Positions 1-64,000 of a stretch of 64,000 nucleotides of DNA are shown here, in pieces. Position numbers and translations under genes: made by a program. The stretch is from the NCBI GenBank assembly GCA_030532825.1, contig JAUNKK010000006.1:6938-70937 (forward strand), written 5' to 3'. Source of the stretch: Propionibacteriaceae bacterium (lineage in GTDB: Bacteria > Actinomycetota > Actinomycetes > Propionibacteriales > Propionibacteriaceae). Under the pieces are notes generated by a model. The model saw only the letters and a program-made list of their open reading frames with translations, did not search any database and had not been told where the DNA came from. Each line of letters begins with the position of its first letter. Positions within the stretch are counted from its first letter, which is position 1.

Positions 1-94
1 GATAGGGAGCCCGTCGGCGCTCCGAGATTGGATGGGAATCCAAATTTTCCTTGATGAAAGAGTGGAGCTCAAAGAGGTCAACTACCATAGTTTA

Positions 95-1396
95 CTATCT
101 CTTTCTCTTTGGAATTTGTGTCAGCAACGTGGACTTTGGAGAACATGCTTGCACGCCCTCAAATCTCATGCACATATTGGGGTCAGGTCCCTGTGGCGAC
201 CCAGTCCAGAAAAGTGCATGCGCGGGACAACCTCCATCGCAGCGGTCGGCAGCAAGACATCCATCTCGACAAGGTCGGTTCCTAAATCCGGAGTATTGCT
301 TCGGGAGGGAGTCGAGTACGTGCTGGAGAGTGACACCCGGGCTCTCCCCTGAGAGGTTTGCTAGTTCATATGCACTCCCCGAAAGGCTTGGACAAAGCCG
401 TACCACTCCCGAAGATGAGATGTAGACCATGGACCTCCCAACGCCGCACATTCCAGGGGTTGGCTGTGAGGGGAATTCCTCGGCCAAGAGTTCAGCCAAC
501 CCTCTTGCTTGAGCCTTGTTAAGAAGAAGATCTCTGGTAGCACGACCCTCTAAGCGCACCGTGTCCACAATAATCGGAAGGTCTTCCGATTTTAGCCAGT
601 CTATCGTTTGACGTACGTGGCCGTAATTGTGGGTCCCCACGACAAGGTTTACTTGAACGGGAATGCTAAGTTCACGCAGCTTTCTAATATTAGAAATCGT
701 CCGCTGAAGACTGCCCTTTTGACCGCGAAAACCGTCATGCACCTTGGCCTGCAGGCTTTCGATACTCGTTGTCACATGAAGGGGCGGGTGCGCAGCAAGA
801 GCAGCGAGATTTCTGGAAGCGAGATGAGTCAGATTAGAGAAGAGAGTAGAAACAAACCCTGCGTTTCCAATCGCAATAATCATCTCATCAAATGAAGGAT
901 GCATAGTCGGCTCACCACCAGTAATATCTATGCGGTACACTCCAAGAGCTCTACCTTCGCGTATTACACGCTTCATCGTAGCCATTGGAAGATCAGTACG
1001 TGCAGCGGGACCGAAAGCACCGAAGCAGTGACGACACCGAAGATCGCAAGTGGAAGTTAACTCAATGAAGAAGCGTTCCACTGTGGTCAACATGGCAAAC
1101 AGATGCGGCGAGGGATTAGCTGTATGGGACTTAGCTAGGGTAATAATCTCAGTTTCTAAGAGCCGTGCGGTGAACTGAGGCATATGGGTCCTCATCAGGG
1201 TACTCACCTTTGCCGCCTCGCTTGATTCGCATAGCCCCTTCAAAAGGGCAGCCTCCGTGTTCGTTAACAAAATACGGCACCGCGTCCTGCGATTCAGAGC
1301 AAACGAGGTTACGTTCTCCCGCCCTTTTACCACAAGTGCGTCTCTCGTGAGGGCAAGAGCTTCAAAGGAGTCCGACTCCATCATCAAACCTCGCAT
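95..1396 (-). CDS. Radical SAM / SPASM-domain enzyme with ~110-aa N-terminal extension (RiPP-type peptide-modifying maturase candidate)
   Basis: CxxxCxxC motif 'CDLRCRHC' at ~aa 118-125 preceded by 'FFIELTSTC'. The C-terminal Cys cluster 'CGVG...CPSLS...CRDGCLAADRCDGGCP' is typical of SPASM/twitch auxiliary Fe-S domains. The ~110-aa N-terminal extension before the radical SAM core is consistent with an RRE-like leader-binding domain. The gene is ~50% GC against a ~68% background. Confidence 0.8.
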   Translation of the reverse strand: MRGLMMESDSFEALALTRDALVVKGRENVTSFALNRRTRCRILLTNTEAALLKGLCESSEAAKVSTLMRTHMPQFTARLLETEIITLAKSHTANPSPHLFAMLTTVERFFIELTSTCDLRCRHCFGAFGPAARTDLPMATMKRVIREGRALGVYRIDITGGEPTMHPSFDEMIIAIGNAGFVSTLFSNLTHLASRNLAALAAHPPLHVTTSIESLQAKVHDGFRGQKGSLQRTISNIRKLRELSIPVQVNLVVGTHNYGHVRQTIDWLKSEDLPIIVDTVRLEGRATRDLLLNKAQARGLAELLAEEFPSQPTPGMCGVGRSMVYISSSGVVRLCPSLSGSAYELANLSGESPGVTLQHVLDSLPKQYSGFRNRPCRDGCLAADRCDGGCPAHALFWTGSPQGPDPNMCMRFEGVQACSPKSTLLTQIPKRKR

Positions 1397-1401
1397 GTTC
1401 C

Positions 1402-1431
1402 ATTTTTACCCGGAGTCCTGTGCAGTGTCAA
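1402..1431 (-). promoter_or_regulatory. Candidate sigma70-like promoter for the radical SAM gene (TTGACA -N17- TAAAAAT), start close to ATG (leaderless)
   Basis: Minus strand reads cTTGACActgcacaggactccgggTAAAAATggaacATG. The -35 is a perfect TTGACA and the -10 is an AT-rich hexamer 17-18 nt downstream. The sequence is AT-rich inside a low-GC islet. Confidence 0.25.
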
Positions 1432-1689
1432 GCGGTTAGCTGAGCTTTATTGGTTTTTACTACTGGGACGTTGGATTCGCTGTGCAGATGGTTGACTTCA
1501 AGGGGCTGCTTTGCAAGGGCGGCGTGTGCTGCACTCGTTTAGGCAGACATCAGGTCAGTCAACGATACCGAGGGCGTCTCTGATCTCATTGAGGTTGACT
1601 TGGCTACACCCCAAGAGACTCATTCACAGAGTCTCAGAATCTGACTTTGACAAGGGGCAATGGCGGTGTCATGGGGTCGTAGCAACGGT

Positions 1690-2800
1690 GCTTGCCAGAA
1701 CAGGAGGAGACAGCTGTTGCGTCGGGTGTTGACGATGGATGGATCGGGCAGCGATTGCTCAGGGGCTGCGGGAGGGGTGTTCGTATCGGCAGATCGCGGG
1801 GCGGATCGGTCGGGATGTTTCGGTGGTGTGGCGGGTATCGCCCGGTCACCGCTGACGTGTCGGCGCAGCGAGCAAGGTCGCGTCTAAAAGGTCCGCACCC
1901 TGAATACTCGATGAGGGGCTACGGCACCGGGTGTTAGCGGACCTGTGCTTGTTCTAGGACCCCCTCGGCAGATCCCCCGGGGAGGCTGCGCGCTGAGACT
2001 TGGGGGGTGAGACCCTGAAACCCTGTAAGGGTTCCCCACCGGCAAGGGGCGTGTGATCTCGCGCGAAGCGCCTCTCATACCAGGATTGCTGCGCGATGGG
2101 CGAAACCCACCCTGCGAGAACACTGGAGTTCATGCTGCGATCGAAACGCACCTACCGCAAGCCCCGCCGGTCGATGGAACAGCGCACAGCCCCTCTTTAG
2201 GGGTTATTCACGTGACCCCCTTCATGGGGTAATGCTGAGCTGGCAAGGGGTTTTGCCCAGCCACAAGGCGTCGTGAATAACGCCCTTTGTCGGTGTCGGT
2301 CAGTGATTGATGACCGCCCGGCCGAGGCCCTCGATCGGCGAGCACCCGGGGGCATGAGGGGAAGGCAGAGTTGATCATCAGCGCCCACGGGCGCAGCACC
2401 GGCGTTCGTATCGATCCTGGCACTCCCGAAAAAGGGCAAAGACTCCACCCGGGGTGTGTGACGCGTTGATCGAACACGTCTCCGCCTCTGCCCGAACTGA
2501 TGAAACACACCCCCAGGTCTTGGCGCCAGGGCACCACAGATGCACCTGCCACGCCGCACTAACGATGGCCACCAAGATGCCTATCTACTTCGCTCACCCG
2601 CACTCCCCGTGGGAACGTGGTAGCAACGAGAACACAGGCGGTCTCATCCGCGAGTACCTTCCCAAAGGCACCGACAACTCCTTCAGCACCAGCCCCACCA
2701 TCGCCGTGATCACCGAAGAACTCGGGCGAACACCCCCAAGCCACCCTCGGCTACCTCACCCCCACGAAACCGTCGAGAAACTACTCGTGGCTCCAACCCC
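1690..2800 (+). mobile_element. IS30-family insertion sequence remnant; transposase reading frame shattered by multiple frameshifts/stops (pseudogene)
   Basis: Fragments in three frames match IS30 transposase hallmarks. N-terminal HTH 'LREGCSYRQIAGRIGRDVSVVWR' and 'YRPVTADVSAQRARSRLK' lie at ~1760-1900. 'DRPAEALDRRAPGG' followed after a shift by 'ELIISAHGRSTGVRIDPG' (RPAE...EGDLI region of the DDE domain) lies at ~2307-2420. C-terminal 'IYFAHPHSPWERGSNENTGGLIREYLPKGTD' and 'ATLGYLTP' lie at ~2575-2790. Confidence 0.6.
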
Positions 2801-2995
2801 AAGGACTTGACCGACCCCCCGACTGGACACCCGCTCTGCCACATGTGGAGCATGAACGAGCACCTTTGCCTAGTATGCCGTGACCTCGTATATGAACGCG
2901 GGCTCCGGCTAGCGAACGTGGTCACCACACCGAGCACACCCCGCCTGAGCGACGAGCCCCGCCGTCCGGCTTCTTCCCGCCACTAGGCTATTTTC

Positions 2996-4171
2996 GTGAC
3001 GCAACAAATCTCTTCGCTAGCCCGCCGCGCCCGTTTGGGCGTGATCCTGCTGTTCTGGTTGAACGGGGCGGCGTGGTCGTCGATCGTCCCGCGGTATCCC
3101 GAGATCAAGGACCGCGTCGGCTTGGACGACCAATGGTGGGGGTTGGTCATCGTCCTGGCACCGATCGGAGGCCTCGCCGCGGGGCTCGTGACCGCGGCCC
3201 TCATCCGGCGTTACTCATCGGCGACGGTGGCGATCATCACGCAGGTGTTCGGGATCGCGATGTTGAGCGTCATCGGTAATGCTCCCGTCGCGACGGTGTT
3301 GGCGCTGGGGGTGTTCCTCATGGCCAGTTGCGACGCGCTGACCGATATCGCCATGAACGCCCACGGGCTGCGGGTGCAGAAGCTGTATGGCCGCCCGATC
3401 CTCAACAGCTTCCACGGCTGGTGGTCAATCGGGGCCGTGTGCGGTGGGCTCCTCGGCTCTGCCGCGAAGCAGGCCGGGGTCACCATCTGGCTGCAATGTC
3501 TCATTGCCACCATCGTTTTCGCCGGCATGTCCATCGCATCCAAGGTGCTGCTCCTGCCGGGCAAGGATCAAGAAGAGGCCGCGACGGCTACCCGTGACCA
3601 CCCACAGCTGCCTACCGCGACCACGCTGCGCTTGGCGGCGCTGGGTCTGCTGGGCGCGTCCGCCATGCTGATGGAGGACACGGGCTCGACATGGGGCGCC
3701 ATCTACCTGGAACGCCAGTTCGACGTCATCCCGTTCCTCACCGGCATGGCCTTCGTGGCGCTGCAGAGCACGCAGTTGGTGGGCCGATTCACGGGCGACG
3801 CCCTGGTGGCGCGGATCGGGGCCCGGTCGGCCGTGGTGCAGGGGGCAGTCATCGCTAGCGTGGGAATGTCGGTATCGCTGCTGTGGCCGAGCCCGGCGGC
3901 CGCCATCGTGGGGTTTGGGTGCGTCGGTTGGGGCATCGCGACGGCGATTCCGTCGGCCATGCACGCCGCCGACGAACTGCCCGGCATGAAACACGGCAAC
4001 GGCCTGATGATCGTCACCTGGATGATGCGGCTCGGATCGTTCGTCGGGCCGCCGCTCATCGGCACGCTGTCCGAGGCAACGGAGCTGCGGCTAGCGCTGT
4101 TCGTGCTGCCTGCTTTCGCCGTCGCGATCCTGGCGCTGAGCCCCGCCCTGCCCTCTCACAAAAGGGGGTAG
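2996..4171 (+). CDS. MFS-type transporter (multi-pass membrane protein)
   Basis: 391 aa with ~11-12 hydrophobic helices, Gly/Ala-rich membrane protein. The N-terminal 'RRARLGVILLFWLNG' is typical of MFS topology. Codon usage matches the GC-rich host background. Confidence 0.65.
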   Translation: MTQQISSLARRARLGVILLFWLNGAAWSSIVPRYPEIKDRVGLDDQWWGLVIVLAPIGGLAAGLVTAALIRRYSSATVAIITQVFGIAMLSVIGNAPVATVLALGVFLMASCDALTDIAMNAHGLRVQKLYGRPILNSFHGWWSIGAVCGGLLGSAAKQAGVTIWLQCLIATIVFAGMSIASKVLLLPGKDQEEAATATRDHPQLPTATTLRLAALGLLGASAMLMEDTGSTWGAIYLERQFDVIPFLTGMAFVALQSTQLVGRFTGDALVARIGARSAVVQGAVIASVGMSVSLLWPSPAAAIVGFGCVGWGIATAIPSAMHAADELPGMKHGNGLMIVTWMMRLGSFVGPPLIGTLSEATELRLALFVLPAFAVAILALSPALPSHKRG

Positions 4172-4302
4172 CCCCGCACCAAGGCGACGCCAGACAAGCC
4201 CACGACGCGCTGGCCGGTTGGGAACCCACGAACCTCGACTTTAGGAAAGGCATGCCTTACCATACTCGGGTTACGTGAGCCATCACTCGATACGGAGCCC
4301 CC

Positions 4303-5340
4303 ATGATTTCCAGAAGAACTTTCGCGATGCTGTTTGGCGCGGCCGCCGCCACCGCGGGCGTCGCCGCCTGCTCCGGCAACAACAGTGAGACGTCGTCAAG
4401 CTCCAGCGGCAGCGGCGCGAGCGACGCCTTCCCCGTCACCATCCAGCATGTCTACGGCGAAACCGTCATCGAGAAGAAGCCCGAGCGCATAGCCACCGTG
4501 AACTGGGCCAACCAGGAGGTTCCCTTGGCGTTGGGCGTGGTGCCCGTCGGCATGCAGAAGGTGACCTGGGGCGACGAAGACGGCGATGGCATCCTCCCCT
4601 GGGTGCAGGACAAGCTCGCCGAGCTGGGCGGCGAGCCCCCGGTGCTGTTCGACGAAACCGACGGCATCCCCTTCGAGGCCGTGAGCGACACCAACCCCGA
4701 CGTGATCCTGGCCTCGTACTCCGGCATCACGCAGGCGGACTACGACACCCTCACCAAGATCGCCCCCACCATCGCCTACCCCGGGGTCCCGTGGGGAACC
4801 ACGATGAACGACATGATCCGCCTCAACTCCCAGGCCATGGGCCTGGCCTCCGAGGGCGACGCCCTGATCACCAAGCTGAAAGGCGACGTGACGGCGGCCG
4901 CGGACAAGTATCCGCAGCTCAAGGGCAAGAAGGTGATGTTCACGGCCCTCATGAACGCCGACGACGACCTCTCGAAGTTCGGTTTCTACACCACCAAGGA
5001 CTCGCGGGCCAGCTTCCTGCTGGAGGCCGGAATGGCCGCACCCAAAGTGGTGGAGGAGGAGTCCGCAAAGACCAACGAGTTCTGGTACGAGCTCTCCTCG
5101 GAAAACCCCGAGCTGTTCGACGATGTCGACATCCTGCTGGCCTACGGGCCGGCGGACCCAGCCCCGATGCTGGCCTCCCTCAAAGCCCATCCCCTGCTGT
5201 CCCGCATCCCGGCCATCGCCGAGGATCGCGTCGTGTTCGTCGGCCAGGGCTACCTGGGAGTCGTCGCCAACCCGTCACCGCTGTCCATCGGCTGGGGAAT
5301 TGACCAGTACTTCGCGAAACTGGCCGAAGGCATCAAGTGA
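4303..5340 (+). CDS. Iron-siderophore ABC transporter substrate-binding lipoprotein (FecB/FepB class)
   Basis: N-terminal lipoprotein signal 'AAATAGVAACSG'. Periplasmic binding protein fold (class III), first gene of a binding protein-permease-permease-ATPase operon. Confidence 0.85.
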   Translation: MISRRTFAMLFGAAAATAGVAACSGNNSETSSSSSGSGASDAFPVTIQHVYGETVIEKKPERIATVNWANQEVPLALGVVPVGMQKVTWGDEDGDGILPWVQDKLAELGGEPPVLFDETDGIPFEAVSDTNPDVILASYSGITQADYDTLTKIAPTIAYPGVPWGTTMNDMIRLNSQAMGLASEGDALITKLKGDVTAAADKYPQLKGKKVMFTALMNADDDLSKFGFYTTKDSRASFLLEAGMAAPKVVEEESAKTNEFWYELSSENPELFDDVDILLAYGPADPAPMLASLKAHPLLSRIPAIAEDRVVFVGQGYLGVVANPSPLSIGWGIDQYFAKLAEGIK

Positions 5341-6380
5341 CCTCCGCCCTCACCACTGCCCCGCCAGGGCTCGGTGAGATCCAGCGATCCGCGGGACGGC
5401 GGCTGCTCGGGCTCGTGATCATGATTGCGATCTTGGCGCTGGCGGTCGTCGCGTCGGCGGCCTTCGGTGTGCGCTCGATCTCCCTCACCGACGTCCTTGC
5501 CGGGCTAGCCGGAGGCACCGAGACCGCCGGTCAGGCAGCCGTCGCGGCCCGCCTGCCCCGCACCGTCATGGGGTTCCTCGTCGGCGCAGCCCTGGCCATG
5601 GCAGGCACGACGATGCAGGCCGTTACCCGCAACCCCCTGGCCGACCCCGGCATCCTCGGCGTTCTTTCGGGGGCGTCGCTGGCGGTGGTGATCGGCCTGT
5701 CCTTCTTCGGCCTGTCGAGCCCCGTCACGACGGTGTTCGTGGCGGTCATGGGGTCGGCCACGGCGGCGCTGTTCGTCTACGGCGTCGGATCGCTGGGACG
5801 GGGCGGCGCCACCCCACTGAAGCTGGCGCTCGCGGGGGCCGCGACCTCGGCGGCCGCGTCGTCCCTGGTGTCAGCCATCCTGCTGCCGCGGGCGCAGGTG
5901 ATGGACAGCTTCCGCAGCTGGCAGATCGGCGGAACTGGTGGCGCCACATGGGGCAAGGTGGTGCTCGTGGCCCCGTTCCTGGTGGTGGGCGCGCTGCTGT
6001 GCCTGGCGCTGGCGCGTGGCCTGAACGCCCTGGCCTTGGGCGACGACGTCGCCACGGGGCTGGGCGAGAACGTGCTGCGCACCCGGCTGCTGGCCTCCCT
6101 CGGTGCGGTGATCCTGTGCGGGGTGGCGACCGCGGCCTGTGGTCCCATCGGCTTCGTCGGCCTCATCGTGCCCCACATCTGCCGGCTGCTGGTGGGCACC
6201 GATCACCGGTGGCTGCTGTGGTTCGCCGCCGTCGCGGGATCCTGCCTGCTGCTGATCTCCGACACTGTCGGCCGCGTCATCGTGCCTAACTCGGAGATCG
6301 ACGTCGGCATCATCACCCCGTTCATCGGGGCGCCTTTTTTCATCTGGATCGTGCGACGCCAGAAAGTGCGTGAACTATGA
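5337..6380 (+). CDS. FecCD-family iron-chelate ABC transporter permease
   Basis: 347 aa polytopic protein with Gly-rich FecCD signatures ('GxxLGxxSGA', 'IITPFIGAPFF'). Start overlaps the upstream stop by 4 nt (coupling). Confidence 0.85.
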   Translation: MTSALTTAPPGLGEIQRSAGRRLLGLVIMIAILALAVVASAAFGVRSISLTDVLAGLAGGTETAGQAAVAARLPRTVMGFLVGAALAMAGTTMQAVTRNPLADPGILGVLSGASLAVVIGLSFFGLSSPVTTVFVAVMGSATAALFVYGVGSLGRGGATPLKLALAGAATSAAASSLVSAILLPRAQVMDSFRSWQIGGTGGATWGKVVLVAPFLVVGALLCLALARGLNALALGDDVATGLGENVLRTRLLASLGAVILCGVATAACGPIGFVGLIVPHICRLLVGTDHRWLLWFAAVAGSCLLLISDTVGRVIVPNSEIDVGIITPFIGAPFFIWIVRRQKVREL

Positions 6381-7417
6381 CCACCGTTACATCCGCGGAT
6401 GTCCCGACGCTGCGCGCGGCCCGGCGCCACCGCACCCGCTCCCAAACCGGCGTGGTGGCGGTGCTGGCTGTGCTGGTGGTCGGGCTGTGGGTTACATCCC
6501 TGATGGTCGGCGACACCTTCTACGGCCCTGAGCAGGTGTGGCGGGTCATCATCGGTGAGCGCGTGCCGGGCGCGAGCTTCACCGTCGGTGAGCTGCGGCT
6601 ACCGCGTGCCACGCTGGCGTTGCTGGCGGGCCTGGCCTTCGGGTCGGCGGGCGTGACGTTCCAGACGCTGCTCCGCAACCAGTTGGCGTCCCCCGACATC
6701 ATCGGCATCTCCGCCGGGGCCAGCGTCGCCGGAGTGATCGGCATCGTGGTGTTGCGGCTCAGCGACACCGCCGTGTCCTTTCTGGCTCTGGCCGCCGCCA
6801 TCCTCACGGCCCTGCTGATTTACGCCCTCAGCTACAAGGGCGGGTTCGCGGGCACGCGACTGATCCTGATCGGCATCGGCGTCTCCTCAATGCTCACCTC
6901 CGTGGTCACCTACACGCTGTCACTGGCCTCCGAGTGGGACATGCAGACGGCGACCCGCTGGCTCACGGGATCCCTGAACAACGCCGAGTGGCCGCGAGTC
7001 ATCCCCCTGGCTGTGACCTGCGCCGTCGTGCTGCCGCTGATGTGGCTGCGCTCCAGTTCGCTGGCGACGCTGCGTTTCGGCGATGACACCGCCTCCGGGC
7101 TCGGAGTGCGGGTGATGTCGGTGCGAGTGTGGACCATCGTCGCGGCCGTCACCCTCATCGCGGTGGCGACGGCGTCCTGCGGCCCTGTCGCCTTCGTTGC
7201 CTTCATGGCCGGGCCGATCGCGGCCCGCATCTCCCGCTCCGCCGCGTCGCTGACGGTGCCGTCGGCTCTCGTCGGCGCGGTGCTGGTGCTGGGCTCCGAC
7301 CTGATCGGCCAGTTCGCCTTCGGCACCCGCTACCCCGTCGGCGTCATCACGGGCGCGCTCGGTGCCCCGTTCCTCGTCTATCTCCTGATCCGCTCCAACC
7401 GGCAGCGCCGGAACTAG
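6377..7417 (+). CDS. FecCD-family iron-chelate ABC transporter permease (second subunit)
   Basis: Paralogous to the upstream permease ('DIIGISAGASVAGVIGI', 'GVITGALGAPFLVYLL'). Overlapping start. Confidence 0.85.
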   Translation: MTTVTSADVPTLRAARRHRTRSQTGVVAVLAVLVVGLWVTSLMVGDTFYGPEQVWRVIIGERVPGASFTVGELRLPRATLALLAGLAFGSAGVTFQTLLRNQLASPDIIGISAGASVAGVIGIVVLRLSDTAVSFLALAAAILTALLIYALSYKGGFAGTRLILIGIGVSSMLTSVVTYTLSLASEWDMQTATRWLTGSLNNAEWPRVIPLAVTCAVVLPLMWLRSSSLATLRFGDDTASGLGVRVMSVRVWTIVAAVTLIAVATASCGPVAFVAFMAGPIAARISRSAASLTVPSALVGAVLVLGSDLIGQFAFGTRYPVGVITGALGAPFLVYLLIRSNRQRRN

Positions 7418-7424
7418 GAATCCC

Positions 7425-8237
7425 ATGACCACCAACCGTTCCCTCACCGCCACCGACCTCACCCTGGGGTACGGCGAGCGCACCATCGTCGACAAGCTGG
7501 ACCTGACCGTCGAGCCCGGTGCGATCACATCCATCGTCGGGGCCAACGGCTGCGGCAAGTCGACGCTGCTGCGGTCGCTGGCCCGGCTCCTGAAGCCGAA
7601 GTCGGGTCAGGTGATCCTCGACGGCCGCTCCCTGCACGAACAGCCCACCAAAGAGATCGCGAAGGTGCTGGGGCTGTTGCCACAATCGCCAATCGCTCCG
7701 GAAGGCATCGTCGTCGCCGACCTGGTCGGACGGGGCCGCCACCCCCATCAGGGCATGATGGGCCGCTGGTCGCCGCGCGACTACGAGGTGGTGGCCGGGG
7801 CCCTGGCTGCCACCAACACCACCGAACTGGCCTCGCGCCCCGTCGACGAATTGTCGGGTGGGCAGCGGCAGCGGGTGTGGATCGCCATGGCGCTGGCCCA
7901 GGAAACCGACATCCTGCTGCTGGACGAGCCCACCACGTTCCTGGACGTCGCCAACCAGTTGGAGGTCCTGGATCTACTGACCGACCTCAACGCCCGTAAC
8001 GGCACCACCGTCGTGATGGTGCTGCACGACCTAGGGTTGGCGGCCCGTTACTCCGACCGGCTCGTCGCGATGCGTAAGGGCGCGATCCTGTCCCAAGGCA
8101 AACCCGATGAGGTGGTTACCCCCGAGACGGTGCACGAGGTGTTCGGCATCGAGTCGCGGGTGGTGCCGGACCCGGTGTCCGGTGCGCCGCTGGTCATGCC
8201 GATCGGGCGGCACCACGTGAAGCAGACGGATGGGTGA
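7425..8237 (+). CDS. Iron-siderophore ABC transporter ATP-binding protein (FepC/FecE-like)
   Basis: Walker A 'GANGCGKST', ABC signature 'LSGGQRQRV', Walker B 'ILLLDEPT', H-loop 'VLHDL'. Confidence 0.9.
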   Translation: MTTNRSLTATDLTLGYGERTIVDKLDLTVEPGAITSIVGANGCGKSTLLRSLARLLKPKSGQVILDGRSLHEQPTKEIAKVLGLLPQSPIAPEGIVVADLVGRGRHPHQGMMGRWSPRDYEVVAGALAATNTTELASRPVDELSGGQRQRVWIAMALAQETDILLLDEPTTFLDVANQLEVLDLLTDLNARNGTTVVMVLHDLGLAARYSDRLVAMRKGAILSQGKPDEVVTPETVHEVFGIESRVVPDPVSGAPLVMPIGRHHVKQTDG

Positions 8238-8447
8238 CGGGCTGACCGTCTCCAGCCCGTGAGCCGTGGCTATCCACCACCCTGGCGAGCGGAACCTTCC
8301 GGCCGACGTGACTCTGTGGCCAAGGTTGCGCCGCTCACCGAGGGCCCCGGAAGTAGTCCAAGTTTCAGACACAACAGGCCCTGACATGGCCCTCCGCTAC
8401 CTTGGTTAAAGCCACTGCCATCCTAGTTTCCGGTAGAGGTCTACTGC

Positions 8448-9167
8448 ATGAACCAGAACGAAGCTGCTTCCGGTACGCCGACGCAACAGCCCTATTCCGC
8501 CGCAGAGGACATGGGGGCGCCCAGCCCGTCGGCACCGGACTTCGTCATCCAATCGCCTAACTTCACCTGCCGCCCAGCCCGCTCCGCCTTTTTCCCCAAC
8601 CTAACCAGCTGCGCCGCAGCCGGGGGCCTGGGGCGCGCAGGCCGGGGCCGCACCGCAGCCCCCATTCGTCCAGGCAGGGCCTGGCGTCCCACCGGGGACC
8701 AACCCTATGGCATGCCCGTCCAGCCCTACAGCATGCCTGCGAAACCCAAGCGGCCCGGTGCGGCAACAGCCGCCGCGGTGCTCGGCATCGTCTCGGGTTC
8801 CTTGGGCACCCTGTTCATCCTGGGTGTGCTCGCGATCACCATGAGCATGACGGCGTCGGAGCTCCCGTCGCCCGCCCGCGCCATCGCACTCGTGCTCTCC
8901 TCCGCAGTCGCGGCCGTGGCGGTCATGGTGTTCGTCAGCGGCATCCGGTTCCTGAAGGGACGGTGGTATGGGCTCCTCCTGGGCCTCAGCATCGCACAAC
9001 TGGTTATCAATCTCTGGGCCATAGGCCAGACGCAAACAATCACGCCAACTAGCGGGCAGCCAGCCAAGAACCTGTTCACCCTCGGGTGTCTGCTGGCCAT
9101 CGCCATCATCTGCACCCTTGCGAGCAAGCACACCCGCGCCTGGGTGAAGTCAACCCGGGCCAGCTAA
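8448..9167 (+). CDS. Hypothetical membrane protein (Pro-rich N-terminus, 3-4 TM helices); N-terminal extent uncertain
   Basis: The C-terminal half has clear TM helices. The N-terminal third reads like GC-rich frame noise, so the true start may be downstream. Confidence 0.35.
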   Translation: MNQNEAASGTPTQQPYSAAEDMGAPSPSAPDFVIQSPNFTCRPARSAFFPNLTSCAAAGGLGRAGRGRTAAPIRPGRAWRPTGDQPYGMPVQPYSMPAKPKRPGAATAAAVLGIVSGSLGTLFILGVLAITMSMTASELPSPARAIALVLSSAVAAVAVMVFVSGIRFLKGRWYGLLLGLSIAQLVINLWAIGQTQTITPTSGQPAKNLFTLGCLLAIAIICTLASKHTRAWVKSTRAS

Positions 9168-10486
9168 CGAGGCGAGGTGAGGTCCTCGGTGCCCTTCTCG
9201 AAGGACCCGGGACCGATCCGGTGCGCGACGCCGGCGAACGCGGCTGCCAGCAACAGCCACAGGCCCGTCAGCACCGGGAGCGTGGCGGCGTCAATGCCGG
9301 TGACGGGCAGCGTCAATGCCGCCACCACACCCGCCAGCACGAAGGCACCGTTGAAGGCCATGTCGTAGAACGTGAAGACGCGGCCTTTGAACGCCTCGTC
9401 GATGCCGGCCTGCACCATCGTGTCGGCCAGGATCTTGTAGCCCTGCGCCCCCAACCCGACGAACACCGACGCGACCAGCAGCACCTCCCGGCCACCCAGC
9501 ATCATCGTCGCCGTCGCCAGTGCCGCGATGCCGAGCATGACGGCGACCGAGACCCGCAGCCCCACGAACCGCGCCACCGGCGGCACGACCGCGCTGGCGG
9601 AGATGAAGCCGACGCCAGTCAGGGTCCCCCACAAGGTGAGGTCGGCTAGGGCATCAATGGGGTCGATGTGAATCAGGTTTCTAAAACCCAGGATGATGGC
9701 GACGGAGAACAGCCCGAACAGCAGCCGCATCGCCGCCAGTCCCGTGATGGCCAGCATCGGGACGGGGCGTACGGCGAGGTGACGGCCGGCCGCGGCGAGG
9801 TCCCGCCACACCTCCGAGGCGCGGGTGCGGGAGGCTCCTTCGCTGGGGCCGAGGGCGTCGCGCCGAAACCCTAACCCGAGCGCCACGGACCCGGTGAACA
9901 GCACCGCCGCGACCCAGAACACCACCGCGTTGGCGGGATCGTCGCCGAGGACAGGGGCCAGCCCAAGCCGACCCGCTATCCCCAGCACCGCCCCGATGAC
10001 CACACCCATCGGGCCCACCATCGGCAGGATGGCCGACGCGGTCAGGTACTCATCGGGCTCGACGACGTGCTGCAGGCCGGCCGTCAGTCCCGCCAGCATG
10101 AACCGGTTGATGCTCATCGCCACCAGCAGCGCCGCGAACAGCACAACCTCCCAGTTGCCGTGGGTGGCGCTGACGAAGATCAACACCCCGATGAGCGCAC
10201 ACAGCGAAGCCCGGATGATGTCGGAGACCACCGCCACCTGCCGCCGGGACCATACATCCAGCAGCGGGGAGACAAACGGACCCAGCACGGTAAAGGGCAG
10301 GAACGTGATGGCCAGGATGGCCGCGATCGACCAGGCATCCGGCTGGCTCATCGGCGAGAACAGCAGGTAGGAGGCCATGCCCACCTGCAGCGTCCCGTCG
10401 GCCGCCTGGGACAGGACGCGAAGGCTCAGCAGCCGCCGAAACCCGGGCTGCCGCAGAAGCCGCCGCAGCGCCGATCCGACCGCCAT
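9164..10486 (-). CDS. MFS transporter
   Basis: 440 aa with 12 predicted TM helices. N-terminal 'LRRLLRQPGFRRLLSLRVLSQ' is typical of actinobacterial MFS efflux proteins. Confidence 0.75.
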   Translation of the reverse strand: MAVGSALRRLLRQPGFRRLLSLRVLSQAADGTLQVGMASYLLFSPMSQPDAWSIAAILAITFLPFTVLGPFVSPLLDVWSRRQVAVVSDIIRASLCALIGVLIFVSATHGNWEVVLFAALLVAMSINRFMLAGLTAGLQHVVEPDEYLTASAILPMVGPMGVVIGAVLGIAGRLGLAPVLGDDPANAVVFWVAAVLFTGSVALGLGFRRDALGPSEGASRTRASEVWRDLAAAGRHLAVRPVPMLAITGLAAMRLLFGLFSVAIILGFRNLIHIDPIDALADLTLWGTLTGVGFISASAVVPPVARFVGLRVSVAVMLGIAALATATMMLGGREVLLVASVFVGLGAQGYKILADTMVQAGIDEAFKGRVFTFYDMAFNGAFVLAGVVAALTLPVTGIDAATLPVLTGLWLLLAAAFAGVAHRIGPGSFEKGTEDLTSPR

Positions 10487-10487
10487 G

Positions 10488-11669
10488 TCAGGTCAGATCC
10501 CCATGCAGCTTGTGGACCTTCGCCAGCACCAGTTCCACCCCGGAGGCGTCCAGGTAGTGGGCCACCAGCTCTGGGTCCATGTCCTTCAGCTTCGCCTCCC
10601 GGGCGACGATCTCATCGTAGAGGGCGGTACGTTCCTCATCGGTGCCGTGATATTCGGTGTGCAGGTAGGCGTGGGCCTTACGGTCGAGCACCCGGACGGC
10701 GGAGGCGACGGCGCCCTTGGGACTGAGCAGCGACGCGACGATCGTGACGGTCAGCAGGCCGATAACCACCAGGAGCGCCTGCACATCCCCGAATTCGTAG
10801 ACGGGCACGGGCTGGCCGTCGTTGATGAAACTCAGGTTGTTCTCGTGCAGGGCGTGGAGGATCAGTTTGATGCCGATGAACGCCAAGATCGCGGCCAAAC
10901 CAAATTTGAGGTAGATGAGGCGGTCAAGCAGGTCGTCGATGAGGAAGTACAGCTGACGCAGCCCCATCAAGGAAAATGCCGTCGCCGTGAACACCAGGTA
11001 TGGCTCCTGGGTGACGCCGTAGACAGCGGGGACGGAATCCACGGCGAACATCACATCGGTTCCGCCGATGGCCACCATCACCAGCAGCATGGGGGTTAAA
11101 ACCAACCTGCCGTTCTCCATGGTGAACAGCCGGTCGCCGTCGTAGTGGTCGGTGGTGTGCAGATATTTCTTGGCGAGGCGGATGATGAAATTGTCGGCCT
11201 CGTCGGACTCGCCCTCCTCAGGGGCGAGGAGCTTTCCGGCGGTGATGATGAGCACGAGCCCGAAGATGTAGAACACCCAACTCCAAGCCTCAATCATCGC
11301 GGCACCGGCGGCGATGAGCACCGACCGCGTCAGCAGGGCGAACGCGATGCCGAACAGCAACACCTTCTGCTGATCCTCACGGGGCACGGCAAAGGACCCG
11401 ATGATCACCAGAAACACAAACAGGTTATCGACGCTGAGAGCCTTCTCGACGAGCCAGCCGTTGAAGTATTGGAACCCCATCTCGTGGCCACCAAAAATCA
11501 GCACGGCGACGCCAAACAGCACGGCTAGGCCAACGTAGATGGCCGACCAGGTAGCGGCTTCCCGGATGGTGGGGATGTGGGCCTTGCGGACATGAACGAA
11601 GAAGTCGAAGGCAAGCAGACCGGCGATGAGGACGATGGTCAGAGCCCAGACCCAAAGGGGGACGGACAA
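10488..11669 (-). CDS. TerC-family integral membrane protein
   Basis: 393 aa. The TerC signature has the repeated motif 'SVDNLFVF'/'AVDSV' ('LSVDNLFVFLVIIGSF', 'MFAVDSVPAVYG'). TTG start with AAGGAG RBS 9 nt upstream. Confidence 0.8.
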   Translation of the reverse strand: MSVPLWVWALTIVLIAGLLAFDFFVHVRKAHIPTIREAATWSAIYVGLAVLFGVAVLIFGGHEMGFQYFNGWLVEKALSVDNLFVFLVIIGSFAVPREDQQKVLLFGIAFALLTRSVLIAAGAAMIEAWSWVFYIFGLVLIITAGKLLAPEEGESDEADNFIIRLAKKYLHTTDHYDGDRLFTMENGRLVLTPMLLVMVAIGGTDVMFAVDSVPAVYGVTQEPYLVFTATAFSLMGLRQLYFLIDDLLDRLIYLKFGLAAILAFIGIKLILHALHENNLSFINDGQPVPVYEFGDVQALLVVIGLLTVTIVASLLSPKGAVASAVRVLDRKAHAYLHTEYHGTDEERTALYDEIVAREAKLKDMDPELVAHYLDASGVELVLAKVHKLHGDLT

Positions 11670-11895
11670 CCGGGTTCACTCCTTGGATGAGAACGTCGTG
11701 GGCTGTGACGCGGGATTGAGACATCGCAGCACAGTTCTCAGGGTACCTGGCTACGGTGCTCGCACCCAATTACTCAACTGCTCGGGTGGGCTTCCCAGCC
11801 GTTCCTCCGGCTGTGCTGGGCGCTGCCGGTACGCTCATAGGTGCGAGGGCGCCGCCAGTTCCTGCACCCTCACACGCTGAAGGGAAGGGATTGCC

Positions 11896-13821
11896 GTGAC
11901 TACTCGGGCCAGGTGGGGCAAGAAGCTACAAGCCGGGCTGGCGTGCACGCTAGCCGCGGTGCTTCTGACGGCCGGATGCGTCCCTGGCGGGTCGCAACGC
12001 GACCCGGGCACCCCACCCGACGGCGTCCCGGCAGCCGACGATGTTGTCGCGCAGGTCGTCGCGGGTCTCCCGAAGTCCGACCTGACGGCCGCGCCCCTGA
12101 CCACCTCGCCCGCCGACGCCACCGCCGAACTGAACGTGATCTTCGCCGGTATGGACGGCATCGTCCCCGCCGTGGAGGTGACGGGCATCACCTACGAGGA
12201 CGACGGTAAGACCGCCGCCGCGCAGCTGAAATACACCTACCCCGTCACCCAAGGCATGTGGGAATACACCGCCACCCTCCCGCTGGAGAACACCGACGGG
12301 AACTGGGCGGCCGTGTGGTCGCCGACGGTGGTACACCCACAGTTGACCGCCGAGACGCGGCTCCGGCACACCCGCAAGCAACCCAAGCGCGCACCCATCA
12401 ACGACAAGGACGGTCTGGCCCTCGTCGAAGAACGCACCCTCTACCAAGTCGGCATCGATAAATCCCTCGTCGAGGAAGCGAACTGGCCCGCTTCCGCCGC
12501 CAAGCTGGCGGAGATGCTGAGCATCGACGCAGCCGCCTACACCGAGAAGGTCCTGGCGGGCGGGCCGCAGCAGTTCGTCATCGCCGCGACGATGGCGCAG
12601 GACCAGATTCCGCCCACCGTCACCGATATCCCGGGCGGGGCGGTGCACGAGACGGCGGGCATGGTGGCGCCCAGCGACACCTTCGCCCTCAGTCTGCTGG
12701 GCAAGGTCGGCAACCCCACACCGGAGCAGATCGAGAAGGCGGAGGGCGCCATCAGCGCCTCCGACATGGTGGGGGTCAGCGGCCTACAAGCCCGCTACGA
12801 CGAGCAACTGCGGGGGGCGCCGCAGGTACGCGTCGACCTCGTCGCCCGCTCCGGGGCCACCGCCGAGACCGTGTCGCTGTACGATCAGCAGGAGAGCGTT
12901 GGGGCCCCCATCCAGCTGTCCCTGGACCGGGCGTTGCAGGAGAAGGCCGAGGCGTTGTTGGCGCAGCAGATCCCCGACGACCAGACGGCCGCCATCGTCG
13001 TCCTCGACATCAACGACGGCGGGGTGCTGGCGGCCGCCAACTCGAAAGGCGCTGGCGAGTATCCGTACGCCACCTATGGCAGCTTCGCACCCGGCTCCAC
13101 ATTCAAGGTGATTTCGTCGCTGGCGATGATCCGCGCCGACGGGCTGACGGCCGACTCGACGGTGGAATGCCCCATATCGGTGGAAGTCGGCGGGCACACC
13201 GTCAAGAACTACGCGCGCTACCCGGAGGTGCACACGGGCAGTATCCCGTTCAAGGACGCTCTGGCCTACTCCTGCAACACCACCTTCGCGGCCGCAGCCG
13301 AGCAGATCACGCCCGACGCGCTGAAAGCAGCGGCAGCCAGCCTCGGCGTTGGCACCGACTATGATGCCGGTTTCACCTCCAACTTCGGCAAGGTGGAGCC
13401 CAACGTCAACGACCCGATCGACCGGGCCATCAGCATGATCGGGCAGGGCGGCATCGAGATGTCGCCGCTGGGCATGGCCGCCGTCGCCGCCAGCGTCGGC
13501 TCCGGCAAAACCACCATCCCGTGGCTAGTCAAGGACCACCAGGCCACCTCCACCGCGACGGCGCTGACCCCCGAGGAGGCGACTAGCCTGCAGGCCATGA
13601 TGCGCTCGGGCGTGGACTACGGCACCGGCAAGGGCCTGCAAGGGGTGATGACGGGCGCCAAGTCCGGCACCGCCGAGTTCGGGGCCGACGCGGCCAACAC
13701 CGCTGACGCCCACGCCTGGATGATCGCGTGGAACGACAAGTACGCCGTCGCCGTGTTCCTGCAGCAGGGATCGTCGGGGTCCACGTCGGCCGCGCCGCTT
13801 ATCACGGCGCTCCTCAGCTGA
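11896..13821 (+). CDS. Penicillin-binding protein (class B transpeptidase-type), lipoprotein-anchored
   Basis: Lipobox 'LLTAGC'. Transpeptidase motifs SxxK ('GSTFKV'), SxN-like, and KTG-like ('KSGTAEF'). GTG start with GGAAGGGA RBS. Confidence 0.8.
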   Translation: MTTRARWGKKLQAGLACTLAAVLLTAGCVPGGSQRDPGTPPDGVPAADDVVAQVVAGLPKSDLTAAPLTTSPADATAELNVIFAGMDGIVPAVEVTGITYEDDGKTAAAQLKYTYPVTQGMWEYTATLPLENTDGNWAAVWSPTVVHPQLTAETRLRHTRKQPKRAPINDKDGLALVEERTLYQVGIDKSLVEEANWPASAAKLAEMLSIDAAAYTEKVLAGGPQQFVIAATMAQDQIPPTVTDIPGGAVHETAGMVAPSDTFALSLLGKVGNPTPEQIEKAEGAISASDMVGVSGLQARYDEQLRGAPQVRVDLVARSGATAETVSLYDQQESVGAPIQLSLDRALQEKAEALLAQQIPDDQTAAIVVLDINDGGVLAAANSKGAGEYPYATYGSFAPGSTFKVISSLAMIRADGLTADSTVECPISVEVGGHTVKNYARYPEVHTGSIPFKDALAYSCNTTFAAAAEQITPDALKAAAASLGVGTDYDAGFTSNFGKVEPNVNDPIDRAISMIGQGGIEMSPLGMAAVAASVGSGKTTIPWLVKDHQATSTATALTPEEATSLQAMMRSGVDYGTGKGLQGVMTGAKSGTAEFGADAANTADAHAWMIAWNDKYAVAVFLQQGSSGSTSAAPLITALLS

Positions 13822-13823
13822 GT

Positions 13824-14750
13824 TCAGGCCAGCTGGAACACCCGGGCGACGATGGCCGCCGCGATCAACACCACGATGAGGCCCACCAGCGGCCACTGCC
13901 AGCGCTGACGCTGCTCCCGGGGCAGGCCGATGATCGCCGCGGTCACGGCGAGCCCCCCGAGCAGGCCGCCCAGGTGTCCCTGCCAGGAAATCGACGCCGC
14001 CCCGATGACGGTGATCACGACGTTCAGGCCTAGCCACACCAGGATGGCCCGCACGTCGCCGCGGTGCTTCAGGACCAGCACGAGCACGGCGCCCATCATC
14101 CCGAAGATCGCACCTGAGGCACCCAGGGTCGTGACATGCGTGTCGGTGAACCACAGCACCACCGCCGAGCCCGCCAGCGCCGAGACCAGGTACACCGTCA
14201 GGAATCGGACCCGGCCCAGCGCCTGTTCCAACTGCGGCCCCAGGATGAACAGGGCCGCCATGTTAAACGCCAAATGGAGCAGCTCAACGTGCACGAAAGC
14301 GTTGGTGAGGACCTGCCACCACGCCCCGGAGGCCACCCCGTCAATCCACGTTCTGTTTCCCACGCACTCCGCGGCCGCGACGGGCACCAGGTAGGCGTCG
14401 TTCACCAGGCACCAGCCCTCGGTGCGGATCGCCAGCCACCGCACGAGTGGGCTCTGCAGACCGCCCGTGAAGAAGACCGCGGCCCACACCACCAGGTTGA
14501 TGCCAATCAGCACCTGCGACGTCAAAGCCGGGTTGCTGCTGCGGACTCCACCGTAGGGCAGCTGCCCCTGCCGGGTCTGACGTCGTCCCTCCGCAACGCA
14601 ACTGGGGCACTGGAAACCGACGGAGCCCGCCACCATGCAGCGCGGGCAGATGGGACGGCGGCAGCGCTGGCAGACAATGCCGGTGGGTTCCTCGGGGTGG
14701 CGGTAGCAGACGCGGTCTTGCATGGCGGCAAGGCTACCCGGAACAGCCAT
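13824..14750 (-). CDS. Rhomboid-family intramembrane serine protease with N-terminal zinc-ribbon
   Basis: N-terminal 'CQRCRRPICPRCMV...FQCPSC' has four Cys pairs. Rhomboid catalytic 'GASGAIFGMMGA' (GxSG) and a downstream His lie in TM helices. Confidence 0.8.
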   Translation of the reverse strand: MAVPGSLAAMQDRVCYRHPEEPTGIVCQRCRRPICPRCMVAGSVGFQCPSCVAEGRRQTRQGQLPYGGVRSSNPALTSQVLIGINLVVWAAVFFTGGLQSPLVRWLAIRTEGWCLVNDAYLVPVAAAECVGNRTWIDGVASGAWWQVLTNAFVHVELLHLAFNMAALFILGPQLEQALGRVRFLTVYLVSALAGSAVVLWFTDTHVTTLGASGAIFGMMGAVLVLVLKHRGDVRAILVWLGLNVVITVIGAASISWQGHLGGLLGGLAVTAAIIGLPREQRQRWQWPLVGLIVVLIAAAIVARVFQLA

Positions 14751-14755
14751 GTATC

Positions 14756-15970
14756 GTGCCTCCCATGGGAGCAGGGCATTCGCACGGGAACGTTGACCTC
14801 GACCAGGTAGCCGTCGGGGATGCGGCGGCCAAGATCCTGAAGATCTTCCTGGCCGTCGTTGCCGCCATCACCATCGCGGGGCTGATCCTGCTGTGGCCCT
14901 CCAGTTCGCAACTGAATCGGGCCACGGCAAAACAGGCCGACGCACCCGGCGTGTCCTACGAGCACGGCACGATCACCGAGGTCACCGAGGGCTGCCCCAC
15001 CATGCAAGGGGGGCAGGCCAAGTGCTACACCGTGGCAGTCACCGTCAACACCGGCGAGGACGCCGGCCAGAGCGTCACCATCGAGTTGATGGGGCCGCAC
15101 GCCTACTCGGGGCTGCGCCCCGGCGACGACGTGGAGATGGGGAGAATTTCCACTCCCGATGGGCCACTGTGGTCGTTCTCAGCCGCCAATCGGCTACCGG
15201 CGCTGATCGGCATGGGGGTGCTGTTCGTCGCCGTGGTGCTGGCTGTGGCCCGCTGGAAGGGGCTGTTTGCGCTGCTGGGGCTGGGCTTCTCCGGTTTCGT
15301 GCTGGTCGGTTTCATGCTGCCCGCGCTCATCACAGGCAAACCGGGCATGGCCGTGGCGCTCGTCGGAGGGACAGCGATCCTGTTCGTGGTGCTGTATGTG
15401 GCGCACGGGGTGTCGCTGCGGACCTCGACGGCGCTGGCGGGGACGCTGCTGGGGCTGGCGGTGACCACGCTTCTGGGCACGATCTCGGTGGAGCTGGCCC
15501 GGCTGTCTGGTTTCGCCGACGAGAACGAGTACGACCTGGCCAGCGTGCTGCCTGGTTTGGACCTGAGGCAGCTGCTCATGGTGGGGATCATCGTCGGTGG
15601 GCTCGGCGTCCTGAACGACGTCACGATCACCCAGAGTTCGGCGGTGTGGGAGCTGCGGGCGGCGGCGCCGGCGATGTCGCGCCGGGAGCTGTTCGCGGCG
15701 GGCATGCGGATCGGCCGCGACCACATCGCCTCCACCATCTACACCATCGTCTTCGCCTATGCGGGCGGCTCTCTAGCGGTCCTGCTGCTGCTGTTCTTCA
15801 CCAACCGCGAAGTCATTGACCTGCTGAACGTGGAGATGTTCGCAGGCGAGATCGTGCGCACCCTTGGCAGCGCCATTGGTCTGGTGCTGAGCGTCCCGAT
15901 CACGACGGGGATCGCAGCCCTGGTGGTGGCCCCGGCCCGGCCTGTGGAGGCTGAATCGTCGGCTGCGTGA
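14756..15970 (+). CDS. YibE/F-family membrane protein
   Basis: 404 aa with one N-terminal TM, a ~100-aa extracytoplasmic domain, then ~8 TM helices. This matches the YibE/F family fold. Confidence 0.55.
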   Translation: MPPMGAGHSHGNVDLDQVAVGDAAAKILKIFLAVVAAITIAGLILLWPSSSQLNRATAKQADAPGVSYEHGTITEVTEGCPTMQGGQAKCYTVAVTVNTGEDAGQSVTIELMGPHAYSGLRPGDDVEMGRISTPDGPLWSFSAANRLPALIGMGVLFVAVVLAVARWKGLFALLGLGFSGFVLVGFMLPALITGKPGMAVALVGGTAILFVVLYVAHGVSLRTSTALAGTLLGLAVTTLLGTISVELARLSGFADENEYDLASVLPGLDLRQLLMVGIIVGGLGVLNDVTITQSSAVWELRAAAPAMSRRELFAAGMRIGRDHIASTIYTIVFAYAGGSLAVLLLLFFTNREVIDLLNVEMFAGEIVRTLGSAIGLVLSVPITTGIAALVVAPARPVEAESSAA

Positions 15971-16053
15971 TGTCGCTGGGCGACATGTCCGGGCAAACCG
16001 GTAGCTTGTGCCAAACCTGACCGTGGCTCAAGAAATCACCCGAAAGGCTTCTG

Positions 16054-16680
16054 ATGTCCGAAACCCAACCCGTTGATACAGCCGAAGGCAGTTCCTTCCT
16101 GACCCGCCTAGCCCAGACCATCACCCGGCTCGACCGCTTTGCCATCTTCATGCTGCGCCTCGGCGTGGCCGTCGTGTTCCTGTGGATCGGCGGCCTGAAG
16201 TGGTTCAAGTACGAGGCCGACGGCATCGTGCCGTTCATCGCGAACTCACCGGTTATGAAATGGATGATCGGCGACCCCGCGAACTACAAGTCCCACATGA
16301 ACGCGGAGGGCGTGCTCATCGACGCGAACCGCGCTTGGCACGAGGCCAACGGCACCTACCCCGTGTCGATCTTCATCGGCGTCACCATCTGCCTGATCGG
16401 CGCGCTCATCCTGGGCCACTACCTTCACCCGACGCTCGGCATGCTGGGCGCGCTGGGTGTCGTGTGCTTCTCGTTCGTGACGTTGTCGTTCCTCATCACC
16501 ACGCCCGAGGTGTGGGTTTCGGCTCCCAAGGAAGGCATCGCCGACGCCGACATCGGTTTCCCCTACCTGAGCGGCCGCGGACGGCTCGTCGTGAAGGACT
16601 GCATTCAGTTGGGCGCCGGTTTCGTGCTGTTGGTGGACTCGGCCCGCGTCTTCTTGAAACGCAAGCAGCTGGCTGCCTGA
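16054..16680 (+). CDS. DUF417/YkgB-like inner-membrane protein
   Basis: 208 aa with four TM helices. 'FAIFMLRLGVAVVFLWIGGLKWFKYEADGI' resembles the YkgB/DUF417 N-terminus. Confidence 0.5.
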   Translation: MSETQPVDTAEGSSFLTRLAQTITRLDRFAIFMLRLGVAVVFLWIGGLKWFKYEADGIVPFIANSPVMKWMIGDPANYKSHMNAEGVLIDANRAWHEANGTYPVSIFIGVTICLIGALILGHYLHPTLGMLGALGVVCFSFVTLSFLITTPEVWVSAPKEGIADADIGFPYLSGRGRLVVKDCIQLGAGFVLLVDSARVFLKRKQLAA

Positions 16681-16775
16681 GCGGCACTCCCGCGGGGCTC
16701 GTCCGATTCCGGGCGGGCCCCGCAGCCTACCCGAGCGTGCCCGGAAGCCCCGACGATGGGGTCGCTGGATGGCTC

Positions 16776-16807
16776 GGGGCCGGGCAACGAATTTTCGCCC
16801 CGGCCCC
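16776..16807 (+). terminator. GC-rich hairpin (GGGGCCGGG-loop-CCCGGCCCC) downstream of the DUF417 gene; candidate factor-independent terminator
   Basis: Perfect 9-bp inverted repeat with a 14-nt loop, ~100 bp after the stop at 16680. There is no U-tract, which is common in actinobacteria. Confidence 0.3.
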
Positions 16808-16871
16808 CAAAGTGCTCAAACTTTCCGATAGATTTAGCAATTGGGACGTTACTAATAACAAGGGAGTTGTT

Positions 16872-17888
16872 ATGAGCACCATCACGATCCTTGGTGCCGG
16901 CGCCATGGGCTCCGCCATCGCCACCCCGCTCAGCGACGCCGGGCACCGCGTCCGGCTGTGGGGCACCCACCTCGACGACCACCTCATCGCCGCCGTCCGC
17001 GACGGCAAACCCCACCCGCGCACCAAGGTGCCGCTGGCCGACGGGGTGGCGACGTTCCTGGCCGGGGACCTGGAAGCCGCGCTCGACGGAACGGACCTCG
17101 TGGTGCTGGCGGTGTCGTCGGTGGGCGTCATCGACATCACCCGGCTGGCGGCGTCGCACCTCCTGGAGGCGCAAGCCATCCTGCTGACCTCGAAGGGTTT
17201 CGCGCCCGACCAGGACGGCCGCATCACCCTGCTGCCGCAGGCCGTCGAGGCCCAGCTGGTCGTTCCCCGGCCTGTGGTTGCCGTCGGCGGGCCCTGCAAA
17301 GCCAACGAGGTGGCCGCCCGCCGCCCGACCGCCGCCATCTTCGCGGCCGCCGACGGGGCCCAGGAGTGGGCGCGGTTCGCCACCACCGAGGCCTACCGCG
17401 TCGCCAACACCCCCGACCGCGACGGCGTGGAGCTCTGCGCGGCCCTGAAGAACGTCTACGCCATCGCCCTTGGTATCGCCGACGGGCTGGGCGAGCGCGG
17501 CGGGGAGCCGTACCACGATCTCAAAGCGGCGGCATTCGCACAGGCCCTAGCCGAGCTGCGGCAGCTTCTAGCCGCGGAGGGCGCCGACCCGTGGACCGCG
17601 CTCGGGCTGGCGGGCGCAGGCGACCTGGAGGTCACCGGGCTGTCGGGCCGCAACAAGGTCTATGGCACGCGCCTCGGCGCCGGCCAAGCAGCCGACGTGG
17701 CCCTAGCCGAGATGGTCGCCGCCGAGCAGACCGTCGAGGGCGTGCCCGCCGTCGCCCTAGCCGTTACCTTCATTCAGCAGCGGCATCCCGAACTCGCCGC
17801 CGAGCTGCCCCTGCTGCACGCCATTCACGCCGTCGTCCATGAGGGCGCCGACCTGCAACACATCATCAACGCGGCCCTGCCGCGCTGA
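16872..17888 (+). CDS. gpsA: NAD(P)H-dependent glycerol-3-phosphate dehydrogenase
   Basis: Start chosen at 'MSTITILGAGAMGSAIA' (Rossmann GxGxxG) with GGGAG RBS. The ORF-track 5' extension (16182-16871) is GC-frame noise. Length is 338 aa. Confidence 0.8.
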   Translation: MSTITILGAGAMGSAIATPLSDAGHRVRLWGTHLDDHLIAAVRDGKPHPRTKVPLADGVATFLAGDLEAALDGTDLVVLAVSSVGVIDITRLAASHLLEAQAILLTSKGFAPDQDGRITLLPQAVEAQLVVPRPVVAVGGPCKANEVAARRPTAAIFAAADGAQEWARFATTEAYRVANTPDRDGVELCAALKNVYAIALGIADGLGERGGEPYHDLKAAAFAQALAELRQLLAAEGADPWTALGLAGAGDLEVTGLSGRNKVYGTRLGAGQAADVALAEMVAAEQTVEGVPAVALAVTFIQQRHPELAAELPLLHAIHAVVHEGADLQHIINAALPR

Positions 17889-17915
17889 CCCACCTCCCAA
17901 GGCAAAGAGGCCACC

Positions 17916-19439
17916 ATGACCGACAGCACCCCCGTAATTCTCGCCCTCGATTCTTCAACCACCGCTACCAAAGCCATCGCCTTCGACCTGAACGGCCGCA
18001 CCGTCGTCGAGGCCCGCCGCGACTATCCCCGCAGCAATCCTCGCCCTGGCTGGCAGGAGCAGGATGCCGGGGACTGGTGGCGCGCCACCGCCGACGCCAT
18101 CCGGGAGGTGACAGCGCAGCTACCCGCCGGGCGGGAGATCTTGTCGCTGTGCATGACCCACCAGCGCGAATCCTTCGTGCTACTCGACGACCATGACCAG
18201 CCGATCCGACCCGCCGTGCTCTGGCTCGACACCCGCGCTGGCGAGCAGATCGCGCGCGTCGGCAGCGACCAGGTCCACGCCCTGTCCGGCAAGCCCCCGT
18301 CGACGACGCCCAGCTTCTACAAGCTGATCTGGCTGGCCGAGCACGAACCGCAGGCCATGCGCGCCGCCCACCGCGTCGTCGAGGTCCACGCCTACCTCAC
18401 CCACCAGCTCACGGGCCAGTGGGTGACCAGCTGGGCCACCGCCGACCCCATGGCGGTGCTGGACATGAACTCCTTCACCTATTCGGACGCGCTGCTGGCG
18501 CTAGCAGGGCTGTCGGTGGAGCAGATGGCCGAGCTGCGGCCGCCCGGCAGCATCATGGCCACCGTCACCGACGCCGTCGCCGACGACTTGGGGCTGCCGC
18601 GCGACCTGCCGGTCGTCGCCGGGGCGGGCGACGGGCAGTCGGCGGGGCTGGGGGCGAACGTCACCACGGCGTCGCGGGCTTACCTCAGCCTCGGCACGTC
18701 GATGACGATGGGCATCCACTCCGACCAGTACCTGTATTCCCGGGCATTCCGCACGCTGTCGAGCCCCATCGCGGGCAGCTACACGCTGGAGGCGCTGCTG
18801 TCGTCGGGCGGGCTGTGCATCGCCTGGTTCCGCGACCGGCTCTCCGGCATGGACCCGGCCGATGGCCCCATTGAGCCGCGGCTGGCGGAGCTGGCCGCCG
18901 ATGTACCGCCCGGGGCCCGCGGGGTGCAGTTCCTGCCCTATCTCACCAGCGCCGAAACCCCATATTGGGATGCGGATGCGCGCGGGGCGTTCGTCGGCTT
19001 CTCCGACACGCACGGGGTGCCTGAGCTGTATCGGGCGCTCCTGGAGGGCCTGGCCTTGGAAGAGCGGCTCACGCTCAAGCGCGTCGAGAAAGCCACCGGA
19101 ACCCCCGTCGAGCGGCTGGTGGTGATGGGGGGCGGCACGAAGTCGGCGCTGTTCAACCAGATTCTCGCCGACGCGCTCCAGCGACCCATTGATGTATGCG
19201 CCGAGCCGGAGACCACCTGCCTGGGTGCGGCGATCCTTGGGGCAGCCGCGGTCGGGGCCGACGGGGTCACCGACGTCCGGGCGACGGCCAGCCGCATGAG
19301 TCGCGTCTCGCACACCGTCGATCCGCAGCCGCACCTCAAAAAGGTGTACCGGAAGGCCGCGAAGGCGCACCAGGCACTCTACCCGGCGCTGCGGAAGGTG
19401 TTCCCGGTGATCACGGACCTGAGGGAGTCCGCCAACTGA
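17916..19439 (+). CDS. FGGY-family carbohydrate kinase (xylulokinase/glycerol-kinase-like)
   Basis: N-terminal 'ILALDSSTTATKAIAFD' is the FGGY N-domain. C-domain 'VMGGGTKSALFNQILADAL' is the FGGY signature. 507 aa. Confidence 0.8.
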   Translation: MTDSTPVILALDSSTTATKAIAFDLNGRTVVEARRDYPRSNPRPGWQEQDAGDWWRATADAIREVTAQLPAGREILSLCMTHQRESFVLLDDHDQPIRPAVLWLDTRAGEQIARVGSDQVHALSGKPPSTTPSFYKLIWLAEHEPQAMRAAHRVVEVHAYLTHQLTGQWVTSWATADPMAVLDMNSFTYSDALLALAGLSVEQMAELRPPGSIMATVTDAVADDLGLPRDLPVVAGAGDGQSAGLGANVTTASRAYLSLGTSMTMGIHSDQYLYSRAFRTLSSPIAGSYTLEALLSSGGLCIAWFRDRLSGMDPADGPIEPRLAELAADVPPGARGVQFLPYLTSAETPYWDADARGAFVGFSDTHGVPELYRALLEGLALEERLTLKRVEKATGTPVERLVVMGGGTKSALFNQILADALQRPIDVCAEPETTCLGAAILGAAAVGADGVTDVRATASRMSRVSHTVDPQPHLKKVYRKAAKAHQALYPALRKVFPVITDLRESAN

Positions 19440-19470
19440 CAGCCCAACCGGCTGGCGCCGCGTCGTCGGG

Positions 19471-28108: not shown

Positions 28109-28794
28109 CAGCTAGCCGCCTTCGTCCTCATGCGCAGCAGCGCCGACCCGCCGCCAACCAGCACCGCGGCCAGGATCGGCAGGCCCGGCGGCAACACCGG
28201 CACCAGCGCAATCGTCATCACCGCCGCCACCACGGCCGTCGCGACGGCGTCACGCACCACGAGACGCGGCCACAGCAACGCGCAGAACGCCGCGATGGCA
28301 GCCCCGTCGAGCCCCCACACTTTCGGATCACCCAGGAAGTCACCCAGCAGCGCCCCGACCAGCGTCATGAGGTTCCACAGCGTGAACACGCCGACGCCGG
28401 TGGCGTAGAACCCGAGCCGCCGCAGCCGTTCGGTGGGCTGCGAGGCGGCCACCGCCGTCGGCTCGTCCGTGGTGAGGTGGGCCATGAGGAGACGTTCCGG
28501 CCCGCGCGGATGAAACCACGAGTTGATCTGAGCGCCGTAGACGGCGTTGCGCAGCCCCACCAGCCACGCCGCCCCGGCCGCCGACAGCCCACCGCCCGCA
28601 AGCGCCCCGACGAACGCGAACTGCGACCCGCCCGTGTACATGACGAGGCTCAGCATCATCGTCTGCCACAGGTTGAGCCCGGCCGCGACGGCAAGCGCCC
28701 CGAAGGAGACGCCGTAGGCGCCCGTCGCCACCGCTACCGACAGCGCGATCCGCCAGGTTGCCGCCGTCGCAGCCTTCTCCTGCTCAGGGGTCAC
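28108..28794 (-). CDS. azlC: AzlC-family branched-chain amino acid permease
   Basis: 228 aa polytopic protein ('LSLVMYTGGSQFAFVG'). Overlaps the tetR stop by 4 nt. Confidence 0.75.
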   Translation of the reverse strand: MTPEQEKAATAATWRIALSVAVATGAYGVSFGALAVAAGLNLWQTMMLSLVMYTGGSQFAFVGALAGGGLSAAGAAWLVGLRNAVYGAQINSWFHPRGPERLLMAHLTTDEPTAVAASQPTERLRRLGFYATGVGVFTLWNLMTLVGALLGDFLGDPKVWGLDGAAIAAFCALLWPRLVVRDAVATAVVAAVMTIALVPVLPPGLPILAAVLVGGGSALLRMRTKAAS

Positions 28795-29393
28795 GCGCGC
28801 TGACCCACGATGCCCGCGACGAGCCCACGGGCGGCCTTCTCGCCGACCTCAACCACCACATCGACGGGCATGCCTGAGTCCAGCTGCCGGAACCCGGCCT
28901 CCAGCAGGCCCCGGGTCAGGCCAGCGGCCGCCCGTAGCCGCTGGGGATCCGTCACGAGCTCGCCCCAGGCGTGGGCGACGGCGTCGCGCATCACCGTGTG
29001 CGCCCCGTCCATCACCCGGGCGGTGGCGGGCGATGGCGTGATGGAGCGGCTCAGTCCCATCAGCCAGCCGTGCCCGGTGCGGGCTGCCTGCTGCAGGTTG
29101 GCGCGGACCCACACGACGATCCGCTCGGCTGGGTCGTCGACCTCCTTCAGCTCGCGGGAGACCGCGTCGATCCAGGCGGGCAGGTGACGGGCCAGCACCA
29201 TGCCACGCAGGTCATCGACTGAGTCGACATACCGATAGATGCTGTTGCGGGCGATCCCGGCGGCAGCGGTGACCGCCCCGGCGGTGAGCTTCTCGGGCTC
29301 CCCGGAGCGCATGATTTCTTCGGCGGCATCAACCAGGCGGCGCTGCACCATCGCCCGGTGCTGCGCAACGGTGGGGGCTGCGATCTTGGGCAC
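28791..29393 (-). CDS. TetR-family transcriptional regulator
   Basis: N-terminal HTH 'LTAGAVTAAAGIARNSIYRYVDSVDDL', first gene of a tetR-azlC-azlD operon. Confidence 0.8.
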   Translation of the reverse strand: MPKIAAPTVAQHRAMVQRRLVDAAEEIMRSGEPEKLTAGAVTAAAGIARNSIYRYVDSVDDLRGMVLARHLPAWIDAVSRELKEVDDPAERIVVWVRANLQQAARTGHGWLMGLSRSITPSPATARVMDGAHTVMRDAVAHAWGELVTDPQRLRAAAGLTRGLLEAGFRQLDSGMPVDVVVEVGEKAARGLVAGIVGQRA

Positions 29394-29583
29394 TGCCGTC
29401 CTTCCTCTTAGTTAGCGACCTCATCCTATGACTATGTCGCCAACCTGCACTAGTGGCCGCGCCTCAACGGCCGCAACTCCACCACAGTCGACACCCTAGT
29501 TCAGTCGAACGGTCGCGGTTCACCCACCGCCGCGTTTGAATCTGGCCATAGACTGGCGGCTAGTCGGAAGCAAGAGGGGAAGC

Positions 29584-30516
29584 ATGACCGTCCACGAACT
29601 CATCATCATCGGCTCCGGGCCGGCTGGCTACACCGCCGCCATCTACGCGGCCCGCGCAGCCCTCAACCCCGTCGTCTTCGAGGGCGCACTGGATGGCGGT
29701 GGCGCGTTGATGAACACCACAGATGTCGAGAACTTCCCTGGGTTTCCCGACGGCATCATGGGCCCCGAGTTGATGGATCAGATGCGAGCCCAGGCCGAGA
29801 AGTTCGGGGCGCAGCTGATCACCGACGACGCGGAAGCCGTCGACCTGACCGGGGACGTCAAGAAGGTCACCGATGCCTCCGGCACCGTCTGGGAGGCGAA
29901 GGCCGTGATCCTGGCCATGGGGTCGGGTTATCGCAAGCTGGGCGTGCCCGGGGAGGAGCAGCTGTCCGGCCGTGGCGTGTCCTGGTGCGCCACCTGCGAC
30001 GGCGCGTTCTTCCGCGACAAGCCCATCGCGGTCATCGGCGGCGGCGACTCCGCCGTCGAGGAGGCCACGTTCCTGACCCGCTTCGGGTCTGAGGTCACGC
30101 TCGTGCATCGCCGCGACCAGCTGCGGGCGTCGAAGGCGATGGCAGAGCGCGCCGAGAAGGACCCTAAGCTCCACTTCGCCTGGAACTCGGTGGTTGAGAG
30201 CATCAACGGCGACACGAAGGTCGAGTCGCTGACCCTGCGCGACACCGTCACGGGTGAAACCCGTGCCCTGCCCGTCGCCGGGACGTTCGTCGCAATCGGC
30301 CACGACCCCCGCAACCAGCTCGTTCAAGGACAGGTGGACCTTGATGACGCCGGGTATGTGAAGGTGGTCGAGGGCTCGCAGGCCACGAACCTGCCGGGTG
30401 TGTTCGCGTGCGGTGATCTGGTGGACCACACCTACCGTCAGGCCATCACCGCCGCCGGCTCGGGATGCCGCGCAGCCCTCGACGCGGAACGCTGGCTGGC
30501 GAGTCAGGCGGGGTAA
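29584..30516 (+). CDS. trxB: Thioredoxin-disulfide reductase
   Basis: Start at '[25 protein letters not shown]' (FAD GxGxxG) with AGGGGAAG RBS. Redox-active 'CATCDG', NADPH site '[12 protein letters not shown]'. 310 aa. Confidence 0.9.
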
Positions 30517-30560
30517 CCCGGCTAGACTCGCTCAGATACGTCGTTAAGGAGAGACAGAAG

Positions 30561-30881
30561 ATGGCTGTGAAGGACGTGACCGAGGCGACATTCGCCGACG
30601 AGGTCCTGCTGGCGCCGGGTCTAGTCGTGGTGGATTACTGGGCCGGCTGGTGCTCGCCGTGCAAACAACTGGCACCGATCATCGACGAACTGGCTCAAGA
30701 ATACGAGGGCCAGGTGAAGTTCGTGAAGGTCGACACCTCCGCCCAGGCCGGTCTGGCAGCTGAGCAGGGCATTCTCTCCCTGCCGACCCTCCAGTTCTAC
30801 AAGGCCGGTCAGGTGGAGAGACAGCTCGGGGGCGGCAAGTCGAAGAACGCCCTCAAGAAGGTCCTCGACGAGCTGATCTGA
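30561..30881 (+). CDS. trxA: Thioredoxin
   Basis: 106 aa with 'VVDYWAGWCSPCKQLAPI' (WCxPC active site). Start at MAVKDV with GGAGAGA RBS. Confidence 0.9.
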   Translation: MAVKDVTEATFADEVLLAPGLVVVDYWAGWCSPCKQLAPIIDELAQEYEGQVKFVKVDTSAQAGLAAEQGILSLPTLQFYKAGQVERQLGGGKSKNALKKVLDELI

Positions 30882-31909
30882 TGGCTGCCGACCAGCCGCG
30901 CCGCGAGGAACCGAGGGCCCGACGCAGTGCAACCAGCCCCGTCTCGCCCCCCGAGGCAGCGCGGCCCGTACCCCGTCGCACGGCCGGGAGCGTCCCAACA
31001 CCACCCAAGGTGCCCCGGCCACGCCGGACGGCCAGCAGTCCCGTGAGTCCCCCGGCGGCGCTCACGGAAACCACCACCATCCCCAAAATCGACGACGCCA
31101 CCACGTCGATTCCGCGGATCGACGAGACAACCACGATCCCCAAAATCACCGCTAGCCTCCTCAAGTCGCGCATGGAGGGCAAAACCGGCAAGCAAAACGA
31201 AGCAAAAACCGGTAAGAGTAAGAAGTCCGAGACTCGCCCCACGTCCAAGGAGTCCCAGAGCAAGCCGACGCCCGACCCCGCCGACGACGATACTCCCGCG
31301 GCCGAAGGCAAGCCCGCGGCTAGTTCCCGGCGCAAAGGTCGGGCTAGGCCCCGTCGCTCCGCCGACTCGCCGAACGAGCCCGAGTGGCGCAAAGTCGACA
31401 CGGAAGAAGACGACGAGCCCGACGATAAACCGCCCCTACCGCTGGCGGTGAAGATCGGCGGAATCCTGCTCATCGGGGTCGTCCTCGTGGTGGCCGGATG
31501 GCTTGGGCTGTCGATCGGCGGCAGCGGCCCCCCGGATCATTCCAACCTGTGGGCCGTCAAACCCCCCATCCAGATCGGGGATTTCGTCGCCAAGGACGTC
31601 AAAGACACCTCACCGGCCGACCGCTCCCGGTCAGTCAGCACCGCCAACTATTCCGACGGCACCAGCAAGTTCGTGCTGGTGGTCTCCCGCTACGAGGTCA
31701 GCATGCCCGGCATCGTCGAGAACACCGGCCTCGCCAATCCCGTGAAGGTCGGCAACGCGACTTGCGGCACCACCGTCGACACCAACCTCCCGGCCTGCGT
31801 GCGGATCGTCGACTTCACCGGCGTTCTTGTCGCCGGGTTGTCCGGTCAGGACCCCGAGACCCTCGTCACCACCCTCGATAGCGTCACCACCGCACTCACC
31901 GGTAGTTGA
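30881..31909 (+). CDS. Hypothetical Pro-rich, membrane-anchored protein with short tandem peptide repeats
   Basis: Basic and Pro-rich N-terminal 180 aa with 'TTTIPKIDDATTSIPRIDETTTIPKIT' repeats. Single TM 'IGGILLIGVVLVVAGWLGLSIGG', then a ~140-aa C-terminal extracytoplasmic domain. Confidence 0.5.
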   Translation: MAADQPRREEPRARRSATSPVSPPEAARPVPRRTAGSVPTPPKVPRPRRTASSPVSPPAALTETTTIPKIDDATTSIPRIDETTTIPKITASLLKSRMEGKTGKQNEAKTGKSKKSETRPTSKESQSKPTPDPADDDTPAAEGKPAASSRRKGRARPRRSADSPNEPEWRKVDTEEDDEPDDKPPLPLAVKIGGILLIGVVLVVAGWLGLSIGGSGPPDHSNLWAVKPPIQIGDFVAKDVKDTSPADRSRSVSTANYSDGTSKFVLVVSRYEVSMPGIVENTGLANPVKVGNATCGTTVDTNLPACVRIVDFTGVLVAGLSGQDPETLVTTLDSVTTALTGS

Positions 31910-31951
31910 GATCCCGCCCCGCGAAGGCCCCGGACGGCTAACGTTGTTCGG

Positions 31952-33244
31952 GTGAGCCGACACGACACCCGACTCGACCCCTTCGTCGAACACTATTCAG
32001 CCCGCACCCAGGGTCTGAAAGTCTCGGCCGTGCGGGCACTGTTCGCCGTGGCCAACCGCCCCGAGATCGTGTCGCTGGCCGGCGGGATGCCGAACATCCA
32101 GGACCTGCCGCTCGACGCCATCGGCGACCACCTGGCCCGGCTCGTGAAGGAGCACGGCACCCGGGTCATGCAATACGGCTCCGGGCAGGGCGAGCTCACC
32201 ATCCGCGAGCACATCTGCGCGGTCATGGCGGAGGAGGGCATCGTCGCCGACCCGGACGATGTCACCGTCACCGCCGGTTCGCAGCAGGGCCTTGATCTTG
32301 TGACCCGCGTCTTTTGCGACCCGGGGGACGTGATCCTGGCGGAGTCACCGTCGTATGTCGGGGCGCTCGGCACGTTCCACAGCTACCAGGTAGAGGTCGT
32401 TCACGTGCCCTGCGACGAGCAGGGCATCAACCCAGAGGGGTTGCGGGAGACGATCGCGCGGCTGCGCGCAGACAGAAAGCGGTTGAAGTTCCTCTACACC
32501 ATCCCGAACTACAACAACCCCTCGGGCGTCACCCAGCCCCTGGAGCGACGTCACGCCATCCTGGACGCGTGCCGCGCAGCCGGGGTGCTGGTCGTCGAGG
32601 ACAACCCGTACGGGCTGTTGTCGTTGGACGCCGAGCCGCTCCCGGCGATGCGTTCCGTCAGCGACGACGTCATCTACCTGGGCTCGTTCTCGAAGACGTT
32701 CGCGCCCGGGTTCCGCGTCGGCTGGGTGTGCGCGCCACACGCCGTCAAGGAGCGCCTGGTGCTGGCCCAGGAGTCGGCGACGCTATGCCCGCCCGTGTTC
32801 TCGCAGTTCGCCGTCGCCAACTACCTGGAACACATCGACTGGCGCGGCCAGATCGGGGTCTTCCGCGACATGTACCGGGCGCGACGCGACGCCATGCTGG
32901 CAGCCCTGGATCGCGAGATGCCGGCGGGATGCACCTGGACGCATCCGGCGGGAGGGTTCTTCGTGTGGGTGACGCTGCCGGAGGGCATTGACGCCTCGGC
33001 GATGCTGCCGCGGGGCGTGAGCGCCCGCGTTGCTTTCGTGCCGGGGGCGGCTTTCTTCGCCGACGGGCAGGGCGCCAGGAATGTGCGCCTGTCCTATTGC
33101 TTCCCGACGCCCGAGCGAATCATCACGGGGGTGGAACGGTTCGCGGAGGTCGTCCACGGGGAGCTAGACATGCTACAGACCTTCGGGATGCACGCCCCCA
33201 CGGATCGCCGTCGCACCCTCGGCCCCGGGCCCAACGTCAACTAG
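31952..33244 (+). CDS. PLP-dependent aminotransferase (class I/II fold)
   Basis: 430 aa aminotransferase class-I/II core ('SFSKTFAPGFRVGW' has the PLP-Lys context). No N-terminal HTH. Confidence 0.7.
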   Translation: MSRHDTRLDPFVEHYSARTQGLKVSAVRALFAVANRPEIVSLAGGMPNIQDLPLDAIGDHLARLVKEHGTRVMQYGSGQGELTIREHICAVMAEEGIVADPDDVTVTAGSQQGLDLVTRVFCDPGDVILAESPSYVGALGTFHSYQVEVVHVPCDEQGINPEGLRETIARLRADRKRLKFLYTIPNYNNPSGVTQPLERRHAILDACRAAGVLVVEDNPYGLLSLDAEPLPAMRSVSDDVIYLGSFSKTFAPGFRVGWVCAPHAVKERLVLAQESATLCPPVFSQFAVANYLEHIDWRGQIGVFRDMYRARRDAMLAALDREMPAGCTWTHPAGGFFVWVTLPEGIDASAMLPRGVSARVAFVPGAAFFADGQGARNVRLSYCFPTPERIITGVERFAEVVHGELDMLQTFGMHAPTDRRRTLGPGPNVN

Positions 33245-33252
33245 GAGAAACC

Positions 33253-34191
33253 ATGACTGTGTTTGTGATCGCCGGGGGGCTCAGCCACGAGCGGGACGTG
33301 TCGCTGCGATCCGGGCGCCGCGTGGCACACGCCCTGCGGGACTGCGGGCTCACTGTCCGGGAGGTCGACGTCAACGCGGACCTAGTCCAGGAGCTGCAAG
33401 CCGACGCTGACCCCGTCGCGGTGCCCGTGCTGCACGGGGGACTCGGCGAGGACGGGGCGCTGCGCGAAGTGTTATGGACGCTGGGGGTGCCTTTCGTAGG
33501 CAGCGACGGGGCCAGCTCACGCCGCACCTTCGACAAGTCGATCGCCACCCAGCTAGCGGCAGCGGCCGGGCTGGCCGTGCCGCAGCATGTCGCGCTACCC
33601 GACGACATCTTCCGTGAGCTCGGCGCTCAAGCCGTCATGGCCACGATCGGGCAGCGGCTCGGGTTTCCGCTCATGGTCAAACCCGCCCGGTCCGGCTCGG
33701 CGCTGGGGGCGGTGAAGGTCACGGAGCCCGAGGAGTTGCCGGGCGCGCTGGTCGGGGCGTTCGCCTACGGAAAGATGGCAGTGATTGAGGAGTTCATCGA
33801 CGGCGTCGAGCTGGCGGTGACCGTCATCGACGGGGAGGGCGGGCCGGGCGCGCTGCCGCCCGTCGAGATCCACCCGGCGTCTGGCGTCTACGACTATGAG
33901 GCCCGTTATACGGCCGGGACGACGCGGTTCGTCGTGCCACCCGAGCTGCCGGAGGCCGAGCTGGCCGCTGCCCAGGAACTGGCCGTCGCCGCCCACCAGA
34001 CGCTGGGGCAGCGCGACATCTCCCGCACCGACATGATCGTCCGCGACGGCGTACCGGTGTTCTTGGAGAGCAACGTCGCCCCGGGGCTGACGGAGACGTC
34101 GCTGGCACCGCTGGCCATTGCAGCCGCGGACCTTGAGCTGGGCCAGGTCTACGCCGAGCTCATCGAACGCGCCCGGCGTCGCGGCCACTGA
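33253..34191 (+). CDS. ddl: D-alanine--D-alanine ligase
   Basis: Start at 'MTVFVIAGGLSHERDVSLRSG' (Ddl N-domain) with GGAGAAA RBS. ATP-grasp motifs. 312 aa. Confidence 0.85.
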   Translation: MTVFVIAGGLSHERDVSLRSGRRVAHALRDCGLTVREVDVNADLVQELQADADPVAVPVLHGGLGEDGALREVLWTLGVPFVGSDGASSRRTFDKSIATQLAAAAGLAVPQHVALPDDIFRELGAQAVMATIGQRLGFPLMVKPARSGSALGAVKVTEPEELPGALVGAFAYGKMAVIEEFIDGVELAVTVIDGEGGPGALPPVEIHPASGVYDYEARYTAGTTRFVVPPELPEAELAAAQELAVAAHQTLGQRDISRTDMIVRDGVPVFLESNVAPGLTETSLAPLAIAAADLELGQVYAELIERARRRGH

Positions 34192-34309
34192 CCCCAAGGC
34201 CATCCATTTTCACTTCAGGACGCCGTTGCCGGGGTTGAAATTACCAGACCCGACGTAAAGTCTAGTGCGAAGCCGGAGATGTCGGCACCCATCGACCCGA
34301 AGGAGTCCC

Positions 34310-35698
34310 ATGACCACCGAACTCACCGTCGATCTGCTCGTCATTGGGTGGGGCAAGGGTGGCAAGACCCTGGCCCGGAAGCTAGCGCTGGCAGGCAGGA
34401 GCGTGGCCGTGGTTGAGCGCGATCCGGAGATGATCGGCGGCACCTGCATCAATATCGCCTGCGTCCCCACGAAGGCCCTGGTGCACGACGCCGAGCAGGT
34501 GCGGCCCGGAGACGACGGCGCGGCCGCGTGGCAGCGGGCCGTGGCGCGTCGCGGGACGCTCACGGGGGCGATGCGCGCCAAGAACGCGGAGCTAATCGAG
34601 ACGATCCCATCCGCGATGGTGGTCCTGGGCGAGGCCCGATTCGTTGGCCCACGGCAGGTGCGTGTTGCGGCTGCCAACGGGGAGGTCACGATCACGGCCG
34701 AAACCATCATCATCAACACCGGCTCCATCCCGGTGCTGCCGCCGATCCCAGGCGCACAATGGGGTGGCCGTATCCACAACTCCACCACCATCCAGCAGCT
34801 CACCAACCGGCCCGGGCGCCTGGCGGTGGTGGGGGCGGGGCCGATCGGGCTGGAGTTCGCCTCCATCTTCGGGCAGTTCGGGTCCGCGGTGACCCTGCTG
34901 AACCGTGGGGCGCAGATCCTGCCCGGCGAGGACGAGGACGTGGCGGCCGCCGCCGTCGGGTCCCTGACCGATGCCGGGGTGCGGCTGCTCAACGAGGCCG
35001 AGACAGTGGGGCTTGAGGATGGCGCCGATCACGTCGTGGTCTCGTGGCGGGACGGCGACGGCACCCACGCGGAGGAGTTCGACGCTGTGCTGCTGGCGAC
35101 CGGACGCACCGCGGCCACCGCATCGCTCGGGCTGGAAGCGGCGGGCATCGAGACCGATCCGCGGGGCTTCGTCGTCGTGGACGAGCAGCTGCGCACGAGC
35201 GTCGAGGGGGTCTACGCCGTCGGTGATGTCAACGGCGGGCCTCAGCAGACCTACATCTCCCTGGATGACTTCCGGATCGTCGTGGATCAGCTAGCGGGTG
35301 GGCAACGGTCGACGGCGGACCGGCAGGCCGTGCCAAACGTCATCTACACGACACCGCCCATCGCGCGCGTCGGCGTCAATGAGCGGCAGGCCCGGACGCT
35401 GCCGGGTGCGGTCGGCGTGGCGGCCAAGCCCGTCGCGGCCATCGCGATGATGCCCCGGCCGAAGATCGACGGCGACGCCCGCGGGCTCGTCCGCTTCGTC
35501 GTGGACTTGGACACCGATCAGATCCTGGGGGCGACGCTGATGCATCACGCAGCCGACGAGATCATCAACCTGGTGGCCATGGCCATGCGCCATGGCATCC
35601 CGGCTTCCGCGCTGCACAGCGCCATCTACACCCACCCGTCGGCCACCGAGGCCCTCAACGAGGTGCTCGGGGAGCTCCGGCCGCTGGCGACGGGGTAA
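34310..35698 (+). CDS. FAD-dependent pyridine nucleotide-disulfide oxidoreductase (mycothione/glutathione-reductase or dihydrolipoamide-dehydrogenase-like)
   Basis: 'LLVIGWGKGG' FAD GxGxxG. Redox-active disulfide 'GGTCINIACVPTK'. Second Rossmann 'LAVVGAGPIGLEFA'. C-terminal dimerisation His region 'HHAADE'. Start at MTTELTV with AAGGAG RBS. Confidence 0.8.
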   Translation: MTTELTVDLLVIGWGKGGKTLARKLALAGRSVAVVERDPEMIGGTCINIACVPTKALVHDAEQVRPGDDGAAAWQRAVARRGTLTGAMRAKNAELIETIPSAMVVLGEARFVGPRQVRVAAANGEVTITAETIIINTGSIPVLPPIPGAQWGGRIHNSTTIQQLTNRPGRLAVVGAGPIGLEFASIFGQFGSAVTLLNRGAQILPGEDEDVAAAAVGSLTDAGVRLLNEAETVGLEDGADHVVVSWRDGDGTHAEEFDAVLLATGRTAATASLGLEAAGIETDPRGFVVVDEQLRTSVEGVYAVGDVNGGPQQTYISLDDFRIVVDQLAGGQRSTADRQAVPNVIYTTPPIARVGVNERQARTLPGAVGVAAKPVAAIAMMPRPKIDGDARGLVRFVVDLDTDQILGATLMHHAADEIINLVAMAMRHGIPASALHSAIYTHPSATEALNEVLGELRPLATG

Positions 35699-35745
35699 GT
35701 GCGTGGTGGGCGGCTGAGCGACCGGCCCCGGGGTGCGCGCGCCAC

Positions 35746-36453
35746 CTACGGAAAGACCTCCCCGGAGCCAGGCAACGGCAAGTCGGGATCGATGACGAAC
35801 ACCTCTAGGTCGGCGGCGGTGAGCTCGACGAGCAGCGCCTCGGGGCCGCTGATATAGAGCGAGTCGTGGTAGGCGGGGCAGGCCATGACCACACTGAGCG
35901 AGTCCGAGCAGGCGATCAGCGGGTAGTGCGAATGCCCTGGCGGGTTTCCGTCGGGTTCGCGCAGCCACGCAGGAGGCTCGTAACGCAACACCACGCTATC
36001 GCTCAGACTCCCCGATGCCGTGAAAGCGAGGTCCGCCACCACATGCCGCGGTAGGGTGCGCAGCAGCGGCGGTGCCGCATCAAACCCTAGTGAAGCTGGG
36101 TCGTCGGCTGTGGTGGCGTACCCTTTCCACGCGGCCCACCAGCACTGCTCATCGGACTCTAAGATGCGCGTCAGCGCACCCGCCAAGGCGGTGTTCAGCA
36201 GCCCCGTCATTTGCGCGAACGGAGGGGCGTAGTCCATCGTCGGGCGTTTCCCGAGGGTCACACAGACTTGCAGCCAGGAAACGGTTGCTGACAGTTGGTC
36301 GCGCGGAATGAAGTGCGACCAGGTCACGTCTTCGCCGTCGCGCTGCATGGGCAGGAGAACCCGAGCGACTAGCTCATGCTCGCCGTTGACCAGGTCACCG
36401 ACGCGGCAGGTATACGGGTGGGAATGCAGCCCTTGCGTCTGTCGGTCATTCAT
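35746..36453 (-). CDS. Hypothetical cytoplasmic protein (last gene of a 3-gene coupled cassette)
   Basis: 235 aa with no signal peptide. The start overlaps the upstream lipoprotein stop by 4 nt. Confidence 0.5.
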   Translation of the reverse strand: MNDRQTQGLHSHPYTCRVGDLVNGEHELVARVLLPMQRDGEDVTWSHFIPRDQLSATVSWLQVCVTLGKRPTMDYAPPFAQMTGLLNTALAGALTRILESDEQCWWAAWKGYATTADDPASLGFDAAPPLLRTLPRHVVADLAFTASGSLSDSVVLRYEPPAWLREPDGNPPGHSHYPLIACSDSLSVVMACPAYHDSLYISGPEALLVELTAADLEVFVIDPDLPLPGSGEVFP

Positions 36454-37034
36454 GCGTAGAGACCATAGGTGACTTGTTCCAAGTCCATCGCAGGAATGTT
36501 GTAGAAGACTTCCACGGTCACGAAGAGAGTGCGTACATCAAGATCCGCGACGATGGTGACCTCAGATTCGCCGACAGTCGTCGTGCAAGAACTACCGGAT
36601 TGTTGTCCACCATCTTCGGATTTCGAACACGCCTGCGCTGCTATCTCATCGGAAAGGAGCCCGTCATCATCAAAACTAGTGAAGCTACGGACTACGACCA
36701 TTTCTGGCCTCACCCCCGAATTGACGCCCAAGACAAGTTGCGATGGCGTCGTTAGCTTTGGGAGTCCTTCAGGCATCCCTGTGGGGTTGGTCTCAACAAA
36801 TTCACTGTCAGGTTCACGCCATATTGATGATAGAGGCTGCAGTGTCACACCCTCAACTATGGCTGTTGGCGGCTGGGCTGGCGGCTCCTCCACCTGAGAC
36901 AACGGAGCATCGTAAGATGACTCTTCCGGTGAGATAGTCTCTTGGGTGTCCTGTCGGTTGTTGGCACAGGCAACCAGGCCAACAACCGGCAGGATCAACA
37001 GCCAAGCCGAGAATGCGCGAACGATGCTCAGCAA
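36450..37034 (-). CDS. Hypothetical lipoprotein
   Basis: Signal peptide plus lipobox 'VVGLVAC'. Acidic mature part. GC is ~52%. The start overlaps the upstream stop by 7 nt. Confidence 0.55.
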   Translation of the reverse strand: MLSIVRAFSAWLLILPVVGLVACANNRQDTQETISPEESSYDAPLSQVEEPPAQPPTAIVEGVTLQPLSSIWREPDSEFVETNPTGMPEGLPKLTTPSQLVLGVNSGVRPEMVVVRSFTSFDDDGLLSDEIAAQACSKSEDGGQQSGSSCTTTVGESEVTIVADLDVRTLFVTVEVFYNIPAMDLEQVTYGLYA

Positions 37035-37606
37035 GAGAACTGACTCACACCTGGGATCTGCCAGTTCCGGCTAGTGGCCCGATAGATTTTGCCACCTTCA
37101 CGGGAGGCGTGTGCGGAAAAGCCACGATACTTGCCATCCTCCACGCCCTGGCATACCCAATGCGGCGTAGCGTCATAGGATGTCGCCTTGTTGCTCCTCG
37201 CCGAGGAATCAATCTTGAGCGGCTGTGGGCCGAACCATCTGTCCCGATAGAGTGCGGTTACCACCTCTACCCGCGACACCGCCTGGTTGCACTTCGTGCG
37301 TCCGTGTACCGACGCGTGGATTCCGCTCTTGTGTGGGTAGTCCGTCGATCCCTGGCACCCTGCGGGTGAGACCAAGACTGCTTCATCTCGACTTGAGGAA
37401 TCAACTGCCGCAGCAGCTGGAACTGGTGTGTCAGTCGACAAGGAGTCTTCAGTGATCGTGGCTGGGCTCAAGAGGGACAGGCCGTCGTCCTCTGAGTCAT
37501 CGGCTGTTGCTGCGGTCGGCGAGATGAGGCCGACTGTGAGCACCATTGCACCGAACGCGCTTGCCAGGACCTTGCGGGTGTTTGGGAACAACCTTGTGAC
37601 GTTCAT
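37028..37606 (-). CDS. Hypothetical secreted Cys-containing protein
   Basis: Sec signal 'MNVTRLFPNTRKVLASAFGAMVLTVGLISPTAATA'. The mature ~155 aa has 4 Cys. It is preceded by an AT-rich promoter region (37607-37800). Confidence 0.55.
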   Translation of the reverse strand: MNVTRLFPNTRKVLASAFGAMVLTVGLISPTAATADDSEDDGLSLLSPATITEDSLSTDTPVPAAAAVDSSSRDEAVLVSPAGCQGSTDYPHKSGIHASVHGRTKCNQAVSRVEVVTALYRDRWFGPQPLKIDSSARSNKATSYDATPHWVCQGVEDGKYRGFSAHASREGGKIYRATSRNWQIPGVSQFSC

Positions 37607-38109
37607 ACGTACCTCCTCTACATGCGATAGATATTACCTACGGTACATGTCAAGTAAAGTTTATGTAACCCTCTGATTCGTCTCAGTTTAAACCCCGGCC
37701 GGAAAGAACCCAGTACCTCACGAACACCTATTGGGTGCGTAGGGCAGTCTTCAGGCAGCGGGTAGGCAGCATATTCCGGTGGGGCGCTCATCCTTGCCAC
37801 CAAAGTCGCCTCGGTTGCAAGGCCCCAGAGCTTGGACCAGCATTACTCGGAACTTGCCTCCAGCCATCGGGCTCGCGCCATGCAGAGGACCACTCCGCCC
37901 GGTTCCGACATTGACTGGGGGTCAACTCCGCACTGCGGGTCGTAGCCCCTGGAGCGAAATCCTGCATTCATTCATGGCGACGAGTGCTGCAGCGAGTTCC
38001 CTAGTCGGCACATTAGTCAACACCCAGCGAAGCACGCGGGTAGCACCGCGAGGGAGCGCGAGGCGGTGCCACACGGACGGAGCAAGTTTGCTGTTTTGTC
38101 GATAAATCT

Positions 38110-39036
38110 CTAAGTCCCTAGGCCGGCATGTGGCTCCACCGTCCGGCCGTCGATGACGGCCATGATGCGTTCCAAGTCGTCCGTCGAGGCGAATTCAATG
38201 GTGATGCGGCCCTTGTTCTTCCCGATGGCTACCTTGACCCGGGTGTCGAAATGATCCGAGAGCTGCGCGGCGACGGCCGCCTCACGCTCGGAAGGGATGC
38301 GCTGCACACGCGGCGTCGGTTCGCCCGGGGCGGCCTCGGGCTCGTCGCCCAGCCGCACGATCTCCTCGGTGCTGCGCACAGACAACCCCTCAGCGACGAT
38401 GCGCTCCGCCAGCAGCTCTTGGGAGCGCCGATGCGTCAACCCCAGCAACGCCCGGCCATGCCCCGCCGACAACACGCCAGCCGCTACCTTAGTCTGCACC
38501 GTGGAGGGGAGGTTCAGCAGTCGCAACGTGTTCGAAATCTGCGGGCGACTACGGTGAATGCGCTGAGACAGCTCTTCCTTGGAGCAGTCAAAATCGGTCA
38601 GCAGTTGCTGGTAGGCCAGCGCCTCTTCCAACGGGTTGAGGTTCGCACGATGGAGGTTCTCCAGCAGCGCATCCCGAAGTAGGTCGTCGTCATCCGTGCC
38701 GCGAACAATGGCTGGGATCGTATCTTTGCCCGCCAGCTTCGAGGCGCGGAAGCGTCGCTCGCCCATGATGAGCTCGAACCGCTCCGGCTCGACCTCGCGC
38801 ACTACCACCGGTTGCAGCACGCCGAACTCACCGATGGAAGCCGCCAGCTCCGCTAGGTCGTCTTCGTCGAAGACGTGGCGCGGCTGGCGGGGGTTGGGGA
38901 CGATGACGTCCAGGGGCAGCTCGACAAAATACGAGCCGTCGCGCAGTTTCTGCGAGGGCTGCGTCGGTTCCTCTTCGGTCCGGGCGAAGAGATCGCCCAG
39001 CCCCTTGCCAAGTCCGCTTTGCTTGGGTTTAGCCAT
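38110..39036 (-). CDS. parB: Chromosome partitioning protein ParB
   Basis: 'MAKPKQSGLGKGLGDLF', ParB box 'GERRFRA', HTH region 'LSQRIHRSRPQISNTLRLL'. Confidence 0.9.
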   Translation of the reverse strand: MAKPKQSGLGKGLGDLFARTEEEPTQPSQKLRDGSYFVELPLDVIVPNPRQPRHVFDEDDLAELAASIGEFGVLQPVVVREVEPERFELIMGERRFRASKLAGKDTIPAIVRGTDDDDLLRDALLENLHRANLNPLEEALAYQQLLTDFDCSKEELSQRIHRSRPQISNTLRLLNLPSTVQTKVAAGVLSAGHGRALLGLTHRRSQELLAERIVAEGLSVRSTEEIVRLGDEPEAAPGEPTPRVQRIPSEREAAVAAQLSDHFDTRVKVAIGKNKGRITIEFASTDDLERIMAVIDGRTVEPHAGLGT

Positions 39037-39038
39037 GG

Positions 39039-40046
39039 TCAGTTGCCTTCCTCGGTCACTGCTGCATTGGCAATTTCCTCCGCCGCTTTGAGATAGGCGA
39101 CGGCCCCGGGGGACTTGGGGTAGTAGGTGATGACGCTTTGGCCGTAGCTGGGCGCCTCGGCGATGCGCACCGAGCGCGGAATCTCCGTCTCCAGCGTCTG
39201 TGCGCCGAAGTGTTTACGGACTTCGCCCGCTACCTCGTGGGACAGATTGGTGCGATTGTCGAACATCGTCAGGACTACGGTGCTCAACTCCAGGTTGTCA
39301 TTCAGGTTGCCTTTCACCTTGTGAATGGTGCGCATCAACTGCGAGACGCCCTCCAGCGCGTAATACTCGGTCTGGATGGGGACCATGATCTCCGTCGCAG
39401 CCACCAAGGCATTCAACGTCAGCAAGCCGAGCGACGGGGGGCAGTCGATAAACACGTAGTCAACGCCGGATTGCTCGATATAGGCCTGGAGTGCCCGCTT
39501 GAGTTTCGACTCCCGACCGCTCTCGTTGACCAACTCAAGCTCCGCCGTCGAGAGGTCAATCGCGGCCGGCAGGACATGCAGGTTCGGGTTGTGTGGGGAC
39601 TGCTTCGCCAACTCGTCGATACGGGCTCCCCGGAGCAGTACCTCGTAGGTGCCCGGGGTCCCGGGGTCGTGATCGACTCCCAGCGCCGTCGACGCATTGC
39701 CCTGAGGATCAATGTCTACCACCAGCACGTTTAACCCGCCGAAGGCCAATGCCGTGGCAATGTTCACGGCCGTCGTGGTTTTGCCCACGCCACCCTTCTG
39801 ATTCACCACGACGAAGACACGGGGATCTTTCGGCGTGGGGAGTGCCGGGGAATCTGTCACTTCTTGCTCCATCCCGTATTCATCGTCGGTGTCCCAGTCA
39901 TCGTCCTCACGATCGAAGCGCGCCCTCCGTGGCCCAGGAGGGGTTTGGATGGCCGTTTCACGTGAAACGGCGGCATGGTCTTTCCACGGCTCGACATCGA
40001 CGTCGGGCTGGGGAGCACGCTTTCGCTTACGAAAGAACAAAGCCAT
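39039..40046 (-). CDS. parA: Chromosome partitioning ATPase ParA/Soj
   Basis: Deviant Walker A 'NQKGGVGKTTTAVN'. Start chosen at 'MALFFRKRKRAP' (ATG 40046-40044) with GAAGGAGG RBS 5 nt upstream. The upstream 63 codons of the track ORF are parS-driven frame artefact. Confidence 0.85.
   Translation of the reverse strand: MALFFRKRKRAPQPDVDVEPWKDHAAVSRETAIQTPPGPRRARFDREDDDWDTDDEYGMEQEVTDSPALPTPKDPRVFVVVNQKGGVGKTTTAVNIATALAFGGLNVLVVDIDPQGNASTALGVDHDPGTPGTYEVLLRGARIDELAKQSPHNPNLHVLPAAIDLSTAELELVNESGRESKLKRALQAYIEQSGVDYVFIDCPPSLGLLTLNALVAATEIMVPIQTEYYALEGVSQLMRTIHKVKGNLNDNLELSTVVLTMFDNRTNLSHEVAGEVRKHFGAQTLETEIPRSVRIAEAPSYGQSVITYYPKSPGAVAYLKAAEEIANAAVTEEGN
39954..39969. promoter_or_regulatory. parS: parS (ParB binding site) #1, CGTTTCACGTGAAACG, inside the parA 5' coding region
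   Basis: Perfect 16-bp palindrome matching the canonical parS tGTTTCACGTGAAACa. The wider 20-bp palindrome is gccgtttcacgtgaaacggc. Confidence 0.85.
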
Positions 40047-40107
40047 TGAGTCCTCCTTCGATGCGCCAACTTTAGCCGCCAGCGTGTTTGATTCACGACC
40101 GCCACGG

Positions 40108-40123
40108 CGTTTCACGTGAAACG
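40108..40123. promoter_or_regulatory. parS: parS #2, CGTTTCACGTGAAACG, ~60 bp upstream of the parA start
   Basis: Identical 16-mer in gcgtttcacgtgaaacgc context. Confidence 0.85.
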
Positions 40124-42759
40124 CTTGGTCAAAAGTGTCACCATCATTGAGCTTGGCGTCATCCGATAGTTTGACTGATGCCGAGTTGGGCGTGACAACG
40201 GGCGTCACCCGCAGCGCGCGCCGCCCAACCGCCACCAGGACGAGCTTCGGCCGCCAGGTTTCCGGCCACCATCAGCCGCTGGGTCCATCAGCCGATGGGG
40301 TCCAGCGGGGCGGTGTGGATCCGCTGCTCAACCGTCCCACACCGAGACACAGCCCCGCTAGCCGGTCAGCGAACACACCACCCGGTTCACCAGTAAGCGT
40401 CCCCTGCATCCGGTGCGCTTCCCAAGTAGGACTGGCTCGGCGAAAGCACTAACGCTTGGTCTCGGGCTTTCGGTCGCAGGGGGACGGGGTGGCGCCCGCT
40501 TCATCGGCTGGAATCTTCCTGCGAGTCCCGGGGTGACCGAGTTGGCCCAGCATCCCCGTCGTCGACGATACCCAGAACCCTCGCCACCTCACCGCAGGTC
40601 TCTCAGCGCTCGCGCGAGGCGAAAGCGCCCACTGCCTTCGGACGGCGAATCCAAGCGAGGCCCAGCGTGACCACTCATAGCGGCCAGCCCTGGGCCGCCA
40701 CGGCTACCAAGAGATATCCCAGATGTGGACCTGATCGGTTCCCGGCGACTCGGAAGTGGAGCGGCCAGACGACCGGACTCTGGGCGGTGTCCCGACGATT
40801 CCCGTCGATTGAGGACCGTGAGGCTGCAACAGGGCAATTGTTTCGCGGGATGCTCTCCCGGGGGGGTGGTCCGCCGATGCCAGGGCCATGAACACGTCGA
40901 ACCTGTCATGGCTCACTGCGGCCCTCCTCAGCGAGACCATGCTGTCCGCAGGCTGGCGAAGGCCGTCGACTGTCCACGTTATGAAGAGACCCCACGGCCG
41001 ACGGGGGCGAGCTATCCCCACCAGCAATCGATCTGTGCCGCCACGATCCGATGACAGCATCCCGGATTATCAATGACAGGGCGCTAGGTTATGCCACACC
41101 CGGAGGCCGATGTCCCGCCCATGGGGCTAGCTGGAAGGCAACGGGGCGCGGAGCTGTGGGAGTCCGTTGTGGCGATGGACCCTACGGTCAAGGGGACGGT
41201 TGCTTGACGGCAATTCCGGCGGTGAGTCGTCAGGGCTCACCACCATGATGTCCCTGGCTCGACACGAGCGACGCGCCATCGCTCCTTGCCACTCGGACGA
41301 GGGAACGCTCCCGAGGGGCACGCGAGGGAAGTGATGGCCTGGTCCGGTCAGTCACGCCATCACCTCGCCTTGGGGCCCGTCGGCTGCGTGGTACCCGATG
41401 TCGGAGTAGGGCAAGCGCCTTGACGGCCCGAGCCTCACCGTTAGCCGGGGTGGTCGCCGTCCTTGGCGTCTTCACCAGCCGAAGGCCCCTGCGCGGGGTC
41501 CTAGGTCAGTCGCCGTGCTTGGGCAGTCAGTCTCGCAACTGCCCGGCTACGTTCTTCGCGCTGGAGCGAATGACGTGACGTGACGGGTGCGGCAGGACCA
41601 TGACACCCGGTGATCAGGCGGTTACGCGCCGCTCATCGACACTGCACCAGCTGGCTTGGCGATTTCCTGACATCGCGACGTTTAGGGAGAGTCGCCTCCG
41701 TCGAGGGCCGGAAGTTATGCGGCACGTCCGACAGACCTTAGCGCTTGCGCGTCCTGGGGGGCGCCTCACGGCGAATTCCAAAGACTCGCGTCACCACCCA
41801 GTGGCGCTTCACTCATCGGCCATGCGGTACAGCCACCCCAAAACCCGCACATGTCGAAGAGCCTCGGACACACGACGCTAGCTCCCGTCAGTCTCTCTCC
41901 GTTAGCGCCGCATGGCAGTACCGCCCTAGTGCGTCAGTGCCTTCGCCTTACACCACGATGGAAGCCGTCCTCCGCAACGCGACTTCACATCACGCTGGGC
42001 AACCGCATTGATGCTCCCAGCTAAACGAGAGACAGACTCCTCGTGCCACGGGATCCCACTGATCTTCCGCACCCGTCCGGGGGGCTGCTCGTTCAGCGTG
42101 GCGTCTGAGTACTGGCCGGGGTGCCCCAGGAGTCGCACCGGATGCTAGGCAGCCCGGCAACGGGCCAGTGGGGAGATTCCGCCACGTCACCCATTCCAGC
42201 CACCGGGCAGGGCCACCAATGATTACGGCGTTCTCCAGGCCTGGCGGTTGCCTCAACCATGACCGGGAGCCGGGATTCCCGTCACCGGACGAGACGGGAA
42301 TCGGCGGAGTTTCCGGGGGCCCTGAGCCGACCCCCGAACACCAAGGCGACTCCCGAGGTTAAGCGGCAGCGAAGTGAAGTGACTTGAATACAAGCGAAGA
42401 GCCACTCGCACCACGACGGCCCGCTTGGAACGAGCAGCGACGGTGTACATCTCGCGCGACGCTTCACGCAGGGGAAAACAGCGCGGGAGCCGCGGTGGTG
42501 CGTCCTCTGAGGACGTCACGCCGCTCGGGACTTGGTCCGGAACCGCAGCCTCAGCTCGAGTCGGCTAGCCGCCTAACGGCGTAGCGTCGAATTGGCGTCC
42601 GAGGGGGCGCGGCGGGCTTTTCATTTCAAAGCCAATGGGGTCCAAGAGATAGCTAGAGCAGAGCCTCGTCCTAGAACTTGCCAGGACCACGAGAGTTGAC
42701 ACCAGCTCCCCCTGACCTCTGTCTGGCGTTTTCGGTGGGTCAATCGCCGCCGACTCCGG

Positions 42760-42775
42760 CGTTTCACGTGAAACG
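42760..42775. promoter_or_regulatory. parS: parS #3
   Basis: Identical 16-mer CGTTTCACGTGAAACG (ggcgtttcacgtgaaacgcc). Confidence 0.85.
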
Positions 42776-43080
42776 CCTCACCACGAAGACTGCTTCGGAT
42801 CATGAAAGCCGCCGCAGCATCACGCGTATAACTCTGGTTCTAGGCAACCAAAGCTCACATCCTGCACTCTTCGCCCAGCGAGATACCGGAGCTCGCAAGA
42901 GTCCTGGAGTTGCGCCACTTGCAAAGTGCATTCACGTCCAGCCTTGCTTGCCACGGTCTCGGGGCAGGGGCTAGGCGATGGGAAAGACTCTCGCGGCCGT
43001 ACCTGTCCGCCTTCTTCATCGGCTTCGTTCGGACGATGGCAGCGTCGAGTAGCTCAGCCGCGTGCCACGCCTCCCGGAGT

Positions 43081-43135
43081 TCTCTCTAAATCTATTTATC
43101 GATATCTCTTTTTATAGTTATATATGGAAGGCGAG
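43081..43135. repeat. AT-rich islet A (tctctctaaatctaTTTATCGATAtctctttttatagttatatatgg)
   Basis: ~55-bp AT-rich patch in ~62% GC surroundings, containing the TATCGATA palindrome. Confidence 0.45.
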
Positions 43136-43715
43136 AAGGCGCTACCTGGCAGCGGTCGATAGGTTGGTTCGCCACCATGCAGTTCTTCCCCTCAGCAATC
43201 GGAGGAGCCGCTCAGCGCGGCAGCGAGAGCGGATCCTTGGACTCCCTCCCCGAACCACCCATAGTTGTTGGAGCTGTCCGAATCAGCCACCACGCCCCGC
43301 ACTCACCACGAGCCTCTGAACGGCTTCCGAGTCGCTTGCTCGGATGGCAGATTCGCCGATGGGCACCTTCCCGTCCCGGCGGAGGAGGTGGAGATCATTC
43401 GCGAGCGAGCAACTGCGTAGCGAGATCGGCCAGGAGATCGGCGAGCAGCTGGAAAAGCACCAATACTCCCGAGCTCGCCCTCCATACCGAACGAGGTCGA
43501 ATAGTACCCTCCTGACGTATCGGCTCGGCGCCGCGGTACGCGCCTTGGGGTGCTTGCTTCGTTAGAGCAGAAGTGCGCGGACATATGCGAGGCCGAGACT
43601 TCGCCACCGGCGAAAGATGGATTAGTGCGCCGACCGACGGCCCCGCACCATTCAATTGGCTTCGCACGCTGAACACGCATCATGTGCCTAGGCATAGCCG
43701 AGTCCCACGGTGCAG

Positions 43716-43731
43716 CGTTTCACGTGAAACG
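43716..43731. promoter_or_regulatory. parS: parS #4
   Basis: Identical 16-mer inside the 22-bp palindrome cagcgtttcacgtgaaacgctg. Confidence 0.85.
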
Positions 43732-43855
43732 CTGCGGCAAAAGGCGATGGGACGGTGCACTCCAAGGGCATAGCAGCGGCGCCTCCTGATGCCGGCTTTC
43801 AAAGCCGAGCATCCCTAACGACTCCCATCACACGTGCGCCTAGCCGCGCGATACC

Positions 43856-43871
43856 CGTTTCACGTGAAACG
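43856..43871. promoter_or_regulatory. parS: parS #5 (140 bp from #4)
   Basis: Identical 16-mer (cccgtttcacgtgaaacgg). Confidence 0.85.
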
Positions 43872-46002
43872 GTAAGTCGTTACGTCCCGCTCTGTTATAT
43901 CCCTATTTCATCTTCCCATCGCGAATCACGGGGCATGGGACCGTCGGCGATCCACTCCTAGGAATCGCTGGTCCGTGATGATGACGAAGGTCACGGCGCA
44001 CCGGCACAAAGGCCAAAGCATCCTGCCCCCCAACAAGATGTCAGGGGATCGGCTACGGCACTAACGCACGTGGCCCAGCCGGCCCTTCCCCGAAGCTCCC
44101 ACTAGTGCGAGCAAATGGCGCCTGATCATAGACAGACCGAACTCTCCATGGCAGCTGCCCGCTGACCTGCCCCACCGGTAGCGCATTGGTGCCTCACGTC
44201 GTCAGACAACCACCCATCCGTACCGCTTGCGCTGCCTCGAAGTGTCTTCTCGGCTGCGCCGCAGCCAGCGCTAGCCAAACGTCACGCCCGCCGCCGGTTC
44301 CTCCGCATCCACCAGCCTCGACGGTGCCAGTACCCGGCTCCCGATATCCCGATAGAGCGGGATCCATCACCTCGGGGTGGACTGTTCGTGAGGCCAACCC
44401 GCAAACCCGACTCGCCCTCACCCAGGAGTGACGCATTGGCACGCTCACGCCAGACTGCTCGGCCCATAGCCATCGACGAACCAACTGGCCGACGGCTGCC
44501 GTCCCATGGTCCAACCCTGGCACCCCTTGGATCCACCTCGCTAAGGCATCCAGGAGTCTTCTCGACACCTACGACAACACTGGACCGGCCGGTGACCGAG
44601 CAGGTCCATCGGACTGTCAGCTGCGATCACGGTGCTTAGCAGGGCCTATTTGAGCGCGCCCAAACCTCACGACCTGGTGTCAACCTCCCTGATGCCACGG
44701 CCGCGTTACAACCTTGCTTGGCTTCTCAAGGCGTAGGGTGTCTCGGGTGGCCCGCTTAGCGCCCAACTGCGAACGCTGAAGGTTGGCGTGTCACGTGAAG
44801 TCTTCCAAAGGCCGACGCCGAACAAGCGGCGGGGGCGCAAGTCTGCGGCAACCATCCCTACGAGCCGACCCAACTCGGGTCTCAGCAAACGACTGCGGAG
44901 GAACGCGCTTGGCGGCAATGACGAGTCGCCCCCCTCGCCAACTCAAGGGGCCTCGAAGCAAGACAGGACCACCGCCAACGTCTTTTAGCGGCACGTAGCC
45001 AGGTATCCCGTGGAGTAGCCAAAGCGGGACTTCGCCTCTCTGAGGCAGCCCTTGCCGAGCCTAACGGTGACGGCCTCGCTGCATTCCCGGACTCCGTTCC
45101 TGCCCTAAACGTCCCATGTCGACGGCGGTCCGGGCCCTGCTGCGCATCCACAGTCCAGACGCAGCAGACGCGAGTGGTTTCGTCCCGCCGAGGACTTCAC
45201 GTGCAACCCCGGTGACGCCTGCGGCGATCCGCGTCCGCTGCGTGTCAAGAACCCTGGCCGGTCCTTCCCAGCAGCTGTCTTCCCCGCGTCAATAGGCTGT
45301 GGTATTCACGCTCGTGGCTCCCGGGGACGCCCTATGAACATCTCCGAATCCGTCCACGCACCGACCCGCTCAGGCGGGGCCACAGGTCCTCGAATTCCTA
45401 CTCCCTGCACTCTCGGCGTCGCGCCTGAAAACCAGGCCGTCGCGCACGCCTAGGATCTCGGCTTCCCGAAGGCTCAAAGCGAGTTCATGATCAAGCTAGA
45501 TCCAGCCGCCCAATGGCTCGGGCACTTGACTGGACTGTAGATGTCTTCCGCGCTTCGCCAGAGATTCCCGGCGCTGACAGGCAACGGCCCGCCAAGCTCT
45601 GCCGTAACCCGACAAGGCTGCCGTGAGGCTGCCACGTGGTGCAGCTCGATCCCGGCGAAGATGCCAAGCGTCGGCGTCGTGGAGGTTCCGTCGAGGCATG
45701 GCGGCGTCCTGCGGAGCGGCCGAGGACGGGCCTTGAGGCCTAGCCCGGTTCCAGCACCCGCCTGGAGAAAGATGCGAGGCAAGCAACAGGGCAGCCGATC
45801 GGGCAACCTAAGCCGCCAGGGGGCATGCCGGGTTGGCCAGCGCCGGTACCAGCCGCCTGAGGACCCAATGCGTCCCGTCGGTGGGGCCGCCCACGGCTAC
45901 AACCTTGGTCAACCCCGCCTCGAAGGGAATCGACCAATGAGCCGAGCAATGAGCTGGAGATCATTCCCCGTCAGGCCGAGGGAGCTCCAAGTAGGTACTT
46001 CC

Positions 46003-46050
46003 AGCTATAACTATATATCGATATATAGTTTTACCCTTTCCTGCTAAAAA
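46003..46050. repeat. AT-rich islet B (agctataacTATATATCGATAtatagttttacc)
   Basis: Shares the TATATATCGATA 12-mer with islet C and TATCGATA/tatag with islet A. 2,919 bp from A. Confidence 0.45.
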
Positions 46051-46261
46051 GCGTCGTCATCTGCTGGCCAACCTCGTTCCCGCTCGTTCTCGTCCCGCAG
46101 ACACGGTGCGTCGGTGAATCAGCGCTCGTCTCGAAGTTGCGATCTGGTGGCCTTTCCGACTGACAAACTCGCGTCCTTCCGCCCTCAGCCCCTACGCCCC
46201 TTCACAGTCCGAAAACCAGTGGCCTCGTAGGGCACCCCTGGGTTTAAGTCGCAATTCCAGG

Positions 46262-46277
46262 CGTTTCACGTGAAACG
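46262..46277. promoter_or_regulatory. parS: parS #6
   Basis: Identical 16-mer (ggcgtttcacgtgaaacgcc). Confidence 0.85.
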
Positions 46278-47274
46278 CCCAATCCACCCAGTAGGTGCCA
46301 AACACCTGCAGACTGAACGTTGGCTCACCTCGCATTCGCCATCCGCCTCAAGCGTGAGGCCAACACGTCCCATCACCTCCTAGTCCGCCAAAACCCGACC
46401 CGCGCTCCCGGCATGAGGCCCCTCGCTGGCTGATGCTTCAGTCACAGGCTCGCATGAGCACTCGCACGGGGATATCGCAGATCTCGCGACGAAACTGGTT
46501 CCTCCTAGACGCTGCCCCCGTCGCTGGGTAAAACGGCTCCGCCTGGAATGCCCATTAGCGTCGCGAGAGGCAGCCACCTCCTCACCTTCGAAGCGCCGAG
46601 CCTCCCCGATGCCGGGCACCGTCGAGACCTCTGCGGACGACGTGGCGGTTGAACATGCGAGCCACAGACCCTGCCACGCGCTGCTCCAGACTCCCGGGGG
46701 GCCGTCCGGTTCTTCCGCCACCACTACCGCACCCATCAGGCACCCCGACTCCGCTAACCGTGGCTCAATGCCGCGATCGGCCAGGTTACACCGGAGACCC
46801 GGTCTAGGAACCAGCCGGTGCACAGTCCACTAGGCGACAGCACCACTACGGTGTCGGCGTCCGCCCAGGCCTCTACCGCGTCCCGAAAGGCAGGCGAGGA
46901 GCTCTCGCGGTCAGGCCGGTTTCGTGGCTGGAGAGCTATTGCCCTCTCAAGTGCATAAGACGAGCGACTTGTCAGTTCACTAGGCGCCGACCCTCTTGTC
47001 TTCCCAGCGGTGACGTGGCGACAAGCAATCTCTGCCGCGCAACCTTCGATATCTGTGGGCCCAAATGGATCAAGTACTTCGCGGCCTTAGTCACAGCTAG
47101 AGCTTCAGTAGAGCGTTCTGCTGCAGAGCGTCTGAGGCGACGGCATGCCTAACCAGCCGAAAGTGATCGCCTGAATGCCCGACTACGACGTACGGTATTC
47201 CCGGCGCGAGGAGATACATGCCAACGCCGCGCCAACACACCGCCCGTTCACCTAGAGGCCGCGATCTGTCCGCC

Positions 47275-47290
47275 CGTTTCACGTGAAACG
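47275..47290. promoter_or_regulatory. parS: parS #7 (with duplicated left half-site cgcccgttcac 34 bp upstream)
   Basis: Identical 16-mer (cccgtttcacgtgaaacgct). Confidence 0.85.
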
Positions 47291-48785
47291 CTGACACAGG
47301 CCCAAATCCGCTGGAGGAAAGCGATCGCCGGGTGTGGTCCACACATTGGCCTCTGCGCATTCCCCTGGGATTGGGGAGACTCCGCCAATACCGCCGCCTG
47401 CCTGGGGCTATATGGCGACGAGGGACTCTGAGCGGTAGCAACAGTCAGCCTCTCCCTGAGCGGGCCGCCAAGTCTTCCTGGCTCGTCGACCACCACCGTC
47501 GTAAGAGGTGACGCCCTTGCAACCGCAATTCACATCAACTTCACCTACTCCGGGACTATTCCCACCTTGGCTGCTCACATACACTCATTGGCTGAATCCG
47601 ACGGGAGGAACCTAATCGCCATTCTCAAACGGCTACAGATCACATCGTCCTCCGTGCTCTGCCTTCCGTCCATCCGACGACAGCAACTCCGAGCACACCT
47701 GACACAGCTAGGGAAGTCGCGGGCCACGTGCTCCGAAGTCTCGGCGGAACCCGTCCTGGTGCCTCCGGCGATGAGTCTTCGGTCCCCTGGTCACGGCCGA
47801 GTGACCACACACTGCACGGCGTCCGCCGGAACCGTCGGCGGTCCCGCCCCGTGGCTGTTGTCGGCGACGATGTGTCCTGAGCTGCCCGGGCAGGACCGGC
47901 GGTCACAGCACCGAGACGACGGCCAAGCAAACCCACGAACTGCCTGAGGAGAAACTGTTGCCCGGGGCCGTGGCATGGGTGTCGCTTCCGCTCAGTGGTC
48001 ACGCGGTCCCCCGGGGGCGGAGCGACGCCAGGTGGGCGAGGGGCTTCAGCACGGCTCCGACGCCGGCACCTCGACCCGCGCCGATGGTGCTGTCGGGTGC
48101 AGACACCGCGAGCCGGGACCTAGTGCCGTGCGTCCGAGAGTCCTTGGGGTTTGCGGCGCCCTGGGGCGGTGCCTCGCGGCGAGCCCCAAGGACTGGGCTA
48201 CCAGCAAGGAGCGCTTCGCTCGTCGGCCCCCGGCAGCAGCCACCCCAAAACCGGACCTGCTGAAGAACCTCGAACAGTCGACACCAGGTGTGGGCGTCTG
48301 CGTCCATCTGAGTCCCGAGGACTACCCCTTCCCTTCAGGCACGATCGGATGAGGGACTCGGCCACGACCGACCGATGCAGCCGTTGCGGTGTACCGTAGC
48401 GGCGCGTGGCACGGTTGACGGCCGCCAGCTCGCCGGACATCGTCGCTGTTGCCCACCTCCATGCTGCAGCCGAATCCCCAGCCAAACGGGTACCTGACGT
48501 AGCAGCCACAGCAACAGGCTAGGCGCCAGCCGCCGCGGGTCAGGAGACACGGCCTCCGGCGTCTTGAGTCTGCAAGCTGCCGAACCCGTGCCGTAACAGC
48601 AGCGCGTCAGCTCCACGCAAACCACCCTGGAGAAACCCAGCTGAGTGAACTTTCGCCGTAGTGGTTCCTCACCGGCCCACCCCATCGTTCTCTTGACCAA
48701 GCTAGGCGCCCGCCCCATCCAATCCGAGATTTGCCACCGTGGTTGCTGTGGCTCGCCCGTGCGTGGCGACGAGCCCCGCAACTGA

Positions 48786-48840
48786 AGCAAATCTCTAACC
48801 CTATATATCGATAAAGAGCTAAATAAATCTATTGGTTGTT
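48786..48840. repeat. AT-rich islet C (aatctctaacccTATATATCGATAaagagctaaataaatctattgg)
   Basis: Shares 'atctctaa' with islet A and TATATATCGATA with islet B. 2,789 bp from B. Confidence 0.45.
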
Positions 48841-49594
48841 AGCGACTCCCGCGACGCTCCAAGGTGCCCACGAACCCCTCCCCGTAAGTGTTCCGCCGCT
48901 TGACGCCACTCAATCACCACCTCGGGTTGTCTGCACCGGGCCATACCGGTGGGCGAGTCGTTGGAATCGACACCAGGGCTTCGGACAGATCCAGTCCCAT
49001 TCCCGATGCATAACCACCATTGGCCAGAACTGCTAGGGCCCAGGACCTGGGTTGAGCACGCCCCCAGGCCAGAATTGCGCCCCTTCGTGGCCGCCGCCCC
49101 TCGTCGAGGTACCGGCAAATCCGCGCGGCGACCCATAGTCTTCACATCCGCCGATGACGCAGGAGTTGGTAAGGACTCGTCATCGGCTGTTTGACTATGG
49201 CCTGCACTGCTGGGGTGCAGTGTGGCGGGCGTTGCGATAGCAGGATGGCGTTGCTGACGCGGCTGTGCCGCGGATTGAGTTCATCACTGATAGGCCACAG
49301 CAAGGGATGAACTCCCTAGTCAACTCCAAGGCGATCGACTGTGCTGACCCCTGGTTGATGTCCCGATGCGCCCATCGGAAACTTACGACGGCGCGCAACG
49401 CCAGCCGCCAGAATCGCCGCCATCCTGCGACAGCATGGCCGCCCGTCCTCGATCACTGGGCAACCCGGCGAGCAGCCTGGACGAGCTGAGCCAACCACCC
49501 CCTCACGACGCCGGGGATAGGGTCGCCCAACCCCAGATTCAGCCGTGGGCAGCCGATTGATCCGACCTCACGCCTTGCTGATTCCCAGGCGGCC

Positions 49595-49610
49595 CGTTCC
49601 ACGTGAAACG
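49595..49610. promoter_or_regulatory. parS: parS #8, variant CGTTCCACGTGAAACG (B. subtilis-type half-site), ~170 bp downstream of the rsmG stop
   Basis: One mismatch from the other seven. It matches the classical TGTTCCACGTGAAACA parS. Confidence 0.8.
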
Positions 49611-49778
49611 TCCCGAGGTCGCCTCGCCGTAGAGTCGATTCCCTCCGGGCCTGCGCTGAACACGCAGAATCGCAGCTGTGGATAACCCTGCGGATAACTC
49701 GAAGAAAAGACGACTATCCGAACTTTCGAAACCGACCTAGCGTCACAACCCGGCCGACTCACCCCCGTCGGGCAGGCA

Positions 49779-50423
49779 CTATCGGGCAGCAGCTACGCGG
49801 ATGGCGCGCGTTCCCGCCACTCCGGGGGCGGCGCGCACGTGCAGGATCGTCGCGGTGAGCCTCGAACGCTCCAGCAGTCTGTGGGCATCGCGGATCTCAT
49901 CCTCGGCGCTGGCCCCTTTCAAGGCCAACAGACCGCCCTGTGGATAAAACAGTGGAATAGTCCATTTCAGGAGCTTCTCCAATGGGGCGACGGCGCGGCA
50001 GGTGACGACGTCGAACACCTCGTCGCAATCCTCAGCCCGAATGCGCTCGACTCGCACGCGGTCGCCAAGCCCTAGCTCTTCGACGGCCTGGTTGAGGAAG
50101 TTGTAACGTCGCAGCAGCGGTTCGAGCAGCGTGAAGCGCAGGTCCGGCCGACAGATCGCCAGCGGTAGGCCGGGTAGTCCAGCGCCGGAGCCGACGTCAG
50201 CGACGTCGAGGCCTTGACCGATGACATCTACCAGCGCCAGCGAATTGGAGATATGTCGTCCCCAGATCTTGTCGCTTTCACGGGGTCCCAGCAGGCCCCA
50301 CTCGATGCCTCGGGTCCGTAAGATCTCCGCGTAGGCATCCAGCGCGGCGGCCCCTTCCGGGAATCGACGGCGCAACTCGTCGCTCACGGCATAGCCTCCC
50401 ATCAACCTCGCCAACCGGATCAC
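49779..50423 (-). CDS. rsmG: 16S rRNA (guanine527-N7)-methyltransferase
   Basis: 214 aa with SAM-binding 'VADVGSGAGLPGLPLAI'. Conserved origin-region synteny. Confidence 0.9.
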   Translation of the reverse strand: MIRLARLMGGYAVSDELRRRFPEGAAALDAYAEILRTRGIEWGLLGPRESDKIWGRHISNSLALVDVIGQGLDVADVGSGAGLPGLPLAICRPDLRFTLLEPLLRRYNFLNQAVEELGLGDRVRVERIRAEDCDEVFDVVTCRAVAPLEKLLKWTIPLFYPQGGLLALKGASAEDEIRDAHRLLERSRLTATILHVRAAPGVAGTRAIRVAAAR

Positions 50424-50607
50424 GTACCCATGTAGCCCGACTGCAGGCGCTGACTGTCGAGGCCCCCGCCCTGACGTCGCGAGTCTGCCAGCGTCAGGGA
50501 TCGGGCTTCAGCAGAACTCGATCCCTGTCGTACGTGGGGTCCCTTCGGCGTTTGGCCAGCGTCAGGCTTCGGTTTCCGACCGGCTCCTGCTACATGCGTG
50601 TCTGCCG

Positions 50608-51129
50608 TCAGTCCTCGGCCTTCTTGGACACCACGACGCGCCGGAACGGCGGCTCGCCCTCCGACTCGCTGGTCAGGCCGGCGGCCGCCACCTCATCGTG
50701 GATGATCTTGCGCTCGTAGGGGTTGAGCGGCGCCATGCGCACCGGCTCCCCGCTTTCGCTGACCTCCGCAATCGCATCCTTAGCCAACGCCACCAGCTCC
50801 AACCGTCGCTTCTCGCGGAACCCGCCGATGTCCAGCGTCAGCCGCGAACGCTGCCCCGTCTCGGTCACCACGACGAGACGCGACAACTCCTGCAAAGCCT
50901 CCAAGACCTCGCCGTCCTTGCCGACGAGCCTGTCGTCGTCGGTGTCGATGGCGACGTGCGCGCGCCCAGCCGACACCGAGTTCTCGATGTCGCCATCCAG
51001 GTCGGCGATGTCCAGTAATTCTTCGAGGTAGTCCGCTACCAGATCGCCCTCGGCCAGCAGCGTCTCGTTGTCCTTCTCTTCACTCATGCCAGTCTCCGAT
51101 TCAACAGCCCCAACCAGGGCAAAGGTCAT
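50608..51129 (-). CDS. jag: Jag/KhpB-family R3H-domain RNA-binding protein
   Basis: KH-like and R3H regions ('NPYERKIIHDEVAAAGLTSESEGEPPFRRVVV'). ATGA overlap with the yidC stop. Confidence 0.85.
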   Translation of the reverse strand: MTFALVGAVESETGMSEEKDNETLLAEGDLVADYLEELLDIADLDGDIENSVSAGRAHVAIDTDDDRLVGKDGEVLEALQELSRLVVVTETGQRSRLTLDIGGFREKRRLELVALAKDAIAEVSESGEPVRMAPLNPYERKIIHDEVAAAGLTSESEGEPPFRRVVVSKKAED

Positions 51130-52208
51130 TTCTTCTTCCGCGCCTTGCGCGAGGTGTGCTTGGGCTGACGACGCACCACCGTCTTACCGGAGTCCTCGCT
51201 GGTGTCCCGGACCGTCGTGCGTGCCACCTGCTGTCGCGCCACCTTGCGGCGCCCGTTCTCGTCCGTTTCGACATTCTGCGCGGGTGCGGGACGCTTGATC
51301 TTGCGACGCTTAGCTACGCGCGCGGCGTAGATCGCATCGGGGTCCTTGCCCTGGGCGCGCATCCGCTCCTCCCATTCGATGAAGGCGGGCGTGTTCGGCG
51401 CCGGGTTATTACGGATGAGAAGCCACTGCTGGCACATGGTCCAGATGTTGCTAGTCAACCAGTAGATGAGCACACCGATCGGGATGACCACCGACGAGAA
51501 GGCGTACATCAACGGGAAGAGGTACAGCATCAGCTTCTGGGTCTGCGCCATTTGCCCCGTCTGGGCCTCCGGCGGCATGTTCTTACCCATGTTCTGCAGC
51601 TGGGTGGCGACCAGGGTCAGCACCATCAGCACCACCAGTGCGATGCCGGCGATCTGAGTGATGCCGAATGGCGTCAGTGGGAAGATTCGCCGCGAGAGAC
51701 CGACGCCCCACAGTTCAGCGTTCTGCAGCGACGTCACGAGCTCGGGGTTGGCTCTGAAGAAATACCCGCGGACTTGGTTGTCTGCGACACCTTGCAGCAC
51801 CCGGAACAGCGACAGCAGCACTGGCGCCTGCAGCAGCATCGGGAAGCAGGAGGCCATCGGGTTGACCCCCTCTTCCGCATAGAGCTTCTGCATCTCGCGG
51901 GCCACCCGCTCGCGGTCGCCGCCGTACTTCTTCTGCAGCTCCTGAAGCTTCGGCTGCAGCAACTGCATGGCCCGAGCGGAGTTGATCTGCTTCACGAACA
52001 GCGGGATCATCAGGGTCCGCACCACCAGCGTCAGGCACACGATGGCCAGCGCCCAGGAGATCCCGGAGTCTTTGCCGAATATCGGACTCCATAGCGTGTG
52101 GAACAGCACCACCATCCCTGATACTGCCCAGTACAGGGGCTGCATCATCGCGGACAGCACACCGTAAATGCTGTCCCAGATAGACAGGGACACCAACAGG
52201 TCGATCAT
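51126..52208 (-). CDS. yidC: Membrane protein insertase YidC
   Basis: 360 aa with 5 TM helices of the Oxa1/YidC core. Basic C-terminal tail 'RRQPKHTSRKARKKK'. Confidence 0.9.
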   Translation of the reverse strand: MIDLLVSLSIWDSIYGVLSAMMQPLYWAVSGMVVLFHTLWSPIFGKDSGISWALAIVCLTLVVRTLMIPLFVKQINSARAMQLLQPKLQELQKKYGGDRERVAREMQKLYAEEGVNPMASCFPMLLQAPVLLSLFRVLQGVADNQVRGYFFRANPELVTSLQNAELWGVGLSRRIFPLTPFGITQIAGIALVVLMVLTLVATQLQNMGKNMPPEAQTGQMAQTQKLMLYLFPLMYAFSSVVIPIGVLIYWLTSNIWTMCQQWLLIRNNPAPNTPAFIEWEERMRAQGKDPDAIYAARVAKRRKIKRPAPAQNVETDENGRRKVARQQVARTTVRDTSEDSGKTVVRRQPKHTSRKARKKK

Positions 52209-52496
52209 CTAGGACACCTTCTGCCCGGCGGACTCCCGGGCCTCCATTTCTTGCTCCCGAGCCCAGTCGGCGGCCTCGGGAGTTCCAGGTACATATTCGA
52301 TTCCGCCCATGGACCACGGGTGGCAGCGCACGATCCGGTGCACCGTCAAGGCCGCCCCCTTGAGGCCCCCATGGAACTCGACGGCTCGCTCCCCATAGGC
52401 GGAGCAGGTTGGATGAAACTTGCAGACGTTCCCGTACAGCGGGGATACGAACCTGCGCCAGCCCCGGATAAACCACAGCAACGGATACTTCAGCAC
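52209..52496 (-). CDS. yidD: Membrane protein insertion efficiency factor YidD
   Basis: '[31 protein letters not shown]' is the YidD signature. Confidence 0.85.
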
Positions 52497-52849
52497 GTCG
52501 CCCGTTTACCCATCGCCTTGTCGAAGGCTCGTCCCCACGCGGACTGGAGGTCCGAAACCAAACGGCCGGGCTCCGTCGCAGCCGGGGGCAGAGCCCGCAC
52601 CACGATGTCCGCCGCCGCGGGGCTGGGCAGCCCGATCACGAGGTGCCGCAAGCGGCGTTTGACGCGATTGCGCACAACAGCATTACCGACGGCCTTGGAC
52701 ACAACAAAACCCACCCGAGTCGCCTCGGATGGATCGTCTCGACCGACGGCTACGTGCACTACCACACTGGGGCTACCGGCCCGCGAGCCCTGACGGAAGG
52801 TCGCGGTGAAGTCACCGGAGCGACGGAGCCGCCGGGCGCGGGGCAGCAC
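52490..52849 (-). CDS. rnpA: Ribonuclease P protein component
   Basis: GTG start '[18 protein letters not shown]' chosen 8 nt after the rpmH stop. RnpA 'RLRRSxDF' motif. 119 aa. Confidence 0.8.
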
Positions 52850-52856
52850 AACCGGT

Positions 52857-52994
52857 TCAGGCGGATAGTTCCACGCGACCCTTGCGACGCCGGGCACTCA
52901 GGATGGCGCGGCCAGCGCGGGTCCGCATGCGGGTACGGAAGCCGTGCGTGCGGCTGCGGCGGCGGTTGCTCGGCTGAAAAGTGCGCTTGCTCAT
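52857..52994 (-). CDS. rpmH: 50S ribosomal protein L34
   Basis: '[45 protein letters not shown]', 45 aa. The remainder of the 248-aa track ORF is antisense noise. Confidence 0.9.
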
Positions 52995-52999
52995 GACGA

Positions 53000-53346
53000 T
53001 GACTCCGTTAGTGATTTCGAACTCAGGGCCCGCGAGGGCAACCGCACCCACGGGCAGCGGCTGTCCAACGATACGTGGTGATACGCGATTTCCACAAACC
53101 ATCCCCGCCAGCAGCGGTGCGGACACCCTGCCTGTGTAAATCACACCGTTGTAAGTCCAATCGGACGGCATAGCCACCTTGCGGAACCCCTGTTTGGGCA
53201 CTAGTTTTCGGGAGGTACGCGGCTGCTTATCCACAGTGACCGGGGGCCGCCGTCCTTGGTGGGGGGAGTTATACCCTGCTGTGGACAACTGTGTGGAAAT
53301 CGAGCCTAGCTGGGATAAAACGGCTAGTGAGGGGAAGGAGTCGCTC
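53000..53346. promoter_or_regulatory. rpmH-dnaA intergenic region with DnaA boxes (dnaA promoter/autoregulatory region; possible left part of oriC)
   Basis: 9-mers ATTTCCACA (53088-53096), TTATCCACA (53227-53235), TGTGGACAA (53280-53288; reverse complement of the actinobacterial TTGTCCACA) and TGTGGAAAT (53292-53300). Confidence 0.5.
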
Positions 53347-54717
53347 GTGTCCGTGTCTCCCACGTCCGATCTGGACGCCTTGTGGGAGCAGGTCGTGAGC
53401 GAGGTTCCGATCTCGTCCCGCGCCTGGCTCAGACGCACCAAGCCCATCGCCGTCCACGGCAGCACCCTGATGCTCGCCGTCGCCGACGAGACCACCCGTG
53501 AACGCATTGAGTCGAAGCTACGCACCGAGATCGAGTCGAAACTGAGCCTGGCTACGGGATACAGCACGTATCTGGCGTTCATGATCGATGACTCACTCCG
53601 CATCGAGGTAACCCCCCAGCCCCCTGCCGGGCCGCAGGCATCGCTGTTCGACGAGGACGCGCGGCAGCATCGTTCCGCGAACCCGAACGCTGATCTGAAG
53701 CTGAATCCCCGCTACACCTTCGAGTCTTTCGTCGCTGGCTCCTCCAATCGATTCGCGCATGCCGCCGCAGCCGCCGTCGCAGAACAACCCGGCAAGGCTT
53801 ACAACCCTTTGATGATCTACGGCCCCTCCGGCCTGGGGAAAACGCACCTGCTGCACGCCATCGGGCACTACGTGCACAGCTACTACGACACGCTGCGGGT
53901 GCGCTACGTCTCGACGGAGGAGCTCACCAACGACTTCATCAACGCGATCTCGGACAACCGCACCGCTGAGTTCCGGCGCGCGTACCGAGACGTCGACGTG
54001 CTGCTGGTCGACGACATCCAGTTCTTGGAAGCGAAAATCCAGACCCAGGAAGAGTTCTTCCACACCTTTAACACGCTGCACAATGCGCAAAAACAGATCG
54101 TGATGTCCTCCGATCGCCCGCCGAAGCTCTTGGAGGCGCTAGAGCCTCGGCTCCGGTCGCGCTTCGAGTGGGGCCTGATGACCGACATCCAGCCCCCCGA
54201 CCTGGAGACGCGCATCGCGATTCTGCGCAAAAAAGCCGCATGGCAGCGGTTGACCGCGGGCACGGAGGTGCTGGAACTCATTGCCTCCAAGATCCCCACG
54301 AACATTCGAGAGTTGGAGGGCGCGCTGACGCGGGTCGCGGCGCTGGCCAGCCTCAACCAGCAAGAAATCACCATTGCGCTGACCGAACAGGTGCTCCTCG
54401 ACCTGATGCCCGAAGGCACCGGTGTCCAGGTCGACGCCGATTCCATCATCGAGGCCACCTGCGCATACTTCGGCATCTCCGCTGAGGACCTGACGGGAGC
54501 CAGCCGCGTAGCCGCCCTCGCGCGCGCCCGGCAGATCGCGATGTATCTGTGTCGGGAACTCACCGACCTGTCGCTGCCGAAGATCGGTTCCCGGTTCGGC
54601 GGTCGCGACCACACCACCGTCATGCATTCCGTGCGCAAGATCGACAGCAAGATGGGCGAAGATCGCCAGTTATTCGACCAGGTGACTGAGCTCACCAACC
54701 GCATCAAGCAGAACTGA
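53347..54717 (+). CDS. dnaA: Chromosomal replication initiator protein DnaA
   Basis: GTG start at '[16 protein letters not shown]' with GGAAGGAG RBS. AAA+ Walker A '[11 protein letters not shown]', Walker B 'LLVDDIQF', box VII and C-terminal DNA-binding '[11 protein letters not shown]'. 456 aa. Confidence 0.9.
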
Positions 54718-55086
54718 TCCCTGAACCCTGATCACCTCCGCAGCGTCCCGGCCTAGCTGGGACCCTGCTGCGTCGCGATGCCATCGCGCCACGGTGAGGC
54801 GTTCGCGCAGCGTGTGTTGTCCACAGGTGCTGTGTGATGACCGTGGATTCGTCAGTGAACGGCTGAAGTCCCCGGACTATCCCACAAATCCTCCCCGTGT
54901 AGTTTTCGACCCTTCCACAGCCCTTCCACACCCCGAATCGAACTCTGACTAGGGGTTTTAATCATTATCCACAGGATCCACAGGCGTTACTACGGATACT
55001 AAGATGTAATTACATCAAGTTCTTCAAACTCACGGCACGCGGAACTGTGGAAGCCATCCACCTGAGGTTCCGGGTAGCTTGAAGTC
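54718..55086. other. oriC: oriC candidate: DnaA-box cluster plus AT-rich unwinding stretch immediately downstream of dnaA
   Basis: At least 9 DnaA-box-like 9-mers: TTGTCCACA 54817-25, TATCCCACA 54878-86, CTTCCACAG 54912-20, CTTCCACAC 54923-31, TTATCCACA 54965-73, GGATCCACA 54974-82, TGTGGAAGC 55046-54, CCATCCACC 55054-62. AT-rich 'tactaagatgtaattacatcaagttcttcaaactc' lies at ~54996-55030. Confidence 0.6.
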
Positions 55087-56208
55087 GTGACGATTGCAGC
55101 CCGCGCAGTAAAGCTACGGAAGACCTACGGCTCTGGGTCGACACAAGTGGTTGCCCTAGACGATGTGGACTTCGAGGTCACCAACGGAGAGTTCGCTGCC
55201 ATCATGGGCCCCTCGGGTTCAGGCAAGTCGACGTTGATGCATCTGCTGGCTGCCCTTGACTCCCCCACATCGGGATCCGTGTTCATCGGAGACGTGGACA
55301 CAGCAACCTTGCGGGATACGCCGTTGACGAAGCTGCGCCGCGAACGCATCGGCTTCGTCTTCCAAGCCTTCAACTTGGTGCCAACGCTGACGGCCAAGGA
55401 GAACATCGTGCTGCCCGTGACGATCGCGGGCAAACGCGTCGACCAGCAGTGGTTTGACCGTATTGTCGCGGTACTTGGCTTAGGTTCGCGCCTTAACCAC
55501 AAACCCGCTGAACTGTCGGGTGGCCAGCAGCAGCGCGTCGCCTGCGCCAGAGCCCTCATGAACCGACCCGACATTGTCTTCGCGGACGAACCCACGGGCA
55601 ACCTCGATTCCACCTCCGCCGCCGAGGTGCTGGACTTCCTGCGGCGCAGCGTCGACGAGTTTGGCCAGACGGTGGTGATGGTCACTCACGACGCCCTAGC
55701 CGCCAGCTACGCCGATCGTGCCGTCTTTATCTCCGACGGCCGCATCGTCGAAGAAATCCGCGGGGCAACGCAGGAGGACCTGCTGCATGCTGTATCACGC
55801 ATCTACCCGAGGCAGCGTGCCACCGCGCCTCTGGTGGCCGCATCGTCGCCCGAGACTCCGGCACGGCAAACGCCGATGCGCCAGGCCTCGGCGCCTTCCC
55901 CCAGCAATGACTCTCCTCCGGCTGACCCCGAGCCACCCGCAGCCGACCATGTGTTCTTTGCGCGTCCCGGTGATGAGTCGCCCGTATCGACACCGTCGCC
56001 TCCTGTCCTGCCGGAACGCGACGACACGCAGGATCAAGCGACCCCCACTCGGTCTGACCGGGGAGATTCCATCGCCGGTCAGATCACGCCATCCAGGCCA
56101 GAACGCACGGTGTTCCGCGACGGCGGGTTCGAGCCCTCGCATCTAAGCCCCGACGACGCTGTGCCCGAGGTCGAATCCACCGCGGCTCGCCGCGCCCTCT
56201 TGGAGTGA
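55087..56208 (+). CDS. ABC transporter ATP-binding protein (MacB/LolD-type) with ~130-aa Pro/Ser/Ala-rich disordered C-terminal tail
   Basis: GTG start. Walker A 'GPSGSGKST', signature 'LSGGQQQRVA', Walker B 'IVFADEPTGNLD'. The tail 'RQRATAPLVAASSPETPARQTPMRQASAPSPSNDSPPADPEPPAADH...' is low-complexity. Confidence 0.85.
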   Translation: MTIAARAVKLRKTYGSGSTQVVALDDVDFEVTNGEFAAIMGPSGSGKSTLMHLLAALDSPTSGSVFIGDVDTATLRDTPLTKLRRERIGFVFQAFNLVPTLTAKENIVLPVTIAGKRVDQQWFDRIVAVLGLGSRLNHKPAELSGGQQQRVACARALMNRPDIVFADEPTGNLDSTSAAEVLDFLRRSVDEFGQTVVMVTHDALAASYADRAVFISDGRIVEEIRGATQEDLLHAVSRIYPRQRATAPLVAASSPETPARQTPMRQASAPSPSNDSPPADPEPPAADHVFFARPGDESPVSTPSPPVLPERDDTQDQATPTRSDRGDSIAGQITPSRPERTVFRDGGFEPSHLSPDDAVPEVESTAARRALLE

Positions 56209-56211
56209 GAC

Positions 56212-58758
56212 ATGCTGCGTGCTGCCTGGAAATCACTACTCGGCCGTAAGCTGCGGCTGCTGCTCAGCGCCTTGTCCATCGTGCTGGGCGTGGCCTTTGT
56301 TGCCGGATCGCTGATGTTCACCAACATGCTGAACTCCTCGTTCCAGCAGATCCTGAAATCGGCCCTAGGCGACGTTGTCGTTTCTAGCTCCGACGCCAGC
56401 AGCGTCACCCGGGGTATCTCCACGGCTCGGGTTCTTATCAGCCCGGAGACGTTGAACGAGATCACAGCGGTCGACGGGGTCGTCAAGGCTTCACCTGTGG
56501 TCAGCGCGAACGACCTATACGCCCTCGACAAGAACGATCGGGTCCTATCGCTCACGGGCACGCCTGGCATTGCCATCAATTACATCGATACCCCCGCTGT
56601 GGGTGGTCTGACCGGCGCCAGGATCATTGAGGGCCGCGTTCCGGAAGCCGACGATGAGGTAGCCATCGATCCCAGCACCCTGACGCGTGGGGGCTACAGC
56701 ATCGGTGAGACGCTGCGCATAGCTACGCCCGATGACGGCATCAAGGCCTACCGGATCGTCGGTACGGCGACCTTCGGGCAGGGCGCGACGGCCGGGGCGA
56801 CATACCAGTTCTTCACGTTGACGGAGATGCAGCGACTGGCGGTCGAGGGCGAGGACCTCTACACCTCGGTTTGGGTCCAAACCGATCAGTCACGCAACCA
56901 AGAAGTCATCCGGGCCGCTGTCGCCGAGGTGCTGCCCGAGGGCCTGAACGCCGCCTTGGGCGAAAAGCTTGCCGACGATGTGGAGCAACAGCTTGGCGCA
57001 AATTTGGGTTTCGTCAACATCTTCCTGCTGGTTTTTGCTGGTATCGCGCTGCTGGTGGCCTCCCTGCTGATTCTCAACACTTTCTCCATCCTGGTGGCGC
57101 AACGCAGTCGGGAACTTGCGTTGCTGCGCGCTATCGGCGCGAAACGCTCCCAGGTGATGCGTTCGGTGCTGCTGGAGGCCGCGATCGTCGGACTGCTGGG
57201 TGGGGTGCTTGGTGTCGGCGCCGGATACGGTCTGGTGTGGGGTCTTAACATCACGATGAGCCGATTCGGTATTGGCCTGGGTGAGGCACAGCCCGAACTG
57301 ACCTGGCAGATTGTCGTCACCAGCATTGTCCTGGCTCTACTGGTGACGGTGGTGGCGGCGATCGTCCCGGCTCGCAGGGCGTCGCGCACCCGTCCCGTCG
57401 AGGCGATGGCGCAAACTGAGTCGGAGGTGTCAGAGGCCCTGGGTCTGCCCGCTTGGTTTGGCCTGGCGCTGGTGCAGCTGGGGGCTGCCGTGCTGATTTG
57501 TGGGTTGTGGCTGGAGGTGCCGAAGCCGCTGTGGTGGGTGGGTGGTGGCGCCGCCGCGCTGCTGGTCGGGGTGGTGCTCGCCGCCGCGACCGTCGGGCAT
57601 CCGATCCTGTGGTTGGCGGGTGTCATCAACGGTGCGATGTTCAAGGAGATCGGCAAGTTAGCCACCCGTAACGCGTCCCGGCAGCCCCGTCGCACATCTG
57701 CGACGGCGGCGACACTGATGATCGGTCTAGCGCTGGTGTCCACCATCGCGATCCTGGCGCAGTCCACCACCACGTCCGTGCGCAACTCTCTCACGGAAAC
57801 CCAGCGTGGCGATTTCGTGTTGTCGTCGGTGAACTTCCGGTATTTCGCCGCCGACCTCGACCAGATTCAGGCGGTTCCGGGCATCGAATCGGTGTGGACG
57901 TATTCACAGGCGATGCTTGATCTTGGCCGGGAGCAGCCCGTGATGATCACCGGCACCTCACCGGAAGGTGTCACGGAGGGAAACGCTGTCAATGTGCTGG
58001 CAGGGCAGTTGAACTCGACGGGCGGGTCGGTGCTGATCGACTACCAGCTGTCTAAGGATCTCGATCTTCCGCTGGGCAAGACCTTCGAGGTGCCGGGACT
58101 CGACGGTGCCCCCGTCGAGTTGCTCGTCACGGGCATTATCGACGGCGAGAATGCCCCGCCGCCGCTGGCCAAGATGGTTACCAACCAAGAGACCTTCGAC
58201 AGGGTCGGGAACCCCACGCGTTTCGCCATGATCAAGGTCAGCGTTGCGGAGGGGGCTGATGCGAACAGCGTCCGGCAGGGCCTGCTCGACGCCACCGCCG
58301 ACCAGCCGACGGTGGTCGTCACCGACAACGCCGAATACGCCAACGCGCGGGTGGCGCAGTTCAATACGCTGTTCGCCATCATCTACGCCCTGCTAGCCCT
58401 GGGGGTCATCATCTCTGCGCTGGGCATCGTCAACACCCTTGGGTTGTCGGTCATGGAGCGCACCCGTGAGATTGGTTTGCTGCGTGCCGTCGGCCTCACC
58501 CGGCGGCAGTTGCGGCGCATGGTGCGGCTGGAGGCAGTGGTGATCGCGGTACTTGGGTCGCTGTTGGGTGTGGTATTGGGTCTGGTGTTCGGCTATGCGC
58601 TGGTGACGGTGCTGCCCGATATCCCCATCCTGGCCATTCCGTGGTGGCAGCTAGCGGCCTTCGTTGCCGCGGCGGCGATCGTCGGGGTGATTTCTGCCAT
58701 CGGCCCGGCCCGTCGCGCCGCCCGCATGAACGTGCTGACCGCGGTCGCCGCCGAGTGA
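56212..58758 (+). CDS. ABC transporter permease with two FtsX/MacB-like 4-TM domains
   Basis: 848 aa. Two blocks of 4 TM helices, each preceded by a large extracytoplasmic domain. The FtsX-family C-terminal motif 'GLLRAVGLTRRQLRRMV' is present, with an internal counterpart. Confidence 0.85.
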   Translation: MLRAAWKSLLGRKLRLLLSALSIVLGVAFVAGSLMFTNMLNSSFQQILKSALGDVVVSSSDASSVTRGISTARVLISPETLNEITAVDGVVKASPVVSANDLYALDKNDRVLSLTGTPGIAINYIDTPAVGGLTGARIIEGRVPEADDEVAIDPSTLTRGGYSIGETLRIATPDDGIKAYRIVGTATFGQGATAGATYQFFTLTEMQRLAVEGEDLYTSVWVQTDQSRNQEVIRAAVAEVLPEGLNAALGEKLADDVEQQLGANLGFVNIFLLVFAGIALLVASLLILNTFSILVAQRSRELALLRAIGAKRSQVMRSVLLEAAIVGLLGGVLGVGAGYGLVWGLNITMSRFGIGLGEAQPELTWQIVVTSIVLALLVTVVAAIVPARRASRTRPVEAMAQTESEVSEALGLPAWFGLALVQLGAAVLICGLWLEVPKPLWWVGGGAAALLVGVVLAAATVGHPILWLAGVINGAMFKEIGKLATRNASRQPRRTSATAATLMIGLALVSTIAILAQSTTTSVRNSLTETQRGDFVLSSVNFRYFAADLDQIQAVPGIESVWTYSQAMLDLGREQPVMITGTSPEGVTEGNAVNVLAGQLNSTGGSVLIDYQLSKDLDLPLGKTFEVPGLDGAPVELLVTGIIDGENAPPPLAKMVTNQETFDRVGNPTRFAMIKVSVAEGADANSVRQGLLDATADQPTVVVTDNAEYANARVAQFNTLFAIIYALLALGVIISALGIVNTLGLSVMERTREIGLLRAVGLTRRQLRRMVRLEAVVIAVLGSLLGVVLGLVFGYALVTVLPDIPILAIPWWQLAAFVAAAAIVGVISAIGPARRAARMNVLTAVAAE

Positions 58759-58901
58759 TACTCCTTGGGATGGGCTCGGGTATGGCTCGCTGGATTGAAT
58801 CCTTCTGGAGAGGCCTTTAATCCGCCTCGGACAGCAGGGTTACCGGTATGCTGACAAGCGACCACGCCGTGGTGGCTGGTATCAGACGCGAAGGGGATGA
58901 A

Positions 58902-64000: not shown

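Follow-up and report, generated by a model that had tools for sequence, protein, structure and literature searches.

A low-GC island in a Propionibacteriaceae genome that very likely carries an eight-gene RiPP operon with three radical SAM enzymes

At the left edge of the 64,000-nucleotide stretch of Propionibacteriaceae DNA analysed here (the window), a gene for a radical SAM protein (rSAM-A) lies on a low-GC segment beside the remains of an IS30 element, and the locus raises the question of which substrate and which partners such an enzyme has. A sequence-only reading of the window had taken rSAM-A for a RiPP-modifying rSAM/SPASM enzyme and had noted, correctly, that neither a precursor gene nor a transporter is visible in the window; both sit just past its left edge on the public contig L001. 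The proposed RiPP role is borne out by an RRE in the enzyme, by these precursor and transporter partners and by surroundings free of a housekeeping context. The best explanation of the extended locus, which we hold to be very likely, is an eight-gene RiPP operon of ~6.8 kb on a horizontally acquired low-GC island in a Propionibacteriaceae host, and the probable product of the cluster is a small modified peptide in whose core His-Cys-Ser is invariant. What is observed, and what this explanation is built on, is the make-up of the domains, the order of the genes, a peptide conserved together with its core, and a foreign base composition. The features that fall within the window are collected in Table 1.

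Table 1. Positions of the features discussed, in window coordinates.
Feature	Position	Strand	Basis
Low-GC island, in-window part	1..1650	.	GC composition
rSAM-B start, first 29 codons (of 383 aa), cut by the edge	1..88	-	Translation MVVDLFELHSFIKENLDSHPISERRRAPY, equal to L001 2025 onward
rSAM-A, 433 aa: RRE, rSAM core and SPASM-like domain	95..1396	-	ORF; Pfam; operon gene no. 1
SPASM-type auxiliary-cluster region, aa 317-409, seven conserved Cys	170..448	-	Cys conservation; MftC HMM alignment
Radical SAM core, aa 111-268	593..1066	-	Pfam Radical_SAM and Cys conservation
CxxxCxxC, aa 117-124	1025..1048	-	C117/C121/C124
RRE (PqqD-like) domain, rSAM-A aa ~12-90	1127..1363	-	AF2 topology, N-domain profile and PF05402 matches in homologues
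Sigma-70-like promoter candidate TTGACA-18-AAAAAT	1402..1431	-	Consensus match; ends 5 nt before the rSAM-A ATG
Decayed IS30-family element	1668..2823 (outer limits tentative)	+	HTH_38 piece, transposase C-terminal piece, last stop 2810

The core of rSAM-A is matched by Pfam Radical_SAM (PF04055; E 4e-20, 73 bits against a cutoff of 29.5), which places the protein in this superfamily, and the three cysteines of the CxxxCxxC motif show no variation across 76 relatives; the motif had been read at residues ~118-125, where the motif itself is right and the exact residues are C117, C121 and C124. The N-terminal extension ahead of the core measures ~105 aa, close to the ~110 aa first estimated. The C-terminus, previously described as a Cys-rich SPASM region, carries seven cysteines that are invariant or nearly so family-wide, and their spacing (C317-X12-G-X4-C335...C376-X3-C380-X5-C386-X3-C390...C409) follows the seven-Cys SPASM motif CX9-15GX4C...CX2CX5CX3C...C with one spacing of X3 for X2. 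Pfam SPASM (PF13186) is not matched by rSAM-A itself at E<=1; it is matched by 48 of the 76 relatives (best E 6.7e-14), and the alignment of the MftC HMM on rSAM-A reaches aa 409. Every NCBIfam match of rSAM-A falls far under its curated cutoff, and the AF2 model is of moderate confidence (pLDDT 66), with the SPASM region low. A 62%-identical homologue likewise opens with MR(T)G, which supports the first ATG as the start; the public gene call starts at M6, and the exact 433-aa protein is therefore absent from the public record.

In the N-terminal extension, the AF2 model places four short strands (14-16, 20-24, 31-35, and 41-44) followed by three helices (46-56, 61-71, and 73-81), and this predicted fold of aa 14-81 is compatible with a winged helix of the PqqD/RRE type. 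The window protein alone has no match to Pfam PqqD (PF05402), which is matched individually by 10 of 37 homologous N-domains (best E 8e-6). A profile of these 37 domains, compared with the PDB, recovered PqqD-family domains, namely PqqD 5sxy (E 0.003), TfuB1 (E 0.012), a lasso PqqD-family chaperone (9x90, E 0.016), and TbiB1 (E 0.083). Together with a full-length structural match to SuiB, the AF2 topology, the family profile, and the PF05402 matches support the identification of the N-terminal domain as an RRE, in agreement with the precursor-recognition element first proposed.

Positions 1-2112 of L001 are identical to window positions 2112-1 (2112 bp, 100% identity), and the contig reaches 6.7 kb beyond the left window edge; finding such an identical public contig is a way to resolve an isolated 'radical SAM protein' at the edge of a contig. 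Below position 95 only cut-off sequence had been seen, whereas window positions 1-88 hold the first codons of the next rSAM gene, so that rSAM-A and 88 nt of rSAM-B are the parts of the operon inside the window. Inspection past the edge, as had been suggested, showed that the genes directly downstream include those for two further rSAM enzymes, for a precursor of 58 aa that contains Cys, and for an ABC transporter. On the minus strand of the window the order is rSAM-A, rSAM-B, U, rSAM-C, precursor, a hairpin, an ABC-2 ATPase, and two permeases, and all eight ORFs are intact. Three of the products are Radical_SAM proteins by Pfam: rSAM-A, rSAM-B, which also matches Pfam SPASM (E 2e-10), and rSAM-C, which has the rSAM core only. 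The protein U is a Cys/His protein of 250 aa in which the motif HPC-x9-CH is invariant and a hairpin segment is half-SPASM-like, and it matches none of the curated families; hhalign aligns it with rSAM-B over ~55 residues on the SPASM hairpin only (probability 67%, E 5e-5) and with rSAM-A at a probability of 15%, and its AF2 model, built from two sequences, has a pLDDT of 31. The ATPase matches DrrA (E 7e-55) and the lantibiotic-protection ATPase TIGR03740 (E 4e-43), both under the curated cutoffs; one permease matches ABC2_membrane and the other has no family match. An ATPase with two ABC-2 permeases downstream of a precursor gene resembles LanFEG/DrrAB, from which the set differs in these sub-cutoff scores and in the unmatched permease. 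The cluster contains no protease or leader peptidase.

The precursor (MSVDVKFESGFLEKLQEELEEHNLEISDRDPEVTHLTLSPERLKVFMSACHCSLAQPQ) ends in LKVFMSACHCSLAQPQ, and the C-termini of the peptides in the seven lineages that carry the cluster are LKVFMSACHCSLAQPQ, LKVFMGSCHCSLAQPE, LKVFMGTCHCSLMAPM, LKVFMGTCHCSLSTPGV, LKVFMGTCHCSLNGEAPW, EQAMLGTCHCSADRNN, and SVAMGVSHCSN. H-C-S is invariant in the cores of all seven, within the pattern M-x2-3-[ST]-[CS]-H-C-S, where the Met lies 4-5 residues upstream of the His. Peptide length ranges from 39 to 63 aa with a single H-C-S motif, the core holds one or two cysteines, and the leaders vary between lineages. In each of the five full-cluster lineages the peptide gene is followed by a hairpin (-30 to -43 kcal/mol), although the sequences have diverged; in L001 the hairpin is GC-rich and lies at 5028-5058. 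The ribosome-binding site GAAAGGAGGTG is common to the two closest lineages, and those of the others are of the GGAGG type.

Six other metagenomic lineages have related clusters; in four the set of eight genes is complete, and two distant lineages retain part of it. The eight-gene order is repeated in L008-L013, L095, L096, and L098; the L094 cluster is reduced to rSAM-A, U, rSAM-C, and a fused ABC transporter, and that of L097 is a variant of the gene set. The contig L099 ends directly after rSAM-A, and no further cluster genes can be read from it. The hosts are of high-GC actinobacterial type, a low-GC host (cluster at 26-28% GC), and an Alphaproteobacteria MAG, and the GC of every related cluster is lower than that of its flanks. 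A close-relative scan with rSAM-A found no relative among 185,579 GTDB species representatives, and a scan of JGI metagenomes returned the ERZ772764 contig only. Distant word-based matches (P0005 and P0006) were dropped for their unrelated gene contexts. The curated families of NCBIfam, Pfam, and PADLOC do not cover the system, with PADLOC giving only generic matches to an rSAM (partial viperin) and an ATPase core, and the literature search found no description of an HCS-core peptide family or of such a system in searchable papers; a peptide family with an invariant His-Cys-Ser core is thus not found in curated libraries or searchable papers.

The island has a total length of ~7.3 kb (L001 ~460-7800) and runs about 5.7 kb beyond position 1. 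The low-GC islet noted earlier is real, with a GC of 0.48-0.57 over positions 1-1650; the genome GC of 68% given with it is not, the figure for the whole window being 65%. The contrast is larger at third codon positions, where GC3 is 0.50 in rSAM-A and 0.50-0.63 in the island genes, against 0.81-0.90 in host genes. The neighbouring element was rightly called an IS30 remnant: it has an HTH_38 fragment at 1736-1852 (E 5e-9; 36 bits, cutoff 27), and blastn matches its conserved C-terminal piece, at about 2550-2675, to annotated IS30 transposases; both assign it to the IS30 family. The transposase frame is split across three frames with stop codons. The element thus lacks the intact transposase ORF of an active copy, and only a weak 12-nt inverted repeat (1668-1679 / 2812-2823) was found. 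Around the island there are no convincing flanking direct repeats or att-like sites, its borders have no tRNA genes, Rfam has no match on the window and L001, and mobility genes adjoining the related clusters were not found. The GC3 contrast, the GC of the related clusters below that of their flanks, and the bordering IS30 remnant support the earlier proposal of horizontal acquisition, and the island appears from its composition to have entered the Propionibacteriaceae host in this way.

Among characterised enzymes, SuiB is the closest in structure: the full-length rSAM-A model finds it as the top Foldseek match (5v1q/5v1s/5v1t; E 8e-18, TM 0.60, 18% identity), with an alignment of 441-463 columns against the 433 residues of rSAM-A, and phmmer against the PDB also recovers it (E 7.6e-10). 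SuiB consists of an N-terminal RRE, an rSAM barrel, and SPASM, the same three-part build as rSAM-A, and forms a Lys-Trp C-C bond on a KxxxW peptide. The core of the precursor here has no Lys or Trp, however, and the region that bridges barrel and SPASM is much shorter in rSAM-A. The top PDB match by sequence is SkfB (E 5.6e-14), and the SkfB, AlbA, StsB, and PapB systems resemble the locus: their rSAM/SPASM enzymes, some of which have an N-terminal RRE, act on Cys-containing cores and often have ABC transporters nearby; the StsB HMM alignment on rSAM-A begins at aa 31 and thus spans the N-domain. None of the sactipeptide and ranthipeptide HMMs (AlbA, SkfB, StsB, PapB, and the SCIFF maturase) is reached, with 55-73 bits against cutoffs of 300-850; for example, rSAM-A scores 61.7/300 for SkfB, 60.9/850 for AlbA, and 68.5/625 for StsB, and rSAM-B scores 72.9/340 for PapB. 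Unlike those systems, the cluster has three rSAM genes together with U, and its core places one or two cysteines in a fixed C-H-C-S.

We infer a scheme of leader binding, chemistry, export or immunity, and bioactivity. The acidic leader would be bound by the RRE of rSAM-A, probably via a conserved LKVFMG stretch, and the C-terminal core [ST]-[CS]-H-C-S would be modified by the rSAM enzymes with the help of 5'-deoxyadenosyl radicals and auxiliary Fe-S clusters. In the most likely reaction, the thiol of the invariant Cys would be cross-linked to a nearby carbon in a thioether of the sactionine or ranthionine type, and rSAM-B and rSAM-C may supply a further cross-link or a different radical modification. 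A model of one enzyme per Cys is not supported, since L094 has two core cysteines without rSAM-B and L097 has one core Cys with rSAM-B, so that the presence of rSAM-B does not follow the Cys number. The hairpin would increase the level of precursor mRNA over that of transporter mRNA, and the LanFEG-like ABC-2 transporter may serve product export, protection of the producer, or both. That the cluster turns up again and again on low-GC islands, in hosts not related to one another, points to a function that can be selected and transferred, for instance that of an antimicrobial or competition factor. Clusters of rSAM RiPPs have been fertile ground for new enzyme chemistry and antibiotics, the enzyme set found here (three rSAMs and an uncharacterised HPC...CH protein) is unusual, and the cluster is directly testable because its gene set is complete and a precursor sequence is available.

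A bolder version of the RiPP explanation, which we regard as possible but rather doubtful, is that these 'CHCS peptides' form a new RiPP class with a modification unlike sactionine or ranthionine thioethers, encoded by a cassette that moves between phyla. The three rSAMs and the new Cys/His accessory protein would then act on His-Cys-Ser, the nearby Met, and the second Cys, giving perhaps a His-Cys cross-link, a heterocycle, or a metal-binding warhead, and the eight-gene cassette would be a self-contained low-GC island without a recognisable integrase.

An improbable alternative is that the peptide gives rise to a redox cofactor, as in the PQQ and mycofactocin pathways, by being cross-linked at its C-terminus and then trimmed to an intracellular small molecule. 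MftC and PqqE are indeed the top NCBIfam matches of rSAM-A and rSAM-B, both being SPASM enzymes whose targets are C-terminal residues in a small peptide; as with MftA and PqqA, the modified core would occupy the very C-terminal end, and a dedicated leader peptidase is missing from the cluster. The scores are, however, 3-5 times under the curated cutoffs (for rSAM-A, MftC 90 bits against 265 and PqqE 78 against 381), which leaves rSAM-A outside both pathway families, and the locus has no homologues of MftB/D/E/F or PqqB/C/D/F. The RRE is a separate protein in those pathways (MftB, PqqD) and fused in rSAM-A, the other pathway genes are missing, and an ABC-2 exporter is added within the conserved cluster. 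The sporadic island-like distribution across phyla, with 0 of 185,579 GTDB species representatives in the close-relative scan, also argues against a cofactor.

It is quite improbable, too, that the island is a silent relic, an intact but unexpressed foreign cassette beside a dead IS30. Besides the strongly host-unlike GC3 and the decayed neighbour, the case for it draws on the promoter: the TTGACA/-10 motif pointed out earlier is present, and it is the sole such site in 3 kb, where shuffled sequence yields 1.1, a frequency expected by chance that gives the match no significance by itself. Leaderless translation of rSAM-A from this candidate is plausible from its position, with the geometry kept only in the two closest lineages and Shine-Dalgarno sequences in L094, L096, and L098. 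Against a relic stand the intactness of the eight ORFs, the conserved ribosome-binding site and hairpin, and purifying selection between lineages, dN/dS in the two closest lineages being about 0.07-0.15 in the four computable genes, including the peptide gene, with dS saturated. A silent relic would be compatible with the RiPP operon explanation, because it concerns expression and not identity.

It is very unlikely that the cluster is an anti-phage defence system related to HXS, in which paired rSAMs and a small accessory protein mature a His-x-Ser effector (PMC13128918). The invariant H-C-S is a His-x-Ser motif, several rSAMs occur with an accessory protein of unrecognised family, the mobility is island-like, an rSAM-matured effector has already been described (PMC13128918), and rSAM-C weakly matches HxsC (E 2e-10). 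This match is generic, with 39.8 bits against a cutoff of 268 at rank 25; HxsB and HxsD are unmatched in the locus, and U and the peptide have no HXS matches. HxsA carries five repeats and a peptidoglycan-binding domain (PMC13128918); the peptide substrate here, a leader and core of together 39-63 aa, is short, has a single motif and lacks such a domain. HXS as described lacks an ABC-2 transporter (PMC13128918), which is a better fit for export or immunity, and the PADLOC matches are limited to the partial viperin and the ATPase core.

Finally, the idea that rSAM-A is a housekeeping maturase of the anSME/QhpD type acting on a sulfatase or quinohemoprotein is scarcely credible and effectively refuted by gene context: anSME structures do occur among the fold matches (rank 13 onward) and rSAM-B weakly matches the anSME HMM, TIGR03942, at 77.9 bits against a cutoff of 349, but this HMM is absent from the top 25 of rSAM-A, and the neighbours that the sequence-only reading had named as decisive against its own proposal were looked for and not found, with no sulfatase or amine-dehydrogenase gene in the 8.8-kb context or any related locus and no quinohemoprotein, PQQ, or mycofactocin partner gene in the locus, while rSAM-A has an RRE domain and shares its operon with a conserved small peptide gene.

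rSAM-A, a 433-aa radical SAM (rSAM) protein, opens a RiPP-type cluster that is complete and mobile, has three rSAM genes, and makes a peptide whose His-Cys-Ser core is conserved. A protein 100% identical to it (P0001) sits on an 8822-bp Logan contig, L001 (SRR24915807), whose positions 1–2112 match window 2112–1 at 100% identity, so that the window is lengthened by 6710 bp (L001 position x = window position 2113−x). The precursor and transporter that the sequence-only reading had sought past the left edge lie exactly where predicted on this contig. Minus-strand window 1–88 is coding, the second rSAM gene (rSAM-B) starting 7 nt past the rSAM-A stop codon, and the peptide, the protein U, and one permease lack any family match.

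Features of the cluster, its borders, related contigs, and the host setting
Feature	Location	Strand	Remarks
rSAM-A ORF	window 95–1396	−	433 aa
rSAM-B	downstream of rSAM-A; first 29 codons = window 88–1	−	383 aa; Radical_SAM + SPASM
U	downstream of rSAM-A on L001		250 aa; no family match
rSAM-C	downstream of rSAM-A on L001		304 aa; rSAM core only
Precursor ORF	downstream of rSAM-A on L001		58 aa; strong ribosome-binding site; MSVDVKFESGFLEKLQEELEEHNLEISDRDPEVTHLTLSPERLKVFMSACHCSLAQPQ
Perfect 14-bp GC-rich hairpin	L001 5028–5058, ~2.9 kb past left window edge		between precursor and ABC ATPase genes
ABC ATPase			DrrA-like, E 7e-55; lantibiotic-protection-like, E 4e-43
Two permeases			one ABC2_membrane
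217-aa ORF	L001 7711–8364		GC 0.61
Candidate promoter	window 1431–1402	−	TTGACA-18-AAAAAT; ends 5 nt before ATG at 1396
Broken IS30-type transposase	window ~1736–2810	+	spread over three frames
HTH_38 fragment of it	window 1736–1852		E 5e-9, over cutoff
Piece matching annotated IS30 transposases	window ~2550–2675		blastn
Terminal inverted repeat of IS30 remnant	window 1668–1679 / 2812–2823		12 nt, weak; sole one left
65-aa ORF	L097 6263–6460		between rSAM-A and rSAM-B
Genes after peptide gene	L097 9449–13852		no ABC transporter
YcaO-domain gene	L096 15761–16644	−	~1.5 kb downstream of cluster, opposite strand
DnaA	window 53179–54717
Region without long ORFs	window 40200–49800		~9.5 kb

The enzyme was described from sequence as an rSAM protein with an ~110-aa N-terminal domain and a Cys-rich SPASM region, and the ORF, the CxxxCxxC motif, and seven C-terminal cysteines are all found. 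Its Radical_SAM domain spans aa 111–268 (Pfam, E 4e-20), with the cluster motif at C117/C121/C124 and ~105 residues N-terminal to the core. The seven cysteines (C317, C335, C376, C380, C386, C390, and C409) are invariant or nearly so among 76 relatives and fit the SPASM pattern CX12GX4C … CX3CX5CX3C … C; rSAM-A itself has no match to the Pfam SPASM model, which is matched by 48 of the 76 homologues. Close homologues number only two among 5.8 billion sequences, and a HMMER search of 1.84 billion representatives returned 74 proteins at E ≤ 1e-30, all metagenomic and generically named, the nearest being ~415 aa long with the N-domain included in the match. The homologue P0002 (62% identity) likewise begins MR(T)G and, as in rSAM-A, no Shine-Dalgarno sequence precedes its gene, which backs the first ATG as the start; such sequences are present in remoter relatives. 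A leaderless mRNA would be compatible with this shared start. The TTGACA motif proposed with it does occur but is at most suggestive, since one site of this type was found in 3 kb and shuffled sequence gives 1.1.

Four lines of evidence agree on a putative PqqD-like precursor-recognition domain (RRE) in the N-terminal region, as had been proposed: the predicted fold, the match to SuiB, a profile of the domain, and PqqD matches in homologues. The AF2 model of rSAM-A (pLDDT 66.5, pTM 0.63) places strands at 14–16, 20–24, 31–35, and 41–44, followed by helices at 46–56, 61–71, and 73–81. Among PDB structures, the full-length model is closest to SuiB (441–463 columns, E 8e-18, TM 0.60), an enzyme with RRE-rSAM-SPASM architecture; SkfB, BlsE, and PqqE rank after it. 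A profile built from 37 homologous N-terminal domains matches PqqD (5sxy, E 0.003), TfuB1 (0.012), a lasso PqqD-family chaperone (0.016), PqqCD, and TbiB1; these make up five of its seven top matches, with MarR/SlyA winged helices as the remaining two. Singly, 10 of the 37 domains match Pfam PqqD (best E 8e-6), with no second family recurring. rSAM-A by itself falls below the Pfam PqqD threshold, and the assignment is therefore based on fold and family-level homology.

The single homologue of U from the search (P0013, 52% identity) occurs on 12 contigs. The gene order of the cluster (A, B, U, C, peptide, ATPase, then two permeases) is kept in L008–L013, L095, L096, and L098. In L094 (cluster GC 26%, rSAM-A only 24% identical), A, U, and C are joined by a fused ABC exporter, and the peptide gene lies upstream. 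In L097, for which a 90%-identity cluster member comes from an Alphaproteobacteria MAG, the 65-aa ORF stands between A and B, with U, C, and a peptide after them. The peptides end in LKVFMSACHCSLAQPQ, LKVFMGSCHCSLAQPE, LKVFMGTCHCSLMAPM, LKVFMGTCHCSLSTPGV, LKVFMGTCHCSLNGEAPW, EQAMLGTCHCSADRNN, and SVAMGVSHCSN, with H-C-S invariant, Met 4–5 residues before His, and divergent leaders. For the two closest lineages, dN/dS is ~0.07–0.15 in the four computable genes, including the peptide gene, at saturated dS. A GC-rich hairpin (−30 to −43 kcal/mol) lies 3′ of the peptide gene in 5/5 full eight-gene lineages, and those of L008, L095, L096, and L098 are in the equivalent place, with structure kept and sequence different. 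Every cluster is lower in GC than its flanks. Together, these features establish that the small ORF is a genuine gene of the precursor type and that the cluster is a mobile unit.

Seven U homologues share an invariant HPC-x9-CH motif, and most contain a PRRIxIxxxGxVxPY...LG segment that aligns with the first SPASM beta-hairpin of rSAM-B (hhalign probability 67%, E 5e-5). U lacks CxxxCxxC and the later SPASM cysteines, and its AF2 model has a pLDDT of 31; very tentatively, it might be an accessory protein derived from a SPASM or twitch-like domain by degeneration. To the eye, the 65-aa ORF of L097 resembles a free-standing RRE, with strands followed by helices; it has no significant Pfam match. 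After the peptide gene, L097 carries genes for an EF-G-like GTPase, a PEP-utilising (PPDK_N) enzyme, and a GNAT acetyltransferase, which, speculatively, might be resistance genes and hint at the target. The YcaO-domain gene in L096 may belong to a second, neighbouring RiPP locus.

The reported low-GC islet stands (0.48–0.57 across window 1–1650, against 0.65 for the whole window; GC3 0.50 in rSAM-A vs. 0.81–0.90 in six host genes), with the host value corrected from 68% to 65% GC. Host-level GC is regained near L001 7800, which makes the island ~7.3 kb long. Its border towards the window is the dead IS30, correctly recognized as a decayed element of that family (HTH_38 match, blastn matches to IS30 transposases, three broken frames); at its far border are an unassigned 217-aa ORF and a HAD hydrolase. 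Searches for direct repeats flanking the island, and for tRNA genes, integrase genes, and Rfam elements, all came back negative. The 217-aa ORF, intermediate in GC, lies between island and hydrolase gene and has no family match. L001 ends within the IS30 remnant (window 2112) and several sister-lineage contigs (L008–L012) stop 400–700 bp past the last permease gene, contig ends which suggest that in those samples the cluster is bordered by repeated sequence.

The RiPP-maturase reading is supported and the finding behind it is real, in a cluster that lies outside the curated libraries. No curated model reaches its cutoff for rSAM-A (MftC, score 90 against cutoff 265; PqqE, 78 against 381; StsB, 68 against 625; SkfB, 62 against 300; AlbA, 61 against 850), rSAM-B (PapB, 73 against 340; anSME, 78 against 349), or rSAM-C (HxsC, 40 against 268), and PADLOC gave only partial viperin and ATPase core matches. 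The recently described defence system HXS, with rSAM-matured His-x-Ser motifs, has that idea in common with the cluster but differs in proteins and substrate type (PMC13128918). Full-text searches found no paper on an rSAM peptide with this type of core (CHCS), and papers beyond the searched collection may exist. The sequences directly show the architecture and synteny of the cluster, the conservation of the core, and the foreign composition; in the proposed mechanism, the RRE of rSAM-A would dock the leader, the three rSAM enzymes would modify the CHCS core, the hairpin would tune the precursor/transporter transcript ratio, and the LanFEG-like ABC-2 system would serve product export or producer protection. 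The most likely reaction on the core would be formation of Cys-derived thioether cross-links, favoured by analogy with SPASM enzymes acting on Cys-containing cores. A simple scheme with one SPASM enzyme for each Cys is unsupported, since L094 has two Cys without rSAM-B and L097 has one Cys with it. Heterologous expression offers a direct test.

The host DnaA shares 82% identity with its counterpart in an uncultured Propionibacteriaceae MAG and 75% with the one in Tessaracoccus. Directly adjoining rsmG, jag, yidC, and dnaA, a place usually occupied by parA and parB in Actinobacteria, is a ~9.5-kb region with no ORF >170 aa, no repeats, no Rfam match, and no Pfam matches in its longest ORFs, which may be decayed or unusual.

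Follow-up and report, generated by a model that had tools for sequence, protein, structure and literature searches.

Eight probable parS sites in a 9.7-kb gene-free tract beside parAB in an Arachnia-like actinobacterium

We analyzed a 64-kb stretch of DNA (the window) from an Arachnia/Pseudopropionibacterium-like actinobacterium (Propionibacteriaceae) and identified eight 16-bp sites that very probably form the parS centromere of the chromosome, separated by gene-free filler that evolves neutrally (we put the probability of this reading at roughly 0.8). The gene order dnaA–rpmH–yidC–jag–rsmG–tract–parA–parB places the sites in the origin region (Table 1). Bacterial chromosomes are normally gene-packed and, to our knowledge, seldom leave almost 10 kb next to the origin free of genes. 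For a bacterial gene-free stretch the tract is unusually long, and it looks like a dedicated regional centromere. The Logan assembly of run SRR24915807 was 100% identical across the tract over 11.3 kb.

Table 1. Coordinates of the parAB–rsmG region and the predicted origin, in positions of the window
Feature	Positions	Strand	Remarks
parB	38110..39036	-	308 aa; ParB_N, HTH_ParB and ParB_C domains (Pfam); GERRFRA motif
parA	39039..40046	-	335 aa from ATG at 40046; Pfam AAA_31/CbiA/ParA and translation
parS-1	39954..39969		exact 16-mer; within parA codons 26-31 (A-V-S-R-E-T)
gene-free tract	40047..49778		parA start to rsmG stop, about 9.7 kb
parS-2	40108..40123		exact 16-mer; 62-77 nt upstream of parA ATG, leader/promoter region
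parS-3	42760..42775		exact 16-mer
AT-rich island A	43075..43137		core TTTATCGATATC
parS-4	43716..43731		exact 16-mer; 140-bp pair with parS-5
parS-5	43856..43871		exact 16-mer
probable decayed parS	44788..44801		GTGTCACGTGAAGT; 3 mismatches
probable decayed parS	45194..45207		ACTTCACGTGCAAC; 3 mismatches
AT-rich island B	45988..46052		18-bp palindrome CTATATATCGATATATAG
parS-6	46262..46277		exact 16-mer
parS-7	47275..47290		exact 16-mer
AT-rich island C	48785..48845		core CTATATATCGATAAAG
parS-8	49595..49610		variant CGTTCCACGTGAAACG, one GTTCCAC half-site; 169 nt past rsmG stop codon
rsmG (gidB)	49779..50423	-	right-hand boundary of tract
predicted oriC	54718..55086		DnaA boxes 54817 and 54965, more TCCACA repeats; just downstream of dnaA

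The sites form a 16-bp inverted repeat that matches the parS consensus tGTTtCACGTGAAACa; the 14-mer core found in the window fits the consensus and verified examples tabulated in PMC7022226. Seven exact copies of CGTTTCACGTGAAACG were present (parS-1 to parS-7) as against 0.00 expected from 100 shuffles, which bears out the initial annotation in its view that seven identical 16-mers cannot be chance. When the window was searched with the 14-mer core at up to 2 mismatches, one extra match was detected at 49596 (parS-8) and no further parS-like match elsewhere; the other 54 kb held zero copies. Seven sites therefore have a perfect 14-mer core, and the eighth has a GTTCCAC half-site of the kind bound by ParBs (PMC7022226). 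The exact and core searches agreed on the eight sites and coordinates first annotated. The sites occupy 9.66 kb beside parAB at irregular spacings (154, 2652, 956, 140, 2406, 1013 and 2320 bp), among which are the two close pairs that had been described. Both degenerate copies proposed in the annotation were also found, and the window contained only one other match with 3 mismatches. Conservation of the flanks ended 1-2 bases beyond each site, indicating that the sites do not belong to a longer repeated element. A REP/MITE-type dispersed repeat was rejected since the flanks differed beyond these 1-2 nt and there were zero copies outside the tract in the 64-kb window. Tandem or segmental duplication was also rejected as the origin of the array: TRF gave trivial repeats only, and a general repeat search gave only the parS family, the AT-rich islands and a 170-nt repeat.

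The cognate ParB, with three ParB domains, and ParA are both encoded beside the tract. ParB showed similarity to Spo0J 6sdk (E=1e-51) and to the ParB-parS complex 4umk (2.6e-48), and the ATG of parA is preceded by a ribosome-binding site, GAAGGAGGA. The dnaA gene lies at 53179-54717, the predicted oriC has an AT-rich element at 54987-55030, and the parS sites are 5-15 kb from this origin. The assignment to the ParB-binding consensus thus stands for sites that fit chromosomal parS, beside a canonical parAB pair in the oriC region, and the annotated positions of one site in the 5' coding region of parA and one just upstream were both correct.

That the sites sit in a dedicated non-coding tract, as had also been claimed, was upheld by four independent measures. 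The longest ORF in the tract was 168 aa, GC periodicity by codon position was absent across it, GC1, GC2 and GC3 were flat in its ORFs, and none of its 136 stop-free fragments (at least 50 aa) matched Pfam at E<=0.01. Between parS-2 and parS-8 we found no coding signal, Pfam match or ORF longer than 168 aa, and hence no detectable genes interspersed among the sites, unlike in clusters of the C. glutamicum and C. crescentus type. There was no tRNA and no Rfam match, either in the window at the gathering threshold or in the 36-50 kb region at E<=1. Neither promoter-like (1 vs 1.5 expected) nor terminator-like (2 vs 6.4 expected) sequences were enriched in the tract. A structured RNA, a CRISPR or a tandem array was rejected on the lack of Rfam matches at E<=1, trivial TRF repeats only and the irregular parS spacing. 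Small ORFs were placed in the tract by a gene caller (locus L081).

We compared the window with relatives of the Arachnia clade (L numbers denote their loci), in which the same location is taken up by a gene-free tract with 4-7 parS. The parS pair at about -77/+78 of the parA start was conserved in six of them (L001, L002, L003, L082, L083 and L084). The closest relative found, L082, has about 80% nucleotide identity to the window in the flanking genes, and similarity stops at 40165; the tract is unalignable while parS persist. No tract similarity to L001-L005 or L082-L084 was detected, and the tracts of L001 and L002 could not be aligned with each other despite 86-90% gene identity. One pair, L001 and L084, was alignable. 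Its filler was 77.7% identical with 681 gap columns, and identity at third codon positions was 76.6% for parA and 83.4% for parB; the filler therefore diverges at the rate of synonymous sites, that is, neutrally. All seven 16-mers were unchanged between the two loci (0 substitutions in 112 nt) and are thus under purifying selection. The CGTTCCACGTGAAACG variant was conserved between L001 and L084 as well. Across the clade, site number was similar (4-8 in the stretches compared) and spacer length varied more than 10-fold. Tracts ranged from <1 kb (L003, L004 and L005) to 9.7 kb with similar site numbers, indicating that no particular length is required.

These comparisons bear on two alternatives. 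The 16-mers could be a generic REP-like palindromic repeat or the operators of another CACGTG-binding regulator, as some organisms have other regulators that bind palindromes centred on CACGTG, and our scan of this genome covered 64 kb. We consider this scarcely credible, given the absence of copies in the rest of the window, the unconserved flanks, a core identical to experimentally verified parS cores (PMC7022226), the clustering of the motif around parAB in 161 actinobacterial loci, and the retention of sites at orthologous positions in L001 and L084 while the adjoining DNA drifts. It is very improbable, too, that a long non-coding RNA or several small proteins are made from the tract. The small ORFs placed by a gene caller would agree with such products, as would the 170-nt repeat, which folds and shows some compensatory changes, but the tract is not conserved even in L082, L001 and L084 diverge neutrally, and neither the flat GC profiles nor the Rfam, promoter and terminator searches gave a sign of them.

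We also considered that the tract might be decayed DNA (pseudogenes, a dead mobile element or an island) that happens to lie beside parAB, with parS incidental to it. A 95-nt piece at 46749-46842 was 78% identical to part of an FGGY kinase gene (18796-18890), the 170-nt dispersed repeat occurs in two copies within the tract, and the L002 tract has five copies of a 55-70-nt repeat. The gene fragment and the two 170-nt copies point to passive accumulation in the tract. As an account of the whole tract, however, decay is unlikely: the Pfam search of the stop-free fragments was empty, the tract resembled resident DNA in its GC content (62-65%) and its strong GC skew of the replication type, a parS-bearing tract occupies the same locus across the clade, and the association of long gene-free segments with parS in other genera (below) speaks against coincidence. 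Pseudogene relics were rejected after tblastn of tract fragments, with 80 related loci and the remainder of the window as targets, returned only the 170-nt repeat, absent from the other loci searched, and one 43-aa FGGY fragment. A plasmid or phage origin was rejected as well, as megablast of the 36-52 kb region against PLSDB and INPHARED was empty and the gene context is chromosomal. Two other ORF-poor stretches of the window (1396-2996 and 36300-38100) are without parS, and part of the extra tract length may therefore reflect a junk-tolerating genome rather than a need of the centromere.

In addition to parS, the tract contains three AT-rich islands. The island B core recurs in the tracts of L001, L002, L082 and L084, and the TATATCGATATA islands, whose AT-rich palindrome is the second motif besides parS, are kept in Arachnia-clade tracts although the filler is not. 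Most islands of the window and of L001, L002 and L082 are located between two parS sites; island B of the window and island 6443 of L002 are the exceptions. AT-rich islands of the TATCGATA type were absent from the gene-free parS tracts of Micrococcaceae, Brevibacterium and Enteractinococcus.

We propose that the parS sites work as follows. On the model described in the ParB literature, dimers of the ParB encoded next door would be loaded at every parS in the form of CTP-dependent clamps, from where they would slide along the adjoining DNA. Given eight loading sites at distances of 0.14-2.65 kb, ParB could coat roughly the whole 10-kb interval from parB to rsmG; the scale of the tract fits that of the Caulobacter ParB zone, which covers about 10 kb altogether, with spreading over about 2 kb at each site (PMC5815017). 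The resulting partition complex would be moved by ParA, and SMC would probably be loaded there. The conserved parS pair around the parA start would put ParB on the parAB leader, probably for negative feedback on parAB expression. Selection would act only on parS and a second short AT-rich palindrome, leaving the intervening DNA to drift.

We surveyed parA-flanking loci of high-GC Actinomycetota amounting to 1.68 Mb. Every one of the 33 segments that lacked codon periodicity over 2 kb or more carried at least 3 parS, and none had zero. The Micrococcaceae, Brevibacterium and Enteractinococcus loci contained such segments of 2-6.6 kb beside parAB with 3-12 parS, so that the window is the extreme of a recurrent pattern rather than unique; its 9.7-kb tract is the largest among the loci compared. 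A literature search (Actinobacteria, Arthrobacter, Micrococcus, Brevibacterium and Propionibacterium) gave no account of gene-free parS tracts, though an earlier mention is possible.

The survey raises the possibility, which we regard as tentative, that the gene-free state and the spacing are themselves selected, as a transcription-free platform or 'regional centromere' on which RNA polymerase would not block the sliding and bridging of ParB clamps. The AT palindromes among parS would then be candidate sites for a second factor, for example a boundary element or a nucleoid-associated protein. The 33 of 33 association is in line with this idea, as are the occurrence of tracts at two positions (upstream of parA in loci of the Arachnia clade and downstream of parB in those of Micrococcaceae and Brevibacterium), the conserved TATATCGATATA islands and the location of most islands between two parS. 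On the other hand, tracts of relatives can be very short at similar site numbers, the filler changes at the neutral rate with many indels, model organisms cope with parS inside genes (PMC5815017), and no factor is known for the AT palindrome.

Some Actinomycetota might have true 'regional' centromeres, although we hold this to be a doubtful generalization at present: multi-kb, gene-free and transcription-poor, with filler turning over at or above the neutral rate and only short protein-binding motifs kept, which in the Arachnia clade would be parS and CTATATATCGATATATAG, the latter for a partner protein. Such a layout at two positions relative to parAB would imply that, in these lineages, gene expression and a ParB-coated domain exclude one another. 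If ParB-coated DNA does exclude genes, interference between transcription and ParB sliding or bridging becomes testable in vivo, and so do the required size of the partition complex and the setting of its boundaries. The tract is natural material for such tests, combining identical perfect loading sites at different distances with neutral filler and a second motif that is conserved. The joint occurrence of dense parS and lost codon periodicity offers a simple genomic signature for centromeres of this kind in other high-GC bacteria.

One statement of the initial annotation, that parS clusters are usually embedded in genes, did not hold against published systems. In Corynebacterium glutamicum, nine of the ten identical 16-bp sites near oriC (parS1-10) are intergenic (Böhm et al. 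2020, PMC7083940), and the 3-kb cluster of Myxococcus xanthus comprises 22 sites (PMC3899335). The C. glutamicum cluster shows propagation zones in ParB ChIP and is an SMC loading hub (PMC7083940). The window resembles it in being an actinobacterial chromosome with identical 16-bp parS clustered near oriC. The C. glutamicum sites are, however, spread over 35 kb among ordinary genes, 73 kb from oriC (PMC7083940), whereas the eight sites of the window fall within 9.7 kb, have no detectable gene among them and are much closer to the predicted oriC (5-15 kb). The outer bases of the sites also differ (C/G in the window, T/A in C. glutamicum). The window shares a dense parS array upstream of parAB with M. 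xanthus, where a 3-kb block of 22-24 parS is bound by ParB in vitro (Iniesta 2014, PMC3899335; Harms et al. 2013, PMC3778016). That organism is a deltaproteobacterium with the consensus TGTTCCACGTGGAACG, about 140 bp per site and a block 4 kb from parA, the coding status of which is not discussed in either paper; in the window, the spacing is 0.14-2.65 kb, and the array borders on parA and extends into it. Mycobacterium smegmatis, an actinobacterium with oriC-proximal sites near parAB, has the identical 14-bp core in its chromosomal parS (GTTTCACGTGAAAC, PMC7022226) but three sites where the window has eight, and a long gene-free tract has not been reported for it. The tracts of Micrococcaceae, Brevibacterium and Enteractinococcus differ from that of the window in lying downstream of parB and in being shorter than its 9.65 kb. 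Caulobacter crescentus (Tran et al. 2018, PMC5815017) has at least five parS within 5 kb, next to parAB and at a distance of 8 kb from ori. Its overall ParB zone is similar in size to the tract, but its parS lie within essential or high-fitness-cost genes while those of the window lie in gene-free DNA.

We searched the window for the 16-mer CGTTTCACGTGAAACG and found seven exact copies, whereas the shuffled window gave none; this agrees with the initial annotation, which had listed seven identical 16-mers and one variant and had held that the repetition was not due to chance. When the whole 64 kb was searched with the 14-mer core at up to two mismatches, the single extra match was that variant, CGTTCCACGTGAAACG (parS-8), and no core match beyond these eight sites was found. 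At three mismatches two more matches were recovered within the array and one outside it; the former are the degenerate copies that the annotation had described, and their sequences are plausibly those of decayed parS sites. The successive sites were 154, 2652, 956, 140, 2406, 1013 and 2320 bp apart and shared no more than 1-2 flanking bases, indicating that they are not fragments of a larger repeat. The Logan assembly of run SRR24915807 was 100% identical to the window over 11.3 kb spanning the tract. Close pairs of parS sites at 140-157 bp (~14-15 helical turns) recurred in several species, and not only at the parA start codon.

The array is located on the chromosome at a distance of 5-15 kb from the predicted origin. 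The window has six perfect DnaA boxes, all within 49.6-55.0 kb, and the segment directly downstream of dnaA, which contains two of them together with more TCCACA repeats and an AT-rich element, is the predicted oriC. A plasmid or phage location of the array was ruled out by the origin-region context and by plasmid and phage comparisons. The ParB encoded next to the array carries the GERRFRA motif and matched B. subtilis Spo0J (6sdk, E=1e-51), the H. pylori ParB-parS complex (4umk) and Caulobacter ParB (6t1f). The start of parA is most likely the ATG at 40046, with GAAGGAGGA ahead of it. Given this start, parS-1 encodes ParA residues 26-31 (AVSRET) and parS-2 precedes the start codon by 62-77 nt, which bears out the placement of one site within the 5' coding region of parA and one in front of it. 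At the level of sequence, the putative sites passed all tests for chromosomal parS. Two further observations were made in the origin region. Three DnaA boxes, two perfect and one with a mismatch (TTATCCACA type), were located 70-80 nt from parS-8 and ~5 kb from the predicted oriC, on the right-hand border of the tract and in the 3'-terminal part of rsmG (49677-49697 and 49939-49947). In addition, an ABC transporter pair separates the predicted oriC from dnaN, unlike in the related locus L084, where dnaN adjoins the oriC region directly.

Coordinates of the features discussed (window positions, unless a related parA-flanking locus or assembly, L handle, is named)
Feature	Locus	Position	Strand	Remark
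parB	window	38110-39036	-	Pfam: ParB_N, HTH_ParB, ParB_C
parA	window	39039-40046	-	Pfam
rsmG/gidB	window	49779-50423	-	Pfam
jag	window	50608-51129	-	Pfam
yidC	window	51126-52208	-	Pfam
dnaA	window	53179-54717	+	Pfam
dnaN	window	58848-60062	+	Pfam
rpmH, recF	window			among the genes identified; Pfam
Predicted oriC	window	54.75-55.08 kb
ABC transporter pair	window	55054-58838		ATPase 55087-56208; MacB/FtsX-type permease 56212-58758
parS-1 to parS-7	window	39954, 40108, 42760, 43716, 43856, 46262, 47275		exact CGTTTCACGTGAAACG
parS-8	window	49595		CGTTCCACGTGAAACG
Putative decayed parS	window	44788, 45194		three mismatches
Close parS pairs	window	39954/40108, 43716/43856
Close parS pairs	L001	7426/7567, 9922/10079
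Close parS pair	L003	959/1105
Close parS pair	L082	1984/2135
Close parS pair	L083	5163/5320
AT-rich islands A, B, C	window	43075-43137, 45988-46052, 48785-48845		TATATCGATATA palindromic core
AT-rich islands	L001	9232-9295, 7746-7786		TATATCGATATA palindromic core
AT-rich island	L002	8744-8805		TATATCGATATA palindromic core
AT-rich island	L082	1602-1671		TATATCGATATA palindromic core
AT-rich island	L084	9275-9327		TATATCGATATA palindromic core
~170-nt repeat	window	41725-41886	+	in tract
~170-nt repeat	window	48119-48287	+	in tract
~170-nt repeat	window	60126-60295	-	dnaN-recF spacer
Tracts downstream of parB	L014, L023, L024, L033, L036, L037, L053, L062, L064, L065, L069-L080, others	~12000-18600 (locus coordinates)		3-12 parS per 2-6.6 kb

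The claim that the array occupies a dedicated non-coding tract also held. Codon-position GC periodicity was absent between the parA start and the rsmG stop; the spread among codon positions was at most 0.15 (only one 600-nt window reached 0.12 or more) as opposed to 0.25-0.5 in neighbouring genes. The longest ORF in the tract was 168 aa, and the largest ORFs had flat GC1, GC2 and GC3 (0.56-0.69), while real genes of the window had GC2 of 0.39-0.48 and GC3 of 0.74-0.86. None of the 136 stop-free tract fragments of at least 50 aa matched Pfam at E<=0.01, Rfam gave no match to the tract even at E<=1, tRNAs and meaningful tandem repeats were absent, and promoter-like and terminator-like sites were not in excess there.

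The dispersed ~170-nt repeat (three copies, 70-76% identical) folded at -44 kcal/mol by RNAalifold with double changes in 9 pairs; it had no Rfam match, was not found in any of 160 related loci, and is possibly a MITE or a small RNA. Within the tract, a segment of 95 nt (46749-46842) was 78% identical (E=5e-14) to the interior of an FGGY carbohydrate kinase gene (17916-19439; match at 18796-18890, minus strand), and looks like a stray gene fragment. Elsewhere in the window, the 1.6 kb at 1396-2996, between radical-SAM and MFS transporter genes, had no ORF above 120 aa, a low GC content of 54-59% and no parS. The ~3.9 kb downstream of parB (34192-38110) was missing from L001 and had a GC content of 56-61% over 36.0-38.1 kb; its ORFs at 35746-37606 had no Pfam match, 36300-38100 showed neither coding signal nor parS, and the whole could represent decayed DNA or the insertion of a small island. 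These two parS-free, ORF-poor stretches (1396-2996 and 36300-38100) indicate that gene-free DNA of this genome is not exclusively centromeric.

The nearest ParA relatives were from Propionibacteriaceae of the Arachnia/[Pseudopropionibacterium] group, with amino-acid identities of 92% (L082, the closest relative found), 83-84% (L083 and L084), 82% (L001 and L002) and 75% (L003, A. propionica). The dnaA-to-parB synteny was kept in relatives, and each of these six had 4-7 parS in a segment upstream of parA that lacked codon periodicity and measured 2-3.6 kb in L001, L002, L083 and L084. The two sites flanking the parA start codon at about -77 and +78 were found in all six. In the more distant L004 and L005 the rsmG-parA gap was below 1 kb, and L004 had four GTTCCACGTGGAAC sites inside 360 bp upstream of parA. 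This variant is the M. xanthus parS consensus (PMC3899335; PMC3778016), and parS searches allowing at most one mismatch therefore undercount. The L004 stretch (9421-9796) comes from an Arachnia propionica MAG with a 58% identical ParA and has no GTTTCAC-type site. Across the clade the number of sites was broadly alike (4-8 in the stretches examined) while tract length differed more than 10-fold, the window tract being the longest among the relatives compared; its extra length may be neutral.

No similarity was detectable between the window tract and the tract of any relative, though the flanking genes were 70-82% identical at the nucleotide level; the alignment with L082 ended at 40165, shortly past parS-2. 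Likewise, the L001 and L002 tracts were unalignable while their genes were 86-90% identical. The only alignable pair of tracts was L001/L084 (genes 88-97% identical). Their tracts were 77.7% identical with 681 gap columns, which we equate with the third-codon-position identity of parA (76.6%) and parB (83.4%), so that the filler is effectively neutral. All seven parS 16-mers, three variant ones included, were unchanged between the two, and by our calculation the probability that all 112 positions would stay the same at 22% divergence is ~1e-12. Unchanged parS amid drifting filler shows strong purifying selection on the sites. This sequence conservation is direct evidence that the homologous arrays are functional and, by extension, that the window array is too. 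Together with the nearby parAB and predicted oriC, it supports the original reading of the 16-mers as a parS array, and the underlying observation is confirmed. A 55-70-nt repeat was present five times in the L002 tract (7923-9645) and also occurs in L001 at 945-1018, near the oriC/dnaA side; small dispersed repeats thus inhabit such tracts in more than one species.

The window tract has three AT-rich islands of ~60 nt (GC <=30%) that share a palindrome centred on TATCGATA, the middle one carrying CTATATATCGATATATAG. At up to one mismatch TATATCGATA had seven matches against 0.24 expected, six of them inside the islands. Islands A and C each lie between two parS, and island B between the decayed 45194 site and parS-6; the islands of relatives were mostly between two parS as well. 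The core also occurred in the tracts of L001, L002, L082 and L084 and was largely kept between L001 and L084, but was not found in Micrococcaceae and Brevibacterium tracts. The islands are conserved in the Arachnia clade despite the unconserved filler around them, and our guess is that they are candidate sites for a nucleoid-associated or boundary protein.

From 161 Actinomycetota parA-centred loci we selected those with a length of at least 5 kb and a GC content of 58% or higher (together 1.68 Mb) and scanned them for segments of 2 kb or more that lacked codon periodicity, counting parS at up to one mismatch. All 33 qualifying segments had at least three parS and none had zero; they held 237 of the 497 parS sites in 8.7% of the sequence. 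Most were from Arthrobacter, Pseudarthrobacter, Paenarthrobacter, Sinomonas, Micrococcus, Brevibacterium and Enteractinococcus, where they lay downstream of parB and reached 6.65 kb, and the ORFs of three such tracts had GC1/2/3 as flat as in the window. Amycolatopsis, Aeromicrobium, Pseudonocardia and Phycicoccus had 2-4 parS without such a tract. The 33/33 association supports a causal link between parS and the gene-free state without giving its direction. ParB-coated DNA could be unsuited to genes, so that only junk survives there, as the 95-nt gene fragment and the two ~170-nt repeat copies of the window tract and the small repeats of the L002 tract would suggest; or a transcription-free platform could be under selection in itself.

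ParB reportedly loads at parS as a CTP-dependent clamp, slides, bridges DNA, stimulates ParA and loads SMC. By ChIP, Caulobacter ParB, which has at least five sites within 5 kb, covered ~10 kb with a spread of ~2 kb per site (PMC5815017), and C. glutamicum ParB formed propagation zones across ten identical sites (PMC7083940). On the basis of this knowledge of ParB and these ChIP figures, the tract would most likely function as a ParB loading array. Such an array would coat about the entire rsmG-parB interval, giving one partition complex per origin. The pair flanking the parA start codon would put ParB on the parAB leader, and negative feedback of this predicted binding on parAB expression is plausible.

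Clusters of parS are already well known; what is exceptional is the gene-free tract, and the pattern is recurrent across Actinomycetota. No description of gene-free parS tracts was found in the literature searched. The closest described arrays are those of C. glutamicum, with 10 parS in 35 kb and genes interspersed (PMC7083940), M. xanthus, with 22-24 parS in a ~3-kb block 4 kb upstream of parA (PMC3899335; PMC3778016), and Caulobacter, with parS within genes (PMC5815017). The window array differs from all three in its 9.7-kb gene-free setting and wide spacing, in its reach into parA and in its second conserved, AT-rich motif.
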